Part shown: positions 1 through 64,000 of the stretch, piece by piece | How positions within the stretch are numbered: the stretch's first letter is position 1 | Layout of the letters: every line of letters starts with the position of its first letter | Assembly: GCA_016699245.1 (NCBI GenBank) | Contig: CP064968.1 | Coordinates: 768,317-832,316 of the forward strand | DNA: 64,000 bases | Reading direction: 5' to 3' | From: Candidatus Kaiserbacteria bacterium | GTDB taxonomy: Bacteria > Patescibacteriota > Minisyncoccia > Phycocordibacterales > UBA918 | The notes under the pieces: generated by a model | What the model was told of the DNA's origin: nothing | Seen by the model: the letters and a program-made list of their open reading frames with translations, nothing else | Databases searched by the model: none | Program-made: the position numbers and the translations under genes

Positions 1-10
1 CGTAGGTGAG

Positions 11-262
11 GTGGTAGCGCCACTTATGCTTATCATAGGTTTCCGCACTCGCTGTGCAGCAGGACTCATCGCCTTCACACTATTCATGGCAGTAGTTCTC
101 GCACATCTCGACCAAGTCTTTTCACTCGCCAAGATGGGTGGTGGGTACGCGCTTGAACTTCAAGCACTCTACTTCTTTAGTGCACTTACTCTTATAGGTC
201 TTGGCTCGGGCAAATATGCGCTTAAACCAGATAAGCCCTGTGAATGTTGCGAAGCAAAATAA
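11..262 (+). CDS. DoxX-like small membrane protein; the frame is open to the window edge, so it may be 5' partial
   Basis: Hydrophobic ORF with a DoxX-like C-terminus; a hairpin plus T-run terminator follows at 289-310. Confidence 0.4.
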   Translation: MVAPLMLIIGFRTRCAAGLIAFTLFMAVVLAHLDQVFSLAKMGGGYALELQALYFFSALTLIGLGSGKYALKPDKPCECCEAK

Positions 263-288
263 TCAACGACAGAATCATACTCTAATTC

Positions 289-310
289 AAAAGCCCCGCG
301 AGGGGTTTTT
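289..310 (+). terminator. Rho-independent terminator hairpin (aaaagccccgcgaggggttttt)
   Basis: GC stem plus T-run directly after the ORF ending at 262. Confidence 0.6.
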
Positions 311-460
311 GATAAATATCTTTTCACTCTTATTCAGAAAAAGTTTGACACAAAAAGAAAGTTGCCATACGATACAGAAAGTTGAATCCACCTCCAGTTC
401 TTGAACTGGTGTTCTTTATTTTTTCTATATGGTGTGGGACATATAGAGTATGAGGATGTC

Positions 461-682
461 ATGAACGCGTCAAAAGTGTACTTTGGAATTACCATACTGG
501 CAGTCATCATTGGTGTATTACAATTGTTGAATATTCTGTACTGGGGGATCGACAGTCTTACTCACCTCCGAGGACATAAGATCAACATCTGGGTGGTTGC
601 TTTTATCGATCTGATGTTCCTCGCGTACATCGGACTCACGGTAATCGGAGCATATAAGGAGCCTGCCCCGACACCAGAGTAA
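461..682 (+). CDS. Small membrane protein (2 predicted TM segments)
   Basis: ORF 401..682; I prefer the internal start at 461 (MNASK..) because gaggatg lies upstream; hydrophobic helices; the terminator-like hairpin gccccctgttttttcgggggc follows at ~703-725. Confidence 0.4.
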   Translation: MNASKVYFGITILAVIIGVLQLLNILYWGIDSLTHLRGHKINIWVVAFIDLMFLAYIGLTVIGAYKEPAPTPE

Positions 683-873
683 TCTCCTTCGCTCCCCCCT
701 ATTGGCCCCCTGTTTTTTCGGGGGCTTTCTCATATATGAGACGGTTTTATTTTCCCCCTGCGCTCAGGTATTTACAAACCATAATATATGGGGTATTATT
801 TTCTCAGTCAGTTATTTTAGTTCGAAGCATTCGTGCTTCTTTTTCAATGCAACAAAAATCTGTGAGGTGAGAA

Positions 874-1296
874 ATGGGAAATGATGAAGAAAAAAGACTT
901 TGCGTTACAATCTACAATCCTCCATGTGAGATTTCAGAAAGTACAGCAGAGACGCTAAACAAGATTCACGTACTTGCTGCGCAAGCAATTAGCGAAAAGT
1001 TGGCAATCGATCTGGACAGAATCAAAGTCCGGTCAATACACCAGTGCACCAAGACGAGCAGGTATCGTCACGGATTGCATTCCACATTATTGGTCCATTG
1101 CAACTGGTCCGATGGGTTGGATAACCGCTCAAGGGACAAGCAAGTTCAATCTGTGGTATTTCCGATTATCGGGGACCATTTTGGGGAAGAATACGACCCA
1201 CAGTCAAAGAAAGCACTCATGTACAAAGGCAATGAGGCACTGTGGCTTATTCGAGACATTGCTTGGTTAGTCCTTGCTGGCCGAATAGCAGCCTAA
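874..1296 (+). CDS. Hypothetical protein
   Basis: 140-aa ORF with RBS gaggtgag upstream; a terminator follows at ~1320-1360. Confidence 0.45.
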   Translation: MGNDEEKRLCVTIYNPPCEISESTAETLNKIHVLAAQAISEKLAIDLDRIKVRSIHQCTKTSRYRHGLHSTLLVHCNWSDGLDNRSRDKQVQSVVFPIIGDHFGEEYDPQSKKALMYKGNEALWLIRDIAWLVLAGRIAA

Positions 1297-1319
1297 TAGC
1301 CCAACTGGTCCACCAACGT

Positions 1320-1360
1320 AAGCCGCCGTGTTCACTCACAGGCGGCTTCTTTATATCTTT
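1320..1360 (+). terminator. Rho-independent terminator (aagccgccgtg..cacaggcggctt plus T-run)
   Basis: Inverted repeat followed by ttctttatatcttttt. Confidence 0.6.
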
Positions 1361-1557
1361 TTATGTACATGAAAGTAATTTATATAATGCTTACACAAAC
1401 AAAAAACTAAGGGGATTAGTCCTCCAGATGACTTTTTGAGAATTGATACTGATATAACTATCTCACTTGGGTGAAGGTCTAATGTCTATAGAGCACAGCA
1501 TATGTACCTCTGCCTAACCAATACCTCAAAGCAATAAAACACATGTGTACTATCGGT

Positions 1558-2889
1558 TCATTTTTTGCTATTGAGTGAATACCAATCTAAGTCCCTCGTA
1601 ATGTACATCACTATAGCGAGCACACCAAACAAAAGTACTGAACCAAAGAGTAATGAATATTGGTCCATCTGAAGAAGGATATACAAATACCCATACAAGG
1701 CAGTGAGGAGTATCCCTATTGAGAAGGCACGCTTCTTCGCTTTGAGGACACTGAGACAGTAACCTGTAATCAATAGTGTCGTTGCAATTGCAGCGACAAA
1801 ATATGCAGGAAGAAACCCAATTATTTCAGCGAAGGAAAGGAGGAGCAGATAAAACAATGCGATAGCTAATCCCACGAGTAAGTACTGTAGGGGATGAATT
1901 CTTAAACCAGCCAACACCTCATACATGAAGAACGTGAGGAAAGTGAGACTGATAAATAGAATGGAATACTTAATAGATCGATCAATCATGGTGTACAAAT
2001 CAACCTCCTGATAGAGACCTACCCCAAATGATTTAGAAAGAAGTAATTCGTTGGTAACTATTGATGAATTACTGAGCCAGTACTGAGGTATGTTCTTGCC
2101 ATACGCGGTGATTTTCCACGTCGCTCCGAAACCATTTTCCGTAATAGTTCTTTCCTCGGGCAAAAACTCGCCCGTAAAGCTAGGTGCATTCCAATCTGAT
2201 TTTACGACAACACTTGTATTTTCTCCGAGTGGTAAAAAAGATATTTCACGACTTCCTTTGAGCGGTAAGGTAAACGAAAAAGGGTGGTTGGGTCGGCTAG
2301 GGTCTAGGTTGATATTTGTATGCACTCCACCGCCATCCAGTGTAGAAAAATCTGAAGAAGGCAACATCTGATAGGTGTTATTCGAAAGGATGAAATCAAA
2401 CATCGACGTAATACCACGCGTATCAGATACATTTATTGAGACTACTGCCTTATTCCATAGTATGCGTGTATCGGATGATTCTTGCAGTGCTATATCAGAA
2501 AGATCAAAATTACCGGTTCCACTCACGATAGTTGTGTAGACTGGGGTTTCGTACACACCTCTTGTGAGTAACTGGGTTTCAATGTTGCTTTCATAGGTCA
2601 ATGTCTCCGGTAAAAGGGTAAGGGTAGTTGTATTCACTACTCGTTCACCAGTGGTGGTGATGGTTGTTTTCTCTACCGGAACAGTGATTACTGGCCCCGC
2701 AATTACTTGCGGCCGACTCCATTGTTCAGAAATCTCATTGGAAGCAGTTTCTTGTCTATTTTCTCTATCTTGTATGACTCCCCATACAAACATGGTTGCT
2801 GCCCACGAAATAACCACGAGTACTGCAAGCGCTATAAGTTTACCAGTCAGATTGTTACTTGGGTGTGAATTGAGAGATATTTCATTCAT
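1558..2889 (-). CDS. creD: CreD-like inner membrane protein
   Basis: 443 aa; N-terminal TM segment, large periplasmic region and a C-terminal polytopic domain; N-terminal motifs (SWG..Q.IAGPVITVP) resemble the CreD family. Confidence 0.5.
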   Translation of the reverse strand: MNEISLNSHPSNNLTGKLIALAVLVVISWAATMFVWGVIQDRENRQETASNEISEQWSRPQVIAGPVITVPVEKTTITTTGERVVNTTTLTLLPETLTYESNIETQLLTRGVYETPVYTTIVSGTGNFDLSDIALQESSDTRILWNKAVVSINVSDTRGITSMFDFILSNNTYQMLPSSDFSTLDGGGVHTNINLDPSRPNHPFSFTLPLKGSREISFLPLGENTSVVVKSDWNAPSFTGEFLPEERTITENGFGATWKITAYGKNIPQYWLSNSSIVTNELLLSKSFGVGLYQEVDLYTMIDRSIKYSILFISLTFLTFFMYEVLAGLRIHPLQYLLVGLAIALFYLLLLSFAEIIGFLPAYFVAAIATTLLITGYCLSVLKAKKRAFSIGILLTALYGYLYILLQMDQYSLLFGSVLLFGVLAIVMYITRDLDWYSLNSKK

Positions 2890-3125
2890 GTTTGATATAT
2901 TTTATTACAGCCTATTCCGAAATTAATGCTCGTTCTCTCATTTTTAACCCCCAAACAGGTTTATTAGTTACGTTGGTTCAGTATGTTTTTTGTAATTATC
3001 ACCACTGATTTGATAGAACTCCTTGGATTTTTCAATAACTCTACAAATTGTGTTCCGAATGGCTTACTTAAAACGAAAACAGCCTCCTATGGAAAACTTA
3101 TGTCTTCGCCCAGGAAGCTGGTGAG

Positions 3126-3512
3126 TTAATCCCATTCATCTGATGGGTAGTGGAATGTGACGTAATAGCCCAATATTACGATGAGGATGCCGGCCAAAAT
3201 AAACGCGATGTGAAGAAAATTTGCTTGATCAGTTATATTCCTTTCGATTACAAAAATCCTGCTGAAAATAAACGAAATTGTGGTACCTATAACTACCACA
3301 ACAATTCCAGCACACCTGTGATCAACTCCCAAATACGAGTACTCGGTTCGTTTCCATAGACCAATACAGAAGAACCATATACTTGCACATAAAAGAAGTG
3401 CGTCACCGACGAAGGGTGGTCGTATCGGATAGAAATAGATGGTGCTAATGCTCAAGAAAAAAAGCACAACACCCACATACGTTACTAACTTCTTTTCGAC
3501 ATAAATTTGCAT
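3126..3512 (-). CDS. Small polytopic membrane protein
   Basis: 128-aa strongly hydrophobic ORF. Confidence 0.35.
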   Translation of the reverse strand: MQIYVEKKLVTYVGVVLFFLSISTIYFYPIRPPFVGDALLLCASIWFFCIGLWKRTEYSYLGVDHRCAGIVVVVIGTTISFIFSRIFVIERNITDQANFLHIAFILAGILIVILGYYVTFHYPSDEWD

Positions 3513-3665
3513 GGATCACCCCTTTTGCAAAGAACACCCAATCCAAGTTGGGAATAGAGAAAAGATACCTCATAATTTGATTTTGTCAAAAAATGCATCC
3601 GGGTCTTCCATAGAACCTGTCCACCCCGCACATACGAAAAAACCCGTGAGGGCTTATTTCATATG

Positions 3666-3736
3666 TGCGGGATGGGGGAATCGAACTCCCGACCAGAGTT
3701 TGGAAAACTCTTATTTTACCACTAAACTAATCCCGC
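3666..3736 (-). tRNA. tRNA-Gly (anticodon TCC)
   Basis: Reverse complement folds as a cloverleaf: GCGGGAT..GTTT/AAAT D-stem, AGAGT-TTTCCAA-ACTCT anticodon arm, GGGAG-TTCGATT-CCCCC T-arm (one mismatch); CCA is not encoded. Confidence 0.7.
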
Positions 3737-3805
3737 AATCATTTTGTATGAATCTTTCACACAAAGACAAATAAGTATACTAAATGTTGCACATTGGGCA
3801 ACGCT

Positions 3806-4546
3806 CTAATTACTTATTTCGGATGATTCTAGCACTTCTTGCATATATGCGCCAATCTGGCGTGCGAGCATTACTCCAAATGCTTTATTCCCTCTCGAAT
3901 GGACAGTAACGTGTGCTGTTCCATACGGATGAATACCACTTCTTTTCCTATCTTTTCCGACCCTCTTGTCAATACATACTGATTGTAATTGTGTTCTGGA
4001 AAAACCCGTCTTTTTCAACCAAAACTCCTCAGATTCATGAATATTTGAGTCGGGGTATAGATGTATCCTAATGGTGAAGTTTGTATGATCCAATCCGAAA
4101 GATTCAAGCCAGCGTATATATAAATTAATTACTCGATAATCACTATTTACTAATCGAGTGATATCATGTGTCTTACTTCCCTCTCCGATATAGGTGCCGA
4201 GTCCAAGGAAAAACAAGTCACGAAATGAGATAATTCCTATATCCTTTTTCGCTCTCTCCCTTGCCTCTTCATATGTTTTTTTCTTTGCCAGCGATTTTGT
4301 AAGCAAAGAAGCAGATCGTGCTTTACCAATCGCTGCGATTGTTTTTTTATTCGGTGTGTAAGGGATACGTGAAAGATGGTATGAAAGCGTACTTACAGAA
4401 AGTCCTGTTTTCTTGGCAATATGGGTATATGAATAACCACGTTCTCGAAGTTTGATTGCTGTATCCTTAGCACTCATTACAATAATTGTATCACCTGTTA
4501 CCCATCTGGTCATTACCATTCGAGTTGATATACGAGTGTTATACAA
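3806..4546 (-). CDS. HTH-domain protein with a LAGLIDADG-like motif (paralog 1 of 3); 70 bp upstream of tRNA-Gly(TCC) and co-oriented with it
   Basis: N-terminal HTH (LRERGYSYTHIAKKTGLSVSTLSYHL); central motif FFLGLGTYIGEGSK resembling LAGLIDADG; homologous to the ORFs at 11157..11819 and 12316..12993. Confidence 0.6.
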   Translation of the reverse strand: MYNTRISTRMVMTRWVTGDTIIVMSAKDTAIKLRERGYSYTHIAKKTGLSVSTLSYHLSRIPYTPNKKTIAAIGKARSASLLTKSLAKKKTYEEARERAKKDIGIISFRDLFFLGLGTYIGEGSKTHDITRLVNSDYRVINLYIRWLESFGLDHTNFTIRIHLYPDSNIHESEEFWLKKTGFSRTQLQSVCIDKRVGKDRKRSGIHPYGTAHVTVHSRGNKAFGVMLARQIGAYMQEVLESSEISN

Positions 4547-4553
4547 TCAGTCA

Positions 4554-5702
4554 AATATGGTCGTGCTTACATTTCTTCAAAACATTGTCGTATCAGTGCT
4601 TGTAGGCTACCTCAGTATTACAAATACCCTCGCTGGGCATATTGAATCATTTTTTGAGTCTCCTCAAAGAGAGGAAGTTTTGGCGGAGGCAGAAACGACT
4701 CTCACAAAGGACGTCCTCACCGAAATTGCCCCTACCGGGGACTCATTTAGGGGAGCAATTCCAAAAATCCTTCTCGAACATGCCGAGTACCAGCGTGCTG
4801 CCGTCCTCGCGAGTAAACAAGACGAAAATATGCCCACATCTATTGGCGATGTACCTCTTGAGGAAGCAATAGAAAATGCACTTGTGAATATTTATTGTCA
4901 GTATAAAACTGATGAATACATTCGCACTACCACGGGTACTGGCTTTTTCATCAATCAAAAAGGAGTTATTCTGACCAATGCCCATGTAGCACAGTTTCTA
5001 CTTCTCAAAGAAATTAAGGGGGTTACTGACGATATTGAGTGTGTCATTCGTTCAGGGAATCCCGCCTCGCCAAAATACGTGGCAGAACTTTTATATATTT
5101 CACCCACCTGGGTATTTAAAAATTCTGAAGTGGTCGTGGATGAATCTCCGCGTGGTACGGGCGAGCGTGATTATGCACTTTTATATATAGCAAAAAGCAC
5201 TAACGGCACTCCCCTTCCCATCCGCTTCCCTACCCTTCCTATAGACACTACGCTTCTCTCACGAGAGACCGAAGGTCTCGAGGTATTCACTGCAGGATAT
5301 CCTGCAGAAGAACTCATGCGTCGGGGCGCAGATGCAGAACTGTATCCCGTCCTTGCTCCTACGCAAATTAATGCACTCTACACCTTCGGAAGTAACTATG
5401 CAGACCTCTTTTCAATCTCAGCATCTCCTGTAGGGGAGCATGGGGCCTCAGGTGGACCCATTGTGAATGTATGGAGTCAACGTGCGATTGGGCTTATCGT
5501 CACCAAAGGTGATATTGCTGAGGGAGAAAAAAGTCTTCGGGCACTTACCCTTTCCTACGTCGATCGTACCATCATAGAAGAAACGGGCTTTTCTCTCTCA
5601 CAAAACATGCAAGGAGATATTGCCTATCGTGGACTCATTTTTAACAAAGCAATGGCACCTTTTCTGTCAGATATTTTAATGGATGAATTGCAAGGAGAAT
5701 AA
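4554..5702 (+). CDS. Trypsin-like (S1 family) serine protease, membrane-anchored
   Basis: His motif TNAHV and Ser motif GASGGPI; N-terminal TM anchor; the ORF as given starts at 4452, but an internal Met at 4554 avoids overlap with the divergent gene. Confidence 0.7.
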   Translation, partial: NMVVLTFLQNIVVSVLVGYLSITNTLAGHIESFFESPQREEVLAEAETTLTKDVLTEIAPTGDSFRGAIPKILLEHAEYQRAAVLASKQDENMPTSIGDVPLEEAIENALVNIYCQYKTDEYIRTTTGTGFFINQKGVILTNAHVAQFLLLKEIKGVTDDIECVIRSGNPASPKYVAELLYISPTWVFKNSEVVVDESPRGTGERDYALLYIAKSTNGTPLPIRFPTLPIDTTLLSRETEGLEVFTAGYPAEELMRRGADAELYPVLAPTQINALYTFGSNYADLFSISASPVGEHGASGGPIVNVWSQRAIGLIVTKGDIAEGEKSLRALTLSYVDRTIIEETGFSLSQNMQGDIAYRGLIFNKAMAPFLSDILMDELQGE

Positions 5703-5750
5703 AACAAGCCCCGACACCACTGGTGTCGGGGCTTGTATATATCAAGTTTA

Positions 5751-7088
5751 TTATTCTACTTCAGGGAGTATTACTTCTGTTGAAGTGCTTGTTTCCTCGA
5801 CTGGATCTACAACCTCCCCTTCTACTGGTGGGAGTACCGGTACTTCTCCTGTTACTTCACTTGGCTTAGTGAGAGAATCAATATCAATCATAAGTGCGCT
5901 TGCTTCCTTAATTGCCACCTCAGCAGCAGAAATCTCCCCTGTCTCAAGAGCCACTGTTGTCTGAAGCATGAGTGTATCTATCTGTGTGAGTGCCTCGTTC
6001 ACTTTCTCTACAATTCCAGGCTCAGCAAGTGTGATGAGGCGTTCAGTGACTTGAATTTTTAAACCATTCAATACTTCGATTTCGCTCTTCACCATCTCAG
6101 TTCGTTCGATATCGCTAAGCATCACTGGTACGAGATCAGCAAGCGACACCGTTTCACGCACATCAATATCAGACATAAAAGCCACGAGTTTCTGCAGGAG
6201 CCCCAAGGTAGCAGCCAAATCGCCTGTAGCAGCCTCTGAATGATCGTCGTGCACCTGTTTCGCCTCTTCGGTCAAGCGATTGATATCACTCAAACGACGA
6301 TCGATATCGCTAATTTCTTCTTCGGTTGCTGATCTTTTGATTGTGATAAAGAGTTCAAAAGCACGTGTGGTTTCACGCTCTACCTGTGCCATTAGTCCTT
6401 CGTATGAAGCAGTGTTTTCTACCTGACTTTCTATTACACCTTCACGCGCATCATTCATCACCACCATAATAGATTCCACGAGAGAATCATCTTCGATTTC
6501 TGTATCTGCACCAAGCATTGCAGACTGGACCTCGAGTGACGCATTAAAAGAAATCTCTGCAATAGCAGCACCTTCAGCATCCTGCGTACGAAGTTCCACA
6601 AGTCCCGCTTGTACTGCAGTGGTGTGTTCCTTCACGGTATCGGTAATCTGTTGCTTCACTTCTTCGGTCAACTTACCTTCACTCGCAAGCACTCGCGCTT
6701 CGGTAATACGACGCTCCATGAGTTTGGTCTCGAATTCAATTTTTTCGTACGGTGAATTGGCAAGTTGTCCCTGCACTGTTTCATTCACTCCCGTCTTTAC
6801 CAAATACAACACATCACCAGGCATTGATTGCTCTGCAAAAAATGGTGCCGCGATAATAAAGAGAGCAAATATCCCGCCTGCTACACGCATATAGATTTTA
6901 TTAAAATGCACCACCATAAATGATTCCGAAGGAACACTCTGTGCAAGTGCTCGCATGTCGGTCATCTGCTTTGGAAGTGGATGGTACTCCATGTATGCAA
7001 AAATACGCTCACGAAGTTCGGTACGTTCCGACGCTTTCATGTGCGTTTTGTCTGTATATTTTTTTAGTTCTGTTTCAAATGATTTCAT
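5751..7088 (-). CDS. Anti-sigma factor-like protein (single TM, long acidic coiled-coil ectodomain)
   Basis: Start overlaps the sigma-gene stop (ATGA); short cytoplasmic N-terminus, one TM segment (GGIFALFIIAAPFF), long acidic extracytoplasmic region. Confidence 0.5.
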   Translation of the reverse strand: MKSFETELKKYTDKTHMKASERTELRERIFAYMEYHPLPKQMTDMRALAQSVPSESFMVVHFNKIYMRVAGGIFALFIIAAPFFAEQSMPGDVLYLVKTGVNETVQGQLANSPYEKIEFETKLMERRITEARVLASEGKLTEEVKQQITDTVKEHTTAVQAGLVELRTQDAEGAAIAEISFNASLEVQSAMLGADTEIEDDSLVESIMVVMNDAREGVIESQVENTASYEGLMAQVERETTRAFELFITIKRSATEEEISDIDRRLSDINRLTEEAKQVHDDHSEAATGDLAATLGLLQKLVAFMSDIDVRETVSLADLVPVMLSDIERTEMVKSEIEVLNGLKIQVTERLITLAEPGIVEKVNEALTQIDTLMLQTTVALETGEISAAEVAIKEASALMIDIDSLTKPSEVTGEVPVLPPVEGEVVDPVEETSTSTEVILPEVE

Positions 7089-7735
7089 GTTTTCTTTGTG
7101 CGGTTTTCGTGTGCTGCTGCTTCGCGTTCAGTAATCATATCCTTGAGTGTCTTCAATCCGCGATGTATACGTACCGAAACAACGTTTTCAGACTCTTCAA
7201 TAAGTTCGCTGATTTCTTTTGGTCCAAGTCCATCCACAAAACGAAGCGTGAGAACCTCTCGGTACACAAGGGGAAGTTCCTGGAGAAGTAAGCTTGCTTT
7301 CTGTGCATCGAGCGTAAAAGTAACCTCCGCAATACTTCCTCCCTGCAATTCTGGAAATGAGCCCTCATCAACCCCTTCCTCTGCGAGGATTGCATCAAGT
7401 GAAAGTTCCTTTCGTTTACGATACTCATCAATAATGAGGTTATTCATTACTTTGTACAGAAAAGGCTTGTATGAGTCTATCTCGTGACCCCCACGAATAT
7501 ATCCCCACACTTTTGTGAATGTATCATGCACGATTTCGATTGCTCGTTCTCGGTCTGAGAGTCGATATACTGCATGTCGGAATAGTGCATCTGCATATTC
7601 ATCAAATGCTTTCAAAAAACGATCCTCGTAGGACACTACGCTGGAATCCCTGACTGTTTTCCTTTTTGCCGGTTGTTTTGGCGCCATGTGGAAACCATTA
7701 TAAGCGAAGACGAGTGAAAAACCCACTTCTTTCAT
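7085..7735 (-). CDS. ECF-type RNA polymerase sigma-70 factor
   Basis: Sigma-70 region 2 (DTFTKVWGYI) and region 4 (REVLTLRFVDGLGPKEISELI) motifs. Confidence 0.8.
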   Translation of the reverse strand: MKEVGFSLVFAYNGFHMAPKQPAKRKTVRDSSVVSYEDRFLKAFDEYADALFRHAVYRLSDRERAIEIVHDTFTKVWGYIRGGHEIDSYKPFLYKVMNNLIIDEYRKRKELSLDAILAEEGVDEGSFPELQGGSIAEVTFTLDAQKASLLLQELPLVYREVLTLRFVDGLGPKEISELIEESENVVSVRIHRGLKTLKDMITEREAAAHENRTKKT

Positions 7736-7764
7736 AGAATTGCAATAAATAGCCTATTTCTTTA

Positions 7765-8688
7765 TTAAATCCAACGATTTGACTTGAAAAAGTATACCGT
7801 TCCAGAAACAGCAGTAACCACGAACGCTGCAACGTACAGAAAAGCATGTGGATTATCTTGAAATGGAAGTGGGATATTCATACCAAAAATCGAAGATATA
7901 AGGGTTGGAATTGTGAGTACAATCGTAAATGCAGTGAGACGGCGGATTGTAGCGTTAAGATTTTGGGTCAAAATAGACTCACTTGCACTTCGAATATTTT
8001 GAATAGTCTTTAAAATAGACTTTGCAGAGTCAATAAGCTGCGCAGTTTCAATAATAAGGTCTTCGAGTAACTCCCTATCCTCACTAAACATTTGGATATA
8101 GTTCCCTTTCGTGAGTTGTTGGAGCCATTCTTGAGTGGGTACGAGCGCAGACATTATTTCATTCAGTTCCTGTTCCAAAAATACCAAACGTTGAATGTCG
8201 CGACTGCGAATATCACGAATGCGTCCCATGTCGCGATACACCATTTTGCGCATGCGGGTCAACTTTTTTTCATAGGTAGCCTCAATTTCTGAGAGAAATT
8301 GAAGAAAAAGTGCTGTTTTTTGAACAGTTGAATAATCCCTCTTGCCTGCTATGAGTGGGTCAAGGAACGGCGTTTCCTGGTTTGCAATCGTAATAAGAAA
8401 CGTCTCGCCAAGAATTATGAGAATTGGCGCAGTTTCAATATCAATATCCTGCACATCAAAGGGGTAACGGGTGAAAAAATATGATATTGAGCCATCTTTT
8501 TCAAAACGTGGCACCTCAAAGACGTCCCGACTATCATCAATAATAGCCTCATCAAAACCATACTTTTCAATGAGTTCCTTAAGTTCTTCATCAGTAGGCT
8601 TCACTACATGTGTCCACACACCAGCTTTCGCCTCCAAAACGGTTTCGACTTCTGTGGAGTCACTTTGGCGAAAATAATGCGTTATCAT
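7765..8688 (-). CDS. corA: CorA-family Mg2+/Co2+ transporter
   Basis: C-terminal two-TM domain with the GMN motif (FGMNIPLPF). Confidence 0.8.
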   Translation of the reverse strand: MITHYFRQSDSTEVETVLEAKAGVWTHVVKPTDEELKELIEKYGFDEAIIDDSRDVFEVPRFEKDGSISYFFTRYPFDVQDIDIETAPILIILGETFLITIANQETPFLDPLIAGKRDYSTVQKTALFLQFLSEIEATYEKKLTRMRKMVYRDMGRIRDIRSRDIQRLVFLEQELNEIMSALVPTQEWLQQLTKGNYIQMFSEDRELLEDLIIETAQLIDSAKSILKTIQNIRSASESILTQNLNATIRRLTAFTIVLTIPTLISSIFGMNIPLPFQDNPHAFLYVAAFVVTAVSGTVYFFKSNRWI

Positions 8689-8863
8689 AATCTACAGTGT
8701 ATATCAGAAACGAAATAAACCTGCAATGTTTTGCTTTCATATTGTGTACAACCTCGCATTTTTTTGAAAGGAATGCTATTATCGGGGTCATGAAATCGGT
8801 ATGGTGCTGGTTTCGTGTTGAAAAAATTACTTTTCCAGTTCTTGTTCACAAAGGAGGTCTGCA

Positions 8864-9148
8864 ATGAAATTCCGCCAAGGAATTATTCGTACTCTTGTTA
8901 AGTCAGTGATTGACGATTTACTCTACAATGTTCGCCAACTTCCAGGAAAGATCAAGCGTCAACTCTGGAATAAACGCATACTTTTGTGGTGGTCTCGTCT
9001 CTGGATTCGCAAAGACGAGTTTCATTCATCGCTCAGTTTAGATACATCCGCGATGATAGAAATGACCAAAGACGAGTTAGCTGTGTATCTCAGAGACATC
9101 GTGAGAAGACGCAATATTGCACACAACAGAGACTTAGAGGGTTCTTAG
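8864..9148 (+). CDS. Hypothetical protein
   Basis: Strong RBS aaggagg upstream; terminator hairpin at 9154-9178. Confidence 0.45.
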   Translation: MKFRQGIIRTLVKSVIDDLLYNVRQLPGKIKRQLWNKRILLWWSRLWIRKDEFHSSLSLDTSAMIEMTKDELAVYLRDIVRRRNIAHNRDLEGS

Positions 9149-9153
9149 TCTCA

Positions 9154-9178
9154 GGGGAAGCTTGTCTTCCCCGCTTTT
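9154..9178 (+). terminator. Rho-independent terminator (ggggaagcttgtcttcccc plus T-run)
   Basis: Stem-loop followed by gctttt. Confidence 0.55.
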
Positions 9179-9212
9179 AAAGTAAAATCTAAAAGTTTTA
9201 CATCGGGGTGTA

Positions 9213-9364
9213 TCTTCGCCTAACGGCTCGATACATTCCCTCTTCGCTCGGAAATCAAAAAGTCTGTGCTTCGCACACATCCTCTCAGGAATGTTTTAAA
9301 ATCAAGCGAGCTTTATTTTAAAACATTCCTGAGAGGATGACCGACACTTTTTGATTCCTCTCGC
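9213..9364. repeat. 152-bp highly structured insertion, a nested palindrome, flanked by a 14-bp direct duplication (tacatcggggtgta) of the tRNA-Pro 5' end
   Basis: Direct repeats at 9199-9212 and 9365-9378; perfect 25-bp inverted repeats at 9278-9302 and 9315-9339; outer arms at 9250-9264 and 9343-9358. Confidence 0.55.
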
Positions 9365-9369
9365 TACAT

Positions 9370-9440
9370 CGGGGTGTAGCATAGTGGTAGTGTACTCGGT
9401 TTGGGACCGAGTGGTCCGGGTTCGATTCCCGGCTCCCCGA
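9370..9440 (+). tRNA. tRNA-Pro (anticodon TGG)
   Basis: C1:G72 acceptor end, which is characteristic of bacterial tRNA-Pro; CTCGG-TTTGGGA-CCGAG anticodon arm with G37; CCGGG-TTCGATT-CCCGG T-arm; one T-T mismatch in the acceptor stem; CCA is not encoded. Confidence 0.65.
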
Positions 9441-9829
9441 CAAATACTAAAATACCAGTCTTTTGACTGGTATTTTAGTATTCTGTCGCTAGGGAATCGA
9501 AGCTGATGCGAGAAATTTTTCGAGTGAAGCGAAGAAAAATATCCGCATCGGGTACTGAAACTGTAAGTTTCGATATTCCCGGCTCCCCGACAAAAAACGC
9601 AAAAGCCCTGATTTCTCAGGGCTTTTGCGTTTTTTGTCGGGGAGAGGAAGCAAACAATTTTGCTTCCGTCCGGAATCGAACGCCGGAACGATGTGAGTTT
9701 ACGAACGAGTGAGGCGTGTCCCGCGGCACTTAGCGAGTTTACGAGCTTAGTGACCGTCAGGACGATTCCCGGCTCCCCGACAAAATATACGAAAGGCCGC
9801 TAGTCACAACTAGCGGCCTTTCGTATATT
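9424..9829 (+). repeat. Three tandem copies of the tRNA-Pro 3' end (gattcccggctccccgacaaa), each followed by a different perfect terminator hairpin
   Basis: Copies at 9424-9444 (the real tRNA end), 9572-9595 and 9764-9785; hairpins at 9443-9482, 9592-9637 and 9784-9829. Confidence 0.6.
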
Positions 9830-9845
9830 CAATCACATATTAATC

Positions 9846-10334
9846 GTTCCACGTGGAACTATAATGCTTGTTTCATATGAAACAAGCATTATAGTTATTC
9901 GAAAATTACATTCTCTATGAAATTAATCTTCCCGTACTTTTCACGTGGAACTAGACGTATTGCTACAATATCAATTACGAAATCACCAAAATACTTTCTT
10001 TCATCAAGCCAGATGCTAATTGTGTTTTTTAACTTCTTTTGCTTATATGCATGCACATTCTCCTCAGGGCGCCATGTTTTATGTGAAACTGCTCTTTCTA
10101 GATCACTCATTGTTTCATATGAAACAGTCTTTACTTCAATAAAATGGACCTTGCCACTAGTTTCACGTGCAACAATGTCGATTTCACCGCATTTTTTATT
10201 ATAGTTTCTCTCAACAAGAGTAAGGCCTTTCCGCCTAAGCCAATTTGCAGCAATTTCCTCTCCCATTTCCCCAATTTCGTTGTGTTTAGCCATGTTTCAT
10301 ATGAAACTACATGTAAATTTGTTCCACGTGGAAC
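9846..10334. mobile_element. Cassette carrying yraN, bounded by compound palindromic terminal inverted repeats (GTTCCACGTGGAAC plus GTTTCATATGAAAC)
   Basis: Left end at 9846-9893 and right end at 10294-10334 carry the same two 14-bp palindromes in mirrored order; internal copies or variants occur at 9940, 10112 and 10159. Confidence 0.35.
9895..10293 (-). CDS. yraN: YraN-family (UPF0102) predicted endonuclease
   Basis: Motifs GEEIAANWLRRKG, GEIDIVARE and HFIEVKT, which are typical of YraN/UPF0102. Confidence 0.7.
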   Translation of the reverse strand: MAKHNEIGEMGEEIAANWLRRKGLTLVERNYNKKCGEIDIVARETSGKVHFIEVKTVSYETMSDLERAVSHKTWRPEENVHAYKQKKLKNTISIWLDERKYFGDFVIDIVAIRLVPREKYGKINFIENVIFE

Positions 10335-10931
10335 CATTTTAAGTAAATTGCTTAGAATTTGAGCAGAAACTATATTTAAAGCCGTTTTTTAAAGACATTG
10401 CTCTTTTATGTATTTGTCCTTTATACACATATCCACCTGCTTTTCCCCAGTTTTTGGATTTTTTGATTATTTTTGTCGATATGTCCTTTATATTGAAGAT
10501 AGTGTCTTTTATAATGTATTAGCCTAGTTTATCATCATAACTAAACTTAAGTCTTGCACACTGTGCACTATCTTCTACGATTTGGAAGTTTGTGGCCGGG
10601 GAGAATCGGTGTCCAATTCTAATTCGTTGACTCTGGTTTACTTATGATTTTCTAATTGTATCTTTGGTTCTATAATTTGGGGTCAAGTTTCTAAATTCAC
10701 TTCGTTCATTAAGAACTTCCTCCCCGAACTCGTCTGTTTTTGCATTATGAATAGTTTCGTCTCAAAATCTATTGTGAGTAAGATTTTGAGACAGACTCAG
10801 AAAATATAGTCGCTCCCGCTTCTTATTTTCTGGCCACATGACTCCGTTTCACACACAAGATCAAAAGCAAAGCAGTTTGCTTTCTAACGAAAAAACACCA
10901 TTTATTCAATGGTGTTTTTTCGTTTCTTGTG

Positions 10932-10956
10932 TGTGCGACCAGGGGTAATCGAAAAC
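10932..10956 (-). repeat. Partial duplicate of the 3' end of tRNA-Gly(GCC) (tgtgcgaccaggggtaatcgaaaac), with a terminator hairpin at 10896-10928
   Basis: 23/25 identity to 11078-11102; the same tRNA-end-plus-hairpin unit architecture as downstream of tRNA-Pro. Confidence 0.5.
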
Positions 10957-11079
10957 ATACTGTTTCAGTACACCTTTTGGCCTAATTCGCTCGTGTCCTC
11001 GCAATTTGGCTCAAAAGCTCTTTCGATTACCCATGCAAAATTAAAAAGACCAGGGGAAACCCTGATCTTTTTTAATTTG

Positions 11080-11150
11080 TGCGGCCAGGGGTAATCGAAA
11101 CCCCGACTAGTGCTTGGCAAGCACTCGTTATACCACTTAACCATGGCCGC
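11080..11150 (-). tRNA. tRNA-Gly (anticodon GCC)
   Basis: Clean cloverleaf: GCGGCCA acceptor, GTTA/TAAC D-stem, AGTGC-TTGCCAA-GCACT anticodon arm, GGGGT-TTCGATT-ACCCC T-arm; CCA is not encoded. Confidence 0.85.
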
Positions 11151-11156
11151 ATGTAA

Positions 11157-11819
11157 TCAATACTCTTTTTCAGCGAGTGTTACCCATTTGAGTAGTGTTC
11201 GCTTTAAAATTGTATTCCCGATTATAGTATTTCCTACTCCATCATGCAACGTCTGAATTGTATTTTGTTTTTCTAATACTTGATAGCGATGAAACTGAGT
11301 AATTGGAACACGAATTGAACGTGACCAGATGCGTGAAACTTTTTCTGGGGAGTGGGTAGGGTAGAGAAGGAGCCAAAATCGTATATTTTCCCGTGGAACG
11401 CCGAGATATTCTTGCATAAACGTAATAAAAATACGGTGAGCCGACTTTCGTGATGTGGAGATTCGTATCTGATTACTTAATGAGCAGTCACCAAGGGCTG
11501 CATAGAGCATTATCCCTGCAATAAAGGCAGGGAAGTGCTTGTAATGCTTGAAAGATATTGTTGCACTCCGTTCTGCTTCTGCATATTGTTTCTTGAGTTG
11601 GTTGCTGCGCGCTTTATTCAGTAATCCAATACGTTTGCCATTTTCCTTTGAGGTACGTTTCTTATTGTCATTGGTAACAGAAATTGACCATGTTTCATGT
11701 GAAAGCCAGATACTTACGGTACTTTTTGAGACACCCACAACATGCGCTATCTCGGTATAGGTAAAACCACGCTTACGCAATCTGCATGATTCTTCGTACT
11801 GAGCAGATTTACGTATCAC
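11157..11819 (-). CDS. HTH-domain protein with a LAGLIDADG-like motif (paralog 2 of 3); ends 6 bp upstream of tRNA-Gly(GCC)
   Basis: HTH (LRKRGFTYTEIAHVVGVSKSTVSIWL); motif FIAGIMLYAALGD; homologous to the ORFs at 3806..4546 and 12316..12993. Confidence 0.6.
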   Translation of the reverse strand: MIRKSAQYEESCRLRKRGFTYTEIAHVVGVSKSTVSIWLSHETWSISVTNDNKKRTSKENGKRIGLLNKARSNQLKKQYAEAERSATISFKHYKHFPAFIAGIMLYAALGDCSLSNQIRISTSRKSAHRIFITFMQEYLGVPRENIRFWLLLYPTHSPEKVSRIWSRSIRVPITQFHRYQVLEKQNTIQTLHDGVGNTIIGNTILKRTLLKWVTLAEKEY

Positions 11820-12180
11820 AGTATGAGTATAATATATACTTCGTCAATTGTTCGATTTGAGGTGTGTAGAAGCTGGGTTTTAGGTATACAGGTACTTAGT
11901 TGGACTCGTCCCGCTTTTTGACCAATTTTTCTTGAGACTGAACGGATTTAGAAAAATGTAAGGTGAATTGCGAAGCAAGAGAAGATACCCTGGGGTAGAA
12001 ATACTCTTGTGGTGCTAACTCACTACATTTTGTGGTCACGAGTTGCTAAGTGTAATCAAACACTTCGTGTTGATTACACTAAGCACTCTCGACCCCAGCT
12101 CGTGGTTTTTCTTCTTTGTGGAAGAAAAACATCACTCCGCCTTGCACAAAAGCCGAACGCAAAGCCTTTTGCGTTCTAAA

Positions 12181-12216
12181 CTAAAAGCCCATTTTCTTAA
12201 GAAAATGGGCTTTTAG
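12181..12216 (-). terminator. Perfect palindromic terminator hairpin directly downstream of tRNA-Arg
   Basis: ctaaaagcccattttcttaagaaaatgggcttttag; three more hairpins follow at 12040-12180. Confidence 0.55.
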
Positions 12217-12226
12217 TTTACTTTTG

Positions 12227-12299
12227 TGCACCCGGAGGGACTCGAACCCCCAACCCTTTGTTCCGAAGACAAATACTCTATCCGTTGAGCTACGGGTGC
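12227..12299 (-). tRNA. tRNA-Arg (anticodon TCG)
   Basis: Cloverleaf: GCACCCG acceptor, GCTC/GAGT D-stem, TTTGT-CTTCGGA-ACAAA anticodon arm, GGGGG-TTCGAGT-CCCTC T-arm; CCA is not encoded. Confidence 0.75.
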
Positions 12300-12315
12300 A
12301 GATTTTATGAGCATA

Positions 12316-12993
12316 CTATTCTTTGAGATAAGAATCAACCAACATTTTCTGCCAAAACTTCATTTTGAGTAGTAGTTCTTTACTCCTCCTGACCTCGATG
12401 CGAATACACCCCTTATATAGCGGGCGCTTTTTAATTCCGCGACCACCTGGCTTATAGATAGTTTTTTTGAACTGGTCTTTATGTATATTAAGTTTATTTT
12501 TCCACCACTCTTCACAATTTTCGTGTGCGTACAATTTATGTATGAAAAGACGAAAATGCAAATCAGAGTGTTTAATTTCAATAAATCTTTCTAACCACAA
12601 AATCATTACTTGAATCATGTCATCGTCTGAGTTTATAAAACTCCATTGATTGACACGTTTTGCTCCCTCAGCCCAATATAGAGAAATGCCACAATGAAAA
12701 AATGTATCGTGTTTGTATTGTTGAAACACTTTTTGTGCTTCTTCAAGAAAAACTTGTTCACGAGCAAGACGTCTTTTTCTTAATTCGCTTGCTGCGTTAA
12801 TTCGTCCCCGCGTTATGTTTGAATCTTTGCGATGTTTAAGCACCTTCCTTTCATCCTCAGTAAGTGGTAAGTCTTTGAGCCAAAGCGACAATGAACTCTT
12901 TGCAACATTAACTTCTTTTAAAATTTCATTATATGAGCAACCTTTTCTGCGAAGTTGTATAGCTCGATCTTTCTCTTGAACTAATGTTTTCAT
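12316..12993 (-). CDS. HTH-domain protein with a LAGLIDADG-like motif (paralog 3 of 3); ends 16 bp upstream of tRNA-Arg
   Basis: HTH (LRRKGCSYNEILKEVNVAKSSLSLWL); motif FFHCGISLYWAEGAKR; homologous to the ORFs at 3806..4546 and 11157..11819. Confidence 0.6.
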   Translation of the reverse strand: MKTLVQEKDRAIQLRRKGCSYNEILKEVNVAKSSLSLWLKDLPLTEDERKVLKHRKDSNITRGRINAASELRKRRLAREQVFLEEAQKVFQQYKHDTFFHCGISLYWAEGAKRVNQWSFINSDDDMIQVMILWLERFIEIKHSDLHFRLFIHKLYAHENCEEWWKNKLNIHKDQFKKTIYKPGGRGIKKRPLYKGCIRIEVRRSKELLLKMKFWQKMLVDSYLKE

Positions 12994-13074
12994 GTTTATA
13001 ACATTATATCATGGTTTGAATAACACACGGCGCAGTTGTGTACATTTCTATGTAAAACCAATACAATAGACACC

Positions 13075-14547
13075 ATGATAGTCCGCAGTGAAATACCAAA
13101 GGGAGTACAGCATGTGGCCGATATTCTCGAAAGCCATGGTTTTGAGGCGTATTTGGTGGGGGGATGCGTTCGCGATTTACTTATCGGAAAGCAACCAAAG
13201 GATTGGGATATCACCACTGATGCACATCCTAATGAAATAGAGAGTTTTTTCCCAAACACATACATCAACAATGATTTTGGTACCGTAGGAGTGGTAAACG
13301 AGGAGACTGAGGATCCGACGCTTAAAATAGTGGAGGTAACGCCATATCGTACCGAGTCTGAATATTCTGACGCACGCAGGCCAGACTCAGTAGAATTTGG
13401 GGTTTCTCTGACCGAGGACCTTAAACGACGCGATTTTACCGTAAATGCTATCGCATATCGCCTCAAAGATGAATCAATCGTTGACCTTTTTGGTGGGGAA
13501 GAGGATATCAAGCACAAGCGACTCCGTGCAGTAGGGAACCCTACCGAGCGCTTCAAAGAGGATGCACTGCGTATGATGCGTGCGGTGCGCCTTGCGGTGG
13601 AACTTGGTTTTGTGATTGAAAGTGAAACCATGTCTGCTATTACTGAAAATAGTACCAATTTAAGTCGTATTTCAAAGGAACGTATTCGCGATGAATTTTC
13701 ACGTATTCTTGAGTCAAAACAGCCAATGCAAGGGATTATTTTCCTCGAGAAATTGCAATTGCTTCAGTTTGTAGCCCCCGATCTTCTCAGGGGGATTGGG
13801 GTAGAACAAAATCAAGCACATGCTTTTGATGTATACGAGCACCTTTTGCGCACCATGCAACACGCTGCCGACAAGGATTGGGAGTTTGATATTCGCCTTG
13901 CAGGGCTCTTTCACGACATCTCCAAGCCAGAGACACGACGCTGGTCGGATGAGAAAAAGGATTGGACCTTCCATGGACATGAGGTAGTGGGTGCTAGAGT
14001 AGCGAAAAAGGCTTTGCAAGACCTTAAGTTTCCTCGTGAACGTATCGAAAGGATCGTCACACTCATCAGGTGGCATATGTTTTTCTCAGATCCAGCACAA
14101 ATCACTCTTTCTGCAGTACGCCGCACTATTGCGAATGTAGGGCAGGAGAATATATGGGACCTCCTCAAACTCCGCAGATGTGACCGAATTGGCACGGGAA
14201 GGCCAAAAGAACAGCCTTTCAGGCTCCGGAAGTACACTGCCATGGTGGAAGAAGCACTTCGTGACCCTATTTCAGTGAAGATGCTCAAGATTGATGGTTC
14301 CCGCATTATGGAACTTACGGGGGAGAAGCCGAGCAAGAAACTTGGTGACACACTAAATGCACTTCTTGAAGAAGTCCTCGACGAACCAGCAAAGAATACG
14401 ACTGAATACATGGAAAAACGTGCCCTTGAACTCATGCACATGACGGAAGCAGAGCTCGATGCCCTCGGAAAGAGTGGAAAGGAAAAGCGGGAACGAGAAG
14501 AAGCCGAAGCTGTTGCAGAATTACACAAAAAGCATAAGGTGGACTAG
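13075..14547 (+). CDS. cca: CCA-adding tRNA nucleotidyltransferase with an HD domain
   Basis: Pol-beta NTase motif LVGGCVRDLL..DWD; HD motif LFHDISKPE; the start is probably the internal Met at 13075 rather than 13036. Confidence 0.75.
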   Translation: MIVRSEIPKGVQHVADILESHGFEAYLVGGCVRDLLIGKQPKDWDITTDAHPNEIESFFPNTYINNDFGTVGVVNEETEDPTLKIVEVTPYRTESEYSDARRPDSVEFGVSLTEDLKRRDFTVNAIAYRLKDESIVDLFGGEEDIKHKRLRAVGNPTERFKEDALRMMRAVRLAVELGFVIESETMSAITENSTNLSRISKERIRDEFSRILESKQPMQGIIFLEKLQLLQFVAPDLLRGIGVEQNQAHAFDVYEHLLRTMQHAADKDWEFDIRLAGLFHDISKPETRRWSDEKKDWTFHGHEVVGARVAKKALQDLKFPRERIERIVTLIRWHMFFSDPAQITLSAVRRTIANVGQENIWDLLKLRRCDRIGTGRPKEQPFRLRKYTAMVEEALRDPISVKMLKIDGSRIMELTGEKPSKKLGDTLNALLEEVLDEPAKNTTEYMEKRALELMHMTEAELDALGKSGKEKREREEAEAVAELHKKHKVD

Positions 14548-14632
14548 GTAATATGGTTCGAAAGGAACTCTATTACCACTAAGCCTGTCGTAAAACAATG
14601 ACTTTTCAGCCCCAACCTGCTAAAGTTTTGGT

Positions 14633-15163
14633 ATGAGTGTTGTACCAAAAATAATTCTGGTTGGGGGTCCCCAAGCAACGGGGAAAACTACTTTAGCCAA
14701 AGGCCTTTCGTCTCGATTGGATATACCTTGGATTTCGACAGACCAAATACGAGCAATTTGTGGCATTACCCCTAAAGGGAAGGATTCGTTGATGGAAGAA
14801 ATAGAAAACAATGAAGATGTTTGGAAAGGGGTGGAGCGTTTCATTAAAAGCCCATTCCCGTGGGAGGCTGTGATTGTTGAAGGGGTGGCCATTCTTCCGC
14901 ATCTTGTTGCTTCGCTTGATATTAAAGTTAGTCCGATATTTATTATTGATACGGATGAGAAAAGGATTGCTGAGACAATTTACCAAAGAAGTTTACTTCT
15001 CTGGATACAGACAAAGACAGAGGAACAGCAGCGAAAAAGGGTTGCGTATATCATCGAGTTCAATAATTTTATAAAAAGTGAGGCAGAAAAATACAATTTT
15101 CCAATAATAGAAGTTTCGAAATCAAATCAAGATATTGAAAGAATAATGGAAATGCTTGGTTAA
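14633..15163 (+). CDS. P-loop NTPase/kinase (AAA_33 or 2-phosphoglycerate kinase-like)
   Basis: Walker A motif GGPQATGKTT. Confidence 0.5.
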   Translation: MSVVPKIILVGGPQATGKTTLAKGLSSRLDIPWISTDQIRAICGITPKGKDSLMEEIENNEDVWKGVERFIKSPFPWEAVIVEGVAILPHLVASLDIKVSPIFIIDTDEKRIAETIYQRSLLLWIQTKTEEQQRKRVAYIIEFNNFIKSEAEKYNFPIIEVSKSNQDIERIMEMLG

Positions 15164-15180
15164 GAGACAGAAGGAAGACA

Positions 15181-15444
15181 CTACTCGTATAACTCACTAT
15201 GGCTTCCAATAGCCGTGAATATTACAATGTCTCCATCGAGATCCTTAAAAACTACACGAATATCCGCATTCACGTTAAAACTCTTATATCCCTCTAGACT
15301 TCCATGAAGTTCATGCACATGAAGCAAAGAATCGGCTCTGTTCTCAAGAAATACGTCTCTTCGTAACCGAAATGCCTCCTGAATACTTCGTGGTAACTTG
15401 CGAAATTGTTTCAGGAACTTCTTGTGGATAATCACTTGTATCAT
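15181..15444 (-). CDS. yafQ: Type II toxin, RelE/ParE superfamily (YafQ-like)
   Basis: 87 aa; C-terminal IGSHSELY resembles the YafQ motif GSHSDLF; overlaps the upstream antitoxin gene by 4 bp. Confidence 0.65.
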   Translation of the reverse strand: MIQVIIHKKFLKQFRKLPRSIQEAFRLRRDVFLENRADSLLHVHELHGSLEGYKSFNVNADIRVVFKDLDGDIVIFTAIGSHSELYE

Positions 15445-15734
15445 GTATTCTTTTTATCGAACAGATATGCATCCATATCTTTTGCATTTGTAAACACAGG
15501 AGAAAGATTCTTACCAGTCTTAAGATCTTCTTCTACTTCTTTAATGATTCCTTCTAGATAGGGGGTCATTTTATACCCTGCAGAGAACTGTACAGAGCGA
15601 GTACGAATAAACTGCTTGAGTGAGGCAGTGATGAAGGAGGAAAGGGTAAAACCAAGCTCTTCGGCGAGTTTTTGAGCCTCCTCTTTGACTTTTTTATCTG
15701 TTTTGATATTTATCATGGTTGTTTTCATATCCAA
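15441..15734 (-). CDS. dinJ: Type II antitoxin, RelB/DinJ family
   Basis: N-terminal MINIKTDKKVKEEAQKLAEELGFTLSSFI resembles the DinJ ribbon-helix-helix domain; forms an operon with the yafQ-like gene. Confidence 0.6.
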   Translation of the reverse strand: MDMKTTMINIKTDKKVKEEAQKLAEELGFTLSSFITASLKQFIRTRSVQFSAGYKMTPYLEGIIKEVEEDLKTGKNLSPVFTNAKDMDAYLFDKKNT

Positions 15735-16308
15735 AGTATATACTTTGGATGTATAGTGTCAACTTGAGGTGTGGCCTTGCCAGACCTTCTCGCAAAATAC
15801 AATAAAAAAAGCCCGTGGGATTGATAGCCGAGATGAATCTCTGCGCCCAATCCGACGGGCTTTGTTTGGTAGGGTGGTCTGTTCTCGTCTGAGTCAAAGT
15901 GGAACATAAGGTTCCAGTGGATGTACCAGATGGTACTGTATCCTAAGTGTGACTCCTTAAATTAGTTTTGGTGAATCTTGTCTGAATCATGTAAATTCAG
16001 TGCTTTCATCACCGAGTGTGATGTACTAAGAGTTTTTTTGGAGGTATTAACTCAATTTTATAATGTGCTCTTTAAGGGGTATCTCTCCGATGAGAGTTAC
16101 CTGCTCGCCCTTTCTGGGCCTATCACTATAGTATGTCCTTTATAATTGAGTGTAAAGGACATACCTGTGTATAAGTGTGGATAACAAAATAATCATGTCC
16201 TTTATAAAAGACAAAATTTATAATTGTAATTCCAATTATATTTTGAGCCGTATAATTCACATGCCTTTACAGTGAATTGACACATTTATATTTCGTGTGA
16301 TTGTATTT

Positions 16309-17109
16309 CTATAAATCCACTGCTATTTCTAGCGAAACAGGGCAGTGATCGCTCCCTAAAACTTCCGGATGTATGTGTGCCTTTTGTATCATCGGCACGA
16401 GTTCTTTTGACGCCATGACGTAGTCAATTCTCCAACCCACATTTCGCTCTCGTGCTGCGCCCCAGTGTGACCACCATGTGTAAAATCCATTTCCTTGTGT
16501 AAACAGTCGGAACGAATCTTGGAAGCCCGAACTCATCATTGCATCAAAGCCTGCTCGCTCTTCGAGAGTGAAACCTTTGTTACCTTCGTTTTCTTTTGGT
16601 CGCGCGAGGTCATCTGCAGTATGTGCAACATTGAAATCTCCACAAAAAATGACTGGTTTAATTTTTGCGAGGCTATTCATGTACTCAAGATATGCTGGGT
16701 CCCAATTCTTTTCACGCATCGGAATACGGGTGAGATCATCTTTTGCATTCGGTGTATACACGGTACTGACGTAAAATGGCTCAAATTCTAATGTTATTAC
16801 GCGACCTTCTTTGGTAGTGTCTCCATATGAGTCACTGAGTGCATATTTTTGTGCTATTTCGTCTGGAATACCGTAGACAGTATTAAGTGGTTCATACTTT
16901 GTGAAAATAGCAGTGCCCGAGTACCCCTTTTTCTCTGCTGAACACCAATACTCTTCGTAATTCGGCAAATCGATTTCCACTTGGTCTTTCTGTGCTTTTG
17001 TCTCCTGAATGCAGAGGATATCCGGGTCGTACTTACTCAAAAACCTTTCAAAGTCGCCCTTTTTTAACACTGCGCGTATGCCGTTTACGTTCCATGAGAA
17101 AATTTTCAT
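16309..17109 (-). CDS. xth: Exodeoxyribonuclease III (AP endonuclease)
   Basis: MKIFSWNVNGIRA..DILCIQETK and other ExoIII/APE1 family motifs. Confidence 0.85.
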   Translation of the reverse strand: MKIFSWNVNGIRAVLKKGDFERFLSKYDPDILCIQETKAQKDQVEIDLPNYEEYWCSAEKKGYSGTAIFTKYEPLNTVYGIPDEIAQKYALSDSYGDTTKEGRVITLEFEPFYVSTVYTPNAKDDLTRIPMREKNWDPAYLEYMNSLAKIKPVIFCGDFNVAHTADDLARPKENEGNKGFTLEERAGFDAMMSSGFQDSFRLFTQGNGFYTWWSHWGAARERNVGWRIDYVMASKELVPMIQKAHIHPEVLGSDHCPVSLEIAVDL

Positions 17110-17195
17110 ATGATACCCAGTGTATCAAACACCACAATTGTGCGCGAATATAAAACATCCACTGCATACGTAGTATGTGTGGATGTTTTGTTGCA

Positions 17196-17681
17196 TTACG
17201 CAAATGTCATCTGCTCAGGTGAACTATGCGTAATCAAAAGCCGTACTATGTCATCTCGAGACGGGAACTGTTCCTCGTAGGGGACAACAATAACTCGTGT
17301 AGCCCCTGCTTTGTGTAACGAGACGACGCCATCATTAATACAGGCTTCGGGTGTTTCTTGTGACGTGTTACATGCACTCAGCCGTTCGCGTACTTCGCTC
17401 GGCCACGTACTTGAATACTGAGAAATTGCCTGTGATGTTGGGGTACATATTCGCGATGATGCTTCACTCACTGATATCTCCTCATTCCACGGCACCTCAC
17501 TCAGAGGAAACGAAGTTGCGGCTGGCGTAACACAGAGCACTTTCCAGACTCCAGACATTGTTGAAAGTAAATCATATACTGGGTCAAGCACTTTCCTTAG
17601 AAGGATACTACAATCGAATGTTTCCCGTGTAGCACCACTCTGTGAAGTACAGAACACAATACCAAGTTTTTCTTTACTCAC
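17196..17681 (-). CDS. Hypothetical protein (weak CbiX-like resemblance only)
   Basis: 161-aa ORF with no convincing motif. Confidence 0.35.
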   Translation of the reverse strand: MSKEKLGIVFCTSQSGATRETFDCSILLRKVLDPVYDLLSTMSGVWKVLCVTPAATSFPLSEVPWNEEISVSEASSRICTPTSQAISQYSSTWPSEVRERLSACNTSQETPEACINDGVVSLHKAGATRVIVVPYEEQFPSRDDIVRLLITHSSPEQMTFA

Positions 17682-17842
17682 GCTATTCTCCCTTACATTA
17701 AAATGAACGCATTAGAACTATCAACTTCAGAGGATACGGTATGCTTGTCTTAATGTAATGTCAACTGTGGACATTTTCTTTTCGTCACAAAGCACTGTGA
17801 TACGCTACATATAGGAGATCTTAGTAATCTAAAATTCTACAT

Positions 17843-17905
17843 ATGGCAGAACGTGTTACCCACAAAAAGGAAAAAAAGAAACCAAAGAAAGGAGACAAGA
17901 AATAG
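17843..17905 (+). other. 20-codon lysine-rich mini-ORF (MAERVTHKKEKKKPKKGDKK), ending immediately before a terminator
   Basis: ATG at 17843 and TAG at 17903; A-rich codons; the ABC-F gene starts 90 nt downstream. Confidence 0.25.
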
Positions 17906-17940
17906 AAAATCGCCCGCAACTCTGTTGCGGGCGACTTTTC
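17906..17940 (+). terminator. Rho-independent terminator or attenuator (tcgcccgcaa-ctctg-ttgcgggcga plus T-run)
   Basis: 10-bp GC-rich stem followed by cttttc; lies between the mini-ORF and the ABC-F start. Confidence 0.55.
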
Positions 17941-17994
17941 TATGTATCCAAAACCCTTTCAAAATCGCCTAAAATGCGCTAGTGTACAGTACTT

Positions 17995-19455
17995 ATGGCA
18001 CGTGAAGCAGGTCTTATCTCGTTTAACGACGTAACGTTTGAATACACACACAATAAACCAATCTTAATTGGGGCTAATTTTGTGATTCGCCGCGGATCAA
18101 AATTGACCCTCATGGGTCAAAACGGTGCAGGGAAGAGTACTATTTTTGGTCTTATCACTGGCGAATTTAAAGAAAACGATGGTGATATCAATATTATGCC
18201 TCGCACTACCATCGCGCTTTCAAGGCAGGTAATACCTCGTGATGAACTCGATTTAACCGTTCGTGATTTTTTTCAGAAGTGCTTTCCTGAAAAGGTATAT
18301 GATATCGACCCAAAGATTGATGCGGTACTTGAGGTAGTGAATCTTGTAGCACCTCACGACCGTATCGTGCGTTCTTTTTCTGGTGGACAGCAAGCGCGCA
18401 TACTCCTCGCCTCGGCACTTATCCAAAATCCCGACCTTCTCCTCCTTGACGAGCCGACCAACAACCTCGATGTCGAGGGTATTCGCCATCTCACTGAGTT
18501 TCTCCGTGAGTATAAAAAGACCGTTGTGGTAATTTCCCATGATGCTGATTTTCTCAATGCGTTTACGGAAGGTGTGTTGTACCTCGATGTCCGTACACAT
18601 GTCATAGAGCAGTATGATGGCAACTATCATACAGTGGTGCGGGAAATCGCGGCGCGTATTGAAAGGGAAAACCGAAAGAACTCCCAATATGCAAAAGAAA
18701 TTCAAGCAAACAAAGAAAAGGCGAACTTCTTTGCACAAAAAGGAGGCAAGATGCGCCTTGTAGCAAAGAAACTGCGTGAAGAGGCAGAAGAGTATGAAGA
18801 AAACAAAGTGGATGTGCGCAAAGAAGATAGAACCATTCGCCCTTTCACAATTAATGTCCCCGAAGAACTCCCCACAAAGATTCTCACCATTTCTTCATAT
18901 AAGGTTATCAAAAATCACGTTCCAACCGAAAAGAAATGTGATATAACGCTCGGAAAGAATTTTCACCTTCAACTCGTGGGTCCAAACGGCATAGGGAAGA
19001 GCACGCTTCTCGAAGCACTTGCCTCAGGGCACGCACAGGGTGAGACTGTAGCGCCACAGGTAAAGATTGGCTACTACCGACAGGATTTCTCAACCCTCAA
19101 CTTCGAGGATACGGTGTTTAATGCACTCCTCTCCGTGATGGAGAAAAAGATAGAGGAAGACATGCGCTCGGTGGCTGCAGGTTTTCTTCTTGGTAGTGAC
19201 GTCATGCGTACCAAGATTGGGAGTCTCTCAGAAGGACAAAAGGGTCTCGTGGCATTTGCACAACTTGTGCTCATGAAACCAGGCCTTCTCATCCTCGATG
19301 AACCCACCAACCACATCAATTTCCGACATCTTCCTGTAATCGCAGAGGCACTCAACAAGTATGAAGGCGCCATGATTCTTGTTTCTCACGTCCCCGATTT
19401 TGTAGAAAAAATTCGTATTGATGAGGTGTTGGATTTAGGGAAGAAACATACGTAA
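17995..19455 (+). CDS. ABC-F family ATPase (two ABC domains and no TM domain)
   Basis: Two Walker A motifs (GQNGAGKST, GPNGIGKST) and two signature motifs (LSGGQQ, LSEGQK) with a linker between the domains. Confidence 0.8.
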   Translation: MAREAGLISFNDVTFEYTHNKPILIGANFVIRRGSKLTLMGQNGAGKSTIFGLITGEFKENDGDINIMPRTTIALSRQVIPRDELDLTVRDFFQKCFPEKVYDIDPKIDAVLEVVNLVAPHDRIVRSFSGGQQARILLASALIQNPDLLLLDEPTNNLDVEGIRHLTEFLREYKKTVVVISHDADFLNAFTEGVLYLDVRTHVIEQYDGNYHTVVREIAARIERENRKNSQYAKEIQANKEKANFFAQKGGKMRLVAKKLREEAEEYEENKVDVRKEDRTIRPFTINVPEELPTKILTISSYKVIKNHVPTEKKCDITLGKNFHLQLVGPNGIGKSTLLEALASGHAQGETVAPQVKIGYYRQDFSTLNFEDTVFNALLSVMEKKIEEDMRSVAAGFLLGSDVMRTKIGSLSEGQKGLVAFAQLVLMKPGLLILDEPTNHINFRHLPVIAEALNKYEGAMILVSHVPDFVEKIRIDEVLDLGKKHT

Positions 19456-19612
19456 TCTTTATATTTTGTACTCATTTTGACGGTATCATATAAAGTGTTG
19501 CAAAATGTGCAAAAAAAATATATTCTGGCACAGACTCCTCGTGGTGCTGGTCATATTCCTTCACACACAATGAAGTCAGAAACATTGTTCTTAAACAATT
19601 CGGAGTTGAAAA

Positions 19613-19855
19613 ATGGGCAAAGCAAAAACTGTGGGAAATGGTAACCTTGCAATAGCAGATTCCAAAGAAGTCATATTTGAGCAGACTGCCAAATATATTT
19701 GCTGTATATGCAAGGATCCTCATTTTCGCGTATACGGCAGATGGAATCACGGGAAAGAATCCGTCTGTTCCAAGGCTTGCAATGACAGAAAGAGTGAGGA
19801 AGTGAGGAACGCTCGCTCTAAACGGCCGCCAAATCTTGCTGTAGTTACAACATAA
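19613..19855 (+). CDS. Small Cys-rich protein, possibly a zinc ribbon
   Basis: RBS ggag 8 nt upstream; CCIC..C..C pattern; conflicts with the antisense ORF at 19472..20143, which I judge spurious. Confidence 0.35.
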   Translation: MGKAKTVGNGNLAIADSKEVIFEQTAKYICCICKDPHFRVYGRWNHGKESVCSKACNDRKSEEVRNARSKRPPNLAVVTT

Positions 19856-19975
19856 CCAACTCAATACAACCAAGGGAAACCTCTGCGCAAGCGGGGGTTT
19901 TGATTTTGTTAGGTTTTTAAAATTTGATGCGTGTTCTGATTTGCATACACCGCTAATCCCTCGTATTATCAAGTA

Positions 19976-20833
19976 ATGGAAAAAGAAATCACCTGTATCT
20001 ACCACAAGGATTGCATCGATGGCACTACTGCCGCTGCCGTGGTTCTCAGAAAATATCCAAATGCCCAAACCTTTCCCCTCGCCCATAATTACTCTCCCGA
20101 GGAAATAGAAACCATTCTTAATTGTACTGAACCTTCTGCCCACATATATATAGTCGACTCAACACTTGGATTGACTGAGTTTTTGGAACGAGGACACACG
20201 GTGACGGTAATCGATCACCACATTAGCGAACATACGCGAGTATTAGAAATCACAAAGGACTACACGGGGCTCACCTATGTATTTGATAATGAAAAGTCAG
20301 GTGCGTCACTCTCGTGGGCATACCTCTTTCCCGAAGTACCTGCGCCTGCACTTATTCCCCATGTAGAAGACAATGACCTCTGGAAAAAAATGTTTGGGGA
20401 AGAAACTGAGCACATTGTGAATTATCTTTCCCTATGGAGAAACGACCCTCATCACACCGTAGCGCTTTTTGATGAACCTCTCGAATCACTTACCGCTCAA
20501 GGAACAATACTAACGCTCTCAGCGCATTCTATGGTAAGCCGACTAATCCTTCTTGAGCCGGTAACGCTTCGTATTGAAAATCATGAGGTACTTGCATACA
20601 ACATCACTAATTACCAATCAGCGTGTGGCAATGCGCTTGCTCACCAAAACGGCATGGCGGTTGCGCTCTATACCATTTTGGGTAACCAAGTAAAGTTTAG
20701 TTTCCGTTCTGAGGATTCACATGAACCCTCAGCACTCAAACTCGCCATGTCGCTCGGCGGAGGAGGACATCGAAATAGTTCTGGAGCCACTATATCGCTC
20801 GACAACTTTATTGAACGCATTGTACGAATATAA
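19976..20833 (+). CDS. DHH/DHHA1-family phosphoesterase (NrnA-like)
   Basis: DHH motif (VIDHHISEH) and DHHA1 motif GGGGH. Confidence 0.7.
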   Translation: MEKEITCIYHKDCIDGTTAAAVVLRKYPNAQTFPLAHNYSPEEIETILNCTEPSAHIYIVDSTLGLTEFLERGHTVTVIDHHISEHTRVLEITKDYTGLTYVFDNEKSGASLSWAYLFPEVPAPALIPHVEDNDLWKKMFGEETEHIVNYLSLWRNDPHHTVALFDEPLESLTAQGTILTLSAHSMVSRLILLEPVTLRIENHEVLAYNITNYQSACGNALAHQNGMAVALYTILGNQVKFSFRSEDSHEPSALKLAMSLGGGGHRNSSGATISLDNFIERIVRI

Positions 20834-20882
20834 AACAATCCCCTCGACGTATGGGGGATTGCTTTTTCACATCACGGAAAAC

Positions 20883-21791
20883 ATGGTAGTCTGTATACAC
20901 TATTATTGTAATGACGATATAACTTTTCGTATGGACAACACACCAGAAACAACGAACGCTGAAAGACCTACAACTTCCGAACCCGTTAAGAGTGGGACGT
21001 GTACAGTATGTAATGCAAGTCCTATTCAAAATGGAATCTGTACAGTATGTGCCGCAGAGCATACCCCCGTTACCTCTGAAACCCCCGCGAGCGTATGTGG
21101 GACAGGATTCGATACCCCCTGCGAGCCATTTTATAAGAAATACGCTACATATATAGCGCTTATTGTTGCAACGGCGATTATACTTGGTGCAGGCTTTTAT
21201 ATGTATTCAGGATTCGGTGCTCGCGGTGCAGTGGTTGCAACAGTGAACGGCACCAAAATATATCAACCAGAACTTGATGAGAGCATCAATCTCCTTTCAC
21301 AAAGTGCTGCTGCACAAGGAGCAAACATAAGTGACCCAAAAACGCTTGAAGAAATCCGCACACAAGCACTTGAGGTACTTATCAGCAATACTCTCATGAC
21401 AGCTGCTGCAAAAAAAGAGGGTGTCACTGTATCTGATGCAGATGTACAAAAGCAGTTTGACGATCTCTTGGCACAATTTGGCACACAAGAAGAACTTACA
21501 GCAAAAATGGCTGAGGTAGGGCTCACGGAGGAGAAGCTTCGCAAAAACATTAGTGATCGCATTCTTGCAGAACGTTACATAGAGGCAGTAACCGACATTG
21601 AAACAGTTGCGGTGACTGAGGAAGAAGTTGCTGAGTTTATAAAAACGATTACCGCAAATGGCACAGAATTGCCACCTCTTGATGAAATTCGCCCACAAAT
21701 TGAAGCCCAACTCGCCGGGGAAAAACAACAGAAAATCATCACTGAACTCGTGGAAAAACTACGAGCAGATGCCGATGTTGTGATTAAATAA
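20883..21791 (+). CDS. Membrane-anchored SurA-N/PpiD-like chaperone-domain protein with an N-terminal Cys4 zinc ribbon
   Basis: CTVC..CTVC motif, one TM segment, then a SurA N-terminal-like domain; the start is moved to the internal Met at 20883 to avoid overlap with the upstream gene. Confidence 0.45.
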   Translation: MVVCIHYYCNDDITFRMDNTPETTNAERPTTSEPVKSGTCTVCNASPIQNGICTVCAAEHTPVTSETPASVCGTGFDTPCEPFYKKYATYIALIVATAIILGAGFYMYSGFGARGAVVATVNGTKIYQPELDESINLLSQSAAAQGANISDPKTLEEIRTQALEVLISNTLMTAAAKKEGVTVSDADVQKQFDDLLAQFGTQEELTAKMAEVGLTEEKLRKNISDRILAERYIEAVTDIETVAVTEEEVAEFIKTITANGTELPPLDEIRPQIEAQLAGEKQQKIITELVEKLRADADVVIK

Positions 21792-21802
21792 ATAGATGGA
21801 GA

Positions 21803-21838
21803 AATCCCCTCCGCGCCTATGGCGCGGAGGGGATTTTC
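21803..21838 (+). terminator. Rho-independent terminator
   Basis: aaatcccctccgcgcc-tatg-gcgcggaggggatttt. Confidence 0.65.
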
Positions 21839-21891
21839 ATGCCTTTTTCACATTTGGTAAGAAATGGCTCTACTATGCGTCAACGTGAATA

Positions 21892-22152
21892 ATGTACGAG
21901 CGATTTCATACCTACACCAAATCAAAGCCCCGTATGCGCAAAATTGCGGGTTGGACTTTTGTAATATTTGGCTTTCTTGCACTTATTACGCCACTCACTC
22001 CCGGGGGACTCCTTTTCTTTGTCGGCCTTGAACTTCTTGGGCTACGCTTTATTGGTGCCGAAAAATTAAAGCGCTTTCTGATGAAAAAAAAGGAACTCCC
22101 TGTGCTCGATACAATTACCATCGACACCCCTCCCCACACCATACATTCTTAG
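21892..22152 (+). CDS. Small membrane protein
   Basis: 86 aa with one or two TM segments. Confidence 0.35.
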   Translation: MYERFHTYTKSKPRMRKIAGWTFVIFGFLALITPLTPGGLLFFVGLELLGLRFIGAEKLKRFLMKKKELPVLDTITIDTPPHTIHS

Positions 22153-22153
22153 A

Positions 22154-22837
22154 ATGCGTTATACTAATAGTATGAAAACACGATTATTCATACTTATCGT
22201 TGGAGCATTGGTAGCCACCCTCGTGTGGCTCTTTGTCGTTGGGGGAGAGACACCACCACAGCCAATCGCATGCACAATGGAAGCACGCATCTGCCCCGAC
22301 GGTAGTGCGGTAGGGAGAACGGGCCCCAATTGCGAATTTGCGGAGTGCACAGAGAGTGAAACTCCTACCGAAGTCCCCGATACACCCGACACTGTCGCCT
22401 GCACTATGGACGTGCAGTCCTGCTCGGATGGTAGTTTTGTGGGGCGTGTAGCACCATCGTGTGCATTTGCACCGTGTCCTCAAGAATCAACCCTCGATAA
22501 TCTCATTCGTGTAACTTCCCCCGCTCCACAGAGCAGTATTACTTCCCCCACAACAATCACGGGAACAGCGCGTGGCACTTGGTTCTTTGAAGGCAGTTTC
22601 CCTATTTCAATAGTAAATTGGGATGGACTTATTATTGGAGAGGGAATTGCGACCGCAGAAGGAGAATGGATGACTGAGGATTTTGTCCCTTTCACCGCAA
22701 ATATTTCATACACCATCGACCCACAAACTCCATACAACCGCGGTGCAGTAATCCTGAAGAAAGACAACCCCTCCGGCCTCCCCGAACACGATGCCGCACT
22801 AGAGATACCCGTGACTTTTAACGAAATTAGTCAGTAA
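22154..22837 (+). CDS. Secreted protein with two tandem Cys-rich repeats (ACTM..C.DGS.VGR..P.C.FA.C)
   Basis: N-terminal TM or signal segment; internal duplication of a ~40-aa Cys motif. Confidence 0.45.
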   Translation: MRYTNSMKTRLFILIVGALVATLVWLFVVGGETPPQPIACTMEARICPDGSAVGRTGPNCEFAECTESETPTEVPDTPDTVACTMDVQSCSDGSFVGRVAPSCAFAPCPQESTLDNLIRVTSPAPQSSITSPTTITGTARGTWFFEGSFPISIVNWDGLIIGEGIATAEGEWMTEDFVPFTANISYTIDPQTPYNRGAVILKKDNPSGLPEHDAALEIPVTFNEISQ

Positions 22838-22847
22838 TTAAGCCCCA

Positions 22848-23264
22848 ATGGAAATACGAAATCATTTTTATCGAATTAGCATCAAGGCGCTCATACTGAA
22901 TGAAAGTCGTGATAAGTTTTTGATTGTGAAAGAGGAGGATGGTCGGTGGGAACTTCCGGGAGGAGGTCTTGACTGGGGAGCAACACCACACCAGGATCTT
23001 CCGCGAGAAATTAGTGAAGAAATGGGAGTGAAGGTGACATGGATAGCCCCACACCCTTCATATTTTTTAACGTGTGAAAACAGTAATCGCGAAATTTGGA
23101 TTGCGAATGTGCTCTATGAAACGACTCTCGAGAGTCTCGACTTCACACCATCAGACGAGTGCACTGAAGTGCGTTTTGTAAACAAAGATGAAATCGACGG
23201 GCTTGATGTACATGCAAACGTCATAATTTTAGGAGACATGTTTGACCCTAAAAAGCATCAATAG
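22848..23264 (+). CDS. NUDIX hydrolase
   Basis: Nudix box GGGLDWGATPHQDLPREISEEMG. Confidence 0.7.
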   Translation: MEIRNHFYRISIKALILNESRDKFLIVKEEDGRWELPGGGLDWGATPHQDLPREISEEMGVKVTWIAPHPSYFLTCENSNREIWIANVLYETTLESLDFTPSDECTEVRFVNKDEIDGLDVHANVIILGDMFDPKKHQ

Positions 23265-23370
23265 GAAAAAACACTCTTAATATGTACGTCACCGCCGTGT
23301 GTGAAATTTTTTGTAAAAGTCTCTGTCTCATGTAACGTAATCCAGTCAGATTTCTTCTCTCCATTTTCTT

Positions 23371-24603
23371 CTACGCAGATAGCCCCTCAAGAAAATCCTT
23401 AGCGCGGACAATGTGAATATTATTATGTTGCACTTCTGTGTGCGTCGTATGCCCAACCACTTGCGTCGCAGTAATATGGTACTTCTGACTATAGTAACTC
23501 AGTTGTCTCGTACCACTACCCTGTGACAATTTTACCTCAATAAGTTCTTGAGCTTTTTCATTATGAACGCGCACAAAATCAACTTCCGGCCCATCCTTAA
23601 CGCGGACATACGCCAATCGACGCTGCTCTCCGAAGACATCTTCTCTATAAAAATCATCCTTAAGAAGCGAGAGCGCAACAAGATTTTCGAGTCGGACGTC
23701 CTCTCCCCCTTGCACCATCCCTGTATCAAAAAAATATACTTTTGGCTCTTTTCGTATTGCACGAGCAATTTTTGTCGTGTACGGAGTAACGCGGAAAATA
23801 ATATATAGGTCCTCAAGAATATCGATGTATCGTTTCGCAGTCTTTGGAGAAATCCCTACATCTTCGGCAATGCTTGCATATGAAAGGGAACTTCCTACGC
23901 GTTCGCGAAGGAGGCGAAGAATTGTATGCAGTGAACGGATATCTTCTACCGCAGCAAAATCGAGAACATCGACGTTTATCATACTTTCGATATACAGACT
24001 ACGGAGGCGTTCATCCATCGTGTCCTCTGTAAGGAATCGCTCAGGGAATCCTCCGCGAGTGAGCAGGCGCTCGACTGCACCTTCATACATAGTTCCCTTG
24101 AGTTCTTGAAGTGAGAAGGGGAGAATGCGGTGGAGAAGGTATCGACCCGCCAGTGAATCGCCCACCCGTCGATACGCATTGAGTCGCGCACTCCCTGTTA
24201 CCAGGATGCTTAGGCCTTCAGGTTTTGTATCATAAATGCCTTTGAGATAATTTTTCCAGTTGCGCATCTTATGTATCTCATCAAAGACAACGAGGTCGAC
24301 TCCAAAAAGGAATTTCTTATCTTTAATTATTTTTCTATGGTCGCTGTCATCAAAGTTGAGGTAGAGTGGATGTTCAAATGACTTCATAACCTCCTTCGCT
24401 ATCCACGTTTTTCCAACTTGACGAGGACCAACAACAAACACAATCTTTTTCTTAAGATCCTGGATAATGGTCTGTGTTTGCTTCCTTGGTATGTTCATAG
24501 CGCTTATTGTATAGCATAATCCATAAAAAGCAACCCTTTTATGGATTTGCCTCCAAAATGGTCGAATTTTGTGTTTTGACCAGAATCTTGGTAAAAAATC
24601 CAA
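23371..24603 (-). CDS. AAA-family ATPase with a DUF4143-like C-terminal domain
   Basis: Walker A motif VVGPRQVGKTW and Walker B motif LVVFDEIH. Confidence 0.65.
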   Translation of the reverse strand: MDFLPRFWSKHKIRPFWRQIHKRVAFYGLCYTISAMNIPRKQTQTIIQDLKKKIVFVVGPRQVGKTWIAKEVMKSFEHPLYLNFDDSDHRKIIKDKKFLFGVDLVVFDEIHKMRNWKNYLKGIYDTKPEGLSILVTGSARLNAYRRVGDSLAGRYLLHRILPFSLQELKGTMYEGAVERLLTRGGFPERFLTEDTMDERLRSLYIESMINVDVLDFAAVEDIRSLHTILRLLRERVGSSLSYASIAEDVGISPKTAKRYIDILEDLYIIFRVTPYTTKIARAIRKEPKVYFFDTGMVQGGEDVRLENLVALSLLKDDFYREDVFGEQRRLAYVRVKDGPEVDFVRVHNEKAQELIEVKLSQGSGTRQLSYYSQKYHITATQVVGHTTHTEVQHNNIHIVRAKDFLEGLSA

Positions 24604-24752
24604 GTGTGTAGTATTTCCAAAATTAATTATGGTTAATTAACTCTTAATTATAGAAATTTTGTGTACCGATAAGAGAAGGGTGGCTGTATTCTTATCATCC
24701 CATACAAAAATTAACCGATGCGAACCGGTAAAAGAGAAGTAAACGAATTCCT

Positions 24753-24962
24753 TTAATACTTCCGTGATTTTAAAAGATTATTAAGGTCTCCTGAAAGTGT
24801 CGGCTCCTTCATAGCATGAAGAACTTTCTGAACCGCCCTGTCTTCAATATAGTGTTTGAGTGCATTGCGCACGACAACAGCTCTACTTGCGCCAGTTTCT
24901 TCAGCCGCCTCGGCGAGGTGCATCTCGAGTTCAGGAGTGAGAATAACCGATATTGTTGACAT
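24753..24962 (-). CDS. Ribbon-helix-helix (CopG/ParD-like) DNA-binding protein
   Basis: 69 aa with an N-terminal beta strand followed by a helix-helix pattern; no toxin partner is seen. Confidence 0.45.
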   Translation of the reverse strand: MSTISVILTPELEMHLAEAAEETGASRAVVVRNALKHYIEDRAVQKVLHAMKEPTLSGDLNNLLKSRKY

Positions 24963-25020
24963 GATACTTAGATGAAAAAATTTATATTAAATACAAGTGG
25001 CACTTCAAGATGATTCAGAA

Positions 25021-25949
25021 TCACCCCCGTGAGTGAAACTTTTTGTGGATGTCGCGGAGGTGTTTGTCGGTGACGTGGGTGTATATCTGGGTGGTGGCGA
25101 TATTGGCGTGGCCGAGGAGTGCCTGTACGGAGCGGAGGTCGGCACCATTATGGAGTAGGTCGGTGGCGAAACAGTGGCGGAGTTTATGGGGGGTGACTTT
25201 GCGGGTAATACCGGCAATGGTTGCGTAGCGCTTTATTATGCGTTGCACACTCCTTGGTGTGAGCCGAAGGTCTTTATTTTTCAACTCATCATGCTTGGCG
25301 TTTTTTCCATACTGAATAAACATGGCATCATCAAAGTCCTTACGTTCTTTGAGATACGCTTTGATTGCGTCTCGCGCCGTGTCCGAAAGAAATACCACAC
25401 GCACCTTGTCTCCCTTGCCGCGTACGGAAAATTCATCTCGACTTAAATCCACATCTTCTTGAGACAGTGCACACAGTTCAGACACACGAAGGCCGGTTGA
25501 AAAAAGAAGTTCGAGTATTGCTTTATCCCGGAGGCCGGAAAGGGAAGCGAGGTCGGGTGCCTCAATGAGGCGCGTGAGCTCGGAAGAAGAGATGAGGTCG
25601 AGAGAACGTTCAGGCACTTTCGCGAGTTCAATGCGCTCAGGGTTGAGCGACTCGATGCCGCGTTTCCGCATATATTTTAGAAACGCACGAAGTGCAATGA
25701 GGTAGTAGTTTCGTGTTTTCGGTTTCAGAGTCTCCATATTTCTCCCAACCTTCGTTCCGGGCTGACGATTGAGCCATAGGCGGTACTCGCGTACATGCGC
25801 TTCAGTGAGTGCGCTTGGATTTTCAATTTTTGAGTATTCCAAAAAGCGGGTGAGATAGTGGTCGTAGTTCCTCACGGTCAAAATACTGCGTCCTTTTTCA
25901 ATTTCGAGGTATTCAAGGAATTCGCGTTTGAGTTCGGTTAAGGTCATAC
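25021..25949 (-). CDS. xerC: Tyrosine site-specific recombinase, XerC/XerD type
   Basis: C-terminal R..HxxR..Y catalytic motifs (RHCFATDLL..LGHANIATTQIYTHV); the start is the Met of MTLTELKREFLEYL at 25947-25949; the 453-codon ORF upstream is read-through. Confidence 0.8.
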
Positions 25950-26122
25950 ATACAATATATAGGTATAGGGAGGGAAGTGTCGCACAATATAGTGGATAAG
26001 CCCGCGTTAGGGCAGGGGTTGCGCACTTTGTCAAACTGTGGTAGAGTGGTGACAACCTTCGCAGGTTACTAACAACGCGCCACGGAACAACATCTACGTT
26101 CCATGACGCATTTTTAAACACT

Positions 26123-26389
26123 ATGCTTACAAAACGAAAGAAAGAAAACGCGATTAAGGAAGTTCGCCGACATGATCTCGACACTGGTTCACCACAAGCA
26201 CAGGTGGCAATTCTCACGAAGTCAATTGAAGAACTCTCGAAGCATCTTAAGAAGAATTTGAAGGATTTCCACTCACGTCGTGGACTCCTCCAGATGGTTG
26301 CCGATCGCCGCACACATCTTAAGTACCTCGAGAAGAAAGATGAAAAGGCATACAAGGCCCTCATCAAGAAACTCTCACTCAAGAAGTAA
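26123..26389 (+). CDS. rpsO: 30S ribosomal protein S15
   Basis: 88 aa; HSRRGLLQMV..RRTHLKYL motifs typical of S15. Confidence 0.9.
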   Translation: MLTKRKKENAIKEVRRHDLDTGSPQAQVAILTKSIEELSKHLKKNLKDFHSRRGLLQMVADRRTHLKYLEKKDEKAYKALIKKLSLKK

Positions 26390-26404
26390 TAGGGAAAAGG
26401 GAAG

Positions 26405-26444
26405 AAACACGCGCATTCTTTTTTGAAGAAGAATGCGCGTGTTT
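26405..26444 (+). terminator. Rho-independent terminator after rpsO
   Basis: aaacacgcgcattc-ttttttgaagaa-gaatgcgcgtgttt. Confidence 0.6.
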
Positions 26445-26524
26445 CATTTCTCTCTCACACGTCTGATATACTTATTAAGGAAGTCCATGTTCATTTTTTA
26501 AAAATTCTATAACTGTTCATTTTT

Positions 26525-27112
26525 ATGGCTGTCATTAAACATAAGGAACAGCGTGTCGCGATTTTTATCGACACGCAAAATCTCTATCACAGTGCAAAAA
26601 ATATTTATCATGCAAAAGTTAATTTTGACGCAGTGGTAAAAGCTGCCCTAGGTGAGCGCAAACTCGTCCGCGCAATTTCCTACGTCGTCACCACCGAAAG
26701 TGGGGAAGAGCGTTCATTCTTTGAAGCTCTTGAAAAAATTGGTATTGAAGTTAAAACAAAAGACCTCCAGATATTCTTTGGTGGTGCCAAAAAGGCAGAC
26801 TGGGATGTGGGACTCGCGGTGGATGCAATTAAGCATTCTCAAAAGGTTGATGCAATTGTCATCGCTTCGGGCGATGGCGACTTTGTACCGCTCATGGAAT
26901 ACGTTCGCTCACAAGGATGTCAGGTGGAATGTATTGCCTTTGGCAAATCAAGCTCTTCACGACTCCGTGAAATTGTCGATGACTTTATCGATATGGATGA
27001 AGACCCGAACACATTCCTTATTGGGCTTCGTGGGAAGGGTGCACGTCCTAAAGCTAAAAAGTCGATGAAGCGGGTAGTAGGTACCGACACGGATGACGCA
27101 GGGGAGATATAA
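26525..27112 (+). CDS. NYN-domain (LabA/DUF88-like) protein
   Basis: VAIFIDTQNL..ASGDGDF pattern of NYN/LabA domains. Confidence 0.65.
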   Translation: MAVIKHKEQRVAIFIDTQNLYHSAKNIYHAKVNFDAVVKAALGERKLVRAISYVVTTESGEERSFFEALEKIGIEVKTKDLQIFFGGAKKADWDVGLAVDAIKHSQKVDAIVIASGDGDFVPLMEYVRSQGCQVECIAFGKSSSSRLREIVDDFIDMDEDPNTFLIGLRGKGARPKAKKSMKRVVGTDTDDAGEI

Positions 27113-27115
27113 ATA

Positions 27116-27158
27116 AAAACACCCCGTGCGGCCACAGGCCGCACGGGGTGTTTTTTTG
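27116..27158 (+). terminator. Strong rho-independent terminator
   Basis: caccccgtgcggcc-aca-ggccgcacggggtg followed by a T7 run. Confidence 0.75.
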
Positions 27159-27191
27159 ACCCAACTTTGATACACTTTGCCCATTACTCAC

Positions 27192-27250
27192 GAGCGAGAG
27201 AGATAGGTGAGTTTCAAGCGCGTGTTTGAAATTCAAAATCTCTCTCGCTC
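27192..27250 (+). promoter_or_regulatory. Long hairpin in the pnp 5' leader (13-bp stem gagcgagagagat/atctctctcgctc with a structured loop)
   Basis: Ends 16 nt upstream of the pnp ATG; analogous to the RNase III-processed pnp leader hairpin of E. coli. Confidence 0.5.
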
Positions 27251-27265
27251 ATTAGCACACACATC

Positions 27266-29401
27266 ATGGAGAAAAAATCATATACCACTTCTATTGAAGG
27301 GAAGCCACTTACCGCCAGCTTCACCAACCTCACCAACCAAGCCCACGGCTCAGTCATGCTCACCATGGGCGAGACCGTTGTACTCGTAACGGCAGTCATG
27401 AGCAAAAAGAGTGCCGAAGCGATTCCATACTTCCCCCTTTCGGTAGAGTTTGAGGAAAAGTTTTATGCCACCGGACAAATTCTGGGCAGCCGTTTCCAAA
27501 GACGCGAGGGTCGACCAAGTGAAGGTGCCGTGCTTTCGGCACGTGTCGTCGACCGTACGATTCGTCCGCTCTTTGACCATGCCATCCGCCATGAAGTGCA
27601 GGTCATCGTGACTGTGTTGAGCGCAGGAGAAGATGACCCCGATGTACTCGGCGTCATTGGTGCATCGCTCGCTCTTTCGGTTTCTAACATTCCTTGGGGA
27701 GGTCCCATAAGCGCGGTGCGTGTTGCAAAGCGTCGTGATACAGGAGTGATTGTTATTAACCCCACCTATACCGAACGCGAAGCGGGGACTCTTTTGTACG
27801 AGGTTCTTGCATGCGGTCAAGACGAGACAATTAACATGATTGAGACTGCAGGCTTTGAGGTGAGTGAGGCAGAAATAGTGCACGCTCTCGAACATGCCGT
27901 AGGCATCAATATGGAGATACTCGCGTTCCAAAAAAAGATTATTGCTGAAATCGGAAAAGCAAAACGTGACATTCCTCTTGCAGCACTCGATGATGCGGCA
28001 GTGGCGCTCTTTGCAGAACACATTGCTCCAAAACTCACCACAACCCTTTTCTCCAACACCACGGGCAAGGCACACCTCTACGAACTTAAGGAAGAGTGGC
28101 TCGCACTTCTTGCCACAGAACTTCCAGAGTCAAACAAAAATCTTGCGAGTGAATATTTTGAACACGCAGTGGATGACGAACTTCATCGCGGTGTCATTCA
28201 CGACAAGGTACGTCCCGATGGTCGCTCTATGGATGAAGTGCGTCCTCTCTTCGCACAAGCAGGAGGCATCAGTCCCGCACTCCATGGCAGTGGGATTTTC
28301 TATCGCGGTGAAACGCATGTACTTTCTGCACTTACCCTCGGTGGCCCCGATGACTCACAAATACTCGACTCAATAGAAGAAAACGGAACAAAAAAACACT
28401 TCATGCATCACTATAACTTCCCCCCATTTTCTGTGGGAGAGACAGGGCGCGTGGGTGGGACCAACCGTCGTATGATTGGCCACGGTGCACTCGCAGAGAA
28501 AGCACTCTTCGCCGTTATCCCCCTGAAGACAGAGTTCCCCTACACCATTCGTCTTGTGTCGGAAACCATGGCATCTAATGGTTCCTCATCAATGGGTTCC
28601 GTCTGTGCATCGACACTTGCGCTTATGGATGGAGGGGTTCCAATTACGCGCCCCGTCGCAGGTATTGCATCAGGCCTCATGATGGAGACGCACACCACCT
28701 ATCAACTCATTACCGACATCCAAGGTCCCGAGGATGAACATGGTGACATGGACTTTAAAGTAGCGGGTACGACAGAGGGCATCACTGCTATTCAAATGGA
28801 TGTAAAGGTGGGGGGTATTCCCGTTACAATACTTGCAGAAGCTCTTGAGAAAGCGCGTATTGCTCGCCTCCATATTCTTGAAACACTCACGAGTGAGATT
28901 GGTGCTCCACGCGCTGACATCTCTCCACGTGCACCAAAGATTATTGTGATGCAAATCAACCCAGATCAAATTGGTCTTGTGATTGGGGGTGGAGGAAAGA
29001 CTATCAACGGTATCAAGGATGATACGGGTGTCGATGAAATTACGATTGAAGACGACGGTACCGTGTACATCACCGGTAAGGACCAGGCGCCTCTCCTTGC
29101 ACAAGCGCGCATCGCGGCACTTACCAAAGTGTATGTAATAGGAGAGCGCATGGAAGCAGAGGTAACCCGCATCGCAACCTTCGGTGCATTCGCAAAGATG
29201 GATGCTCAAAATGAGGGGCTCATCCACATATCAGAAATCGTGTCATGGCGTCTCGAAAATCTCGATGGTATTTTGAAGGTGGGCGACAAAGTACCCGTCG
29301 TCGTTTCTAAGGTAGAAGATGGGAAAATTGGTCTCTCGATTAAAAAAGCAGACCCTGAGTGGGCGACGAAGAAAGGCCTTAAAGCACCAGAGAAAAAATA
29401 A
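27266..29401 (+). CDS. pnp: Polynucleotide phosphorylase (PNPase)
   Basis: Two RNase PH domains plus a KH domain (IGLVIGGGGKTINGI) and a C-terminal S1 domain; 711 aa. Confidence 0.9.
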   Translation: MEKKSYTTSIEGKPLTASFTNLTNQAHGSVMLTMGETVVLVTAVMSKKSAEAIPYFPLSVEFEEKFYATGQILGSRFQRREGRPSEGAVLSARVVDRTIRPLFDHAIRHEVQVIVTVLSAGEDDPDVLGVIGASLALSVSNIPWGGPISAVRVAKRRDTGVIVINPTYTEREAGTLLYEVLACGQDETINMIETAGFEVSEAEIVHALEHAVGINMEILAFQKKIIAEIGKAKRDIPLAALDDAAVALFAEHIAPKLTTTLFSNTTGKAHLYELKEEWLALLATELPESNKNLASEYFEHAVDDELHRGVIHDKVRPDGRSMDEVRPLFAQAGGISPALHGSGIFYRGETHVLSALTLGGPDDSQILDSIEENGTKKHFMHHYNFPPFSVGETGRVGGTNRRMIGHGALAEKALFAVIPLKTEFPYTIRLVSETMASNGSSSMGSVCASTLALMDGGVPITRPVAGIASGLMMETHTTYQLITDIQGPEDEHGDMDFKVAGTTEGITAIQMDVKVGGIPVTILAEALEKARIARLHILETLTSEIGAPRADISPRAPKIIVMQINPDQIGLVIGGGGKTINGIKDDTGVDEITIEDDGTVYITGKDQAPLLAQARIAALTKVYVIGERMEAEVTRIATFGAFAKMDAQNEGLIHISEIVSWRLENLDGILKVGDKVPVVVSKVEDGKIGLSIKKADPEWATKKGLKAPEKK

Positions 29402-29416
29402 TATTCACGAACACAG

Positions 29417-29449
29417 GAAAACGCGTCCACAGGTGTGGACGCGTTTTCC
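29417..29449 (+). terminator. Rho-independent terminator after pnp
   Basis: gaaaacgcgtccac-aggt-gtggacgcgttttcc. Confidence 0.65.
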
Positions 29450-29489
29450 TAAATTCATGAGATACTTATGGTATTACCTTTTCATCACT

Positions 29490-31322
29490 ATGGATACTAA
29501 TACACCAAAAAATAATTCGGACATGGGCATTGTTTTTAACACCCCCAATACGAAAGAACCAGCTCAAAAAGACATGCATGCACTGTCTACGGCAAGTACT
29601 CCAAAAGACTCGCACCTCAGTAGTCGTGGGGGAGTGTTTGATGTCTCAAAGGTGTTTGAAGGCGAGCAGGGAGGTGAAGCGGGTATCATCATTAACGATC
29701 GGAAACATCGCCGTGCTTCGTTCGGAGAAAATATGCAAGCGGTGTTTAGCGAGTGGTGGGGAAGCGCGAGCAAGAAAATTGAAAAGTCAGTGGAAGCAAT
29801 GCCGAAACTTACCAAGGAAGAACCCACACTTGCCAAAGCAGAAACACGAGCTGAGATAGTGCAAGAAGCTGCGAAGTATTCCACTATTGCTCCACAAGAT
29901 GATCATAAAGTAGTACTTGAAAAATTCCATACATTCAAAAGTGATGTTGCACGTATTACCGGTACCCCTACCGTGGTACTCAAAGAGCCTCCTAAAAAGA
30001 AGGGAATACTGAGTGCCTGGACACACATTGTCGACAGTCCCAAGGATGTCCCTGTTGCGAAACCGGTTCCCGTAAAAGAGAAAGAGGCACTTGATATGCG
30101 ACACGCTATCGCTCCCGTGGTCGCGCAGAAAATTCAAAATGATATCAAACACTTTACTCCTGGAACACACATCCCTCCAAAACAAATCGAGAAGGTTCCA
30201 CTGCAGGCCACTCCCGAGAAAAAAGTCTCGATGCCAACTCCAAACATACTACCAAAGAATCCTGTAGTTGTTTCTCATGATGTCACCTCGTATGCAAAAC
30301 CCATTCCTAATTTTGAGAAGACATCCGCTTTCAAAAAAAGTGATTTTTCTCCACTTTCCAAAGCGGCACCAGTAGTACCAAAAGCCGTTCCACCTGTTGC
30401 TCTGTCTCCTACCTGGCTTTCTGCTCGAGAAGTGAAAGAGGAAACTTCTGAGTCCGATATTGTGGTTGGGCATATGTCTATTCCCCAACCTGTGGAACAA
30501 ATCCGCACAGCACTCAAACCTCCGCTTACCCCCCAAAGGTCTACCGTGAGTGCGATTGGACTCTCTACTGACCCACACACATTTCCTGAAGATAGGATAC
30601 AAAATATCAATACCAAACGTTCAGCATCACAAGTTCAGAAAACGAGTTCTGTTCCACGCACTGCAGTCACCATGACCACATGGCTTATCTTTGGTGGAAT
30701 AGTAGCACTTGGTGTCATACTTGCACTCGTCGTAAGTATCTACGTCAATGTGTTTAAAGGAGAATCTGATTCTATCTATGCGGTATCTTCATTCTTTACC
30801 ACATCAGAAGTAATCGGTGTTCCACTTGCAGGAGATGGTTCGGGGTTCGCTACTGCGTTTGCCTTACGTGCACAAGATTCCACAAATGAGAGTGTTCAGA
30901 TATATCCAGTTGTACAAAAGGGCGAGGTGACGCGACCCGCCTCAAGTCAGGAATTCTTTACAGCACTCAGAATGGACGTGTCACGTGCGTTCCTCAGTAG
31001 CCTCGACGACGCATTCATGATGGGAGTAGTCACTGCCAAAAAGCCCGAACCATTCCTCATCATCCGCTCATACAATTTTGATGAACTGTTTGCAGGACTC
31101 CTCGCGTGGGAGGGCAGCATGCAAAAAGATCTTGCACCACTTTTTGGGACATCCTCGGGTGAAATGGGCGTCTTCATCGATGCCGTTGCAAACAACAAAT
31201 CAACGCGCATTCTTAAAAGTGACACAGGGGAGGAGGTGCTCGTATATTCCTTCATCAATAAAAACACCGTCATCATCACCACAAATGGAGATGCCTTGGC
31301 CATACTTCTTAGCAAGTTTTAG
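29490..31322 (+). CDS. Hypothetical protein with a Pro-rich N-terminal region, a single TM segment and a C-terminal extracytoplasmic domain
   Basis: The long ORF 29319..31322 overlaps the pnp terminator, so the start is probably the Met at 29490; TM segment WLIFGGIVALGVILALVVSIYV. Confidence 0.45.
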   Translation: MDTNTPKNNSDMGIVFNTPNTKEPAQKDMHALSTASTPKDSHLSSRGGVFDVSKVFEGEQGGEAGIIINDRKHRRASFGENMQAVFSEWWGSASKKIEKSVEAMPKLTKEEPTLAKAETRAEIVQEAAKYSTIAPQDDHKVVLEKFHTFKSDVARITGTPTVVLKEPPKKKGILSAWTHIVDSPKDVPVAKPVPVKEKEALDMRHAIAPVVAQKIQNDIKHFTPGTHIPPKQIEKVPLQATPEKKVSMPTPNILPKNPVVVSHDVTSYAKPIPNFEKTSAFKKSDFSPLSKAAPVVPKAVPPVALSPTWLSAREVKEETSESDIVVGHMSIPQPVEQIRTALKPPLTPQRSTVSAIGLSTDPHTFPEDRIQNINTKRSASQVQKTSSVPRTAVTMTTWLIFGGIVALGVILALVVSIYVNVFKGESDSIYAVSSFFTTSEVIGVPLAGDGSGFATAFALRAQDSTNESVQIYPVVQKGEVTRPASSQEFFTALRMDVSRAFLSSLDDAFMMGVVTAKKPEPFLIIRSYNFDELFAGLLAWEGSMQKDLAPLFGTSSGEMGVFIDAVANNKSTRILKSDTGEEVLVYSFINKNTVIITTNGDALAILLSKF

Positions 31323-31352
31323 AACCCTTGTAAAAGGAGTATACTAATACCT

Positions 31353-31727
31353 ATGCAAACACAAGAGTACCGAGCACGCCTTGAAACGATGCTCGTCGAT
31401 ATTACAAGCGAACTCAAAACCGTAGGTATTCATAATCCCGAAAATCCAAGTGATTGGATTGCAGTGCCCGAAGAATTCGATGCCGAAGAACCAGATCAAA
31501 ATCTCGCAGCAGATGCCGTCGAAGCGTGGGATGAACGAAATGGACTCGTTACTGTTCTTGAAAGTAAGTACAACAGCATCAAGGATGCGCTCGTACGTAT
31601 CGACGCAGGGACATTTGGCACCTGTGAAATTTGCCAAGCACCTATCGAAGAGAAGCGTCTCATGGTAAGTCCTACTGCACGAACCTGCATGACACACCTC
31701 GAAGACGAATCGCAAATCGCATCATAA
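31353..31727 (+). CDS. DksA/TraR-family C4 zinc-finger protein
   Basis: C-terminal CEICQAPI..17 aa..CMTHL C4 motif after a coiled-coil region. Confidence 0.6.
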   Translation: MQTQEYRARLETMLVDITSELKTVGIHNPENPSDWIAVPEEFDAEEPDQNLAADAVEAWDERNGLVTVLESKYNSIKDALVRIDAGTFGTCEICQAPIEEKRLMVSPTARTCMTHLEDESQIAS

Positions 31728-31736
31728 TTTTCTACC

Positions 31737-33263
31737 ATGGCAGTCGCTCGTGTTTTTTCCGCGCAACCTTCCCTCACGAGTGCTGACATCGTCACTATTG
31801 AAACAGACCTCTCACGAGGTCTGTTTGCGTTTTCGATTGTTGGTCTTGCAGGGAAGGCGGTCGAAGAAGCACGTGACCGCGTCAACAGTGCCATTAAAAA
31901 TTCGGGACTCGCGGCACCGAAGAGTGAGAATCACAAAGTGGTTATTTCACTCGCACCTGCAGATTTAAAAAAGGAAGGTCCACTCTTCGATCTTCCGATG
32001 GCACTCTCATACCTCATCGCTTCGGAGGAAGTGACTGCCGATATGACCACGTGTATTTGCATTGGCGAACTTTCACTCGATGGTACCTTGCGTCCTGCGC
32101 GTGGCGTACTCCCCATTGTGCGGAAAGCAAAAGAAATGCATTTTACCGAAGTGATTGTGCCTTTTGAAAATGCGTCGGAGGCCGCGCTCATTCCCGACAT
32201 TCGCATTATCCCGGCACACACACTCCACGAAGTGCTTATGCATATCGACACGACACGCGACGACCATACGCGCATTACGGAAGCACCACTCACGCAAGTG
32301 GAAACACTCTGGAGTGAAAGCTCAGTGTCACTCGATGATATTCGCGGACAAGAGTCTGCAAAGCGCGGTCTCATGATTGCTGCGGCGGGGAGACACAATG
32401 TCATCATGGTGGGACCGCCGGGGACCGGCAAGACTATGCTCGCGCGTGCCTTCCAGGGAATACTTCCTGCACTCACACTTGACGAGGCCCTTGAGGTGAC
32501 TTCGATACACTCCGTCGCAGGCACCGGTGAGGGCATCTCCCTTCGCCCACCATTTCGTGCGCCTCATCACACCGCATCATATACTGCACTCGTAGGTGGA
32601 GGTACCTACCCGCGACCTGGCGAAGTAACACTCGCACACAAGGGCGTACTTTTCCTCGATGAGTTTCCAGAGTTTGAGAGGCGTGCTATTGATGCGCTTA
32701 GGCAGCCACTTGAAGACCGCGTTGTGTCTATTTCACGCATTCACTCAAGTGCACTCTTTCCTGCAGATTTTATTTTAGTTGCCGCAATGAACCCGACGCG
32801 TGGCGGAGACGAGCACGGTGACTATGCGCATCAGATGGTAGAGACATACAAACAAAAAATCTCTGGCCCGATTCTCGACCGCATCGATTTATGGCTTCAG
32901 GTGCCGCATGTCGACTACGAGACACTCACCGAAAAAAGAACCGCACGACCGAAAGGAGTCCAGGATGAGACTGACCGTGCTCGAGAAAAAATCACCCGTG
33001 CGCGTGAGCGCCAGTATGCACGGTTCAAAGGACTCGGTATTCAGACCAACGGAGAAATGAGCACCCGCGACCTCGATACCTGCATTGAACTTTCCATAGA
33101 ATGCCGAACCCTCCTCAAGCGCTCCGCCGAAAAACTCGGTCTCTCTCCCCGCAGTTATCACCGCCTCATTAAAGTCTCACGCACTATCGCTGACCTTGAA
33201 GATAACGACGACATCACCGAAGCGCACATCCTTGAAGCCCTCAGTTTTAGGACGAAGATGTAA
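31737..33263 (+). CDS. comM: Mg-chelatase-like AAA+ ATPase YifB/ComM
   Basis: Lon-like N-domain, Walker A motif VIMVGPPGTGKTML, and a Mg-chelatase C-terminal domain. Confidence 0.85.
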   Translation: MAVARVFSAQPSLTSADIVTIETDLSRGLFAFSIVGLAGKAVEEARDRVNSAIKNSGLAAPKSENHKVVISLAPADLKKEGPLFDLPMALSYLIASEEVTADMTTCICIGELSLDGTLRPARGVLPIVRKAKEMHFTEVIVPFENASEAALIPDIRIIPAHTLHEVLMHIDTTRDDHTRITEAPLTQVETLWSESSVSLDDIRGQESAKRGLMIAAAGRHNVIMVGPPGTGKTMLARAFQGILPALTLDEALEVTSIHSVAGTGEGISLRPPFRAPHHTASYTALVGGGTYPRPGEVTLAHKGVLFLDEFPEFERRAIDALRQPLEDRVVSISRIHSSALFPADFILVAAMNPTRGGDEHGDYAHQMVETYKQKISGPILDRIDLWLQVPHVDYETLTEKRTARPKGVQDETDRAREKITRARERQYARFKGLGIQTNGEMSTRDLDTCIELSIECRTLLKRSAEKLGLSPRSYHRLIKVSRTIADLEDNDDITEAHILEALSFRTKM

Positions 33264-33277
33264 AAATATAAAACGAT

Positions 33278-33853
33278 ATGATACACCCGCTACTACAAAA
33301 GCAAGACGAACTTTTCACTGAAGCAACTCAGCTTCTTCAGCAAATTATAATTCCCACTTTTAGTGAATTTGGTAATGTTATTATCGGAGGGAGTTACGTG
33401 TATCGCCTTCTCACCTACCCTGATATTGATATAGACATAGTGAGCGACGACGTGTCAGACGTTACGTACAAAAAATTATGTGACAAAGTTACTTCACTCG
33501 ATTCTGTTTCCGAATTTAAAACGCTCGACCGCACAGAAAGACCAGTAATTGGTACGAGGCCAAAAGGGTACTGGCTTTCTCCAAAAATTCAATATGGTAA
33601 TAATCTATGGAATATAGACATCTGGTTTCAAAAGCCGGAATGGAACACTGGTAACACACTCATGTACAAAGACGCCCTCCTGAAAATTAGCGATGAACAA
33701 CGTATAGTGATTTTAACTCTGAAAAATGAACTTCGAGAGAATGATCTATATGGCGTCGGAAAGGAATTTCAATCTGTCGATGTGTATGACGCCGTCCTCA
33801 ACAGTGGGGCATACACTCTTGAAATGCTCCGCACATACAAGCACAGTCTTTGA
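33278..33853 (+). CDS. Nucleotidyltransferase-like protein
   Basis: GGS..DIDIDIV motif of pol-beta superfamily NTases. Confidence 0.35.
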   Translation: MIHPLLQKQDELFTEATQLLQQIIIPTFSEFGNVIIGGSYVYRLLTYPDIDIDIVSDDVSDVTYKKLCDKVTSLDSVSEFKTLDRTERPVIGTRPKGYWLSPKIQYGNNLWNIDIWFQKPEWNTGNTLMYKDALLKISDEQRIVILTLKNELRENDLYGVGKEFQSVDVYDAVLNSGAYTLEMLRTYKHSL

Positions 33854-33866
33854 TACCAATCTCATA

Positions 33867-33897
33867 AAATGACGGACATCCGATGTCCGTCATTTTA
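33867..33897. terminator. Perfect hairpin terminator (aaaatgacggacatc-cgatgtccgtcatttt)
   Basis: Symmetric, so it could serve as a terminator on either strand. Confidence 0.55.
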
Positions 33898-33899
33898 TG

Positions 33900-33962
33900 T
33901 TTTTTATGAACGCAACAAAGTAAATGAGTAAAAATGTGCGTCCGATTAGAATGAATTTCTGG
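33900..33962. repeat. 63-bp direct repeat, copy A (copy B at 34191-34253; about 57/63 identical)
   Basis: Copy B comprises the last 17 nt of the M23 peptidase CDS plus its 3' UTR; copy A is a stand-alone duplicate followed by its own terminator. Confidence 0.6.
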
Positions 33963-34236
33963 TTCCAGAAATTCATTTTAGGATGCAGCGCGAGGAGACA
34001 AACAAAAAAGCCACAAGGTGTACATAGACGTACAGTGCAGTGGCTTTTTTGTGTAGTTGGTAACTATATACCTACAGCACAACCTTTGTTTTTGAGAGTA
34101 AGAGGTGGGAAGTAAGGACACTCATTTTTACATCAGTTACGAGGCGTGGATTAAAAAACTCGCGAGCCGTACAGGTGTACGGTGAGCGAGTTTTTTATGA
34201 ACACAACAAAGTAAATGAGTAAAAATGGGCGTCCGG

Positions 34237-35271
34237 CTAGAATGGATTTCTGGCGCCGCGCACCTCAAAGTGAAGATGATTCCCCGTCGACCGTCCCGTC
34301 GAACCTACATACCCGACCACATCACCCGCAGCAACTGTATCTCCAACCCCGACAGCGTTTCGCGAATTGTGTGCATAGAGTGTCTGAGTACCATTTGCAT
34401 GCTTAATAACCACATAGAGTCCGTACCCACCGTTGTATCCTGAACTCTTTGAAACAATCACTTCACCCGCAGCAGCTGCGTAAATAGGTGCTCCTGCAGA
34501 TGCACCAAAATCAATCCCGTTGTATCCATGGAGCCCCTGTGTACGTACTGCACCAGGGAGTGGATGTGCATATCCTGCACTTCCACTTCCTGTTGCAACA
34601 GTTGTGCCCTTTGTGCGACTTGGGTTCGCTTTCTTCGTCGGAGTTGGTTGTGCCATGACTCCACCAGGCACCACTACTGTGTCGCCTACATTCACATCCT
34701 CAGCTGAAGCAAGTTGGTTATATGCAAGGATGTCGTCAATGTCACCTGCATATTTTTTCGCAATCGAGGCAAGTGTATCTCCCTTTTTCACAATATGACG
34801 AACGCCCGTAATCGGCAAAATAATAAGGGAATCTCCTGGACGAATTTTGCTTGGACTAGAAATATCGTTTGCCCACAGAATAGTCTTTGCACTTACATCA
34901 AACATCTCAGCAATTTGTGAAAGGGTGTCGCCTTCGCGTACCACATACAGATTAATCTCTCCATTCATAGTTTGGAGGTTCACCGTATTATCCTTGCCGT
35001 CAATATCTCCACTTGGCACCAAAGCACCATCCTCTACCAGAATATCTTCAGTATCCTTTTCAGGATTTGGGTCAATATTGAGTGCTGCGCGAAGTAAAGG
35101 CATCACTTGTGCATTTTGATTTTGACTATATACCACCGGTTCTTTTGTTTCTGCTGAGACAGTATCAAAAAAAGCAGAGAACACTCCTGCGTGTACCGAA
35201 AATGGGATCACGACCGCAAGCACTAAAAGACCGAGCTCAAGCACGAGTTGATAGGTGTGTGTATATGTCAT
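34237..35271 (-). CDS. M23-family metallopeptidase with two LysM domains
   Basis: LysM repeats (GDTLSQIA.., GDTLASIAKKY..) and M23 motifs (HNGIDFGA, HLHFEV); N-terminal signal anchor. Confidence 0.8.
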   Translation of the reverse strand: MTYTHTYQLVLELGLLVLAVVIPFSVHAGVFSAFFDTVSAETKEPVVYSQNQNAQVMPLLRAALNIDPNPEKDTEDILVEDGALVPSGDIDGKDNTVNLQTMNGEINLYVVREGDTLSQIAEMFDVSAKTILWANDISSPSKIRPGDSLIILPITGVRHIVKKGDTLASIAKKYAGDIDDILAYNQLASAEDVNVGDTVVVPGGVMAQPTPTKKANPSRTKGTTVATGSGSAGYAHPLPGAVRTQGLHGYNGIDFGASAGAPIYAAAAGEVIVSKSSGYNGGYGLYVVIKHANGTQTLYAHNSRNAVGVGDTVAAGDVVGYVGSTGRSTGNHLHFEVRGARNPF

Positions 35272-35650
35272 CTGTTCTTTACGGAGTACTTTGTACCCAG
35301 AACGAGAATCGTGAAAGAAATATGTTATAAGCGATTTTTATGGACTCTCCACCTACGCAACCACTACGGTAATTATCTGAAACAAAAAGAGCGAACTTGG
35401 AAAGGCGCTCCATGTAGTACCCACAAGAGGTACGGTTACATGATAGCGGAGTAGGGAGGAGGGTCAACCTTGCAAAAAGGTCTTTTCCACAGTTTGACTC
35501 AAAGTGCTTTTCTGACGCTCTATATAGGGGTATTTAAGGTATTGCGGTATCTTTTCTTTGTGTTCTAATATTCTAGATGTTTTCAGTATCCCCAAAATGG
35601 GTACGGGGACACAGCATGTTATAGTTGATGCCACATTTACTTTTTTATAT

Positions 35651-38600
35651 ATGGATCATCTTCACGGACTCAACGACGCACAACGAAATGCGGTAGTAAC
35701 AACAGAGGGACCGCTCTTGGTACTCGCGGGTGCGGGCTCAGGAAAAACCCGCGTAATTACTCATCGGATTATCAATCTCATTTTACAAGGAGTACCTCCA
35801 GAGCGGATTTTGGCAGTGACATTTACCAATAAAGCCGCAAAAGAAATGCGCGAGCGCGTAATGAATCTTATTCATACACATCAAGGAGGAGCGCGTGCGA
35901 CTGAGAGCGGAGTACCTTTAGTGACCACTTTCCACGCGCTTGGGGTACGGATGCTTCGGGAGCACCATGAGGTGTTTGGTCTTCGGAAGCAGTTTGTGAT
36001 TTATGACAGAAGCGACTCAACGAGCGCTATAAAGAAGGCTATGGAGCGGGCAGGTCAGGACCCAAAGCAGTTTGAGCCACGGAAAATACTCTCAATAATA
36101 TCGCGCGCAAAGGGCGATGCGGTAACCCAAACTGACTTTAGTGGGAGTGCGCGTACGTACCCCGAGCGAGTTGCTGCAGATGTGTGGATTCACTATGAGG
36201 CAATTTTGAAGGAGGATCATGCGCTTGATTTTGATGATCTCCTCGCAAAGACACTCTCTATGCTCAAAAGCCATCCGCCAATTCTTGATGAGTACCGCAA
36301 GCGTTTTACCTATGTACACATCGATGAATACCAGGACACCAACCGGGTGCAGTTCGAAATCGCACGGCTTATAGTAGGAGATAGGGCTAATCTTTGTGTG
36401 GTGGGTGATGTCGACCAGTGTCTTATGGAAGGAACAGAGGTCACCATGGCTGACAAAACGAAATGCCCAGTAGAAAAAATAAAAAAAGGTGACTCTGTAC
36501 TTTCATGTTATGGAAGTGGTGATTTTCGTCCAGCACTCGTCGTGAGGGCACGAGCACTTGTGCCCAAAGACGAGTTAGTGCGAATTGAAACAGTAAGTGG
36601 AAAAGTACTCATAAGTACAAAAGACCATATTCATTTTGCTAGTTATGTTCTTGGAATTACCCCACAGACGTACATCACCTACCTCATGTGGAAAGGAGGC
36701 GTTGGATGGCGACTCGGTACAACACAGATATACACAAAAGGCCAAAAAAAGTCAGTTGTTGGGCTCATACAGCGGAGCAATCATGAGCATGCAGACGCGA
36801 CGTGGGTGGTGAGTACGCATCACTCCATTCAGGAGGCTCGTGTTCATGAGTACATTCTTTCTCTTACCTATCAAATACCCACAGTTCCCTTTATTCCACG
36901 TCGTGGACTGAGTACTCACGGTTATGTACATGACGGAGACGCGCTAAAACAAATTTTTTCTTCAGTTGATACAGAGAAATCTGCACGCAAGCTTCTTTCT
37001 GACTACCATCTCTCCCTCTCTTTTCCGCACCATCGCCCACAGTCATCGAAAAGTGTTCGAAAGAATATCAACGTTACCCTCTGTGGCGACAGACGAGGAA
37101 AGACGCCAATGCACCGAATCAGTATGGTCGGCTCAGATAGTGAGACAAAAAAACTCCTTATGTCTCATGGTTTTTCTGTTCGTCCCGCAAAGAAGAACTC
37201 CACGGGTTGGCGCTTCGAAACTGCACATGCTTCATTTGCACACATTGAGGCACTGGTCACACAACTCCAATCAATCATTCCTCAGGCATATGTCACCATG
37301 CATGCGCGTTTCGGAATACAAGATGAGAATCTAATACAAAAAAACTCACTTCTTTTTACTCCCGCAAGTTCCGTTAAAGCCGGAATGGCTCTTTTTGGAA
37401 GTAATGGAAAGTACGAAATTGTGAAAGAAGTGTCTCTTTTAAAATCCTCTTCTCGCGTGTTCGATATCGATATTGAACACACACACAACTATATTGCAAA
37501 TGGTATTGTGACACACAATTCAATTTACTCATGGCGTGGTGCAGATATCAAAAATATTTTGCAATTTGAACGTCATTTTCCCAATGCAAAAATTATCATG
37601 CTCGAGGAAAACTATCGCTCCACACAGACCATCATCACCGCATCAAATGATGTTATTGAAAAAAATGTAAACCGTCCTCTCAAAAAAGTATTTACCAAAA
37701 ATCATGAAGGTGAACTTATCTCACTCTACGCAGCTATGGGTGGGCAAGAAGAAGCGGAGTACGTAGCACTCACTGCAAAAGATTTGATAAAAAACGGCGT
37801 ATTTCCTTCTGAAATTGCCATCCTCTTCCGTACCAACTTCCAATCGCGTGCACTCGAGGAGGCGTTTATCAACTACGATGTACCGTATCAAATGCTCGGT
37901 ACCAAATTTTTTGAGCGCAGGGAGGTAAAGGATGTACTTTCCTTTCTTCGTTTCGCGTGTAACCCCGACAGCAACGCCGACTTGGTACGCATCATCAACA
38001 CACCTCCGCGAGGTATTGGAAAAGTAACACTCCTAAAAATAGTAGAGGGGAAGCGTGCTGAACTCCCGGGGAAAACGAGTGAAAAAGTTGATGCGTTTTA
38101 TCGCATGATAGACGACATTGCTACCTATGCAAAGGAGCACCCCGTCCACGAGACGCTTGCATTCATCATGAAGCATACCGGCATGGAAGCCGAATACAAA
38201 ACAGGCGGGGAAGAAGGGCTTGAGCGTCTCGAAAACGTCCGTGAGTTGGTAACCCTCGGCACCAAGTATCAGGAGTACGGGCCCGAAGAGGCTATCGAGC
38301 ATCTCCTTGAAGACTCCGCTCTCGGAAGTGATCAGGATGAGATGAAAGAAAAAGAGGAATTTGATGCCGTGCGCCTCATGACTATCCACTCTTCAAAGGG
38401 ACTTGAATTCCCCTATATCTTTATTACCGGCCTCGAGGAAGGACTCTTTCCCCATGAGCGCCTCAGTGACGAGGGAATTGACGAGGAAGAAGAGCGACGT
38501 CTCTTTTACGTAGCCCTCACCCGCGCAAAAAAGAAAGTATTTCTTTCCTACGCCCATATTCGTACTATATTTGGAACACAACGGGTAAATGCGCCATCTT

Positions 38601-38686
38601 CTTTCCTTCGCGACATCAGAAGTGAACTCCTTGAAAGCAAAAACCCCGCAGAATCTGGCTTCGAACGTACTATTTATCTGGATTAG
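35651..38686 (+). CDS. UvrD/PcrA-type DNA helicase carrying an in-frame intein
   Basis: Walker A motif AGAGSGKTRV; helicase motif III (VGDVDQ / SIYSWRGA) interrupted by a 367-aa insertion; the start is probably the Met at 35651. Confidence 0.85.
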   Translation: MDHLHGLNDAQRNAVVTTEGPLLVLAGAGSGKTRVITHRIINLILQGVPPERILAVTFTNKAAKEMRERVMNLIHTHQGGARATESGVPLVTTFHALGVRMLREHHEVFGLRKQFVIYDRSDSTSAIKKAMERAGQDPKQFEPRKILSIISRAKGDAVTQTDFSGSARTYPERVAADVWIHYEAILKEDHALDFDDLLAKTLSMLKSHPPILDEYRKRFTYVHIDEYQDTNRVQFEIARLIVGDRANLCVVGDVDQCLMEGTEVTMADKTKCPVEKIKKGDSVLSCYGSGDFRPALVVRARALVPKDELVRIETVSGKVLISTKDHIHFASYVLGITPQTYITYLMWKGGVGWRLGTTQIYTKGQKKSVVGLIQRSNHEHADATWVVSTHHSIQEARVHEYILSLTYQIPTVPFIPRRGLSTHGYVHDGDALKQIFSSVDTEKSARKLLSDYHLSLSFPHHRPQSSKSVRKNINVTLCGDRRGKTPMHRISMVGSDSETKKLLMSHGFSVRPAKKNSTGWRFETAHASFAHIEALVTQLQSIIPQAYVTMHARFGIQDENLIQKNSLLFTPASSVKAGMALFGSNGKYEIVKEVSLLKSSSRVFDIDIEHTHNYIANGIVTHNSIYSWRGADIKNILQFERHFPNAKIIMLEENYRSTQTIITASNDVIEKNVNRPLKKVFTKNHEGELISLYAAMGGQEEAEYVALTAKDLIKNGVFPSEIAILFRTNFQSRALEEAFINYDVPYQMLGTKFFERREVKDVLSFLRFACNPDSNADLVRIINTPPRGIGKVTLLKIVEGKRAELPGKTSEKVDAFYRMIDDIATYAKEHPVHETLAFIMKHTGMEAEYKTGGEEGLERLENVRELVTLGTKYQEYGPEEAIEHLLEDSALGSDQDEMKEKEEFDAVRLMTIHSSKGLEFPYIFITGLEEGLFPHERLSDEGIDEEEERRLFYVALTRAKKKVFLSYAHIRTIFGTQRVNAPSSFLRDIRSELLESKNPAESGFERTIYLD
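36419..37519 (+). mobile_element. Intein (367 aa) inserted in helicase motif III of the UvrD/PcrA gene
   Basis: Begins with Cys (CLMEG), ends with ..VTHN and is followed by Ser+1 (SIYSWRGA); the flanks restore the canonical DQSIYxxRGA motif. Confidence 0.75.
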
Positions 38687-38709
38687 TTGGTATACTTCAC
38701 GTAAATCTT

Positions 38710-40257
38710 ATGACTCTTCCCAACAAGAAAGTATTTTATGTAGTGAATTCATTTTTGGCTGGTTTTTCAATCATGGTGGTTGAATTGATTTCTTCCCGCA
38801 TCGTCGCACCTATATTAGGTGCGACGGTCTTTACGTGGACATCAGTTATCGGATTGACTTTGCTCGGTCTTGCAATCGGTGGATGGGTTGGTGGGAAGGT
38901 TGCTGATTCAGTCAAAAGCAATCGGCCACTTCCTATTGCGCTACTTGCTTCGGCACTATCTGTTGCACTTATTCCTAAGTTTGCTGAGTACACAAGTTTT
39001 ATAACAGATGCCTCGAATTCCATACTTGTTCTTAATCTTCTTCTGTCTTTCTATCTATTCTTTATCCCCGCGTGTGCTATAGGCACCATACAGCCATTAC
39101 TCCTCAAAAAATATGCCGATACATTCTCAAGCATCGGAACAAAATACGGGACTCTGTCTGCTGCATGGTCGATTGGGAGTATGCTGGGTGTTTTTCTCAC
39201 AGGGTTCTTTTTAATATCGGTGATTGGAAGTACAGAAACAATATGGCTTATTTCTAGCATGTTATTTTTACTGGGCATTACGTATGTTTTTTCTGATACC
39301 TCATTGCTTCTTATTTTTATTGCCACATTATTAAGCACAGTTGTACTTTACTCTGTTACTACTACCCCATCACAAAAAAATGTACTTTTCGAAAAAGAAA
39401 CTAACTATTACAGCACTAAAGTAATAGATACCGTGCTTCCAACCCTCGGAGAATCTAGAATTCTTTTCTTAGATTTAGATATACATGGCGTTGAACCAAC
39501 TCACTCAAATCTATTGACCTACTTCGATATGCAACCTGTCTTTTCATATATAAAGGATGAAATTAAAGATATTCTTGTGCTCGGGGGAGGCGCCTATCTT
39601 TTGCCAAGACATTTTAGTGAATATTATCAAGATGCACATGTCACCGTAATTGAAACCGATCCTGAAATGATACCTATTGCTAATGAGTTTTTTAATTTAC
39701 AACAGTATCCTATTACCACCGTAATAACCGATGCGAGACTCTACATGCAAAAAAATCAGGGTACATATGATGTTATTTATGGAGATACCTTTAACTCATA
39801 TATTTCTGTCCCATGGTATCTACTTACCACTGAGTGGAACGCTCAAGTACGTGAGAGACTCAACAAGGATGGCATATATGCTATTAATTTTATAAGTTCT
39901 CTAGATGGAGATGGTGCGGAACTTGCTAAAAGTATCACAAATACCTTTAAACAGACGTTCCCTAACTATTATGTGTTTTTGTTTGGAAAGGGGTCTACTG
40001 CAGTTCAAAATATTGTTTTAGTAGGTATAAATGGAGATAATATCCTCTCTGAAAAAGAGCTTATGAAGAGGCTTGGGCAAGATGGACATACACAACTAGC
40101 TCGGACAGTCGCTTCCCGTGAATCGATAGGTAATTCTTCTGTTATTCTTACTGATGACTTTAGTCCTATCGAGCGACTCATGTCACCTCTTTTGAAGGAT
40201 TATTTTCCCAATAACGTCCGTCAAATTCGTCAGATCATGACAGAGAGAAATATATGA
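38710..40257 (+). CDS. Spermidine synthase-like aminopropyltransferase fused to an N-terminal polytopic membrane domain
   Basis: About 7 N-terminal TM helices, then a SAM-dependent fold with LVLGGGAY..VIETDPEMI..DVIYGD. Confidence 0.6.
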   Translation: MTLPNKKVFYVVNSFLAGFSIMVVELISSRIVAPILGATVFTWTSVIGLTLLGLAIGGWVGGKVADSVKSNRPLPIALLASALSVALIPKFAEYTSFITDASNSILVLNLLLSFYLFFIPACAIGTIQPLLLKKYADTFSSIGTKYGTLSAAWSIGSMLGVFLTGFFLISVIGSTETIWLISSMLFLLGITYVFSDTSLLLIFIATLLSTVVLYSVTTTPSQKNVLFEKETNYYSTKVIDTVLPTLGESRILFLDLDIHGVEPTHSNLLTYFDMQPVFSYIKDEIKDILVLGGGAYLLPRHFSEYYQDAHVTVIETDPEMIPIANEFFNLQQYPITTVITDARLYMQKNQGTYDVIYGDTFNSYISVPWYLLTTEWNAQVRERLNKDGIYAINFISSLDGDGAELAKSITNTFKQTFPNYYVFLFGKGSTAVQNIVLVGINGDNILSEKELMKRLGQDGHTQLARTVASRESIGNSSVILTDDFSPIERLMSPLLKDYFPNNVRQIRQIMTERNI

Positions 40258-41075
40258 GTGAAAAAATACCGAAAATTGAGGCAAAAAAGTCACTTGGACA
40301 ACATTTTTTGACGAATACCAAGGTCCCCATTCTTATGATGGAGGCTGGCGGGGTGAAAAGGGGTGATATTGTACTCGAAATAGGGCCGGGAACAGGGGTT
40401 TTAACCCGAGAATTGCTCAAAAATGGTGCAAAGTTGATTGCAATAGAGGCAGATATACGAGCAGTAGAATCACTCAAAGAATCATTTAGTGCAGAAATAA
40501 AGGCTCAAATGCTCACTATTATCCATGGAGATGTGCGGGAATTAGACCTTTTTGCGCTCGGCCTACGTCCTCGCGAATACAAACTCATCGCCAATATCCC
40601 CTATTATATCACTGGGTTTCTCTTTCGAATGTTTCTCGAACACAAAATCCACCCTTCAGATATTGTGTTCTTGGTGCAACGAGAGGTAGCAGAACGTATT
40701 GTGCGCGATAAAAAAGAATCTCTTCTTTCTCTTTCCGTAAAGGTATTTGGTACACCGACGTACATCAAGACAGTACGGAAGGGGAGCTTCATCCCTCCAC
40801 CAAAAATTGACTCTGCGGTTATTGCCATCAATACCATTTCAAAAGATAACTTTGCTCACATTCCGCAAGAATTCTTTTTTGTTGTACTTCATGAAGGTTT
40901 CAAATCAAAGCGCAAGCAACTTTTTGGCAATCTTTCTACACTTGTCAGTCGTGAACAACTTGTGCACATCTTCTCCACACTTGGTATCGATGAAAAGGTT
41001 CGCGCTGAGGACCTTCCTCTTATACAGTGGCTTACTCTTGTTGAAATGCTCGATACCCACATGCACCCCAAGTGA
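40254..41075 (+). CDS. rsmA: 16S rRNA (adenine1518/1519-N6)-dimethyltransferase
   Basis: SLGQHFLTN and LEIGPGTGVLT motifs. Confidence 0.85.
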   Translation: MSEKIPKIEAKKSLGQHFLTNTKVPILMMEAGGVKRGDIVLEIGPGTGVLTRELLKNGAKLIAIEADIRAVESLKESFSAEIKAQMLTIIHGDVRELDLFALGLRPREYKLIANIPYYITGFLFRMFLEHKIHPSDIVFLVQREVAERIVRDKKESLLSLSVKVFGTPTYIKTVRKGSFIPPPKIDSAVIAINTISKDNFAHIPQEFFFVVLHEGFKSKRKQLFGNLSTLVSREQLVHIFSTLGIDEKVRAEDLPLIQWLTLVEMLDTHMHPK

Positions 41076-41162
41076 GTCCACAGAGTTAACCACAGGTTTT
41101 ACCTATACATGTGCACATTCAGAGGAACACCTTGCTATACTATATGAGTAATATTCTTTCTT

Positions 41163-42059
41163 GTGAAAGGCATCATACGCATAGGAGGAGCACTCGCTGT
41201 GGGGATTGTAATCATTCTCACGGCTTTAAATGTGCCCGATCAAACAAATGCTGAAATGTCCGGCTCGGTTGTTGTTGCTACTGCCCCTGAGCGCAACTAT
41301 ATCGAATCAGTAGACTCTGATGGAGATGGCATTAAAGACTGGGAAGAGAGTCTTGGCAACCGCTTTATAGAAATTGCAAAAAGTAAGTCCTCCTCAACTG
41401 TATCAGGGACTCAAGCTCCCTACACTCCTCCCACTACACTAACTGGGAAGTTTTCTGAAGCTTTTTTTCAGGACTATCTCGATGGGAAAATAAAAGGGGA
41501 AGATTTTAGTAATCCTGAAGCATTTATTGGAAATGCAGTAACTGCTATCGAAAAAAACTCGCAGAGTAAACGTCACTCACGACTCGAACTCACCATCATT
41601 CCTTCTTCATTTGAATCTGTGTATACCTATGGAAATGAGCTTTCCTTGCTTTTGAAGAAACACTCTATCAAAAACGAAAACGAGGCGGTCATTTTAAAGC
41701 GTGCCCTCGAGACAAATAATCCTTCCGTTCTTGCTGAACTTGTACCTATCCAGGCGGTGTACACAGGCATGATAGTTGACGCACTTAGTCTGCCTGTCCC
41801 CGAAACACTTGTAGATGAGCATATCGCCTTTCTCAATGCATGCGAAGCGCTCGCTACCGACATAGAAGCAATGCAAGTTGCGTTTAGTGACCCTCTCTAT
41901 GCCCTAGCACGAGTAAAAGAATATCAAAATGATGCTAAGAATCTCGCAAAAAGTTTTGGAAATTTTGCAAAAGCATTTACTGCTGAGGGGGTTACTTATG
42001 CCAATACTGAGCCGGCAGCATTCTTTTATTTATTTGATGTAGACCATAACGCTCTATGA
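41163..42059 (+). CDS. Hypothetical exported protein (first gene of the T4SS-like cluster)
   Basis: N-terminal signal anchor. Confidence 0.4.
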   Translation: MKGIIRIGGALAVGIVIILTALNVPDQTNAEMSGSVVVATAPERNYIESVDSDGDGIKDWEESLGNRFIEIAKSKSSSTVSGTQAPYTPPTTLTGKFSEAFFQDYLDGKIKGEDFSNPEAFIGNAVTAIEKNSQSKRHSRLELTIIPSSFESVYTYGNELSLLLKKHSIKNENEAVILKRALETNNPSVLAELVPIQAVYTGMIVDALSLPVPETLVDEHIAFLNACEALATDIEAMQVAFSDPLYALARVKEYQNDAKNLAKSFGNFAKAFTAEGVTYANTEPAAFFYLFDVDHNAL

Positions 42060-43543
42060 AAAATACCTTTTTGAGAAAAATATACTCGTCCCTCATAGCT
42101 GGTTTGCTTGTTCTTTCCTTTGTGAGCGCTCCCGTCTCTCAAACACTTGAAGTTAAAAAGGCGGAAGCAATCCCTGTCTTTGATGCTGCTGCATTTAAAC
42201 TACAACTAACTGAATACATTGCAGAATATGGCACATTTGTTCAATCCACGATTTCAGCCGCGGCCGACGTAGCTATGGCTGCATCAGTAGAAAGTATTGC
42301 CCTTAAGGAATATGTCCTCGATGGTATTGTGTGGTTTCTTATCAACCTCATCCTTCAAGAGATGATACGAAGCGTCACACAGTGGGTTGCAAGTGGTTTC
42401 CAAGGTAGCCCTGCATTCGTCTCTGATTTGCAAGGTTTTCTCATGGACTTAGCAGACAAGGTTGTTGGTGATTTTATTTATGGTTCAAACCTCAGTTTTT
42501 TGTGCTCTCCCTTTAAGCTCAATATTCAACTTGCGCTTGACCTGCAATACAGCAAGACTCGTTCCTATAAGGCAAAGTGTACCCTGAGCGGTGTGGTAAA
42601 TAACGTCAGTAATTTCATGGAAGGTGATTTCCTCTCGGGCGGATGGAATGAGTGGTTCAAAATGACCCAAACTCCGGGGAACAACCAATATGGCGCCTAT
42701 ATGGAAGCATCGGTTGGTCTGAGCGCCACACTACAAAATGCCAAAGGCGAGGAGGTCAAATTGCTCGATTTTGGTAAAGGACTTTTGTCGCTCAAGGATG
42801 ATGATGGAAACATCATTACTCCAGGGACGGCTATTGAGGCAACCTTAAACGAGTCACTCAGTATTCCAGGAGAACGCCTAACTATTGCTGATGAAATTGA
42901 TGAACTTATTGGTACACTTTTTGCACAACTGGCTAAGACGGTACTTTCTGCTGCGACTGGTGGTCTTTCTGGCTTAAGTAGTACAGGGAAGAATTCTTCA
43001 TATTTCCCGAGCGTTCAAGCAGAGGCAGCAGCGCAAGGAAGCACAGGTGGGGCGGTAACTCTTTTTAGCAGTAGCCTTTCTGTTCTTACTGAGTACATCG
43101 GATATCAAAACACAATTGTCAGCTCTATTAACGGAGCAAAGACGTATGTTGAAAATTCTTGTTATACGACGAAATCTGGCAACACGGTAATTACACTCGG
43201 GACTCTTGATGCATCCCTAGCATCCCAACTGACTGCTGCATCAAATGCGGTTACGTCTGCTACCACAAAACTCAATGTTATAAAACAATATGAGTCTGAC
43301 TACACTGCGCTCGGTGCAAGCTCAACCCAAGCACTTCTGGCAAAATACAATGCTACTGACTCCGCTACTGCACAACAAAATCTCATTACACAGTACCGAG
43401 CATATGTTGCGTCTGGAGCACTTCCCACAACAGGAGGCAATGTTGATGTGAAAATGAATACTATTCCTAATGTCCAGAAAGAAATCCAGACATTCAAGGG
43501 TAATGTCGATACCTACTGCGCAAGTCTTCTAGTAAACCCATAA
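42056..43543 (+). CDS. Hypothetical exported protein
   Basis: N-terminal TM or signal segment; 495 aa. Confidence 0.4.
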   Translation: MKNTFLRKIYSSLIAGLLVLSFVSAPVSQTLEVKKAEAIPVFDAAAFKLQLTEYIAEYGTFVQSTISAAADVAMAASVESIALKEYVLDGIVWFLINLILQEMIRSVTQWVASGFQGSPAFVSDLQGFLMDLADKVVGDFIYGSNLSFLCSPFKLNIQLALDLQYSKTRSYKAKCTLSGVVNNVSNFMEGDFLSGGWNEWFKMTQTPGNNQYGAYMEASVGLSATLQNAKGEEVKLLDFGKGLLSLKDDDGNIITPGTAIEATLNESLSIPGERLTIADEIDELIGTLFAQLAKTVLSAATGGLSGLSSTGKNSSYFPSVQAEAAAQGSTGGAVTLFSSSLSVLTEYIGYQNTIVSSINGAKTYVENSCYTTKSGNTVITLGTLDASLASQLTAASNAVTSATTKLNVIKQYESDYTALGASSTQALLAKYNATDSATAQQNLITQYRAYVASGALPTTGGNVDVKMNTIPNVQKEIQTFKGNVDTYCASLLVNP

Positions 43544-43569
43544 CACTCACTGATAAAAATTCTTATTAT

Positions 43570-45846
43570 ATGAATACCATCCAACAAAAAAATAAATTCT
43601 TGCAGGGCGTGCTTGCCTTTATTTTCTTTGTGATTCTTTGTACCCCTGTTGCTATTTCATTTGAAAAGGACTCGGTGAAATCGGCCTCCGAAACAATTGG
43701 AGTCTCGGAATTTTCTTCAATTAAAATTGCTATCAGCCCCACCATAGCATACGCAGCAGATAAGGGTAAAAACGATGCTTCAGGTTCGGAATGGGTCCAG
43801 AAAGTGGTGATGGTTCTTGGTAATTTACTCCTTAGTATTGGTGCTTTCTTTGCATGGGTCACCGGCAACTTCCTTGATAAGTCACTCAAAGAACTCGTCT
43901 TTGGAATGGGTGATTTAATAAATAAAGGTGGAATAGGAATTGCTATTGATACCGCATGGGGTATTGTCCGTGATTTGTGTAACCTTGCATTTATATTTGG
44001 ATTTATTTTCCTCGGTATTCGTACTATCATTGACCCCGATAATTCTTCAGTGAAGCGTACACTTTCTCAAATTATCATTGGTGCATTCCTCATCAACTTC
44101 AGCCTCTATATGGCGAAGTTCATCATTGATTTTTCAAACTTTACTGCGTACTCCATTTACAACGCAATGGTAACAGGCGGAAGTTCCATCTCCATGATTA
44201 TGTTTGACCAGCTGGGAATCACCACATTTTATTCAACGAAAGGAATAAATACAGCCCAGTTTGCTCAAGCGACCGGGGATGGAATGATTGCGTTTTACAT
44301 CATGGGAATGATTCTTCTCCTCGTGGCTTCATTTATTTTTCTTGCTTCTACGCTACTCCTTGTTTCTCGATTCGTGCTCCTGGTATTCCTTATGATTGGT
44401 TCGCCCATACTTTTTGCTGCAACGGTGTTTCCAAAGACAGAGGGGTACGCCAAATTGCTCTGGGGGAAACTTCTCTCATTATCGTTTTTTGCACCGCTCT
44501 ACCTCCTTCTCACACTCATATCAATGATGATGCTGAAAAGTTTTGTGGGAGTAATGAGTGGCGGACAACAATTTGCATCTACCTTCACTGACCCTAATGC
44601 CAAAATGGATGCCTTCGGTGTCGTCGTGAGCTTCGTGGTAGTGATATATTTCCTCATTCAGTCGTTACTCATTGCTAAACAGCTTGGTGTTGCAGGTGCG
44701 GATAGAGCGATTGGGCTTGGGAAAACACTGAAAGGAAATGCACAAAGCCTTGTAGGAAGGACGGCACTGGGCTGGGGTGGAAATAAAATCGCAAAATGGC
44801 AAGAGAACGCACGCTACAATGGGGGAGCAGGGAGTAAGGCTGCTGCTAGAGCTGCACGATGGACGGGTGTTGATGCTGCTGCGAATGCTGCTGCGAATGC
44901 GAAATGGGGAGGTTCGAAATCAAGTAAAGAAACTGCTAGCGAGAGTCAGGAAAGGGGTCGAAAACATGCCAGAGCACAGCAAGTATCAACCATCTCTACG
45001 GCAGTCTCTGAAAGCACACACCTCAATGCAGAGCGAGAGAGAATTGAGAAGGACACTTCATCCACCCAAGCACAAAAAGATGCTGCACGTACAGCGAGCG
45101 ATACCGCTAATATGCGCATGGAGAGTGCACTTGCCGGTGCGTCCTCAGAACAAACGCTTGAACTTCTTAGGAAGCATAAAAGCGGGCCTGAACGAGATGC
45201 CATCGTTGCCAACCTTTCTGCAAGCCAGTTTGACGGTCTCATGAAAGCCAAGCCAGAAGATCTTGATGATGGAAAGAAAGAAGAACTTCGCGGTCAACGT
45301 TCTACCGCAGTGCAAAATCGACTGATTGCTGCAGAGGATAGAAAGCGTAAAGCATCTGCAACGCCGAGTGCTCCCGCAGTAGCGGCAACTATTCAGGATG
45401 TTATTGGAAAAGCAGATGGAAAGGATCTTGATGCAATGGGCTTTGATACTGTGCTCAGTCACGCAGGACAACTCTCAACTAAGCAAGTCGATGACATGTC
45501 ACTTACACCAACAGCCAAAACCCGTCTCAAGGATGCACGGAAAGCAGCACTTATTGCTGAGTTCAATACAGGTGGTGCTGGAGCTGGCGCGGGAGATCTA
45601 TTTAAGAGAATCACCAGTGAGACAGAACGAGCCAAACTACCCGGAGAGATCCTTAAGGACAGCGGAGCAGCTCCGTATCTTACACAACAGGTTCTCACCA
45701 AGATGCTTGATAATGAAAGTGTTCTTGCTTCAGACCGGGCTGCTATTAAAACAAACGTTGAAACAGCATGGCTTACCAATCCTACAAAGGCACGACAATT
45801 TGCAGACTTCTTTGATGACACCCCCGCAGGTAAACAATATGTATAG
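43570..45846 (+). CDS. VirB6/TrbL-like polytopic membrane protein with a long low-complexity hydrophilic C-terminal tail
   Basis: Multiple TM helices in the first ~380 aa; Ala/Lys-rich tail; located next to PrgI-like and VirB4-like genes. Confidence 0.5.
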   Translation: MNTIQQKNKFLQGVLAFIFFVILCTPVAISFEKDSVKSASETIGVSEFSSIKIAISPTIAYAADKGKNDASGSEWVQKVVMVLGNLLLSIGAFFAWVTGNFLDKSLKELVFGMGDLINKGGIGIAIDTAWGIVRDLCNLAFIFGFIFLGIRTIIDPDNSSVKRTLSQIIIGAFLINFSLYMAKFIIDFSNFTAYSIYNAMVTGGSSISMIMFDQLGITTFYSTKGINTAQFAQATGDGMIAFYIMGMILLLVASFIFLASTLLLVSRFVLLVFLMIGSPILFAATVFPKTEGYAKLLWGKLLSLSFFAPLYLLLTLISMMMLKSFVGVMSGGQQFASTFTDPNAKMDAFGVVVSFVVVIYFLIQSLLIAKQLGVAGADRAIGLGKTLKGNAQSLVGRTALGWGGNKIAKWQENARYNGGAGSKAAARAARWTGVDAAANAAANAKWGGSKSSKETASESQERGRKHARAQQVSTISTAVSESTHLNAERERIEKDTSSTQAQKDAARTASDTANMRMESALAGASSEQTLELLRKHKSGPERDAIVANLSASQFDGLMKAKPEDLDDGKKEELRGQRSTAVQNRLIAAEDRKRKASATPSAPAVAATIQDVIGKADGKDLDAMGFDTVLSHAGQLSTKQVDDMSLTPTAKTRLKDARKAALIAEFNTGGAGAGAGDLFKRITSETERAKLPGEILKDSGAAPYLTQQVLTKMLDNESVLASDRAAIKTNVETAWLTNPTKARQFADFFDDTPAGKQYV

Positions 45847-45848
45847 GT

Positions 45849-46364
45849 ATGGAAAATGAATTACAACAAAAGCGCATCGGCGCGTATCGGGCAGCAAGTC
45901 AACTAATAAAGGATCAGTATGGGAATATGGTTTTGGGTGGTATTTTAAAATCCATCTCACAGAACAATTCGCTTTCAAAGGAAAAACATGGTGACTTTGT
46001 AAATCTGATTGGTGACTATATTCTTGGTATATATTCGAAGGATGTCGTTGAAGAAAAATTGGTATCTCAGATTGGCATTGCGAGCAACGAGACAAAAAGT
46101 GTCCTATCGGTGATTACAAATTTCCTTACGGGAAAGGAAAATGCTCCTGAGGTCCCCGAAGCACCAAAGGATTTCAAGGAGAAGCTTGAGTTGCGACCCG
46201 AGGACGCACAGGTATCAGAAAGCGATGGGAAAGGAAGTGTGCGCCCACTCACCCGTGACGAAGTCTTGCGTGCACTCGCGCCGGCACGCACTATGGCAGG
46301 GGATATCGCATCACTCGGGAAGCCATCAGATACTCCACGAGTACCACCTACAGCAAAACCGTAG
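45849..46364 (+). CDS. Hypothetical protein
   Basis: 171-aa ORF within the cluster. Confidence 0.35.
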   Translation: MENELQQKRIGAYRAASQLIKDQYGNMVLGGILKSISQNNSLSKEKHGDFVNLIGDYILGIYSKDVVEEKLVSQIGIASNETKSVLSVITNFLTGKENAPEVPEAPKDFKEKLELRPEDAQVSESDGKGSVRPLTRDEVLRALAPARTMAGDIASLGKPSDTPRVPPTAKP

Positions 46365-46391
46365 GTATCACGACTCTTGCAGGAAGGCTAT

Positions 46392-46420
46392 CCGCGCGCG
46401 CGCCTTCGGCGCGCGCGCGG
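46392..46420 (+). promoter_or_regulatory. Perfect 12-13 bp pure-GC hairpin with a UUCG tetraloop (ccgcgcgcgcgcc-ttcg-ggcgcgcgcgcgg)
   Basis: Very GC-rich stem in an AT-biased genome; a tacaat -10-like element lies 8 nt downstream, just before the PrgI-like gene. Confidence 0.5.
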
Positions 46421-46441
46421 ACTGCGGTACAATACACATAT

Positions 46442-46846
46442 ATGCGCTTTGAAGTTCCACAATTCATTGAGGTAGAAGATAAAATTATCGGCCCCCTTAC
46501 GTGGAAGCAATTTGTGTACCTTGCGGGGGGTGTAGGTATCATAGTGGTACTGTTCCTCAGTGTACCTTTTTTGATTTTCATACTTTTTGCACTTCCGCTG
46601 GGTGCGCTCTCGTTTGCACTTGCGTTTCATCGTGTCAACAATCGACCATTTTCGGTTTTTCTTGAATCTGCCGTAATGTTTTTTACCCGCAGTCGGTTGT
46701 ATCTGTGGCGTCGTGAAACTGCACAAACCATTGTCGTAAAAAAAGAAAAATCTGAGCAGACGACTTCTGATTCTGAATTACACTCAGTACGCACGCAATC
46801 AATTCACACGCTCTCACGCAAATTAGAGCATTCACTACCCGAATAA
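46442..46846 (+). CDS. PrgI/VirB3-like small membrane protein
   Basis: 134 aa, with two adjacent TM helices after a short N-terminus, as in PrgI-family proteins; located next to VirB4. Confidence 0.5.
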   Translation: MRFEVPQFIEVEDKIIGPLTWKQFVYLAGGVGIIVVLFLSVPFLIFILFALPLGALSFALAFHRVNNRPFSVFLESAVMFFTRSRLYLWRRETAQTIVVKKEKSEQTTSDSELHSVRTQSIHTLSRKLEHSLPE

Positions 46847-46849
46847 TAT

Positions 46850-47467
46850 ATGGCGACGCAATCCTCAACACAAAAATTTGTTCCTATTGCGGATATTCAT
46901 GATGACGTGGTTGTTCTCAAAGACGGCCAGCTTTGTATGGTACTTCTTGCGTCCTCCGTCAACTTTGCACTCAAGTCTCTCGAAGAACAGCAGGCAATTC
47001 TCTCTCAGTTCCAAGCATTTCTAAATTCGATGGACTTTTCCCTTCAAATATACATGCAATCCCGTCGTCTCGATATTCGACCCTACCTTGAAACACTCAG
47101 AGAGCGAGAACCGCTTCAGGATAATGATCTCATGCGCACGCAACTCCGTGAGTATATTGAATTCATCAGCACATTTACCTCACAGGTAGAAATCATGACA
47201 AAAAACTTCTTTGTAGTGGTACCCTATGCCCCACTCGGTGTAGAAGTGAAAGGAATATCAAATTTACTCAAACAAAAAGAAACAAAGGAATCGCGTGCTG
47301 ACAAATTTTTTGAGGACCGCACGCAGCTTGAGCAACGTGTATCGGTGGTAGAACAGGGACTTGCACGCATCGGCATTCGCACAGCACCTCTCGGTACCGA
47401 CGAACTCACTGAATTGTATTATCACATTTTCAACCCAGATGACTTATCAAAAGCACCAAAACCGTAA
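46850..47467 (+). CDS. VirB4 N-terminal domain-like protein (possibly a split or frameshifted N-terminus of the ATPase)
   Basis: Matches the N-terminal ~200 aa of Gram-positive VirB4/TrsE proteins (pattern ..KDG..C..L...inF.LKS.EEQ..I...F..FLNS.DF..QI); stop at 47467; the next ORF starts at 47470 in another frame. Confidence 0.4.
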   Translation: MATQSSTQKFVPIADIHDDVVVLKDGQLCMVLLASSVNFALKSLEEQQAILSQFQAFLNSMDFSLQIYMQSRRLDIRPYLETLREREPLQDNDLMRTQLREYIEFISTFTSQVEIMTKNFFVVVPYAPLGVEVKGISNLLKQKETKESRADKFFEDRTQLEQRVSVVEQGLARIGIRTAPLGTDELTELYYHIFNPDDLSKAPKP

Positions 47468-47469
47468 CT

Positions 47470-49266
47470 ATGCGACTCACTGACTTCATTCAACAAAAAA
47501 AGCAAGAGGCGGTGGAGATGGTGCCTACCAATGCACCCCTCACCACACCGGATATTGTGGCGCCTTCAGCTATTAATGTTACCCCTCGCACGATCAATAT
47601 CAGTGGCCGTGTTTCTCGTATTTTTTTTGCGGTTTCCTACCCACGGTATCTCAATGATGGTTGGCTTGAGCCAATTCTTAATCTCGAGCGAGAAATAGAC
47701 GTATCCATTGTCATTCACCCCATCGACACTGCAGAAACCCTTAAGAAATTTCAAAAAAAGGTTGCTGAGGTGCAGAGCCAAATCAATGAACGAGCAGATA
47801 AAGGAATGGTGCGTGACCCTCTCCTCGATGCAGCATACCGCAATCTTGAGGAACTTCGAGACAAACTCCAGCAAGCAGAGGAAAAGCTTTTTAATGTTGG
47901 GCTCTACATTGCACTCTATGGAGATACGGAAGCAACGCTCGATAAGATTGAGGCTGAGGTGAAAGGCTCACTTGATACACGCCTCATTTACATGAAGCCT
48001 GCTCTCTTCCAACAAGAAGACGGGTTTTTGAGCGTACTCCCTATTCTCTCTGATAAACTCCTTGTGCATAGCAAATTTAATTCTTCGCCGCTGTCGAGTT
48101 TCTTTCCCTTTATATCGTCTGATCTCACTTCAGATACGGGTATTTTGTATGGTATCAACCGTCAAAATGGCTCCCTTATTCTTTTTGACCGATTTAAACT
48201 TACCAACTACAACTCAGTCACTTTTGCTACCTCGGGAGCAGGGAAGTCATACACCACCAAACTCGAGATTCTCCGTTCACTCATGTTTGGCACCGAGGTC
48301 ATTGTCATAGACCCTGAACGTGAATATGAATATCTTGCTGAGGCCACGGGCGGAAAGTTCCTCAATATTTCGCTTTCTTCAAAACACCACATCAACCCAT
48401 TCGATTTACCAGTCCCGCAGTCTGACGAGGATCCAAAAGACCTGCTCCGTTCACATATTATTGAGTTGGTAGGACTATTTCGGCTCATGCTCGGGGGACT
48501 TACCCCAGAAGAAGACGCGGTGATTGATAATGCTCTCCATGAGGTATATGCACTTAAAGACATTACCGGTGCAGGCGACTACCGTGACCTCACTCCACCA
48601 CTCCTCACTGACTTTGAAATGGTGCTCGCGGGTATGGAAGGAAGTGAATCGCTTGTGCAGCGCCTTACCAAATACACATCGGGTACCTGGGCGGGCTTTA
48701 TGAATGAATCCACCAACGTGGATATCAATCAAAAATTCATTGTCTTTTCCTTACGCGACATGGAAGAGGAACTTAAGACCATTGCGATGTACATCGTCAC
48801 CAACCATATCTGGAGTGCCGTGCGGCGCGAACTCAAGAAGCGCCTTCTCGTGATTGATGAAGCGTGGTGGATGCTGAAGTCAGAAGACACTGCCGCATTC
48901 CTCCACAACATGGCTAAGCGTGGACGTAAATACTATCTAGGACTTGCGACAATTACTCAGGATGTGGATGACTTCCTCCGCTCACCGTATGGCGTACCGA
49001 TGATTACGAACTCCTCCATTCAACTGCTCATGAAGCAGTCCCCTACTGCTGTGGACACCTTGCAAAGTGTGTTCAATCTCACGAACGAGGAAAAACTGAT
49101 GCTTCTTGAGTCAAGTGTCGGGGAAGGGATTTTCTTTCTTGGGCTTAAACATGTTGCGATTAAAGTCCTCCCCTCATACACCGAAGACCAAATCATCACC
49201 TCAGACCCCTCGCAATTGTTACAAATAAGACGCGCTCGTGAAGAACTTGGAGGAGCACCTAAATAA
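47470..49266 (+). CDS. VirB4/TraC/TrsE-family type IV secretion ATPase (C-terminal 598 aa)
   Basis: Walker A motif FATSGAGKSY and Walker B motif LLVIDEAWWML. Confidence 0.8.
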   Translation: MRLTDFIQQKKQEAVEMVPTNAPLTTPDIVAPSAINVTPRTINISGRVSRIFFAVSYPRYLNDGWLEPILNLEREIDVSIVIHPIDTAETLKKFQKKVAEVQSQINERADKGMVRDPLLDAAYRNLEELRDKLQQAEEKLFNVGLYIALYGDTEATLDKIEAEVKGSLDTRLIYMKPALFQQEDGFLSVLPILSDKLLVHSKFNSSPLSSFFPFISSDLTSDTGILYGINRQNGSLILFDRFKLTNYNSVTFATSGAGKSYTTKLEILRSLMFGTEVIVIDPEREYEYLAEATGGKFLNISLSSKHHINPFDLPVPQSDEDPKDLLRSHIIELVGLFRLMLGGLTPEEDAVIDNALHEVYALKDITGAGDYRDLTPPLLTDFEMVLAGMEGSESLVQRLTKYTSGTWAGFMNESTNVDINQKFIVFSLRDMEEELKTIAMYIVTNHIWSAVRRELKKRLLVIDEAWWMLKSEDTAAFLHNMAKRGRKYYLGLATITQDVDDFLRSPYGVPMITNSSIQLLMKQSPTAVDTLQSVFNLTNEEKLMLLESSVGEGIFFLGLKHVAIKVLPSYTEDQIITSDPSQLLQIRRAREELGGAPK

Positions 49267-49267
49267 T

Positions 49268-49978
49268 ATGCCAGAAGAATCACGCGATACAAGACGAGGT
49301 ATTCAAAACGTACAAGGACGAGTGTCCCGCATTCCGAGCCGTGAGACGGTGGGCGAACGCCATCTACGGGGTGGGAAATGGAGTCCTGAAGCAGCGAATG
49401 ATGCTGGGGCCATTCAGGCTGCTAATGACGACGCATATGCTGCAGAAAATGCCATGATGATTGCTGAAGCACAGGAATCCGCAAACCAATCACGAATACA
49501 GCAAGCCATCAAAGAAAAAGGGAAAAAAATGCTTTTAAAAAAGCTTGCGAGCGAAAAAACACTTTTGGCACGCACATCCATTCGTTCAACGCTCTGGTAT
49601 GCACTCATTGCGTACGTCCTACAAATATTTTTTGCTGTTGGTGCAATGCTGGGTTTTGGAGGTCACGCTGTGGTGCTGTATCTCAGACACGAAACTATTG
49701 TTGGACGGGTTTTTGGTGTTTTAATTGATTTTCAAAATATACTTCCCTTTGAAGGTCTTGGGTATGTATTCTGGGGACTCGGTATTGTGCTTTCACTTGC
49801 ATTACTTATTGGTTATAATTTATTTTTCTTTTTTATCGGTATTTCCGTATTACGGAGTTCCACAATGTTTCTCATCATGGTGGTGTGCTTCGCCTTCAAT
49901 ATTATCCCATTCATCAATATTCTTCCCTGGCTCTTGTTGTGGGTTATCTACATGTCTTTGTTCAGTTCACGTGAATGA
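49268..49978 (+). CDS. Polytopic membrane protein
   Basis: 4 TM helices; the start is the Met just after the VirB4 stop. Confidence 0.4.
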   Translation: MPEESRDTRRGIQNVQGRVSRIPSRETVGERHLRGGKWSPEAANDAGAIQAANDDAYAAENAMMIAEAQESANQSRIQQAIKEKGKKMLLKKLASEKTLLARTSIRSTLWYALIAYVLQIFFAVGAMLGFGGHAVVLYLRHETIVGRVFGVLIDFQNILPFEGLGYVFWGLGIVLSLALLIGYNLFFFFIGISVLRSSTMFLIMVVCFAFNIIPFINILPWLLLWVIYMSLFSSRE

Positions 49979-51009
49979 AATTAATTATGCACATGATACA
50001 CTATAAGAGTATGCACCACATAGACTCATATCGTTCAGTCACAATCACTGCTTGTTTGTTTATTCTGGGTTGTATTTTCAGCACAGCATTGCCGTCGAGC
50101 GCTTTTGCTCAGGTGCCTTCTTTTATAGGGAGCAGTATTTACCTTGAATCAAAGCCCCAGTATCCTGAGCCACAGAGTACCGCAACCGTATCGTTAAATG
50201 ACTATAGTGTGAATACATTTGGAGCAACTATCAACTGGTTTGTAAACGGAGTGGAGCAGGTAGGAGCAAAAAACAATCGTTCCATTACCGTTCCTACTCG
50301 TGAGATTGGGTCACAAGAAGTTGTGAAAGCAGTTCTTTCATATACAAACGCACCCTCACAGACAGCAACACTCACGCTTACGCCCATAGTCATCGATATC
50401 ATCCTAGAGGCAGATACCTACGTTCCTTCATTTTATAAAGGACGTGCACTTCCAAGTCAGGAATCCAGAGTTCGTGCTATTGCTCTCGTCCATGATGCAA
50501 AGGGTGGCATAAAAGGTAATTATGTATATAAATGGTCTGCGGGGAGCACTGTTCTTCTCGGTGGGCCAGTAAAGGGTAAGTTTATACTTGAATACGCCAT
50601 GCCTCGATATAGTGATAATGAACTTACGGTGGAAGTATTAAATACGGAAGGCACTACCCTTGGAAAAAAGACTATCCTTTTGAACCCCGAAGAAACTCAA
50701 TTGCATTTCTATGAATATAGTTCACTCCGTGGACTTTCTGAACGCACCGTTGCGAATCCCTTTTCTCTCATTAGTGAGGAGACCACCCTCTATGGTGAGC
50801 CCTATTTCATGAATACCCGCATAAATACAGCAGAAGCGGACTTCACATGGACCCTCGACAACAATGCAGTAGTTCCTAACCAAGATGCTCCCAACGCAAT
50901 AACACTGAGACGTACTGGTATCACAGGCACCTCTGAAGTCTCCTTGCGTGTGGTTACCAAAAATCGAATTCCACAATATGTGATGCAAAAGCTTCAACTT
51001 ATATTTTAA
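49975..51009 (+). CDS. Secreted protein with a signal peptide
   Basis: Signal peptide ending ..SSAFAQ. Confidence 0.4.
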   Translation: MKLIMHMIHYKSMHHIDSYRSVTITACLFILGCIFSTALPSSAFAQVPSFIGSSIYLESKPQYPEPQSTATVSLNDYSVNTFGATINWFVNGVEQVGAKNNRSITVPTREIGSQEVVKAVLSYTNAPSQTATLTLTPIVIDIILEADTYVPSFYKGRALPSQESRVRAIALVHDAKGGIKGNYVYKWSAGSTVLLGGPVKGKFILEYAMPRYSDNELTVEVLNTEGTTLGKKTILLNPEETQLHFYEYSSLRGLSERTVANPFSLISEETTLYGEPYFMNTRINTAEADFTWTLDNNAVVPNQDAPNAITLRRTGITGTSEVSLRVVTKNRIPQYVMQKLQLIF

Positions 51010-51011
51010 TT

Positions 51012-51788
51012 ATGAATACAACTCTCTATCGTGTCTCACCAGTAGGTATTTTCTTCCTTATCCTTAGTATGTTCTGTATCTTCTTTGCAACACCTCTGTT
51101 TGTAACAGGTGTGAGTGCTCAAGCACCAACTACACAACAAGACTGTTGGAATGCCCTCGGTACTTGGAACGGTACAACATGTACTAATATTCCTGCCACA
51201 ACAGGTGGAGGGACTGGTGGAGCAGTAGGTGGGGGGGGTGGGGGTGGAGTTAAATACACTCCACTTGTGGGTATCCCCGGTATAAGTGGCACACCGTCAC
51301 TCCCTGATTATATTAATAAGATATATTTGCTTACTATTGCAGTCGGTGTGTTTATTGCAATTCTCCGTATTGCATACGCGGGTGTGAAATACAGTATGTC
51401 GGGTGTCGTGACCGATAAAGCGAGTGCCAAGAGTGATATCAAGGGTGTTCTTATAGGGCTTGCTATTCTCCTTTTGCCAGCACTTGTTCTCAATACCATT
51501 AACCCCAATTTACTTCGTCTTGATTTTCTTAATGGTCTTCCAAAGTTGGATACATCTGCTGGTTCAATAAAGAATCCCGGTGGAGCGGGTGGTGCAAGTG
51601 GGCCAGGTTTTGCGAATAGCTCCGGGAGTGCAGGGGCTAAGGCTCCAACCTCACAACAAGATTGTTGGGATGCTCTCGGTACTTGGAATGGCACTGCATG
51701 TACTAATATTCCTACCGTATCAGGTAATGCGGGTGCAGGGAATAGCGTCAACTGTGCTGCAACCCCCCAATTGTGTCTTGACCCCTAA
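51012..51788 (+). CDS. VirB2/TrbC-like pilin candidate with a Gly-rich tract and duplicated Cys motifs
   Basis: Signal peptide, then a core of two hydrophobic helices (LTIAVGVFIAIL..VLIGLAILLLPALV) resembling TrbC/VirB2; QQDCW.ALGTWNGT.CTNIP occurs both before and after the core. Confidence 0.4.
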   Translation: MNTTLYRVSPVGIFFLILSMFCIFFATPLFVTGVSAQAPTTQQDCWNALGTWNGTTCTNIPATTGGGTGGAVGGGGGGGVKYTPLVGIPGISGTPSLPDYINKIYLLTIAVGVFIAILRIAYAGVKYSMSGVVTDKASAKSDIKGVLIGLAILLLPALVLNTINPNLLRLDFLNGLPKLDTSAGSIKNPGGAGGASGPGFANSSGSAGAKAPTSQQDCWDALGTWNGTACTNIPTVSGNAGAGNSVNCAATPQLCLDP

Positions 51789-51797
51789 CATTATCTT

Positions 51798-52943
51798 ATG
51801 AAAAATATATTTATTATAATCGGCGTACTCGTTTTTGTTTTAGTGTTAGGAATATGGGCATATCTATTTACATTTGGTACCCCCCAAAGTGGCGCTGAAA
51901 TATTCACGCGATTTAGTGGGGGGAGTGATGCAGAAACATTCATACCTCCTGAAAACACGAGCATTGATGTGAGTGATGTGGACACTCTTGGTGCGCCTCA
52001 AGCACTCAAGCAACTTACCACACGTCCCGTAGCAGGAGCAGGATTTACCAGTGATGGTATACGGTATGTAGAGCAGGGAACAGGGCATGTATACGACATC
52101 AATCTTCAGACTGGAGCTGAAACACTTCAGAGTGGCACGACAATCCCTGGTGCGCGCGATGCTGTATTTTCTGATGATGGCTTATACGCGGCAATTACCA
52201 TGCTTGACGAAGGAGATGAGAGGACGTTGGTAGGTAAACTGACATCAGGCACACAATTTTCTGGAGTGACACTCCCACTTGGCGCAAAAAATATTGCTTT
52301 TGTTAATGCATCGGGGACACTGGAATACACGATAAACGAAGGGTATAGTACTCTCGGGTACTCGTACAATATGATGAAAGAGGCGGATACAATGGTGTTT
52401 AACTTGCCACTCAAAGATGTGGGAGTATTGTGGGGAAACCCTACCTATGTATTTACAACACCTTCCACCAAACAAATGGGCTACCTCTATCAAGTAATTA
52501 AAAACGATCTCCACTATGTAACAAAGGGAGGTCGTGGCCTCGCAAGTTTTGCTACTCATGATGGTGTCATGGTAACGCGTTCTACTGATACACTCGTAAA
52601 GTCTTTTCTTATAACTTTAGATGGCGAGCGAGTAACACAGCCACTTCCATACATTCCTGAAAAATGCGTGTCAGGTGAAACCTTCCTCTACTGTGCAATC
52701 CCAAAAGAGACCCTCAACACCCAAGCGTTTCCTGATGACTGGTACATGGGTGACGTTTCATTTGATGATTCGCTTTGGATAGTCGACACCAAAAATCAAA
52801 AAGCGGAGGTGCTTGTAGACTTTACTGGTGCAAGTGGCCGCGCGATAGATGTACTTAAAATTGGTGCAGACAAGGAAGGGAAGCGTGTATACCTCATCAA
52901 TAAAAATGACAACACGCTCTGGCTCTTTGATACCACTCTCTAA
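51798..52943 (+). CDS. Exported protein with an N-terminal TM anchor
   Basis: 381 aa; N-terminal hydrophobic segment. Confidence 0.4.
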   Translation: MKNIFIIIGVLVFVLVLGIWAYLFTFGTPQSGAEIFTRFSGGSDAETFIPPENTSIDVSDVDTLGAPQALKQLTTRPVAGAGFTSDGIRYVEQGTGHVYDINLQTGAETLQSGTTIPGARDAVFSDDGLYAAITMLDEGDERTLVGKLTSGTQFSGVTLPLGAKNIAFVNASGTLEYTINEGYSTLGYSYNMMKEADTMVFNLPLKDVGVLWGNPTYVFTTPSTKQMGYLYQVIKNDLHYVTKGGRGLASFATHDGVMVTRSTDTLVKSFLITLDGERVTQPLPYIPEKCVSGETFLYCAIPKETLNTQAFPDDWYMGDVSFDDSLWIVDTKNQKAEVLVDFTGASGRAIDVLKIGADKEGKRVYLINKNDNTLWLFDTTL

Positions 52944-52963
52944 ATTCCGCACACAGACAGATA

Positions 52964-52986
52964 AAAACAGCCTACGGCTGTTTTTG
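52964..52986. terminator. Bidirectional terminator hairpin (aaaaacagcc-tac-ggctgttttt)
   Basis: Lies between the convergent 3' ends of the T4SS-like cluster and yidC. Confidence 0.65.
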
Positions 52987-53003
52987 TTTGTCTCCACACG
53001 TGT

Positions 53004-53753
53004 TTATTTTGTTGTATGAGGAAGCTTTAATCCCTTGTGGCGCACCACATATTCCTGCCCAATCGATACAATATTGCTGATAGTGAAGTAAAGTGCAATC
53101 GCTGCGGAAATGGTGTATGCAGCTATAATGATAATTACCGGCATGACGTACTTCATTTGAATGTGCATACTGCGTGCGAAATCATCTTTGAAGTTTGGCT
53201 CTGCTTTGGGGTCCTTCGGTTTTTGTGGAGGAAGGGTAAGATGGGTAAGAATGTATTGCGTGACTCCGGCAAGGAGAGCGAGCGGAAGACTCCGTGCGGT
53301 AATGTCCATAAACCCAAGGAAAATCATATTCACTGTCTCGGGGGTAGGAATAAATGAATAGAGAAGAACGGTATTGATATCAGGAAGCTTAACACCACCT
53401 CCAGAAGATACAGAAAGGTATAAGGCAATAACGATAGGGATCTGAAGGAAGAGAATGAAAATACTGGCAAATGGATTTACCTTTGCTTCGCGGAAAAGTT
53501 CCATAGTCTTTGTCGCCTGCATCTCACGCTGGTCTTTAAAATCCTCTTTTATTTTAGCGAGTTTTGGCTCAAGCTCGCGCATTGCGAGTTGTGTACGAGC
53601 TGCTTTGAGTGAAATGGGGAGGAGTATCAATTTTACCAATATCACCGTACAGATAATCGCAAGCCCCACATCACCATCACGCACGACATCAATAAAAAAA
53701 ACGAGGCTATTATAGACAGGGTCAAAGAAAAATGTATGCCAGATTGAACTCAT
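53004..53753 (-). CDS. yidC: Membrane protein insertase YidC/Oxa1 (short form)
   Basis: 249 aa with conserved YidC core helices; follows rnpA. Confidence 0.8.
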   Translation of the reverse strand: MSSIWHTFFFDPVYNSLVFFIDVVRDGDVGLAIICTVILVKLILLPISLKAARTQLAMRELEPKLAKIKEDFKDQREMQATKTMELFREAKVNPFASIFILFLQIPIVIALYLSVSSGGGVKLPDINTVLLYSFIPTPETVNMIFLGFMDITARSLPLALLAGVTQYILTHLTLPPQKPKDPKAEPNFKDDFARSMHIQMKYVMPVIIIIAAYTISAAIALYFTISNIVSIGQEYVVRHKGLKLPHTTK

Positions 53754-54121
53754 AGAAGTGTACTCATATTACTAGTATTTTGTATGGATGTACTCAGTCG
53801 TGCGTATACTTCGGATTTAAGAGAAGTATATGGTGTATTCTCTACACCTTTTTTGGTCAAAAAAATAAATACCCCACGCACCTCCGTCTCAGTGCGGTAG
53901 TGTCTCACAATATCATATATTCGTCGCCGAATCTTGTTGCGTACAACTGCATGATTGGATATTTTTTTAGATACCACTACTGATACATGCAGTGCCGGGG
54001 AAGGAGCATATACCAAGGTAAAGAGGGGGGAGTGATAACGCTTCCCCACAGAAAAAAAACGATTGAATTCTAATCTGCTCAATCGTTCTTTTTTAGGAAG
54101 CATATGCTTAGTATAGCGCAC
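53750..54121 (-). CDS. rnpA: RNase P protein component
   Basis: KISNHAVVRNKIRRRI motif; rpmH-rnpA-yidC synteny. Confidence 0.85.
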   Translation of the reverse strand: MRYTKHMLPKKERLSRLEFNRFFSVGKRYHSPLFTLVYAPSPALHVSVVVSKKISNHAVVRNKIRRRIYDIVRHYRTETEVRGVFIFLTKKGVENTPYTSLKSEVYARLSTSIQNTSNMSTLL

Positions 54122-54175
54122 TATATCGAGGCATAGTATAAAACGTCACGTAAAAAGGCACGCAGGGGCCTTTTC

Positions 54176-54313
54176 TTAAACGCTTAGCTTTGCTCGTCCT
54201 TTACGGCGTCGTGCGGCGAGTACCGCGCTCCCTGACGCACTTGCTGAACGCACGAGAAACCCGTGGGTTGTTGCTCGTTTTCGCTTTTTTGGTTGATAGG
54301 TTCGTTTTGGCAT
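54176..54313 (-). CDS. rpmH: 50S ribosomal protein L34 (45 aa; too short to appear in the ORF track)
   Basis: Manual translation of the minus strand gives [45 protein letters not shown], a clear L34. Confidence 0.85.
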
Positions 54314-54515
54314 ATATAAAATGTTGTGGCTCACACTCTACACCACAAACCATTTTTAATCAATACGCATGTAATATGACAAAGGGACTCATCTTTGACA
54401 AATAGGTTATACACGACTCTCCCCATCCTATACACAGCCCCTATACACAATGAGTACTATATATCCCATTTATTGAATATTGTTTACACTTTTCTACAGA
54501 CACGTATAATACTTC
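54314..54515. promoter_or_regulatory. rpmH-dnaA divergent intergenic region with DnaA-box-like repeats (cctatacaca x2)
   Basis: TATACACA variants of the DnaA box; AT-rich. Confidence 0.4.
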
Positions 54516-55925
54516 TTGTCGTTTAGCATTTCCTCTATGCAATCTATGAGTTCCATTTCAAACATCTCAACAAATATAATACACACTGAGCAGATAGATA
54601 TAAAAAAGCTCTGGGATGATGCGCTCGTAAGTATAGAACTCTCCATTACTTCAGCAAATTTTAAAACGTGGTTTCGCGATACACAGATTGTATCGGTAGA
54701 GGATGGCACCGTGACACTGGGGGTGCCGAGTGTCTTTGTGCGCGATTGGGTTGCAGACAAATTTCAAACACTTATTTTAAAGACGCTTCGCGACCTTACC
54801 CCCCACGCGCGAAGTATCGAATACGCTGTAGTCCAACGCACCGACCGTAAACAAGAGTCGTCGCGTAAACAGACGGTAAACGCTGCCCTTCCACTTGAAG
54901 AGTATTACATAAACAAAAGCGACAACCTCAATCCAAAGTATGTTTTTGATAACTTTGTCGTAGGTCCCTTTAATGAACTTGCGCATGCAGCAGCACGTAC
55001 TGTGGTTAATAAGCCTGGCATCGCATACAATCCACTTTTTATATACGGAAAGACAGGGCATGGAAAGACGCACCTCATACAGGCTGTGGGGAACCAATTA
55101 AAACGTGTGGGGAAGAAAGTGTTTTATGTAACCAGTGAGCGTTTTACTGTCGATTATATGAATGCTCTCCAAAATGGTACTGCAAACGGATTTAAGGATA
55201 AATACCGCCAATACGATGTGCTTGTGATGGATGATGTACAATTTTTGATGAATAAAGAAAAGACACAGGAGGAACTCTTCCATCTTTTTAACTCTATGCA
55301 CGACAACAACAAACAAATTGTGTTTTCGAGTGATGTACACCCCGCAATCATGTCGAATATGGAAGATCGTCTCAGGTCGCGTTTTGCACAGGGAATGATT
55401 GTTGATATACCTGAACCTGATTTTGAATCTCGTGGTGCTATTTTACGCTCTAAAGCAGCACAAAATAGCCTTACCTTGAGTGATGATGTGGTGGAACACC
55501 TCTCACATACTATTGATGGCAATGTGCGTGAAATTGAAGGTGCACTCAATACTATTTTGTGTCAATCACAACTCTTAGGGCGCACGTTAAATCTTGACGA
55601 AGTAAAGGTGCTTATTAAAAACAGCACACGTCCGCGCAAATCACTTGCGGTCTCTGATGTAGTGGATAAAGTTGCACGGTATTTTGATATTGACCCCGCA
55701 AGTATCTACGAAAAAACACGTCGTAAAGAAGTGGTGAAGCCGCGGCAACTTATTATGTATATCCTAAGGGAGGATTTTCAAGTATCATATCCTGCAATTG
55801 GACAAAAACTGGGTGGTAGGGATCACACGACTGTGATTCACTCCTGTGAAAAAATTAAGCATGAGGTGAAGGAAAGTGCTGAACTCGAAGAGGAGATTTC
55901 ACAAATCCGTCTCCTTTTGAAATAA
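54516..55925 (+). CDS. dnaA: Chromosomal replication initiator DnaA
   Basis: AAA+ Walker A motif GKTGHGKTHL; C-terminal DnaA DNA-binding domain. Confidence 0.9.
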   Translation: MSFSISSMQSMSSISNISTNIIHTEQIDIKKLWDDALVSIELSITSANFKTWFRDTQIVSVEDGTVTLGVPSVFVRDWVADKFQTLILKTLRDLTPHARSIEYAVVQRTDRKQESSRKQTVNAALPLEEYYINKSDNLNPKYVFDNFVVGPFNELAHAAARTVVNKPGIAYNPLFIYGKTGHGKTHLIQAVGNQLKRVGKKVFYVTSERFTVDYMNALQNGTANGFKDKYRQYDVLVMDDVQFLMNKEKTQEELFHLFNSMHDNNKQIVFSSDVHPAIMSNMEDRLRSRFAQGMIVDIPEPDFESRGAILRSKAAQNSLTLSDDVVEHLSHTIDGNVREIEGALNTILCQSQLLGRTLNLDEVKVLIKNSTRPRKSLAVSDVVDKVARYFDIDPASIYEKTRRKEVVKPRQLIMYILREDFQVSYPAIGQKLGGRDHTTVIHSCEKIKHEVKESAELEEEISQIRLLLK

Positions 55926-56215
55926 GGTGGGGGATATGTGTGGAAAAGTTCTTTATAAAAGTATGGACTACTATTACAAACACCTGTGTATAGAAAGAAT
56001 TAATAGTGGTGTAGGAGACGATTAAGAGGAGTATGGATGTTATGTATAAAATACATCCACACCCTTTTATACAGTTTCATACACACTATACCCAATTCTA
56101 TACAAAGCCAGATATACAAAAAGATTTATAATAAGCCACATTAAAGCAATATCCACACATCCACACCACTAATAATAAGGAATACTGTTTTTAAAAGAAA
56201 AAATAATAGACACGT
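55926..56215. promoter_or_regulatory. Candidate oriC in the dnaA-dnaN intergenic region: multiple DnaA boxes plus an AT-rich unwinding region
   Basis: ATCCACAC-type boxes at ~56051-56064 and 56149-56168 (aatatccacacatccacacc); further TTATACA/TGTGTAT variants; the AT-rich run ttttaaaagaaaaaataata precedes dnaN. Confidence 0.55.
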
Positions 56216-57307
56216 ATGCACATCACTATTGAAACAAAACAATTGAAACAAGTACTCGATATTGTTTCTAAAGTGAGTACAAAACACATCACTCTCCCTG
56301 TACTACAATGTGTGCTCCTTAATGTGTCAGGAACTACACTTGTTATAAAAGCAACAAACCTTGAGATTGGCATTGAGGGAACGCTTACGGTAAAAGTAGA
56401 AGAGGAGGGTGTTATTGCAGTGCCTGCATATATTTTAGTACAGACAGTGAATCTTATTTCACAACCATCTATTACCTTAACTACCGAAGGTGAAGTATTG
56501 GTAGTAGAGGCACGAGACTCACGTACAGAAATTAAAAGTATTCCTGCTGGTGATTTCCCAAGTATTCCTCATATCTCAAGTAACCCTATCACTATACAAG
56601 GGCATCTTTTTGCGCTCGGAATTAAAACAACTGCATTTACTGCGTCACAATCTTCAATTAAGCCAGAGTTGGGGAGTATCTATATTCATCAAAAAAAAGA
56701 GCATGCACTCACGTTTGTAGCGACTGACTCATTTCGTTTAATGGAAAAAACAATTCCACAAAAAGGAGTTGTACTTGAAGAAGCAATTCTTATACCGTAT
56801 AAAAACGCCCTTGAACTCTCACGAGTAATAGATGATGTATCAGGAGATGTGCAACTCTTTGTTACTGAAAATCAATGCGCTCTCACCGTTGGAAATATTT
56901 ATATTACCTCACGTTTAATTACGGGTACATTTCCCGATTACGCTCAGATTATTCCAAAAGAATATAAAACAACTATTACTACCCTCACCAGTGATTTTGC
57001 ACAAGCGCTTAAAAAAACCAATATATTCCTTAATAAATTCATGCAACTTACGCTCACTATCTCTGAGGGTACGTGCAGTCTTTCTTCACAAAGTGGTGAG
57101 GCAGGAGCTACTACTGAGTCAATAAAAGCACATATTGAAGGAGAGGATCTTACACTTAATTTTAATCAACGCTACATTCATGAAGTAATTCCCCATATTC
57201 AAAGTGATAGTATCCTTTTAAAATGTGCCGGTGTAGGCCGTCCTATGGTGATAGAGAACATTAATGATAGTTCTTTACGCTACCTCGTAATGCCTATGAA
57301 TAAATGA
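56216..57307 (+). CDS. dnaN: DNA polymerase III beta sliding clamp
   Basis: 363 aa with a three-domain beta-clamp pattern; located immediately after dnaA. Confidence 0.85.
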   Translation: MHITIETKQLKQVLDIVSKVSTKHITLPVLQCVLLNVSGTTLVIKATNLEIGIEGTLTVKVEEEGVIAVPAYILVQTVNLISQPSITLTTEGEVLVVEARDSRTEIKSIPAGDFPSIPHISSNPITIQGHLFALGIKTTAFTASQSSIKPELGSIYIHQKKEHALTFVATDSFRLMEKTIPQKGVVLEEAILIPYKNALELSRVIDDVSGDVQLFVTENQCALTVGNIYITSRLITGTFPDYAQIIPKEYKTTITTLTSDFAQALKKTNIFLNKFMQLTLTISEGTCSLSSQSGEAGATTESIKAHIEGEDLTLNFNQRYIHEVIPHIQSDSILLKCAGVGRPMVIENINDSSLRYLVMPMNK

Positions 57308-57321
57308 CCGAAAAATAATAT

Positions 57322-57600
57322 GCGAAGCATATATATTTTCTCGAGTCCTTCGATTTTTCCTCCCCCCGGAGGAAAAATCGAAGCAGCAAGACCCTGTAGC
57401 GAATCCCTTTACCAAATCCCTGTTTTCCTCCCCCCGGAGGAAAAATCGAAGCAGCAAGACCCTGTAGCGAATCAATTTATCAACTCCTATAATTTCTGAG
57501 TGGTCTAGAAATTAAGAAGCGAAGCGCCTATAATTTTCCGAGTCCTTGGCTTTTTCCTCCCCCCCGGAGGAAAAAGCCAAGTAGCCATCAATGTAGCGAG
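57322..57600 (+). repeat. Three copies of a ~60-85 bp hairpin-containing repeat (stem cgatttttcctcc-cccc-ggaggaaaaatcg plus tail agcagcaagaccctgtagcgaatc); the stem of copy 3 carries compensatory changes
   Basis: Copies at 57322-57405, 57413-57473 and 57518-57600; in copy 3, cgat becomes ggct and atcg becomes agcc, which preserves base pairing. Confidence 0.6.
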
Positions 57601-57660
57601 TTTATATAACTGACCCTGTACCAAGTCCATATAACCACCCCCCACCAAATCTATTTTTAC

Positions 57661-57966
57661 ATGCTCTTCAAACCCCACAACAAACGCGGACAAGGAATCG
57701 TACATGTCTCCGACCTTTTTAAAAAATATACCCAAACCCTTAGGGCACCACAGGGGATAGTGGTAACCGCATTTATTGTGGCAGTAGAAGAGGTGTGTGG
57801 TGCAACACTCACAAAAAATAATTGTACGTATAATCCTGATACACACACTCTCTCAGTACATGCATCAGGAATGATAAAAACAGAAATAACTCTTCATAAA
57901 AAGGAAATATTACGTGTAATGCGCGACACTATTAGTGAAAAGAGTCTCCCCAAAAACATTCTTTAA
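57661..57966 (+). CDS. DUF721/DciA-like small protein
   Basis: 101 aa; C-terminal pattern L.V...S..IKTEI.L.K..IL resembles DUF721; located next to dnaN. Confidence 0.35.
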   Translation: MLFKPHNKRGQGIVHVSDLFKKYTQTLRAPQGIVVTAFIVAVEEVCGATLTKNNCTYNPDTHTLSVHASGMIKTEITLHKKEILRVMRDTISEKSLPKNIL

Positions 57967-60257
57967 GGATTATTTGATTCTTCGGGCTCTTCTACTTCAT
58001 CTGAAGTAGAAGTATCAGTTTCCTCTGCTTCTTTAATTTCATTAAGTCCCATAAGAGAATTTTTCCAGAGTGTGATGGGGTATTCCCACAGAGGGAATTG
58101 ACCGTCAGTAGGGTATGAGGGTTGCGGACCGCGTGGATTGTCTTTATCAAGGAAGTACAGAATCGAATGTGCACCCATAACTGCGTTTTCTACCGTAACA
58201 GGAGCTGGCCCAGTGTCTCCCTCAGAATCACTCGGAGGAGGGGTTACAAGTGCTCCTGCGTCAAACCAGACCCCTCGGAGGACAGGTTTTAGGGTATCGG
58301 GAGTAGGGATGGGCTTTGTAAATGATTCTTCTTCTAGTGTGGGAAGTGCAACATCCATAAATTCTCGCCAAAGTGGGGTAATAATAAGTCCAGATATTTC
58401 ACTCATAGAGCGATTGTCGTTGTTTCCTGCCCATGCACCAACAACAAGATTAGGAGTGTATCCAAGTACCCATGCATCACGTTTGTCATTTGTTGTCCCT
58501 GTCTTTGCAGCTACATCGCGTCCGCCGAAATAGAGCGTAGAGTTGGCCCCATAGAGCGGTGTACGAGCAACGTTGTCGGAAAGGATATCAGATATTTGTC
58601 GTGCAACATTAGGGTCAAGCACTGGTTTTGCTACAGGTTCTGACTCCTCAAGTATATTTCCATCAGCATCTTCAACACGAATAATACTTTGGAGCTCATG
58701 GCGAATTCCTTCATTTGCAAAAGTACCATACGCACCTACCATTTCTAGAAGTTTTACCTCACCACCCCCAAGTACAAGCGTGAGTCCATACTTATTTCCA
58801 CTTCCGAGAGTGGTGATACCCATATCTCGCGCCATTTTAATCGATGCAGGAATACCAGCGAGGTACAGCGCTTTTACTGCGGGGACGTTGAGTGATTGAG
58901 CAAGCGCATTTTTAAAAGTAACCGGGCCACGGAATTTATGGTCGTAGTTGTCGGGGGAGTAACAACCATCCTCAGAGGTAAAATTGTCAGGCGTGCACGT
59001 GGTGGAAAACTGTGTTTTAAGATCAAAGACTACCGTCTCAGGAGTGTATCCCTTTTTAAATGCGGCTGCGTACACAAATGGTTTAAAGGAAGATCCAGGC
59101 TGGCGTTCGGCGAGGGCAATATTGAAATTACCATCGATCTCAGTGTCGAAGTAATCACGCGAGCCCACCATAACGAGTATGTGGCCATCAGTAGGGTCTG
59201 TAGCAACAAGCGCCGCATTTTCTGCATTAAAGGTTTTGGCATTGTGTAATGCGTTCTTTTTTACAATTTCCTCTGCTTGTTCTTGTAGTTTCCAATCAAG
59301 AGTAGTGATTACCTTAAGTCCACGCTCAGCAATTGATTCTTCACCGTATTTTTCAACAAGGTAGTCTCGTACATAGAAGACAAAGTGTGGTGCGCGAATA
59401 CCAGTAGCTACTTGTGGTTTAAACTCTACTCGCTCATTCATGGCAGCATCGTGCTCCTCTTTAGAAATAAAGCCGAGCGTGACCATTTTCTCGAGAACGT
59501 AGTTTTTACGTATCTCGAGTTCATCAATGTGATTACCGTAAGGAGAATAATATGTAGGAAGTTGAGGAAGTGCTGCAAGATATGCTGCCTCTCCGAGCGT
59601 CACTTCAGAGGCACGTTTTCCAAAGAATGAGAGACTTGCTTCCTCGACACCGTATATCGTTCCTCCGTATGGTGATTCATTGAGATAGTGACCAAGGATT
59701 TCTTCTTTGGTGAGTATTTGTTCTAGACGAAATGCAAGAATAGCCTCCTTCACTTTTCTGGTGAGTGTTTTTTCGTGTTGGAGAATGGAATTTTTGATTA
59801 CTTGCTGTGTGATAGTGGAGCCTCCTGCACCACTAAAGGGGCCACCACCCTTTTGTACATTGCTTATCATGGAGCGTAGAATTGCAAGGGGGCGCACACC
59901 TGCATGCTCAAAGAAGGTATCATCCTCAATAGCAACGGTGGCATTTTTGATGTGACGAGAAATGTCCTCATACGGCACAATGGTGCGGCGTACGTCTTGG
60001 TGGAGGTCGTAGAGGAGAATTTCCCCAGTACGGTCGTAGATTTTAGTTGATTGTTGTACTTTGCGCTCTTCAAAAGAAGAAAGGTCGGGAATATCGAGGG
60101 TGGCAATCCATACAAGAAGGATACCGGTAGCAATGAGTCCCAGCACAAAAAGACCAATAAAACCATCAATAATAATCTCCTTGAAATGCCGTTTAATCCA
60201 CGTGCGCACATGTTTCATATTGCCAATAGTATCACTGTATTGTGCAGATATAAACAT
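57963..60257 (-). CDS. Class A penicillin-binding protein (bifunctional transglycosylase/transpeptidase)
   Basis: GT51 motifs (EDDTFFEHAGV, GGSTITQQ) and transpeptidase SxxK (GSSFKPF), SxN and KTGT motifs. Confidence 0.85.
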   Translation of the reverse strand: MFISAQYSDTIGNMKHVRTWIKRHFKEIIIDGFIGLFVLGLIATGILLVWIATLDIPDLSSFEERKVQQSTKIYDRTGEILLYDLHQDVRRTIVPYEDISRHIKNATVAIEDDTFFEHAGVRPLAILRSMISNVQKGGGPFSGAGGSTITQQVIKNSILQHEKTLTRKVKEAILAFRLEQILTKEEILGHYLNESPYGGTIYGVEEASLSFFGKRASEVTLGEAAYLAALPQLPTYYSPYGNHIDELEIRKNYVLEKMVTLGFISKEEHDAAMNERVEFKPQVATGIRAPHFVFYVRDYLVEKYGEESIAERGLKVITTLDWKLQEQAEEIVKKNALHNAKTFNAENAALVATDPTDGHILVMVGSRDYFDTEIDGNFNIALAERQPGSSFKPFVYAAAFKKGYTPETVVFDLKTQFSTTCTPDNFTSEDGCYSPDNYDHKFRGPVTFKNALAQSLNVPAVKALYLAGIPASIKMARDMGITTLGSGNKYGLTLVLGGGEVKLLEMVGAYGTFANEGIRHELQSIIRVEDADGNILEESEPVAKPVLDPNVARQISDILSDNVARTPLYGANSTLYFGGRDVAAKTGTTNDKRDAWVLGYTPNLVVGAWAGNNDNRSMSEISGLIITPLWREFMDVALPTLEEESFTKPIPTPDTLKPVLRGVWFDAGALVTPPPSDSEGDTGPAPVTVENAVMGAHSILYFLDKDNPRGPQPSYPTDGQFPLWEYPITLWKNSLMGLNEIKEAEETDTSTSDEVEEPEESNNP

Positions 60258-60290
60258 CTGGAGGGTGTGATACTATAATGAGTACTTACT

Positions 60291-61472
60291 ATGCAAATAG
60301 ATACAAATCCAGAAAAAATTGAAACATTACTCACCCGTGGCGTTGAAGAGGTAATTCACTATGATGAACTCAAATCAAAACTTCTTTCAGGCAAACAATT
60401 GCGAGTGAAACTCGGCATCGACCCCACAAGTGCTCATGTGCATATTGGTCGATCAGTACCCCTTTTAAAACTCCGTGACTTTCAGGAACTTGGGCACCAA
60501 ATAATACTCATTATTGGTGACTTCACGGGAATTATTGGTGATACTTCAGATAAGGAGAGTGAACGTCCCATGCTCACACGTGAAGCAGTAGATGAAAATA
60601 AAAAAACATATCTAAAGCAAGTGGAAAAAATTCTTGATATTAACAAAGTAGAATTTCGCTACAACTCAGAATGGCTCGAAAAATTAACATATCGCGAACT
60701 TGGAGAACATGCAGACCTCTTCTCAGTGGCAGATTTTATTGCACGCGATAACATCAAACGTCGCCTCGATACAGGGAAGCGTGTATCACTTCGTGAGACG
60801 CTGTACCCACTTATGCAGGGGTATGACAGCGTAGCGATTCAGGCTGATGTAGAGCTCGGTGGTACTGATCAACGATTTAATCTTCTAGCGGGACGCACCA
60901 TGCAACCCCACTTTGGACAGGATGCACAAAATATTCTCATGTCTCCTTTGATACATGGTACTGATGGGAGAAAGATGAGCTCGAGCTGGGGAAATACTAT
61001 CAATCTCCTTACTCCCTCGAATGATATGTTTGGAAAAGTGATGAGTATGCGGGATGAGGATGTTGTGGCTTATTTTGAGATGTGCACACGACTCCCTATG
61101 CATGAGATACAGACGATTGAAGTAGAACTTGCCGCAGGGGCAAACCCACGCGATATGAAACTTCGTCTTGCATATGAAATTACCCGCATGTATCACGGCG
61201 ATGAAGGAGCAAAAGAAGGACAGACATATTTTAGTGAGACCTTTCAGCAAAAGCAGGTCCCCGAGGATGTGCTTGAAATTAAAAAGGATTTCGTGGAGGA
61301 ACTTATTGCACAAGCAGTGGTATCTTCAAAGGCTGAGTTACGACGTTTGCTTGAAGCGGGTGGTGTACGAAATGCAGAGACGGGCGAGAAAATCACAGAG
61401 ATCCCTGAAACCGTTTCGAAACCAACAGTGTTGAAACTTGGAAAGAGAAGGTTTGTGAAATTACTTCCATAA
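60291..61472 (+). CDS. tyrS: Tyrosyl-tRNA synthetase
   Basis: HIGH motif (HVHIG), KMSKS motif (KMSSS) and a C-terminal S4-like domain. Confidence 0.8.
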   Translation: MQIDTNPEKIETLLTRGVEEVIHYDELKSKLLSGKQLRVKLGIDPTSAHVHIGRSVPLLKLRDFQELGHQIILIIGDFTGIIGDTSDKESERPMLTREAVDENKKTYLKQVEKILDINKVEFRYNSEWLEKLTYRELGEHADLFSVADFIARDNIKRRLDTGKRVSLRETLYPLMQGYDSVAIQADVELGGTDQRFNLLAGRTMQPHFGQDAQNILMSPLIHGTDGRKMSSSWGNTINLLTPSNDMFGKVMSMRDEDVVAYFEMCTRLPMHEIQTIEVELAAGANPRDMKLRLAYEITRMYHGDEGAKEGQTYFSETFQQKQVPEDVLEIKKDFVEELIAQAVVSSKAELRRLLEAGGVRNAETGEKITEIPETVSKPTVLKLGKRRFVKLLP

Positions 61473-61474
61473 TA

Positions 61475-61507
61475 AAAACAGCCCGTGCGAAGCACGGGCT
61501 GTTTTTA
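61475..61507 (+). terminator. Rho-independent terminator after tyrS
   Basis: aaaaacagcccgtgc-gaa-gcacgggctgttttt. Confidence 0.7.
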
Positions 61508-61511
61508 TATT

Positions 61512-61781
61512 TTAAAGTTCATCTTTATCATCGAATGAATCATAATCCATTTCTTCCTCGTCTTCTTCCTCGTCGAATACCTTACTTCCATCTTCTGCAA
61601 GGCCGGGTTCCGTTTCTTCAGTGAGTGCATCAAATGCAGTTTCCTTGAGTAGTGGGTCAAATTCTTCATCAAGCTCGTCATCTACTTCCTCAGTAAGTTC
61701 ACCGAGGAGGGCGTCGTCAATACCCACCTCTTCCTCCTCTTCAAAAATATTTGAATTGTTTTGTGTTACAAAAAAGATCAT
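61512..61781 (-). CDS. Small, very acidic (Asp/Glu-rich) protein
   Basis: 89 aa, more than 40% D+E; low complexity. Confidence 0.3.
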   Translation of the reverse strand: MIFFVTQNNSNIFEEEEEVGIDDALLGELTEEVDDELDEEFDPLLKETAFDALTEETEPGLAEDGSKVFDEEEDEEEMDYDSFDDKDEL

Positions 61782-61879
61782 ATGGTTCGTGTATTTGGTT
61801 ACAATAATCTAGTAGAGTTCTTTGTATCAAAAGTTTACGTATTATGCAACTGGGCAATCCCTATAATTATAGGTTGAGA

Positions 61880-62353
61880 TTAATGAGGGTGGTGGGCAAG
61901 CGTGGTAATTCCGACTGCAATTGCATCATATTCATCATCAAGCGCATTCATTGGGGCATTTACAATGAGGCGTTTCACCATATCAATGACGGCTTTTTTG
62001 TCACTTTTCCCGTAACCAGTTACCGCTACTTTTATTTCTTGAGGGCCAAATTCATACACCACACACCCAGCTTTCTGTGCGAGAAAGAGAATAATCCCTC
62101 GTGCCTGCGCAACCCCAATCGCCGTTTTTACATTTTTGTTAAAAAAGAGTGTCTCTATACCAACTGCTTGTGGTGTATGTTCAAGAATAAGTCTTTCAAC
62201 TGCTTCTCCAACTTGAAAAAGGCGCGTGTGAAGTGTTTCATCACGAGAGGTCAGGATACAAGCAGAATACAGGAGTTTCTCTTTTCCATTTTCTTTTTCA
62301 ATCACCGCAACACCGAGCCTGTCGTATCCAGGGTCAAGTGCAAGAACACGCAT
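61880..62353 (-). CDS. ruvC: Holliday junction resolvase RuvC
   Basis: MRVLALDPGYDRLGVAV.. RNase H-fold motifs. Confidence 0.85.
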   Translation of the reverse strand: MRVLALDPGYDRLGVAVIEKENGKEKLLYSACILTSRDETLHTRLFQVGEAVERLILEHTPQAVGIETLFFNKNVKTAIGVAQARGIILFLAQKAGCVVYEFGPQEIKVAVTGYGKSDKKAVIDMVKRLIVNAPMNALDDEYDAIAVGITTLAHHPH

Positions 62354-62355
62354 AC

Positions 62356-62904
62356 CTATTCTTTAGAATTAGGTTCGTCTGCAGTGGTGTACACATCGTG
62401 GACATCATCATTTGCTTCAAGGAGTTCCACAAGCGTGGCGAGCTTCTCACCATCTTCTTCAGAAAGATTCATGGGCATGTTGGGGACGTATCCTTCATGT
62501 GTTTTTGTAAATGCCCATGCTGAAGACCCTACTGCACCGAGTTGATATCCATGCTTTGAGAGGAGGTGTTTCATCTCAGGAGTAGTGCGATTGGGGTTGT
62601 CGGTTACCGCGGTTATCAGAATTGCAGTACCTCCGGGGCCATACGTTTCGTAAAGTACTTCAGAAAGAGTAGCACCGTCAGCACCACTTCCTTTCGCGAC
62701 CGCCCTGTCGATGTTTTCTTTTGGCATCGAATCTTTTTTTGCACGCTCAATAGCCGCTGCAAGCCCAGGGGAACTGAGGTTCCCTTGGGCCTTCCTTGAT
62801 TCCATTGCAATAAGGCTTGTGTGTTTTGAAAATACCTTACTTTTTTGCCCATCAGTCTTTGCTTTCTGATGTTTAATCTGTGACCATTTATTATGTCCTG
62901 ACAC
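62356..62904 (-). CDS. yebC: YebC/PmpR-family transcriptional regulator
   Basis: SGHNKWSQIKHQKAKTDGQKSK N-terminus; a GTG start at 62904 is likely, and the in-frame ATG at 62952 is the alternative. Confidence 0.8.
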   Translation of the reverse strand: MSGHNKWSQIKHQKAKTDGQKSKVFSKHTSLIAMESRKAQGNLSSPGLAAAIERAKKDSMPKENIDRAVAKGSGADGATLSEVLYETYGPGGTAILITAVTDNPNRTTPEMKHLLSKHGYQLGAVGSSAWAFTKTHEGYVPNMPMNLSEEDGEKLATLVELLEANDDVHDVYTTADEPNSKE

Positions 62905-62966
62905 GGTATGTAATCTTAATGAATAATGATACGAATATATAACCATCCTCACCGTATTTCATCAAC

Positions 62967-63971
62967 TCATGTGTTCTCGAGTGAACGCATGTGTTCGTAG
63001 GCACTCGTGGTTGCTACGCGACCACGAGGAGTGCGTTCGAGAAATCCTTGTCGAATGAGATATGGCTCAAGGACATCTTCAATTGTCGACATCTCTTCGC
63101 CAGTGGCTGCGGCGATGGTGTTGAGCCCTACAGGACCGCCGTTAAACTTATCAATAACCACACTGAGTACCGCGCGGTCGGGACCGGTGAGACCACGTGC
63201 ATCTATTTCGAGAAGATCAAAAGTCTTTTCAATAATATGTTCATCGAGATCAGTGCTTTCGAGTTGTGCAAGGTCGCGACAACGTTTCAAAAGATAATTT
63301 GCAGTTCGGGGTGTGGCACGACAACGATGTGCAATGTGTTCAAGAAGTGAAGGAGCGACGCGCACACTCAGAAGTTCTGCAGACCTCCCCAGAATATGTG
63401 CTATTTCACTATCAGCATAAAACTCGAGTCGGAAAGTTCCCCCTGAGAAGCGAGAACGAAGGGGAGCAGAGAGAAGTGATATACGTGTGGTAGCAGCAAC
63501 GAGTGTAAATGGAGGAAGGTCGAGCTGTACTGTTCTTGCTGAAGGGCCTTTACCAATAATGATATCGAGGACACCTGACTCCATTGCAGGGTACAGGACT
63601 TCTTCAATAGATTTTGAAAGACGATGTATTTCATCGATAAATAGTACGTCTCCGGGAGTGAGATTGGTAAGGATAGCTGCCAAGTCACCCACACGCTCAA
63701 TCGCTGGCCCCGAGGTGGTTTTCATGTTGGTGCCAAGGGTCTTCGAGATGAGGTGGGCAAGGGTTGTTTTGCCAAGCCCCGGAGGTCCATAGAGAAGAAT
63801 ATGTTCAGCAGCATGGCCACGCTCACGCGCTGCGGTAAGCAAAATACGTAGATTTTCCTTGATTTTTGCCTGTCCGACGTACTCATCCCACGATTGAGGT
63901 CGAAGGGTTTGGTCGAGGTTGCCCGTGAAATCGCGCTCAATAGAAGGCTTTGAATCAATGGGTGTATTCAT
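62967..63971 (-). CDS. ruvB: Holliday junction branch-migration helicase RuvB
   Basis: Walker A motif [13 protein letters not shown] and a RuvB C-terminal domain. Confidence 0.9.
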
Positions 63972-64000
63972 GGGTATATTGTATATGAAGAGGGGAGAGA

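What the first reader, a model, noticed from the sequence alone, without database searches (positions are those of the whole stretch)
51012..51788. Pilin-like protein with an internal G8 homopolymer tract and a duplicated Cys motif flanking the pilin core
The predicted VirB2/TrbC-like core (two hydrophobic helices) is flanked on both sides by near-identical 23-aa motifs (PTTQQDCWNALGTWNGTTCTNIP before it, PTSQQDCWDALGTWNGTACTNIP after it), each with two Cys. This suggests disulfide-stabilised surface-exposed flanks or a duplicated recognition or processing site. The gene also contains ggggggggtggggg (G8 at 51231-51238, then G5) encoding a poly-Gly linker. A G8 run is a classic slipped-strand mispairing site that could phase-vary the distal part of this surface structure.
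Basis: partly seen in the sequence, partly recalled or inferred. Interest (0 to 1): 0.55.

Follow-up and report, generated by a model that had tools for sequence, protein, structure and literature searches.

The report
CPR secretion-system pilin with duplicated ends

Summary
ORF 51012-51788 (258 aa) holds two in-frame copies of a 30-aa two-Cys module (90 nt, 82% identical) on either side of a two-helix hydrophobic core, and a G8 run at 51231-51238.

The gene is the single VirB2-like pilin (Pfam PF18895) of the origin-proximal type IV secretion operon already described for Patescibacteria. The record is a Candidatus Kaiserbacteria MAG.

The positional orthologue (VirB4 97% identical) lacks both modules and the poly-Gly linker. 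The modules are therefore two lineage-specific insertions, and both look to be under purifying selection (dN/dS about 0.1-0.25).

Across the family, C-terminal tails are Cys-rich with even Cys counts (116 of 121). Tails are replaced as cassettes, even between strains 99.6% identical in the flanking DNA. An N-terminal copy is rare.

The G8 codes part of a Gly7 linker. Such a run is expected about 14% of the time from local codon usage, and none of 29 related pilin ORFs (26 distinct proteins) has a G/C run of 7 or more. A slip would abolish the whole pilin core, not just its distal part. No read or strain data exist, so phase variation is unsupported but not excluded.

Verdict: a new variant of a known kind, of moderate interest.

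The parts
51012..51788 (+). VirB2-like T4SS pilin gene (258 aa; NCBI QQR64722.1, hypothetical protein IPH92_04135, Candidatus Kaiserbacteria bacterium)
   Evidence: ORF; exact database identity; PF18895 E=3.5e-5, 24.2 bits against a cut-off of 26.6; 19 of 21 aligned relatives hit PF18895
51012..51119 (+). Signal peptide, res 1-36, predicted cleavage after VSA (inferred from the -3/-1 rule)
   Evidence: Hydrophobic segment 4-36; helix 4-31 in the AF2 model; in relatives the conserved core starts directly after the equivalent segment
51117..51206 (+). N-terminal copy of the 30-aa two-Cys, Trp-containing module (AQAPTTQQDCWNALGTWNGTTCTNIPATTG)
   Evidence: Direct repeat D1; codon comparison; AF2 gives a short helix plus beta-hairpin at pLDDT about 62-65
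51207..51248 (+). Gly-rich linker (GGTGGAVGGGGGGG) joining the N-terminal module to the core; it is part of the N-terminal insertion
   Evidence: pLDDT below 50
51231..51238 (+). G8 homopolymer (GGT GGG GGG GGT), followed by T and G5 at 51240-51244
   Evidence: slips by 1 or 2 bases give 79-91-aa truncated products
51111..51252 (+). N-terminal insertion relative to the positional orthologue (about 141 nt / 47 aa: new cleavage site, module, linker)
   Evidence: MAFFT DNA alignment A2; blastn break points between window and L001
51249..51536 (+). Conserved pilin core (res 80-175): YTPLVGIPG motif, helix 97-129, K-rich loop, helix 133/136-163, TINP motif
   Evidence: Conserved stretch 78-195 in 150 listed relatives; alignment A1; AF2 core model pLDDT 71, helices at pLDDT 74-89; hydropathy
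51602..51727 (+). C-terminal insertion relative to the orthologue (about 123-126 nt: linker plus module)
51636..51725 (+). C-terminal copy of the module (AKAPTSQQDCWDALGTWNGTACTNIPTVSG)
51744..51785 (+). Ancestral short tail SVNCAATPQLCLDP (a C-x6-C loop), shared with the orthologues P0002, P0005, P0009 and P0011
43570..49266 (+). Upstream T4SS genes: VirB6/TrbL-like 43570-45846, 171-aa ORF 45849-46364, PrgI/VirB3-like 46442-46846, TrsD/TraC-like 46850-47467, VirB4-like ATPase 47470-49266
   Evidence: Pfam; NCBIfam TrsD; same order in all related loci long enough to show it
49238..51009 (+). Two conserved operon genes of unknown function directly upstream of the pilin (246 aa and 344 aa)
   Evidence: No Pfam or NCBIfam hit; the 344-aa gene sits upstream of the pilin in every related locus that extends that far, and the 246-aa gene was detected in about half of them
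51798..52943 (+). Conserved 381-aa operon gene directly downstream of the pilin, with an N-terminal TM helix
   Evidence: Syntenic in related loci; no family hit

Best explanation
The gene is the single-copy VirB2-like pilin of the chromosomal, origin-proximal type IV secretion system typical of Patescibacteria. After Sec export and signal-peptide cleavage (inferred), the protein sits with two hydrophobic helices joined by a short Lys-rich loop, so both termini face outward. In this family the outward-facing C-terminal tail is a fast-evolving, disulfide-bonded module that is exchanged by recombination while the core and the rest of the machine stay conserved. This lineage acquired a 30-aa Trp-containing two-Cys loop module within its short ancestral tail. 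A second copy, with a poly-Gly linker and a new cleavage site, was pasted between the signal peptide and the core. Each mature subunit therefore displays the same module on flexible Gly-rich linkers at both exposed ends. The most likely role (inferred) is doubling the density of a surface ligand or adhesion epitope used in contact with the host cell. The G8 run is a neutral consequence of encoding Gly7 with GGG codons, not a selected switch.
For: Identity and context:
- PF18895 hit, and 19 of 21 relatives hit it.
- 6973 representative clusters share only the core, query residues 78-195.
- The operon order VirB6, PrgI, TrsD-like, VirB4, two unknown genes, pilin, 381-aa gene lies next to yidC, rnpA, rpmH and dnaA. 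This is as described for Patescibacteria (PMC12102498). The pilins are essential in Southlakia (PMC10633639).

Insertions:
- The orthologous locus L001 is collinear at 81-85% nt identity over 8 kb. The only large gaps are at 51111-51252 and 51602-51727.

Selection:
- Between the two copies dS is 0.51-0.55 and dN is 0.06-0.13. The orthologue core has dS 0.79. This fits a duplication after the lineage split, with both copies kept.

Topology:
- Three hydrophobic segments, and a loop carrying K136, K140 and K144.
- The AF2 core model is a helical hairpin at pLDDT 74-89.

Family behaviour:
- Tail Cys count is even in 116 of 121 members.
- A C-x3-5-G-x1-2-W-x1-6-C loop occurs in 10 of 120 other tails, against 0.65 expected from shuffles.
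- In 207 kb of related loci that pattern occurs only in pilin ORFs.
- The tail alone is replaced between strains that are 99.6-99.7% identical in 4.4 kb and 4.0 kb of flanking DNA, and between P0002 and P0003.

G8:
- P = 0.137 given Gly7.
- L006 and L007 encode the same Gly7 with synonymous, run-free codons.
- No G/C run of 7 or more occurs in 29 related pilin ORFs.
Against: - The PF18895 score is 2.4 bits below Pfam's gathering cut-off.
- No solved pilin was recovered by fold or profile search, so the VirB2-like fold rests on a generic helical hairpin.
- Pilus formation, disulfide formation and surface exposure are all inferred. No disulfide-forming enzyme is seen in the window.
- The module has no demonstrable homologue: pairwise scores against other tails are only about 1-2 sd above shuffles.
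- The dN/dS estimate rests on 30 codons.
- The gene is known from one MAG only.
- G8 is the longest G/C run in 64 kb and lies in the 5' third of a surface-structure gene, the classic position for a contingency tract.
Confidence: 0.6

Rival explanations
1. The G8 tract is a functional slipped-strand contingency switch. Gain or loss of one G turns the pilin off, leaving an 79-91-aa secreted fragment made of signal peptide, N-terminal module and linker. This would create ON/OFF heterogeneity of the T4SS surface structure.
For: G8 is the only G/C run of 8 or more in the window. It lies 28% into a surface-protein gene. Three of the seven Gly codons are GGG, against 18% GGG usage in the window. Slips truncate the product cleanly.
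Against: A run of 8 or more is expected in 13.7% of Gly7 stretches. Relatives with the same Gly7 avoid long runs, and none of 29 related pilin ORFs has a run of 7 or more, so there is no family-wide selection for tracts. Eight is at the low end of tracts that vary at useful rates in known systems (general knowledge of Neisseria and Campylobacter). This is the only pilin gene found in the window, in a system reported essential in a related epibiont (PMC10633639). Exact look-ups of the G6, G7, G9 and G10 products and of the one-Gly-shorter and one-Gly-longer in-frame variants found nothing, but only one record of the gene exists. No paper in the library links Patescibacteria with phase variation.
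Confidence: 0.08
2. The two modules are recognition sites for a maturation enzyme that trims or joins both ends, analogous to C-terminal trimming and head-to-tail cyclisation of TrbC and VirB2. Alternatively, they pair with each other, within one subunit or between neighbouring subunits, to clamp the ends together.
For: Near-identical sequences sit symmetrically on both sides of the core, and both copies are conserved at the protein level. Cyclisation of VirB2 and TrbC is an established precedent (general knowledge).
Against: The positional orthologue in an otherwise 81-97% identical operon has neither module, and nearly all other family members examined lack them. A dedicated processing system would therefore have to be lineage-specific, and no extra gene is present in the collinear operon. 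Homotypic pairing is untested.
Confidence: 0.12
3. The protein does not polymerise into a pilus. It is a two-helix membrane anchor that displays Cys-rich ectodomains on the cell surface next to the T4SS channel, acting as an adhesin or receptor.
For: Family members carry tails up to 276 aa and N-terminal extensions up to about 250 aa, which may be hard to pack in a VirB2-type filament. Monoderm T4SSs normally lack pili (PMC12102498, PMC12857230). No structural match to solved pilins was found.
Against: Homology to the T4SS_pilin family and a weak hit to a mycoplasma ICE pilin-like protein. In known conjugative pili both pilin termini lie at the outer surface, so decorations are tolerated (general knowledge).
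Confidence: 0.2

Closest known systems
VirB2-like pilins of the Patescibacteria/CPR type IV secretion system (Pfam PF18895 T4SS_pilin; Quinonero-Coronel et al. 2025, PMC12102498; Wang et al. 2023, PMC10633639)
   Same: Conserved two-helix core and long signal peptide. Position beside VirB4, PrgI and VirB6 with no relaxase nearby. Operon next to dnaA. Monoderm-type machinery.
   Different: A single-copy pilin rather than the arrays described for Saccharimonadia and Microgenomatia. It carries the same two-Cys module at both the N- and C-terminal ends. Among 170 representatives, only this protein and P0167 show head-to-tail similarity. The papers read do not describe Cys-rich tails or tail cassette exchange.
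VirB2/TrbC/TraA conjugative pilins of diderm T4SSs (Pfam PF04956 and relatives)
   Same: A small hydrophobic helical hairpin made with a long signal peptide, both termini on the outer side, encoded within the T4SS operon.
   Different: No PF04956 hit in the query or in 20 relatives at E <= 0.01. No match to solved pilus structures. Classical pilins lack Cys-rich extensions, and some are cyclised. The host here is a monoderm.
C-terminal disulfide-bonded loop (D-region) of type IV pilins such as Pseudomonas PilA and Neisseria PilE
   Same: A hypervariable disulfide loop at the exposed end of a pilin that mediates adhesion and varies by recombination (general knowledge). This is analogous to the tail cassettes seen here.
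   Different: An unrelated protein family and assembly machine (prepilin peptidase and T4P). Here the loop is also duplicated at the N-terminus, which in T4P pilins is buried in the filament core.
Poly-G contingency loci of Neisseria, Haemophilus and Campylobacter surface genes
   Same: A G homopolymer in the 5' part of a surface-structure gene. A one-base slip truncates the product.
   Different: The tract is only 8 bases. It codes a selected poly-Gly linker, is not recurrent in homologues, and no length variation has been documented.
Mbov_0395 family pilin-like conjugal transfer protein of mycoplasma ICEs (NCBIfam NF045849)
   Same: Weak similarity over the two-helix core, res 99-158. It is a pilin-like protein of a monoderm T4SS.
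   Different: E = 0.001 and 18.7 bits against a cut-off of 40, so this is not a member.

Membership tests
Patescibacteria T4SS VirB2-like pilin (PF18895 T4SS_pilin) | Significant match to the family profile | tested here: met
   E = 3.5e-5 over 65 of 71 profile positions, although 24.2 bits is below the 26.6-bit gathering score. 19 of 21 aligned relatives match, with a best E of 8e-8. phmmer links the query to relatives that carry precomputed PF18895 hits at E of about 1e-34 to 1e-20.
Patescibacteria T4SS VirB2-like pilin (PF18895 T4SS_pilin) | Encoded near virB4 together with VirB3/PrgI-, VirB6- and TrsD-like genes | tested here: met
   The same gene order is seen in related loci.
Patescibacteria T4SS VirB2-like pilin (PF18895 T4SS_pilin) | Signal peptide followed by two hydrophobic helices joined by a short basic loop | tested here: met
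   Hydropathy segments 4-36, 100-127 and 141-165, with loop lysines. AF2 helices at 97-129 and 133-163.
Patescibacteria T4SS VirB2-like pilin (PF18895 T4SS_pilin) | Assembles into an extracellular filament | not testable with these tools
   Not shown experimentally for any member in the papers read (PMC12857230 calls it a possibility).
Classical VirB2/TrbC pilins (PF04956) | Profile match, or fold match to solved T- or F-type pilins | tested here: not met
   No PF04956 hit at E <= 0.01 in 21 sequences. Profile against PDB sequences gave 0 hits at E <= 10. Foldseek against PDB gave no hit below E = 1 for either model. A helical hairpin is too generic for this test to exclude distant relatedness.
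Phase-variable (simple-sequence contingency) gene | Tract length varies between reads, cells or strains | not testable with these tools
   Only one record of the gene exists. Exact look-ups of six slipped or in-frame variants returned nothing. No reads are available.
Phase-variable (simple-sequence contingency) gene | Tract longer or more frequent than composition and coding explain, and recurrent in homologues | tested here: not met
   P = 0.137 given Gly7 and local codon usage. The Gly7 of L006 and L007 is encoded without long runs. 0 of 29 related pilin ORFs have a G/C run of 7 or more.
Disulfide-bonded extracytoplasmic module | Paired cysteines located outside the membrane | tested here: inconclusive
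   Two Cys per module, both outside the helices by topology. Family tails have even Cys counts in 116 of 121 members. Bond formation itself and a Dsb/VKOR-type oxidase were not shown (none found in the window).
Pfam PF14882 INT_rpt (Integrase repeat unit) | Profile match of the module | tested here: not met
   18.9 bits for the whole protein and 14.1 bits for the isolated N copy, against a cut-off of 26.5. The C copy gives no hit. Treated as chance.

The most novel reading that the evidence does not exclude
The exposed termini of the single-copy T4SS pilin are the host-recognition determinant of these epibiotic CPR bacteria and form a diversification hot-spot. Cys-loop cassettes are swapped between conspecific strains by recombination. 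In this lineage one cassette was copy-pasted to the N-terminus to give a bivalent subunit. The G8 tract in the new linker could additionally give ON/OFF heterogeneity.
Probability: 0.25. Interest if true: 0.6.

Novelty: new variant of a known kind. Interest (0 to 1): 0.38.

Why it matters
The Patescibacteria T4SS is one of the few systems shown to be essential for the epibiotic lifestyle, yet its function and what it contacts are unknown. The machine here is highly conserved (VirB4 80-97% identical across the related loci). In contrast, the outward-facing ends of its pilin are replaced wholesale, even between strains that are 99.6% identical. In one lineage the module is duplicated onto both ends. 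This points to the pilin termini as the part that meets a variable partner, such as a host surface, a phage or an antagonist. It gives concrete, short, swappable sequences to test for host specificity. It also cautions against reading every G run in a Gly-rich linker as a phase-variation switch.

Tried and rejected
- Word-indexed database searches with the module alone. A 60-aa concatenation of both copies and a natural 60-aa C-terminal segment found nothing. The last did not even recover the source protein, so these negatives fail their positive control and say nothing about the module's uniqueness.
- A degenerate DNA pattern for DCW[ND]ALGTWNGT in viral contigs gave 0 hits.
- The INT_rpt (PF14882) sub-threshold hit was rejected, because only one copy matches and only weakly.
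- Homology of the module to other tails (P0049, P0010, P0029). Local alignment scores of 28-31 compare with shuffles of 23-27 +/- 4-5, which is not significant. Only the loop pattern is enriched.
- A second pilin in the window. The weak profile hit at 12363-12590 lies in a soluble, charged 225-aa ORF with no pilin features, so it was rejected.
- Exact look-up of frameshifted and in-frame tract variants found nothing, but there is only one record. The look-up of encoding contigs has no entry for the gene.
- The integrase at 25021-26382 was checked for INT_rpt-like repeats and none were seen.
- Provenance: the locus-tag style suggested a long-read activated-sludge MAG study (PMC8012365), but I could not link the record to that study. 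This matters only because homopolymer lengths are the weakest part of Nanopore-based assemblies.

Full report
**1. What is in the sequence**

The ORF 51012-51788 (+) encodes 258 aa. Its parts, in order, are:
- a long hydrophobic N-terminal segment, res 4-36, ending in VSA|QA;
- a 30-aa segment AQAPTTQQDCWNALGTWNGTTCTNIPATTG;
- a Gly-rich linker ending in Gly7;
- a conserved core beginning KYTPLVGIPG, with two hydrophobic helices (about 97-129 and 136-163);
- a second Gly/Ser-rich linker;
- a second copy of the 30-aa segment, AKAPTSQQDCWDALGTWNGTACTNIPTVSG;
- a short tail, SVNCAATPQLCLDP.

The repeat finder reports the two copies as a 90-nt direct repeat that is 82% identical with 519-nt spacing. 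They are in the same frame. tblastn of either copy against the window finds only the other copy (E = 5e-16); the next best hit has E = 0.13. The G8 lies at 51231-51238, followed by T and G5. It reads GGT GGG GGG GGT GGG GGT GGA.

**2. What the gene is**

- Pfam gives PF18895 (T4SS_pilin) over res 97-161 at E = 3.5e-5. That is 24.2 bits, just under the 26.6-bit gathering score. 19 of 21 aligned relatives hit the same family.
- An exhaustive HMMER scan finds 6973 representative clusters at E <= 1e-3. In the 150 best hits, the best-matching stretch always lies within query residues 56-252 and always spans the core (about 78-195), never the N-terminal module.
- The exact protein is NCBI QQR64722.1, a hypothetical protein of a Candidatus Kaiserbacteria bacterium on a 1.05-Mb contig.
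- Upstream lie VirB6/TrbL-like (43570-45846), PrgI/VirB3-like (46442-46846), TrsD/TraC-like (46850-47467) and VirB4-like (47470-49266) genes, plus two conserved unknown genes. Downstream lie a conserved 381-aa gene, then yidC, rnpA, rpmH and dnaA.
- This is the arrangement described for the Patescibacteria T4SS: a monoderm-type machine plus VirB2-like pilins, often next to dnaA, with no relaxase (PMC12102498). Its pilin genes are essential for epibiotic growth in Southlakia epibionticum (PMC10633639; review PMC12857230).
- The operon order is the same in the 29 related loci fetched from genomes and metagenomes, as far as each locus extends, although the 246-aa gene was detected in only about half of them. 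VirB4 is 80-97% identical across them.
- No second pilin gene is present in the window.

**3. Fold and topology**

Hydropathy gives three segments: 4-36, 100-127 and 141-165. The short loop between the last two carries K136, K140 and K144. AlphaFold models give a helical hairpin: the core model has mean pLDDT 71, with the helices at 74-89. The full model has pLDDT 59, with disordered linkers and, for each module, a short helix plus a beta-hairpin at pLDDT about 62-70.

By the positive-inside rule, and by analogy with VirB2-type pilins (established knowledge), both termini face outward. This step is inferred. Fold and profile searches against solved structures returned nothing specific. The VirB2-like fold is therefore consistent with the data but not demonstrated.

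**4. The modules are lineage-specific insertions**

The positional orthologue P0002 (loci L001-L003) sits in an identical operon, with VirB4 97% and the 381-aa gene 90% identical. It is 170 aa long and goes straight from the signal peptide to EYTPLVGIPG, and from the Gly linker to SVDCSTNPDACMVGP.

At DNA level the window and L001 are collinear at 81-85% identity over 8 kb. The only large gaps fall at 51111-51252 and 51602-51727. The N-terminal insertion brings the new VSA|QA site, the module and the poly-Gly linker that holds the G8. The C-terminal insertion brings a linker plus the module into the ancestral short tail.

Between the two copies, 7 codons differ synonymously and 7 non-synonymously; within the central 23 codons only 3 differ non-synonymously. 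This gives dS = 0.51-0.55 and dN = 0.06-0.13. The orthologous cores differ by dS = 0.79 and dN = 0.04. On this small sample, the intragenic duplication post-dates the split from the P0002 lineage, and both copies have been kept by purifying selection.

Because the modules are absent from the orthologue and from nearly all other family members examined, they cannot be a general processing signal.

**5. Family context: variable, Cys-rich, exchangeable ends**

- In 121 family members where the core end could be located, the C-terminal tail (median 118 aa) has an even number of Cys in 116, and the core usually has none. This is what disulfide-bonded extracytoplasmic domains would show.
- A loop of the form C-x3-5-G-x1-2-W-x1-6-C, as in the query, occurs in 10 of 120 other tails, against 0.65 expected from composition-preserving shuffles. 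The pattern was defined after the fact and the sequences are related. In 207 kb of related loci it occurs only inside pilin ORFs.
- Pairwise similarity of the query module to any of these loops is not significant. I claim a recurrent loop type, not homology.
- Tails are mosaic. P0013 and P0018 have 121/121 identical signal peptide plus core but unrelated tails. P0025 and P0030 share a tail (74% identity) on 64%-identical cores, while P0023 and P0030 share the core (81%) but not the tail.
- At DNA level, L030 and L032 are 99.6% identical over 4430 nt upstream and 99.7% over 3987 nt downstream. The roughly 190-220 nt coding the tail are unrelated. The same holds for P0003 against P0002, the query's nearest relatives. 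The documented mode of variation in this gene is therefore cassette replacement.
- An extension between signal peptide and core is rare. The core starts at residue 20-49 in 92 of the 97 sequences where the start motif could be located, and at residue 60 or later in only 5 of 170. One such case is P0049/L016, with two tandem 4-Cys modules (DCNALDTHYWDPMCKTC...).
- Only the query (score 150) and P0167 (85, against 46 +/- 8 for shuffles) show similarity between the N-terminal and C-terminal extensions.

**6. The G8 tract**

- It is the only G/C run of 8 or more in the window. However, the run-length series extrapolates to about 0.5-1 such run per 64 kb.
- Given seven consecutive Gly codons and the window's codon usage (GGG 18%), a run of 8 or more appears in 13.7% of simulations.
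- Two related pilins (L006, L007) have the same Gly7 in their C-terminal linker, encoded by differing synonymous codons with no run longer than 6. None of 29 related pilin ORFs has a G/C run of 7 or more. Poly-Gly is what is conserved, not the homopolymer.
- A slip of one or two bases truncates the product at 79-91 aa, before the core. This would be an all-or-none switch of a single-copy pilin in a system reported essential elsewhere.
- Exact look-ups of the four frameshift products and two in-frame variants among about 15 billion proteins found nothing. Only one record of the gene exists, so no population evidence is available either way.
- I rate phase variation at about 8%.

**7. Most likely mechanism**

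Shown: pilin-family core, T4SS operon context, two lineage-specific in-frame insertions, conservation of both copies, and family-wide even-Cys, recombining tails.

Inferred: Sec export and cleavage after VSA; both ends outside; each module forming one disulfide-closed Trp-containing loop held on a flexible Gly-rich linker; the modules acting as the contact surface of the pilus or pilin towards a variable partner, with duplication doubling their density per subunit.

Rivals are a processing or clamping role for the paired modules (about 12%), a non-polymerising membrane-anchored adhesin (about 20%, and compatible with most of the above), and a G8 phase switch (about 8%).

**8. Novelty and verdict**

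The gene family, its operon and its location are already described. The two-ended duplication is a new architectural variant, seen in one MAG with a loose parallel in P0167. The family-level observations (even-Cys tails and strain-level tail cassette replacement in a single-copy pilin) are not mentioned in the papers I could read and may be the more useful result.

The phase-variation idea, which gave the finding much of its initial interest, is not supported. Overall this is a new variant of a known kind, with interest about 0.38.

Noticed in passing
L030:4431-4617 vs L032:4431-4652 (related Patescibacteria strains, Logan assemblies): Two strains are 99.6-99.7% identical over 4.4 kb upstream and 4.0 kb downstream, yet carry unrelated sequences for the pilin's Cys-rich C-terminal tail. 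This is a clean cassette replacement that ends at the start of the next gene. The same pattern holds for L034 against L001.
   Followed up: partly
Family-wide (P0001-P0170): The C-terminal tails of these T4SS pilins have an even Cys count in 116 of 121 members (2-14 Cys), while the core has none in most. The T4SS papers read do not mention this.
   Followed up: partly
L016:570-1583 and L017:1338-2099: A pilin with two tandem 4-Cys modules (DCNALDTHYWDPMCKTCITNESRQGVVCG) between signal peptide and core. It is another rare N-terminally extended member, and its first loop resembles the query module in pattern.
   Followed up: partly
C-termini of P0003, P0006, P0009, P0011, P0015, P0016 and window 51777-51785: Otherwise unrelated tails end in the same [ILVT]-D-P C-terminus (CLDP, CIDP, YIDP, YVDP, FVDP, YTDP). 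This could be a functional C-terminal signal or the edge of the recombining segment.
   Followed up: no
window 35558-38686 (+): A UvrD/PcrA-type helicase of 1042 aa is interrupted by an intein. Intein_splicing, Hint and PT-HINT hits fall at about res 285-654, between the helicase N- and C-terminal domains.
   Followed up: no
window 46850-47467 (+): The 205-aa gene just upstream of VirB4 matches TrsD/TraD and the N-terminal part of VirB4 models. This suggests a split VirB4 N-domain, as in monoderm T4SSs.
   Followed up: no
window 43570-55925: The whole T4SS operon ends about 1.6 kb from dnaA (54516-55925), with yidC, rnpA and rpmH in between. This matches the origin-proximal placement noted in PMC12102498.
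   Followed up: partly
P0004 (168 aa, 714-nt ENA contig): This is a variant of the orthologue P0002 whose tail switches to a GC-rich stretch and then to the +1 frame of the Gly-linker DNA (WWCGWCGWCGCRG). On so short a contig it is probably an assembly chimera, but it is formally a frameshifted tail allele.
   Followed up: no
tool behaviour: The word-indexed protein search did not return the source protein for 60-aa queries taken from it. Negative results for short or low-complexity queries from that tool should not be read as absence.
   Followed up: yes
window 47470-49266 / 49238-49978: The ORF after VirB4 is listed with a GTG start that overlaps VirB4 by 29 nt. The orthologue gene is called 237 aa, starting just after VirB4, so the true start is probably further downstream.
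   Followed up: no

Follow-up and report, generated by a model that had tools for sequence, protein, structure and literature searches.

Classical REPs occur in hundreds of copies, and in E. coli those located within approximately 15 nt of a stop codon lower the expression of the upstream gene. BOX from Streptococcus pneumoniae, ERIC, RUP and Correia/NEMIS are further modular intergenic repeats; BOX-type repeats are present in tens to hundreds of copies per genome, several of them with terminal inverted repeats and target-site duplications. To our knowledge, hardly any non-coding elements have been described in CPR/Patescibacteria, the genomes of which are small and gene-dense, and our literature search on intergenic palindromes of CPR bacteria retrieved nothing specific. 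The REP/BIME elements, including the GTAG- and CGTC-tagged superfamilies, follow a common REP design, with an unpaired GTAG or CGTC (TGTC/CCTC) tag, a stem of 8-9 bp, a loop of 4-5 nt and a CCA-like tail (Di Nocera et al. 2013, PMC3733652).

The repeat analyzed here lies behind dnaN in the window, i.e., the whole stretch of 64,000 nucleotides under study, and is built from two hairpins, U and X, which together form a dyad. It shares many traits with REP/BIME: both are short extragenic palindromes in mosaic clusters with other motifs, both lie a few nt from the 3' end of the upstream ORF and sometimes supply its stop codon, both are found mostly between co-directional or convergent genes and vary between strains, and both are presumed to be transcribed, with a role in termination or in stabilising mRNA. 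The X units, hairpins of 34-40 nt outside ORFs, fall under the 20-40 nt extragenic palindromes of REP/BIME, and their 5' ends (CGTC, TGTC, CCTC and CCTT) read like the variants given for the REP CGTC tag (PMC3733652), with GTAG following some copies. However, the U-X module differs from REPs in its low copy number, in X stems that are nearly perfect over 12-18 bp instead of 8-9 bp, in CGTC-like bases that are paired and not an unpaired tag, in lacking the CCA tail, and in being a fixed dyad with a second, sequence-conserved hairpin; moreover, no RAYT transposase was seen in the related loci retrieved, and the host is a tiny, uncultured CPR bacterium (Paceibacterota), a group outside the phyla surveyed in PMC3733652. 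With BOX-type repeats the module has in common a modular build with variable sub-unit numbers, stable predicted stem-loops and an intergenic position able to alter the expression or stability of flanking transcripts, whereas sequence similarity was neither expected nor found (no Rfam match), and neither terminal inverted repeats nor target-site duplications were seen at the module junctions. Among the three candidates named in a preliminary description of the locus (a REP-like element, an sRNA family or protein-binding sites near the origin), the REP-like element is the best fit, and with moderate confidence we regard the repeat as a local array belonging to a REP/BIME-like family of structured 3'-flank stem-loops that is clade-specific and low in copy number.

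The spacer between dnaN and orf101

The upstream gene, dnaN (56216-57307, + strand), encodes the DNA polymerase III beta clamp (Pfam DNA_pol3_beta N, central and C domains, E 1e-20 to 1e-24) and has homologues with 96-60% identity in Paceibacterota MAGs. Downstream lies orf101 (57661-57966, +), a small conserved ORF that follows dnaN in 25 of 27 related loci (tblastn synteny). The designation of this gene as dciA-like stands as a weak resemblance only, as it derives solely from matches to Pfam DciA (PF05258) that are below the cutoff (E 0.01-0.06, in four of nine homologues); a search of PDB sequences with the orf101 profile gave no match. The genes around the spacer are dnaA, dnaN, orf101, a PBP and TyrRS. 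Two small ORFs within the region, 57320-57499 (+) and 57505-57846 (-), had no Pfam match, and the reading frame of the former is not kept in the related locus L001. As an RNA, the whole spacer folds with z = -9.7.

The TGA stop of dnaN (57305-57307) constitutes the first part of hairpin U1 (57306-57347, +), a class-1 U unit GACCGAAAAATAATATGC-GAA-GCATATATATTTTCTCGAGTC (model R1, 47.1 bits). It is followed by X copy 1 (57348-57383, +), of type A, with a perfect 16-bp stem and a CCCC loop (model R2, 65.9 bits), and by the tail unit T1, TGTAGCGAATCCCTTTACCAAATCCC (57395-57420, +; direct-repeat families D1, D4 and D5), the 3' part of which repeats the sequence immediately upstream of the orf101 start. 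Judged by eye against the right halves of U units, e.g., GTAGCGACTATATTTTTCGAGTGG in L002, T1 appears to be the decayed right half of a U unit. A 68-bp tandem duplication then leads from 57355-57422 to 57423-57490 (+) with 93-94% identity (TRF period 68, 2.0 copies, 93%; family D2, 94%). Its second unit, absent from L001, consists of a truncated X (copy 2) and a tail T1' (57463-57487); since the left arm of copy 2 is cut (ccctgTTTTCCTCC), a 9-bp stem of -12 kcal/mol remains at 57423-57444, with the right arm reaching 57451 (partial R2 match, 24.8 bits). An isolated U right half, CCTATAATTTCTGAGTGG (57486-57503, +), carries the D6 repeat CCTATAATTT and has a weak nhmmer match to the U right half at 57482-57501. 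The second complete dyad comprises U3 (57503-57544, +), a class-2 unit TCTAGAAATTAAGAAGCGAAGCGCCTATAATTTTCCGAGTC (R1, 49.9 bits), and X copy 3 (57545-57581, +), again of type A, with a perfect 16-bp stem and a CCCCC loop (R2, 56.7 bits). The tail units T2 (57592-57616) and T3 (57617-57641), of 25 nt each (TGTAGCGA/TGTACCAA; 57592-57641, +; families D1 and D4), close the array and are orthologous to the two units preceding orf101 in L001. From 57591 to 64000 the window aligns to L001 positions 2691-9099, and it has 57412-57590 in addition to the content of L001.

The preliminary description had counted three hairpin copies with a conserved tail. Copies 1 and 3 are indeed full, but copy 2 lacks the full left arm and is the second unit of the tandem duplication; the tail is identical in copies 1 and 2, but approximately two-thirds conserved in copy 3. 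The repeat also proved larger than had been claimed, as every full copy comes with a U in front of it (at 57306-57347 and 57503-57544) and 25-nt TGTAGCGA-type units behind. The inner motif TTTTCCTCC-N4/5-GGAGGAAAA has only three matches in the entire 64 kb (blastn-short), at 57355, 57423 and 57553, with 0 matches expected from 100 shuffles. Ten viral-contig loci matching this inner motif all lack the outer stem and are unrelated to the family. The array may be pictured as a resident dyad (U1 and X copy 1) together with half-U tails of 25 nt, a tandem duplication over 68 bp as the source of the truncated copy 2, and a second dyad (U3 and X copy 3) as a further part. A recent tandem duplication, as considered at the outset, applies to copies 1 and 2, but copy 3 is more likely a separately acquired member of the family than a diverged local copy, because it is closer to a dyad at 10.8 kb in the window. 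We agree with the earlier view that this is no CRISPR array: the hairpins are spaced by 68 and then 130 nt, the inter-copy sequence is itself repeated, copy 2 is truncated, and the regular spacing of CRISPR was not found in the spacer, with dnaA, dnaN, orf101, the PBP and TyrRS as neighbours.

Stem complementarity is kept while stem sequence drifts

Hairpin X is a unit of 34-40 nt directly 3' of U, with a near-perfect stem of 12-18 bp and the form GTCT/CTTC...TTTT-loop-AAAA...AGAC/GAAG. Its 5' tetranucleotide is CGTC in L006, L009, L171 and L138, TGTC in L002, in the 10.8-kb copy of the window and in type B, CCTC in L001 and CCTT in the window; these bases are paired within the stem, and the tails read GCAGC, GTAGC or GCAAC. 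On the sense strand, the loops contain hardly any G (2 in approximately 110 loop nucleotides, hand count). A Neisseria DUS-like reading of CCGTCTGAA...TTCAGACGG, found in some X stems, was rejected because an uptake signal would have to be present in far more copies. The arms of copy 1 (CTTCGATTTTTCCTCC/GGAGGAAAAATCGAAG) and copy 3 (CTTGGCTTTTTCCTCC/GGAGGAAAAAGCCAAG) both pair perfectly over 16 bp, and the RNA folds are very stable (-24.6 kcal/mol, z = -7.9, and -27.4 kcal/mol, z = -7.5, respectively). A T-run lies inside the 5' arm and an A-run in the 3' arm, and there is no T-tract 3' of X on either strand (3' flanks CAGCAAGACC and TAGCCATCAA; the terminator scan had no match at X).

Hairpin U measures approximately 42 nt and is composed of a 9-bp lower stem rich in A/T, a bulge of one base and a short apical stem; in class-2 copies, two non-Watson-Crick positions break the apical stem. 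The cap is a GAA/GNRA-type loop in a conserved AGRAGCG-NRA-GCGAC context, so that the conserved apex is of the GCGAAGC type. This combination of a 9-bp stem, a bulge and a GNRA cap resembles group II intron domain V, a reading left unsupported by Rfam, in which no Intron_gpII match was found. U1, which has orthologues in L001, L005, L006, L009 and L171, folds at -11.8 kcal/mol (z -4.05), and its apical stem covaries (ATATGC/GCATAT, ATGGGC/GCCCAT, ACAAGC/GCTTGT). It looks terminator-like because of its A-tract, its short apical stem with a GAA triloop and its T-rich 3' arm, and it partly follows the intrinsic-terminator pattern, with a 6-bp apical stem and then ATATTTTCT. Indeed, U1-type copies share with intrinsic terminators the A-tract, the short apical stem of G+C with its GAA/AAA triloop and the T-rich 3' side, and a clear terminator of the window, ATAAAAACAGCCCGTGC-gaa-GCACGGGCTGTTTTTAT at 61472-61508, is built like U1. 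In contrast to intrinsic terminators, the U apical stems are weak, and a separate canonical terminator stands after the module in L014. The stem of U3, which by eye most resembles the U at 10793-10835, is weak or decayed (-6.9 kcal/mol, z -0.27). As X has no T-tract and the fold of U3 is like that of shuffled sequences, a terminator role is plausible only for U1-type copies.

The compensatory stem changes noted earlier are real. Between X copies 1 and 3 two pairs have changed in both arms (C-G to G-C, A-T to C-G), and the chance that two right-arm changes match two left-arm changes and are complementary is approximately 1 in 1080 by simple arithmetic; since copy 3 was probably acquired separately, this double substitution may lie between family members and not reflect evolution in place. 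The pattern is general, however, across the copies of relatives. In the X alignment (11 copies from eight loci), 92% of the cells are paired and 11 of 16 pairs are changed on both sides, a result reached by 0 of 500 shuffles, while slid controls fall to 48-57% paired. The U alignment (12 copies) is 85% paired, with 10 of 15 pairs changed on both sides and, again, 0 of 500 shuffles. Both alignments were put together manually from copies that had been identified as hairpins, which introduces an ascertainment bias, and one loop base was removed from X copy 3 to hold the register. In the orthologous pair of the window and L001 (85% nucleotide identity), four X pairs and two U1 pairs are changed on both sides, and none has become unpaired. 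As pairing is kept through many double substitutions in both orthologous and paralogous copies, it is complementarity that is maintained and not the stem sequence. Compensation in X is almost entirely Watson-Crick (one G-U cell in 174), and such near-pure Watson-Crick compensation is commoner in DNA palindromes than in RNA helices. Selection is not the sole route to perfect palindromes, which hairpin-templated correction at the DNA level may also maintain.

UGA read-through or a SECIS element was also considered, the dnaN frame being open for 64 codons past the TGA. This was rejected: the frame is broken by a 1-nt indel that separates the window from L001, the stems change in pairs, and the extension is not coding.

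The U-X family occurs at other loci, and the spacer turns over within species

Approximately 30 related Paceibacterota loci were used for comparison. Homologous repeats behind dnaN had been suggested as a check, and dyads or parts of them were found there (R1/R2) in L001, L002, L005, L006, L009, L170 and L171, as well as in the window. A second locus in the window itself, 10754-10835 on the - strand (R1 55.1 bits, R2 57.6 bits), comprises U at 10793-10835 and X at 10759-10792 with stem GTCTCAAAATCT/AGATTTTGAGAC; this dyad lies downstream of tRNA-Gly, in the same orientation, and its hairpins fold at -15.9 and -15.8 kcal/mol. A partial X-like hairpin, GTTTTTCTTC-cacaaa-GAAGAAAAAC, is located downstream of tRNA-Arg (12105-12130, -; R2 22.3 bits, E 6e-4). 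The module was also found behind a dockerin-domain gene in the metagenome contig L138 and behind a small acidic-protein gene, as X in L014 and as U in L026, where it begins on the TGA stop; as with dnaN, the dyad often begins on the stop codon (TGACC...). In five of five contexts, the element is in sense orientation to the upstream gene and lies at its stop codon or close to it, a placement at gene 3' ends that it shares with REP/BIME. The next downstream ORF is on the opposite strand in L014, L026 and L138.

With filters off, R1 and R2 found two loci and one fragment in the 64 kb and, in approximately 0.55 Mb of relatives' flanks, no sites beyond those listed; these figures are a density estimate from the window and the relatives' flanks, and not a genome census, and the high copy number of REP/BIME (more than 100 per genome) was not seen in them. 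A metagenome scan returned at least 120 loci, but its pattern was too short to be usable for counting, and among the matches listed nearly all were due to chance, only L138 being a true member. At gathering thresholds, Rfam yielded only four tRNAs in the whole window, and the best scores of a permissive scan of 57200-57750 were 15.7 and 15.2 bits, against cutoffs of approximately 37. A BLAST search of the spacer against plasmids and phages had no match, and no RAYT, Y1_Tnp or IS200-type transposase was present among the precomputed Pfam matches of genes in the related loci retrieved.

The dnaN-orf101 spacer turns over within species. L005, L006 and L017 have identical DnaN proteins or 96-99% identical flanks, yet three spacer alleles: L005 and L006 part directly after U1, and L017 is without U1 and diverges immediately past the dnaN stop. 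The spacers of L002 and L009 likewise differ, L008 (94% DnaN identity) has none of the modules, and the modules are missing in most relatives, where the spacer measures 8-40 nt. The tRNA-Gly dyad is absent from the syntenic site of L173, and L178 shows the unfilled site, GGAGTCATG-TTTTTGC-TATTCATAATGC. Here an older X-like hairpin, still present in L178, has had its left arm replaced by the 83-nt dyad; with GGAGTCATG-[83 nt]-TATTCATAAT in the filled site and GGAGTCATG-TTTTTGC-TATTCATAAT in the unfilled one, this single junction pair corresponds to a replacement without duplication. In contrast to a MITE, the tRNA-Gly junctions, again a single pair, show no target-site duplication, and the ends of the dyad are not inverted repeats.

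Possible roles and origin of the module

Since the module also stands behind other genes and changes rapidly between strains, it is best seen as a low-copy relative of the extragenic palindromes and not as an origin or CRISPR feature. As such, the modules would be transcribed within the 3' UTR of the upstream gene, where U may act as a weak or leaky intrinsic terminator, and X, as a very stable stem-loop, may protect the 3' end from exonucleases or insulate dnaN from the dciA-like gene, as in REP/BIME or BOX. New copies would come from duplication or insertion in the DNA itself, in association with hairpins.

Alternatively, the array could be non-functional, hairpin-prone DNA, left behind neutrally by local duplication and illegitimate recombination in a genome with an unusual abundance of palindromes, the palindromes being made and kept perfect by replication template switching, hairpin-templated correction, slippage and hairpin breakage. 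Several observations are in line with this: the 68-bp duplication of copies 1 and 2 is recent and has its junction inside the X left arm, the breakpoint of the tRNA-Gly rearrangement again removes an X left arm, and the Watson-Crick compensation includes transversion pairs that are impossible via wobble intermediates. In addition, the window holds 20 perfect hairpins with stems of at least 12 bp, against 0-1 in Markov resamples, and some 29-bp stems are built from an inverted copy of the tRNA-Pro 3' end; the within-species differences in spacer alleles and the lack of modules in most relatives also fit. We nevertheless consider this explanation unlikely, as the U apex and the X loop types (e.g., tattcataat) are kept across loci and across genomes with 60-75% protein identity, and a purely mutational origin predicts neither the consistent sense orientation at gene 3' ends nor the G-poor X loops.

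A promoter with a leader, or an sRNA gene, was also considered. The U right half (GCGAC-TATAAT) with YAGAAA 17-18 nt upstream would form a sigma-70-type promoter, and X the 5' stem-loop of the transcript, either as a leader with a stabilising or regulatory effect on the dciA-like gene or as part of a short sRNA ending at the next terminator. In fact, U3 overlaps a sigma-70-like TAGAAA-17-TATAAT (57506-57534) that scores 10/12, the spacing of the boxes is 17-18 nt in nine class-2 U copies (own count), the half-U, X, 25-nt linker and canonical terminator that follow one another in L014 have the layout of an sRNA gene, and orf101 would require its own promoter if U1 terminates dnaN transcripts. 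However, the boxes pair and covary (AGAAATTA/TAATTTCT, AGAAACAA/TTGTTTCT, CGAAATTA/TAATTTCG), which indicates a hairpin constraint and not sigma-factor contacts, and in L014, L026 and L138, where the next ORF lies on the opposite strand, such a promoter would find no gene in its own orientation to transcribe. Moreover, four promoter-like sites were found in the region against 7.0 expected from shuffles, and the promoter-like site upstream of tRNA-Arg, read by eye, is different (TTGATT-17-TATGCT). Overall, we find a promoter or sRNA-gene role quite improbable.

There is a small chance that the U-X dyad is an undescribed kind of small non-autonomous element or structured 3'-UTR RNA of CPR bacteria that would home to gene 3' ends and kindred hairpins without a recognisable RAYT-type transposase, its stop-codon hairpin tuning translation termination and transcript fate. 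If this were true, the stop-codon hairpin would set the expression ratio of dnaN to the dciA-like gene next to the origin.

Finally, origin-associated or other dsDNA protein-binding sites (operators or iterons near oriC, regulating replication or the dnaN/dciA genes), the last candidate of the preliminary description, are very improbable: the spacer does adjoin dnaA-dnaN, the inner half-sites TTTTTCCTCC/GGAGGAAAAA form an inverted repeat and the 25-nt TGTAGCGA units occur three to four times before orf101 in both the window and L001, but DnaA boxes (TTATCCACA-like; motif TWTMCACA) had no match in 57300-57660 and cluster instead at 54429-54449 and 55939-56157, flanking dnaA, a dimeric dsDNA binder needs no pairing of outer stems that vary freely yet stay complementary, the modules vary within species and are missing from L008 and from most relatives with their short spacers, and the dyad also stands behind tRNA-Gly and unrelated genes.

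Returning to the REP/BIME-like family, which we favour, the picture of replication origins or defence systems is unchanged, and the kind of repeat has long been known from other bacteria. The U-X dyad is a two-hairpin module supported by covariation, without an Rfam counterpart, polymorphic within species and located on the stop codon of a core replication gene. The module offers a handle on how transcripts are ended and stabilised in CPR bacteria, a possible marker for strain typing, and a case in which to ask whether it is selection or DNA-templated correction that keeps palindromes perfect.

Hairpin copies and modules behind dnaN

The window is assigned to Candidatus Paceibacterota (CPR) on the basis of DnaN homologues. 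In it, yidC and rnpA (minus strand) lie before dnaA (54516-55925) and dnaN (56216-57307), and dnaN is followed by the spacer, by orf101 (57661-57966, 101 aa), by a class A penicillin-binding protein gene (minus strand) and by the TyrRS gene. The orf101 gene comes after dnaN in 25 of 27 related loci; Pfam DciA matches of its homologues were all sub-threshold (E 0.011-0.062, in four of nine). A few kb upstream of yidC-rnpA-dnaA, four of the numbered comparison loci carry a conserved PrgI/TraC-like/TraG-type P-loop ATPase gene set that appears type IV secretion- or conjugation-like (L005 154-2978, L168 1-2259, L170 80-2889, L171 239-3041). In L168 (JGI contig Ga0558121_00968, 8333-9711), the dnaA call is split into two ORFs (204 and 255 aa) that overlap, reflecting either a frameshift or an assembly error.

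The preliminary description reported three hairpin-bearing copies with a conserved tail in the spacer. The core motif TTTTCCTCC-N4/5-GGAGGAAAA has exactly three occurrences in the window, at 57355, 57423 and 57553 (0 expected from 100 dinucleotide shuffles), and a blastn search with the spacer at sensitive settings returned no further copies there. Copies 1 (57348-57383) and 3 (57545-57581) are perfect 16-bp hairpins, with RNA folding energies of -24.6 (z -7.9) and -27.4 kcal/mol (z -7.5) and DNA folding energies of -17.2 and -18.2 kcal/mol, respectively. Copy 2 is less complete than described: it forms the downstream unit of a 68-bp tandem duplication (57355-57422 and 57423-57490, 93-94% identity), and its shortened left arm leaves a 9-bp stem. 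Moreover, complete identity of the tail is confined to copies 1 and 2. The compensatory change reported for the outer stem was borne out, as copies 1 and 3 differ by four substitutions that amount to two compensated pairs (C-G to G-C and A-T to C-G), with both 16-bp stems still perfect.

Reading the spacer side by side with those of relatives revealed a modular grammar, in which a hairpin of approximately 42 nt (U) is followed, 0-2 nt after its terminal GAGTC(C), by a near-perfect hairpin of 12-18 bp (X). Class-1 U begins on the dnaN stop codon (TGACCGAAAAATAAT-ATGC-GAA-GCAT-ATATATTTTCTCGAGTC). Class-2 U has an A/T-rich lower stem of 9 bp, (Y)AGAAAWTA/TAWTTTCT, then a bulged A, above which two non-Watson-Crick positions (first G or A facing A, next A facing G), with two pairs on either side, lead to a GAA/GNRA-type loop. 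Its apex, AGRAGCG-NRA-GCGAC, is conserved. Subtypes of X include type A, the hairpin first described (...TTTT(T)CYTC(C)-C-rich loop-GARGAAAA...), and type B (TGTCATAATTTTG-tattcataat-CAAAATTATGAC). The 25-nt tails (T; TGTAGCGA-N-TATAWA-N-GACCC) have the look of a U right half that has decayed. In the window, the spacer thus reads U1 (57306-57347), X1, T1, the duplicated part (X', T1'), a half-U, U3 (57503-57544), X3, T2, T3 and orf101.

Structure conservation and spacer turnover

The hairpin-forming potential of both U and X is kept while their sequences change. In an alignment of 11 X copies from eight loci, 92% of cells were paired and 11 of 16 pairs had changed on both sides, values attained in none of 500 shuffles; sliding the partner by 1-3 columns lowered pairing to 48-57%. 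For U (12 copies), the figures were 85% of cells and 10 of 15 double-changed pairs, again with 0/500 shuffles. The aligned copies were picked by eye, with one loop C of copy 3 deleted to hold the register, and they share kinship, so that shuffle counts are not to be read as probabilities. The cleanest test is the orthologous pair formed by the window and relative L001, which are 85% identical in an alignment unbroken through U1, X1 and T1: four X pairs and two U1-apex pairs differ, all of them two-sided, and none is left unpaired.

Turnover of the spacer as a whole is considerable. The gap between dnaN and orf101 ranges from 8 to approximately 500 nt among relatives (8-40 nt in most of the distant ones), and modules are restricted to part of the subclade with at least approximately 79% DnaN identity; L008 (94% DnaN identity) and L017 have a different spacer. 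Flanks of L005, L006 and L017 are 96-99% identical, yet these loci carry three different spacer alleles, and the DnaN protein is identical in L005-L007. L005 and L006 diverge just past U1, while L017, which is without U1, diverges directly at the dnaN stop; all three realign at the first orf101 codons. L002 and L009 (96% identical) show the same pattern, and part of their array duplicates the ribosome-binding site and start of orf101 (AAGGAAGAAAATCCTATTCAAAATGGATTTT versus AAAAGAAAATCTTATTCAACATGGACTTT), which points to junction duplications. Relative to L001, the window has 57412-57590 in addition, namely the tandem duplicate, the half-U, U3 and X3. As U3 resembles, by eye, the U found at 10.8 kb more closely than U1, copy 3 probably represents a further member of the family rather than a local copy that has diverged. 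Overall, duplication or insertion enlarges and alters the arrays, and the breakpoints fall at X left arms.

An alternative, unrelated spacer sequence follows dnaN in L008 (11090-11255), in L017 (4446-4600) and in the 3' part of the L006 spacer. In L008 and L017, a hairpin-containing segment of approximately 52 nt comes after the dnaN stop, at the place of the L006 U-X dyad, and ACCATACACCACGTATGGCTCAC... lies downstream of the variable segment in L017, L006 and, in a diverged version, L008. The site behaves like a cassette slot.

Copies behind other genes

The window was scanned with covariance models of U (R1) and X (R2), filters off. Both models recovered one complete dyad besides the spacer, at 10754-10835 (minus strand), downstream of tRNA-Gly and in its orientation, and R2 a partial X at 12105-12130 (minus strand), likewise downstream of tRNA-Arg. 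Among relatives, a U in L026 begins on the TGA stop of a gene for a small acidic protein, L014 has a type-B X followed by a canonical terminator behind the same gene, and the metagenome contig L138 carries a module array behind a dockerin-domain gene. Relative to the upstream gene, the element is on the sense strand in five of five contexts, and the next downstream ORF is on the opposite strand in three of the five. Modules are located at gene 3' ends, in sense orientation. The L014 and L026 elements, at a distance of only approximately 4 kb from dnaN and on its same side, face opposite to the dnaN-linked copies, so that orientation follows the gene and, presumably, not the replication fork. 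A second strand-specific property is the scarcity of G in X loops (2 in approximately 110 sense-strand loop nucleotides, hand count).

At the tRNA-Gly locus, the dyad is absent from the closest relative, L173, and L178 has an older X-like hairpin (GGAGTCATG-TTTTTGC-TATTCATAATGCAAAAACAGAC), in place of whose left arm the window has the 83-nt dyad, without a target-site duplication. In the same region, a tRNA-Gly 3' fragment is repeated approximately 130-400 nt downstream of the intact gene (window 10939-10951 and 11085-11097, L173 8420-8438, L177 8470-8488, L178 15297-15313), with variable DNA in between in the window and three relatives, the pattern that attL/attR remnants of an integrative element leave. 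Upstream of the UPF0102 gene lies an ORF-poor stretch of approximately 460 nt (window 10294-10758, minus strand; L173 8440-8744; L177 8490-8813). In the window, no ORF of at least 70 aa lies on the UPF0102 strand, a 72-aa ORF overlaps on the other strand, and Rfam gave no match. The stretch, one block of which (AAAACTGGGGAAAAG..GGATATGTGTATAAAGGACA) is conserved among relatives, may be a regulatory region or an RNA that lacks annotation. Three ORFs of approximately 220 aa (11157-11819, 12316-12993 and 12996-13658, all minus strand) are interleaved with tRNA genes; a helix-turn-helix (HTH_23 or HTH_7) stands at the N terminus of two, and one has no Pfam match. Similar genes occupy the same place in L173, L177 and L178.

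Possible roles and comparison with known repeats

Several identities were discarded. A CRISPR array, already dismissed in the preliminary description, is contradicted by irregular spacing, inter-repeat DNA that is itself repeated and the absence of cas genes. X is not a terminator, as it lacks a 3' T-tract, and the spacer is not coding, as no frame is conserved. The dnaN frame stays open for 64 codons beyond its TGA (57305-57499); since a 1-nt indel relative to L001 breaks it, this was taken as chance and not as UGA read-through. The modules match no Rfam family, and viral contigs, plasmids and phages had no match to them.

Even odds are what we would give to the modules forming a REP-like 3'-flank family. 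They would be transcribed together with the upstream gene; U1-type units, whose layout (A-tract, triloop hairpin, T-rich) is common to obvious terminators of this genome, would terminate leakily, and X, as a very stable stem-loop, would protect the 3' end or insulate the next gene. REPs, too, are found no more than 20 bp from the upstream ORF, whose stop codon they can provide, and a comparable role at transcript 3' ends has been proposed for them (PMC3733652).

Neutral palindrome dynamics offer a clearly less probable explanation at the DNA level. Compensation in X is Watson-Crick only (one of 174 cells is G-U), the double changes include transversions, for which a wobble-pair intermediate is impossible, and perfect palindromes are exceptionally abundant in the genome (20 hairpins with stems of at least 12 bp in the 64-kb window versus 0-1 in first-order Markov resamples). 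Seemingly compensatory changes could therefore arise from templated correction of hairpin arms, without selection. Many of these hairpins are laid out like terminators, with an A-tract, a G+C stem, a short loop (in many cases a triloop) and a T-tract, but their stems greatly exceed the length that termination requires. Behind tRNA-Pro, 9278-9896 holds five very long palindromes, perfect or nearly so (stems 18-29 bp). There the tRNA-Pro 3' end CTCCCCGACA is found again at 9433, 9583 and 9773 and, once inverted, at 9635, so that one 29-bp stem consists of the inverted tRNA end plus a terminator; this suggests palindrome-generating rearrangements or stacked integration scars.

We find it somewhat more doubtful still that the modules act as a promoter/leader or sRNA. 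Origin or operator sites, the protein-binding role once considered, are very improbable: DnaA-box-like motifs (TATACACA/TATCCACA) cluster 5' of dnaA and between dnaA and dnaN, the spacer has none, and copies behind other genes show that modules are not origin-specific. A second DnaA-box-like cluster, approximately 38 kb from dnaA (16166-16503; TATACACA, TATCCACA and two TTTACACA, all minus strand) and accompanied by a tandem TGTGGATAAG repeat, could be a DnaA-titrating or regulatory site.

The REP-like candidacy of the preliminary description survives in manner of working, which would be that of REP/BIME and BOX-type intergenic repeats, but several traits that mark REPs are lacking. The 5' ends of X are CGTC, TGTC or CCTC, as in the CGTC superfamily; unlike REPs, the U-X family has a low copy number, longer stems, no unpaired tag and no RAYT in the loci examined. 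Because of these differences, we file it as new within 'structured intergenic palindromic repeats' and not as REP proper. The finding is modest and not surprising in kind; nevertheless, the family helps in annotating the non-coding DNA of CPR bacteria and bears on the question of selection versus templated repair.
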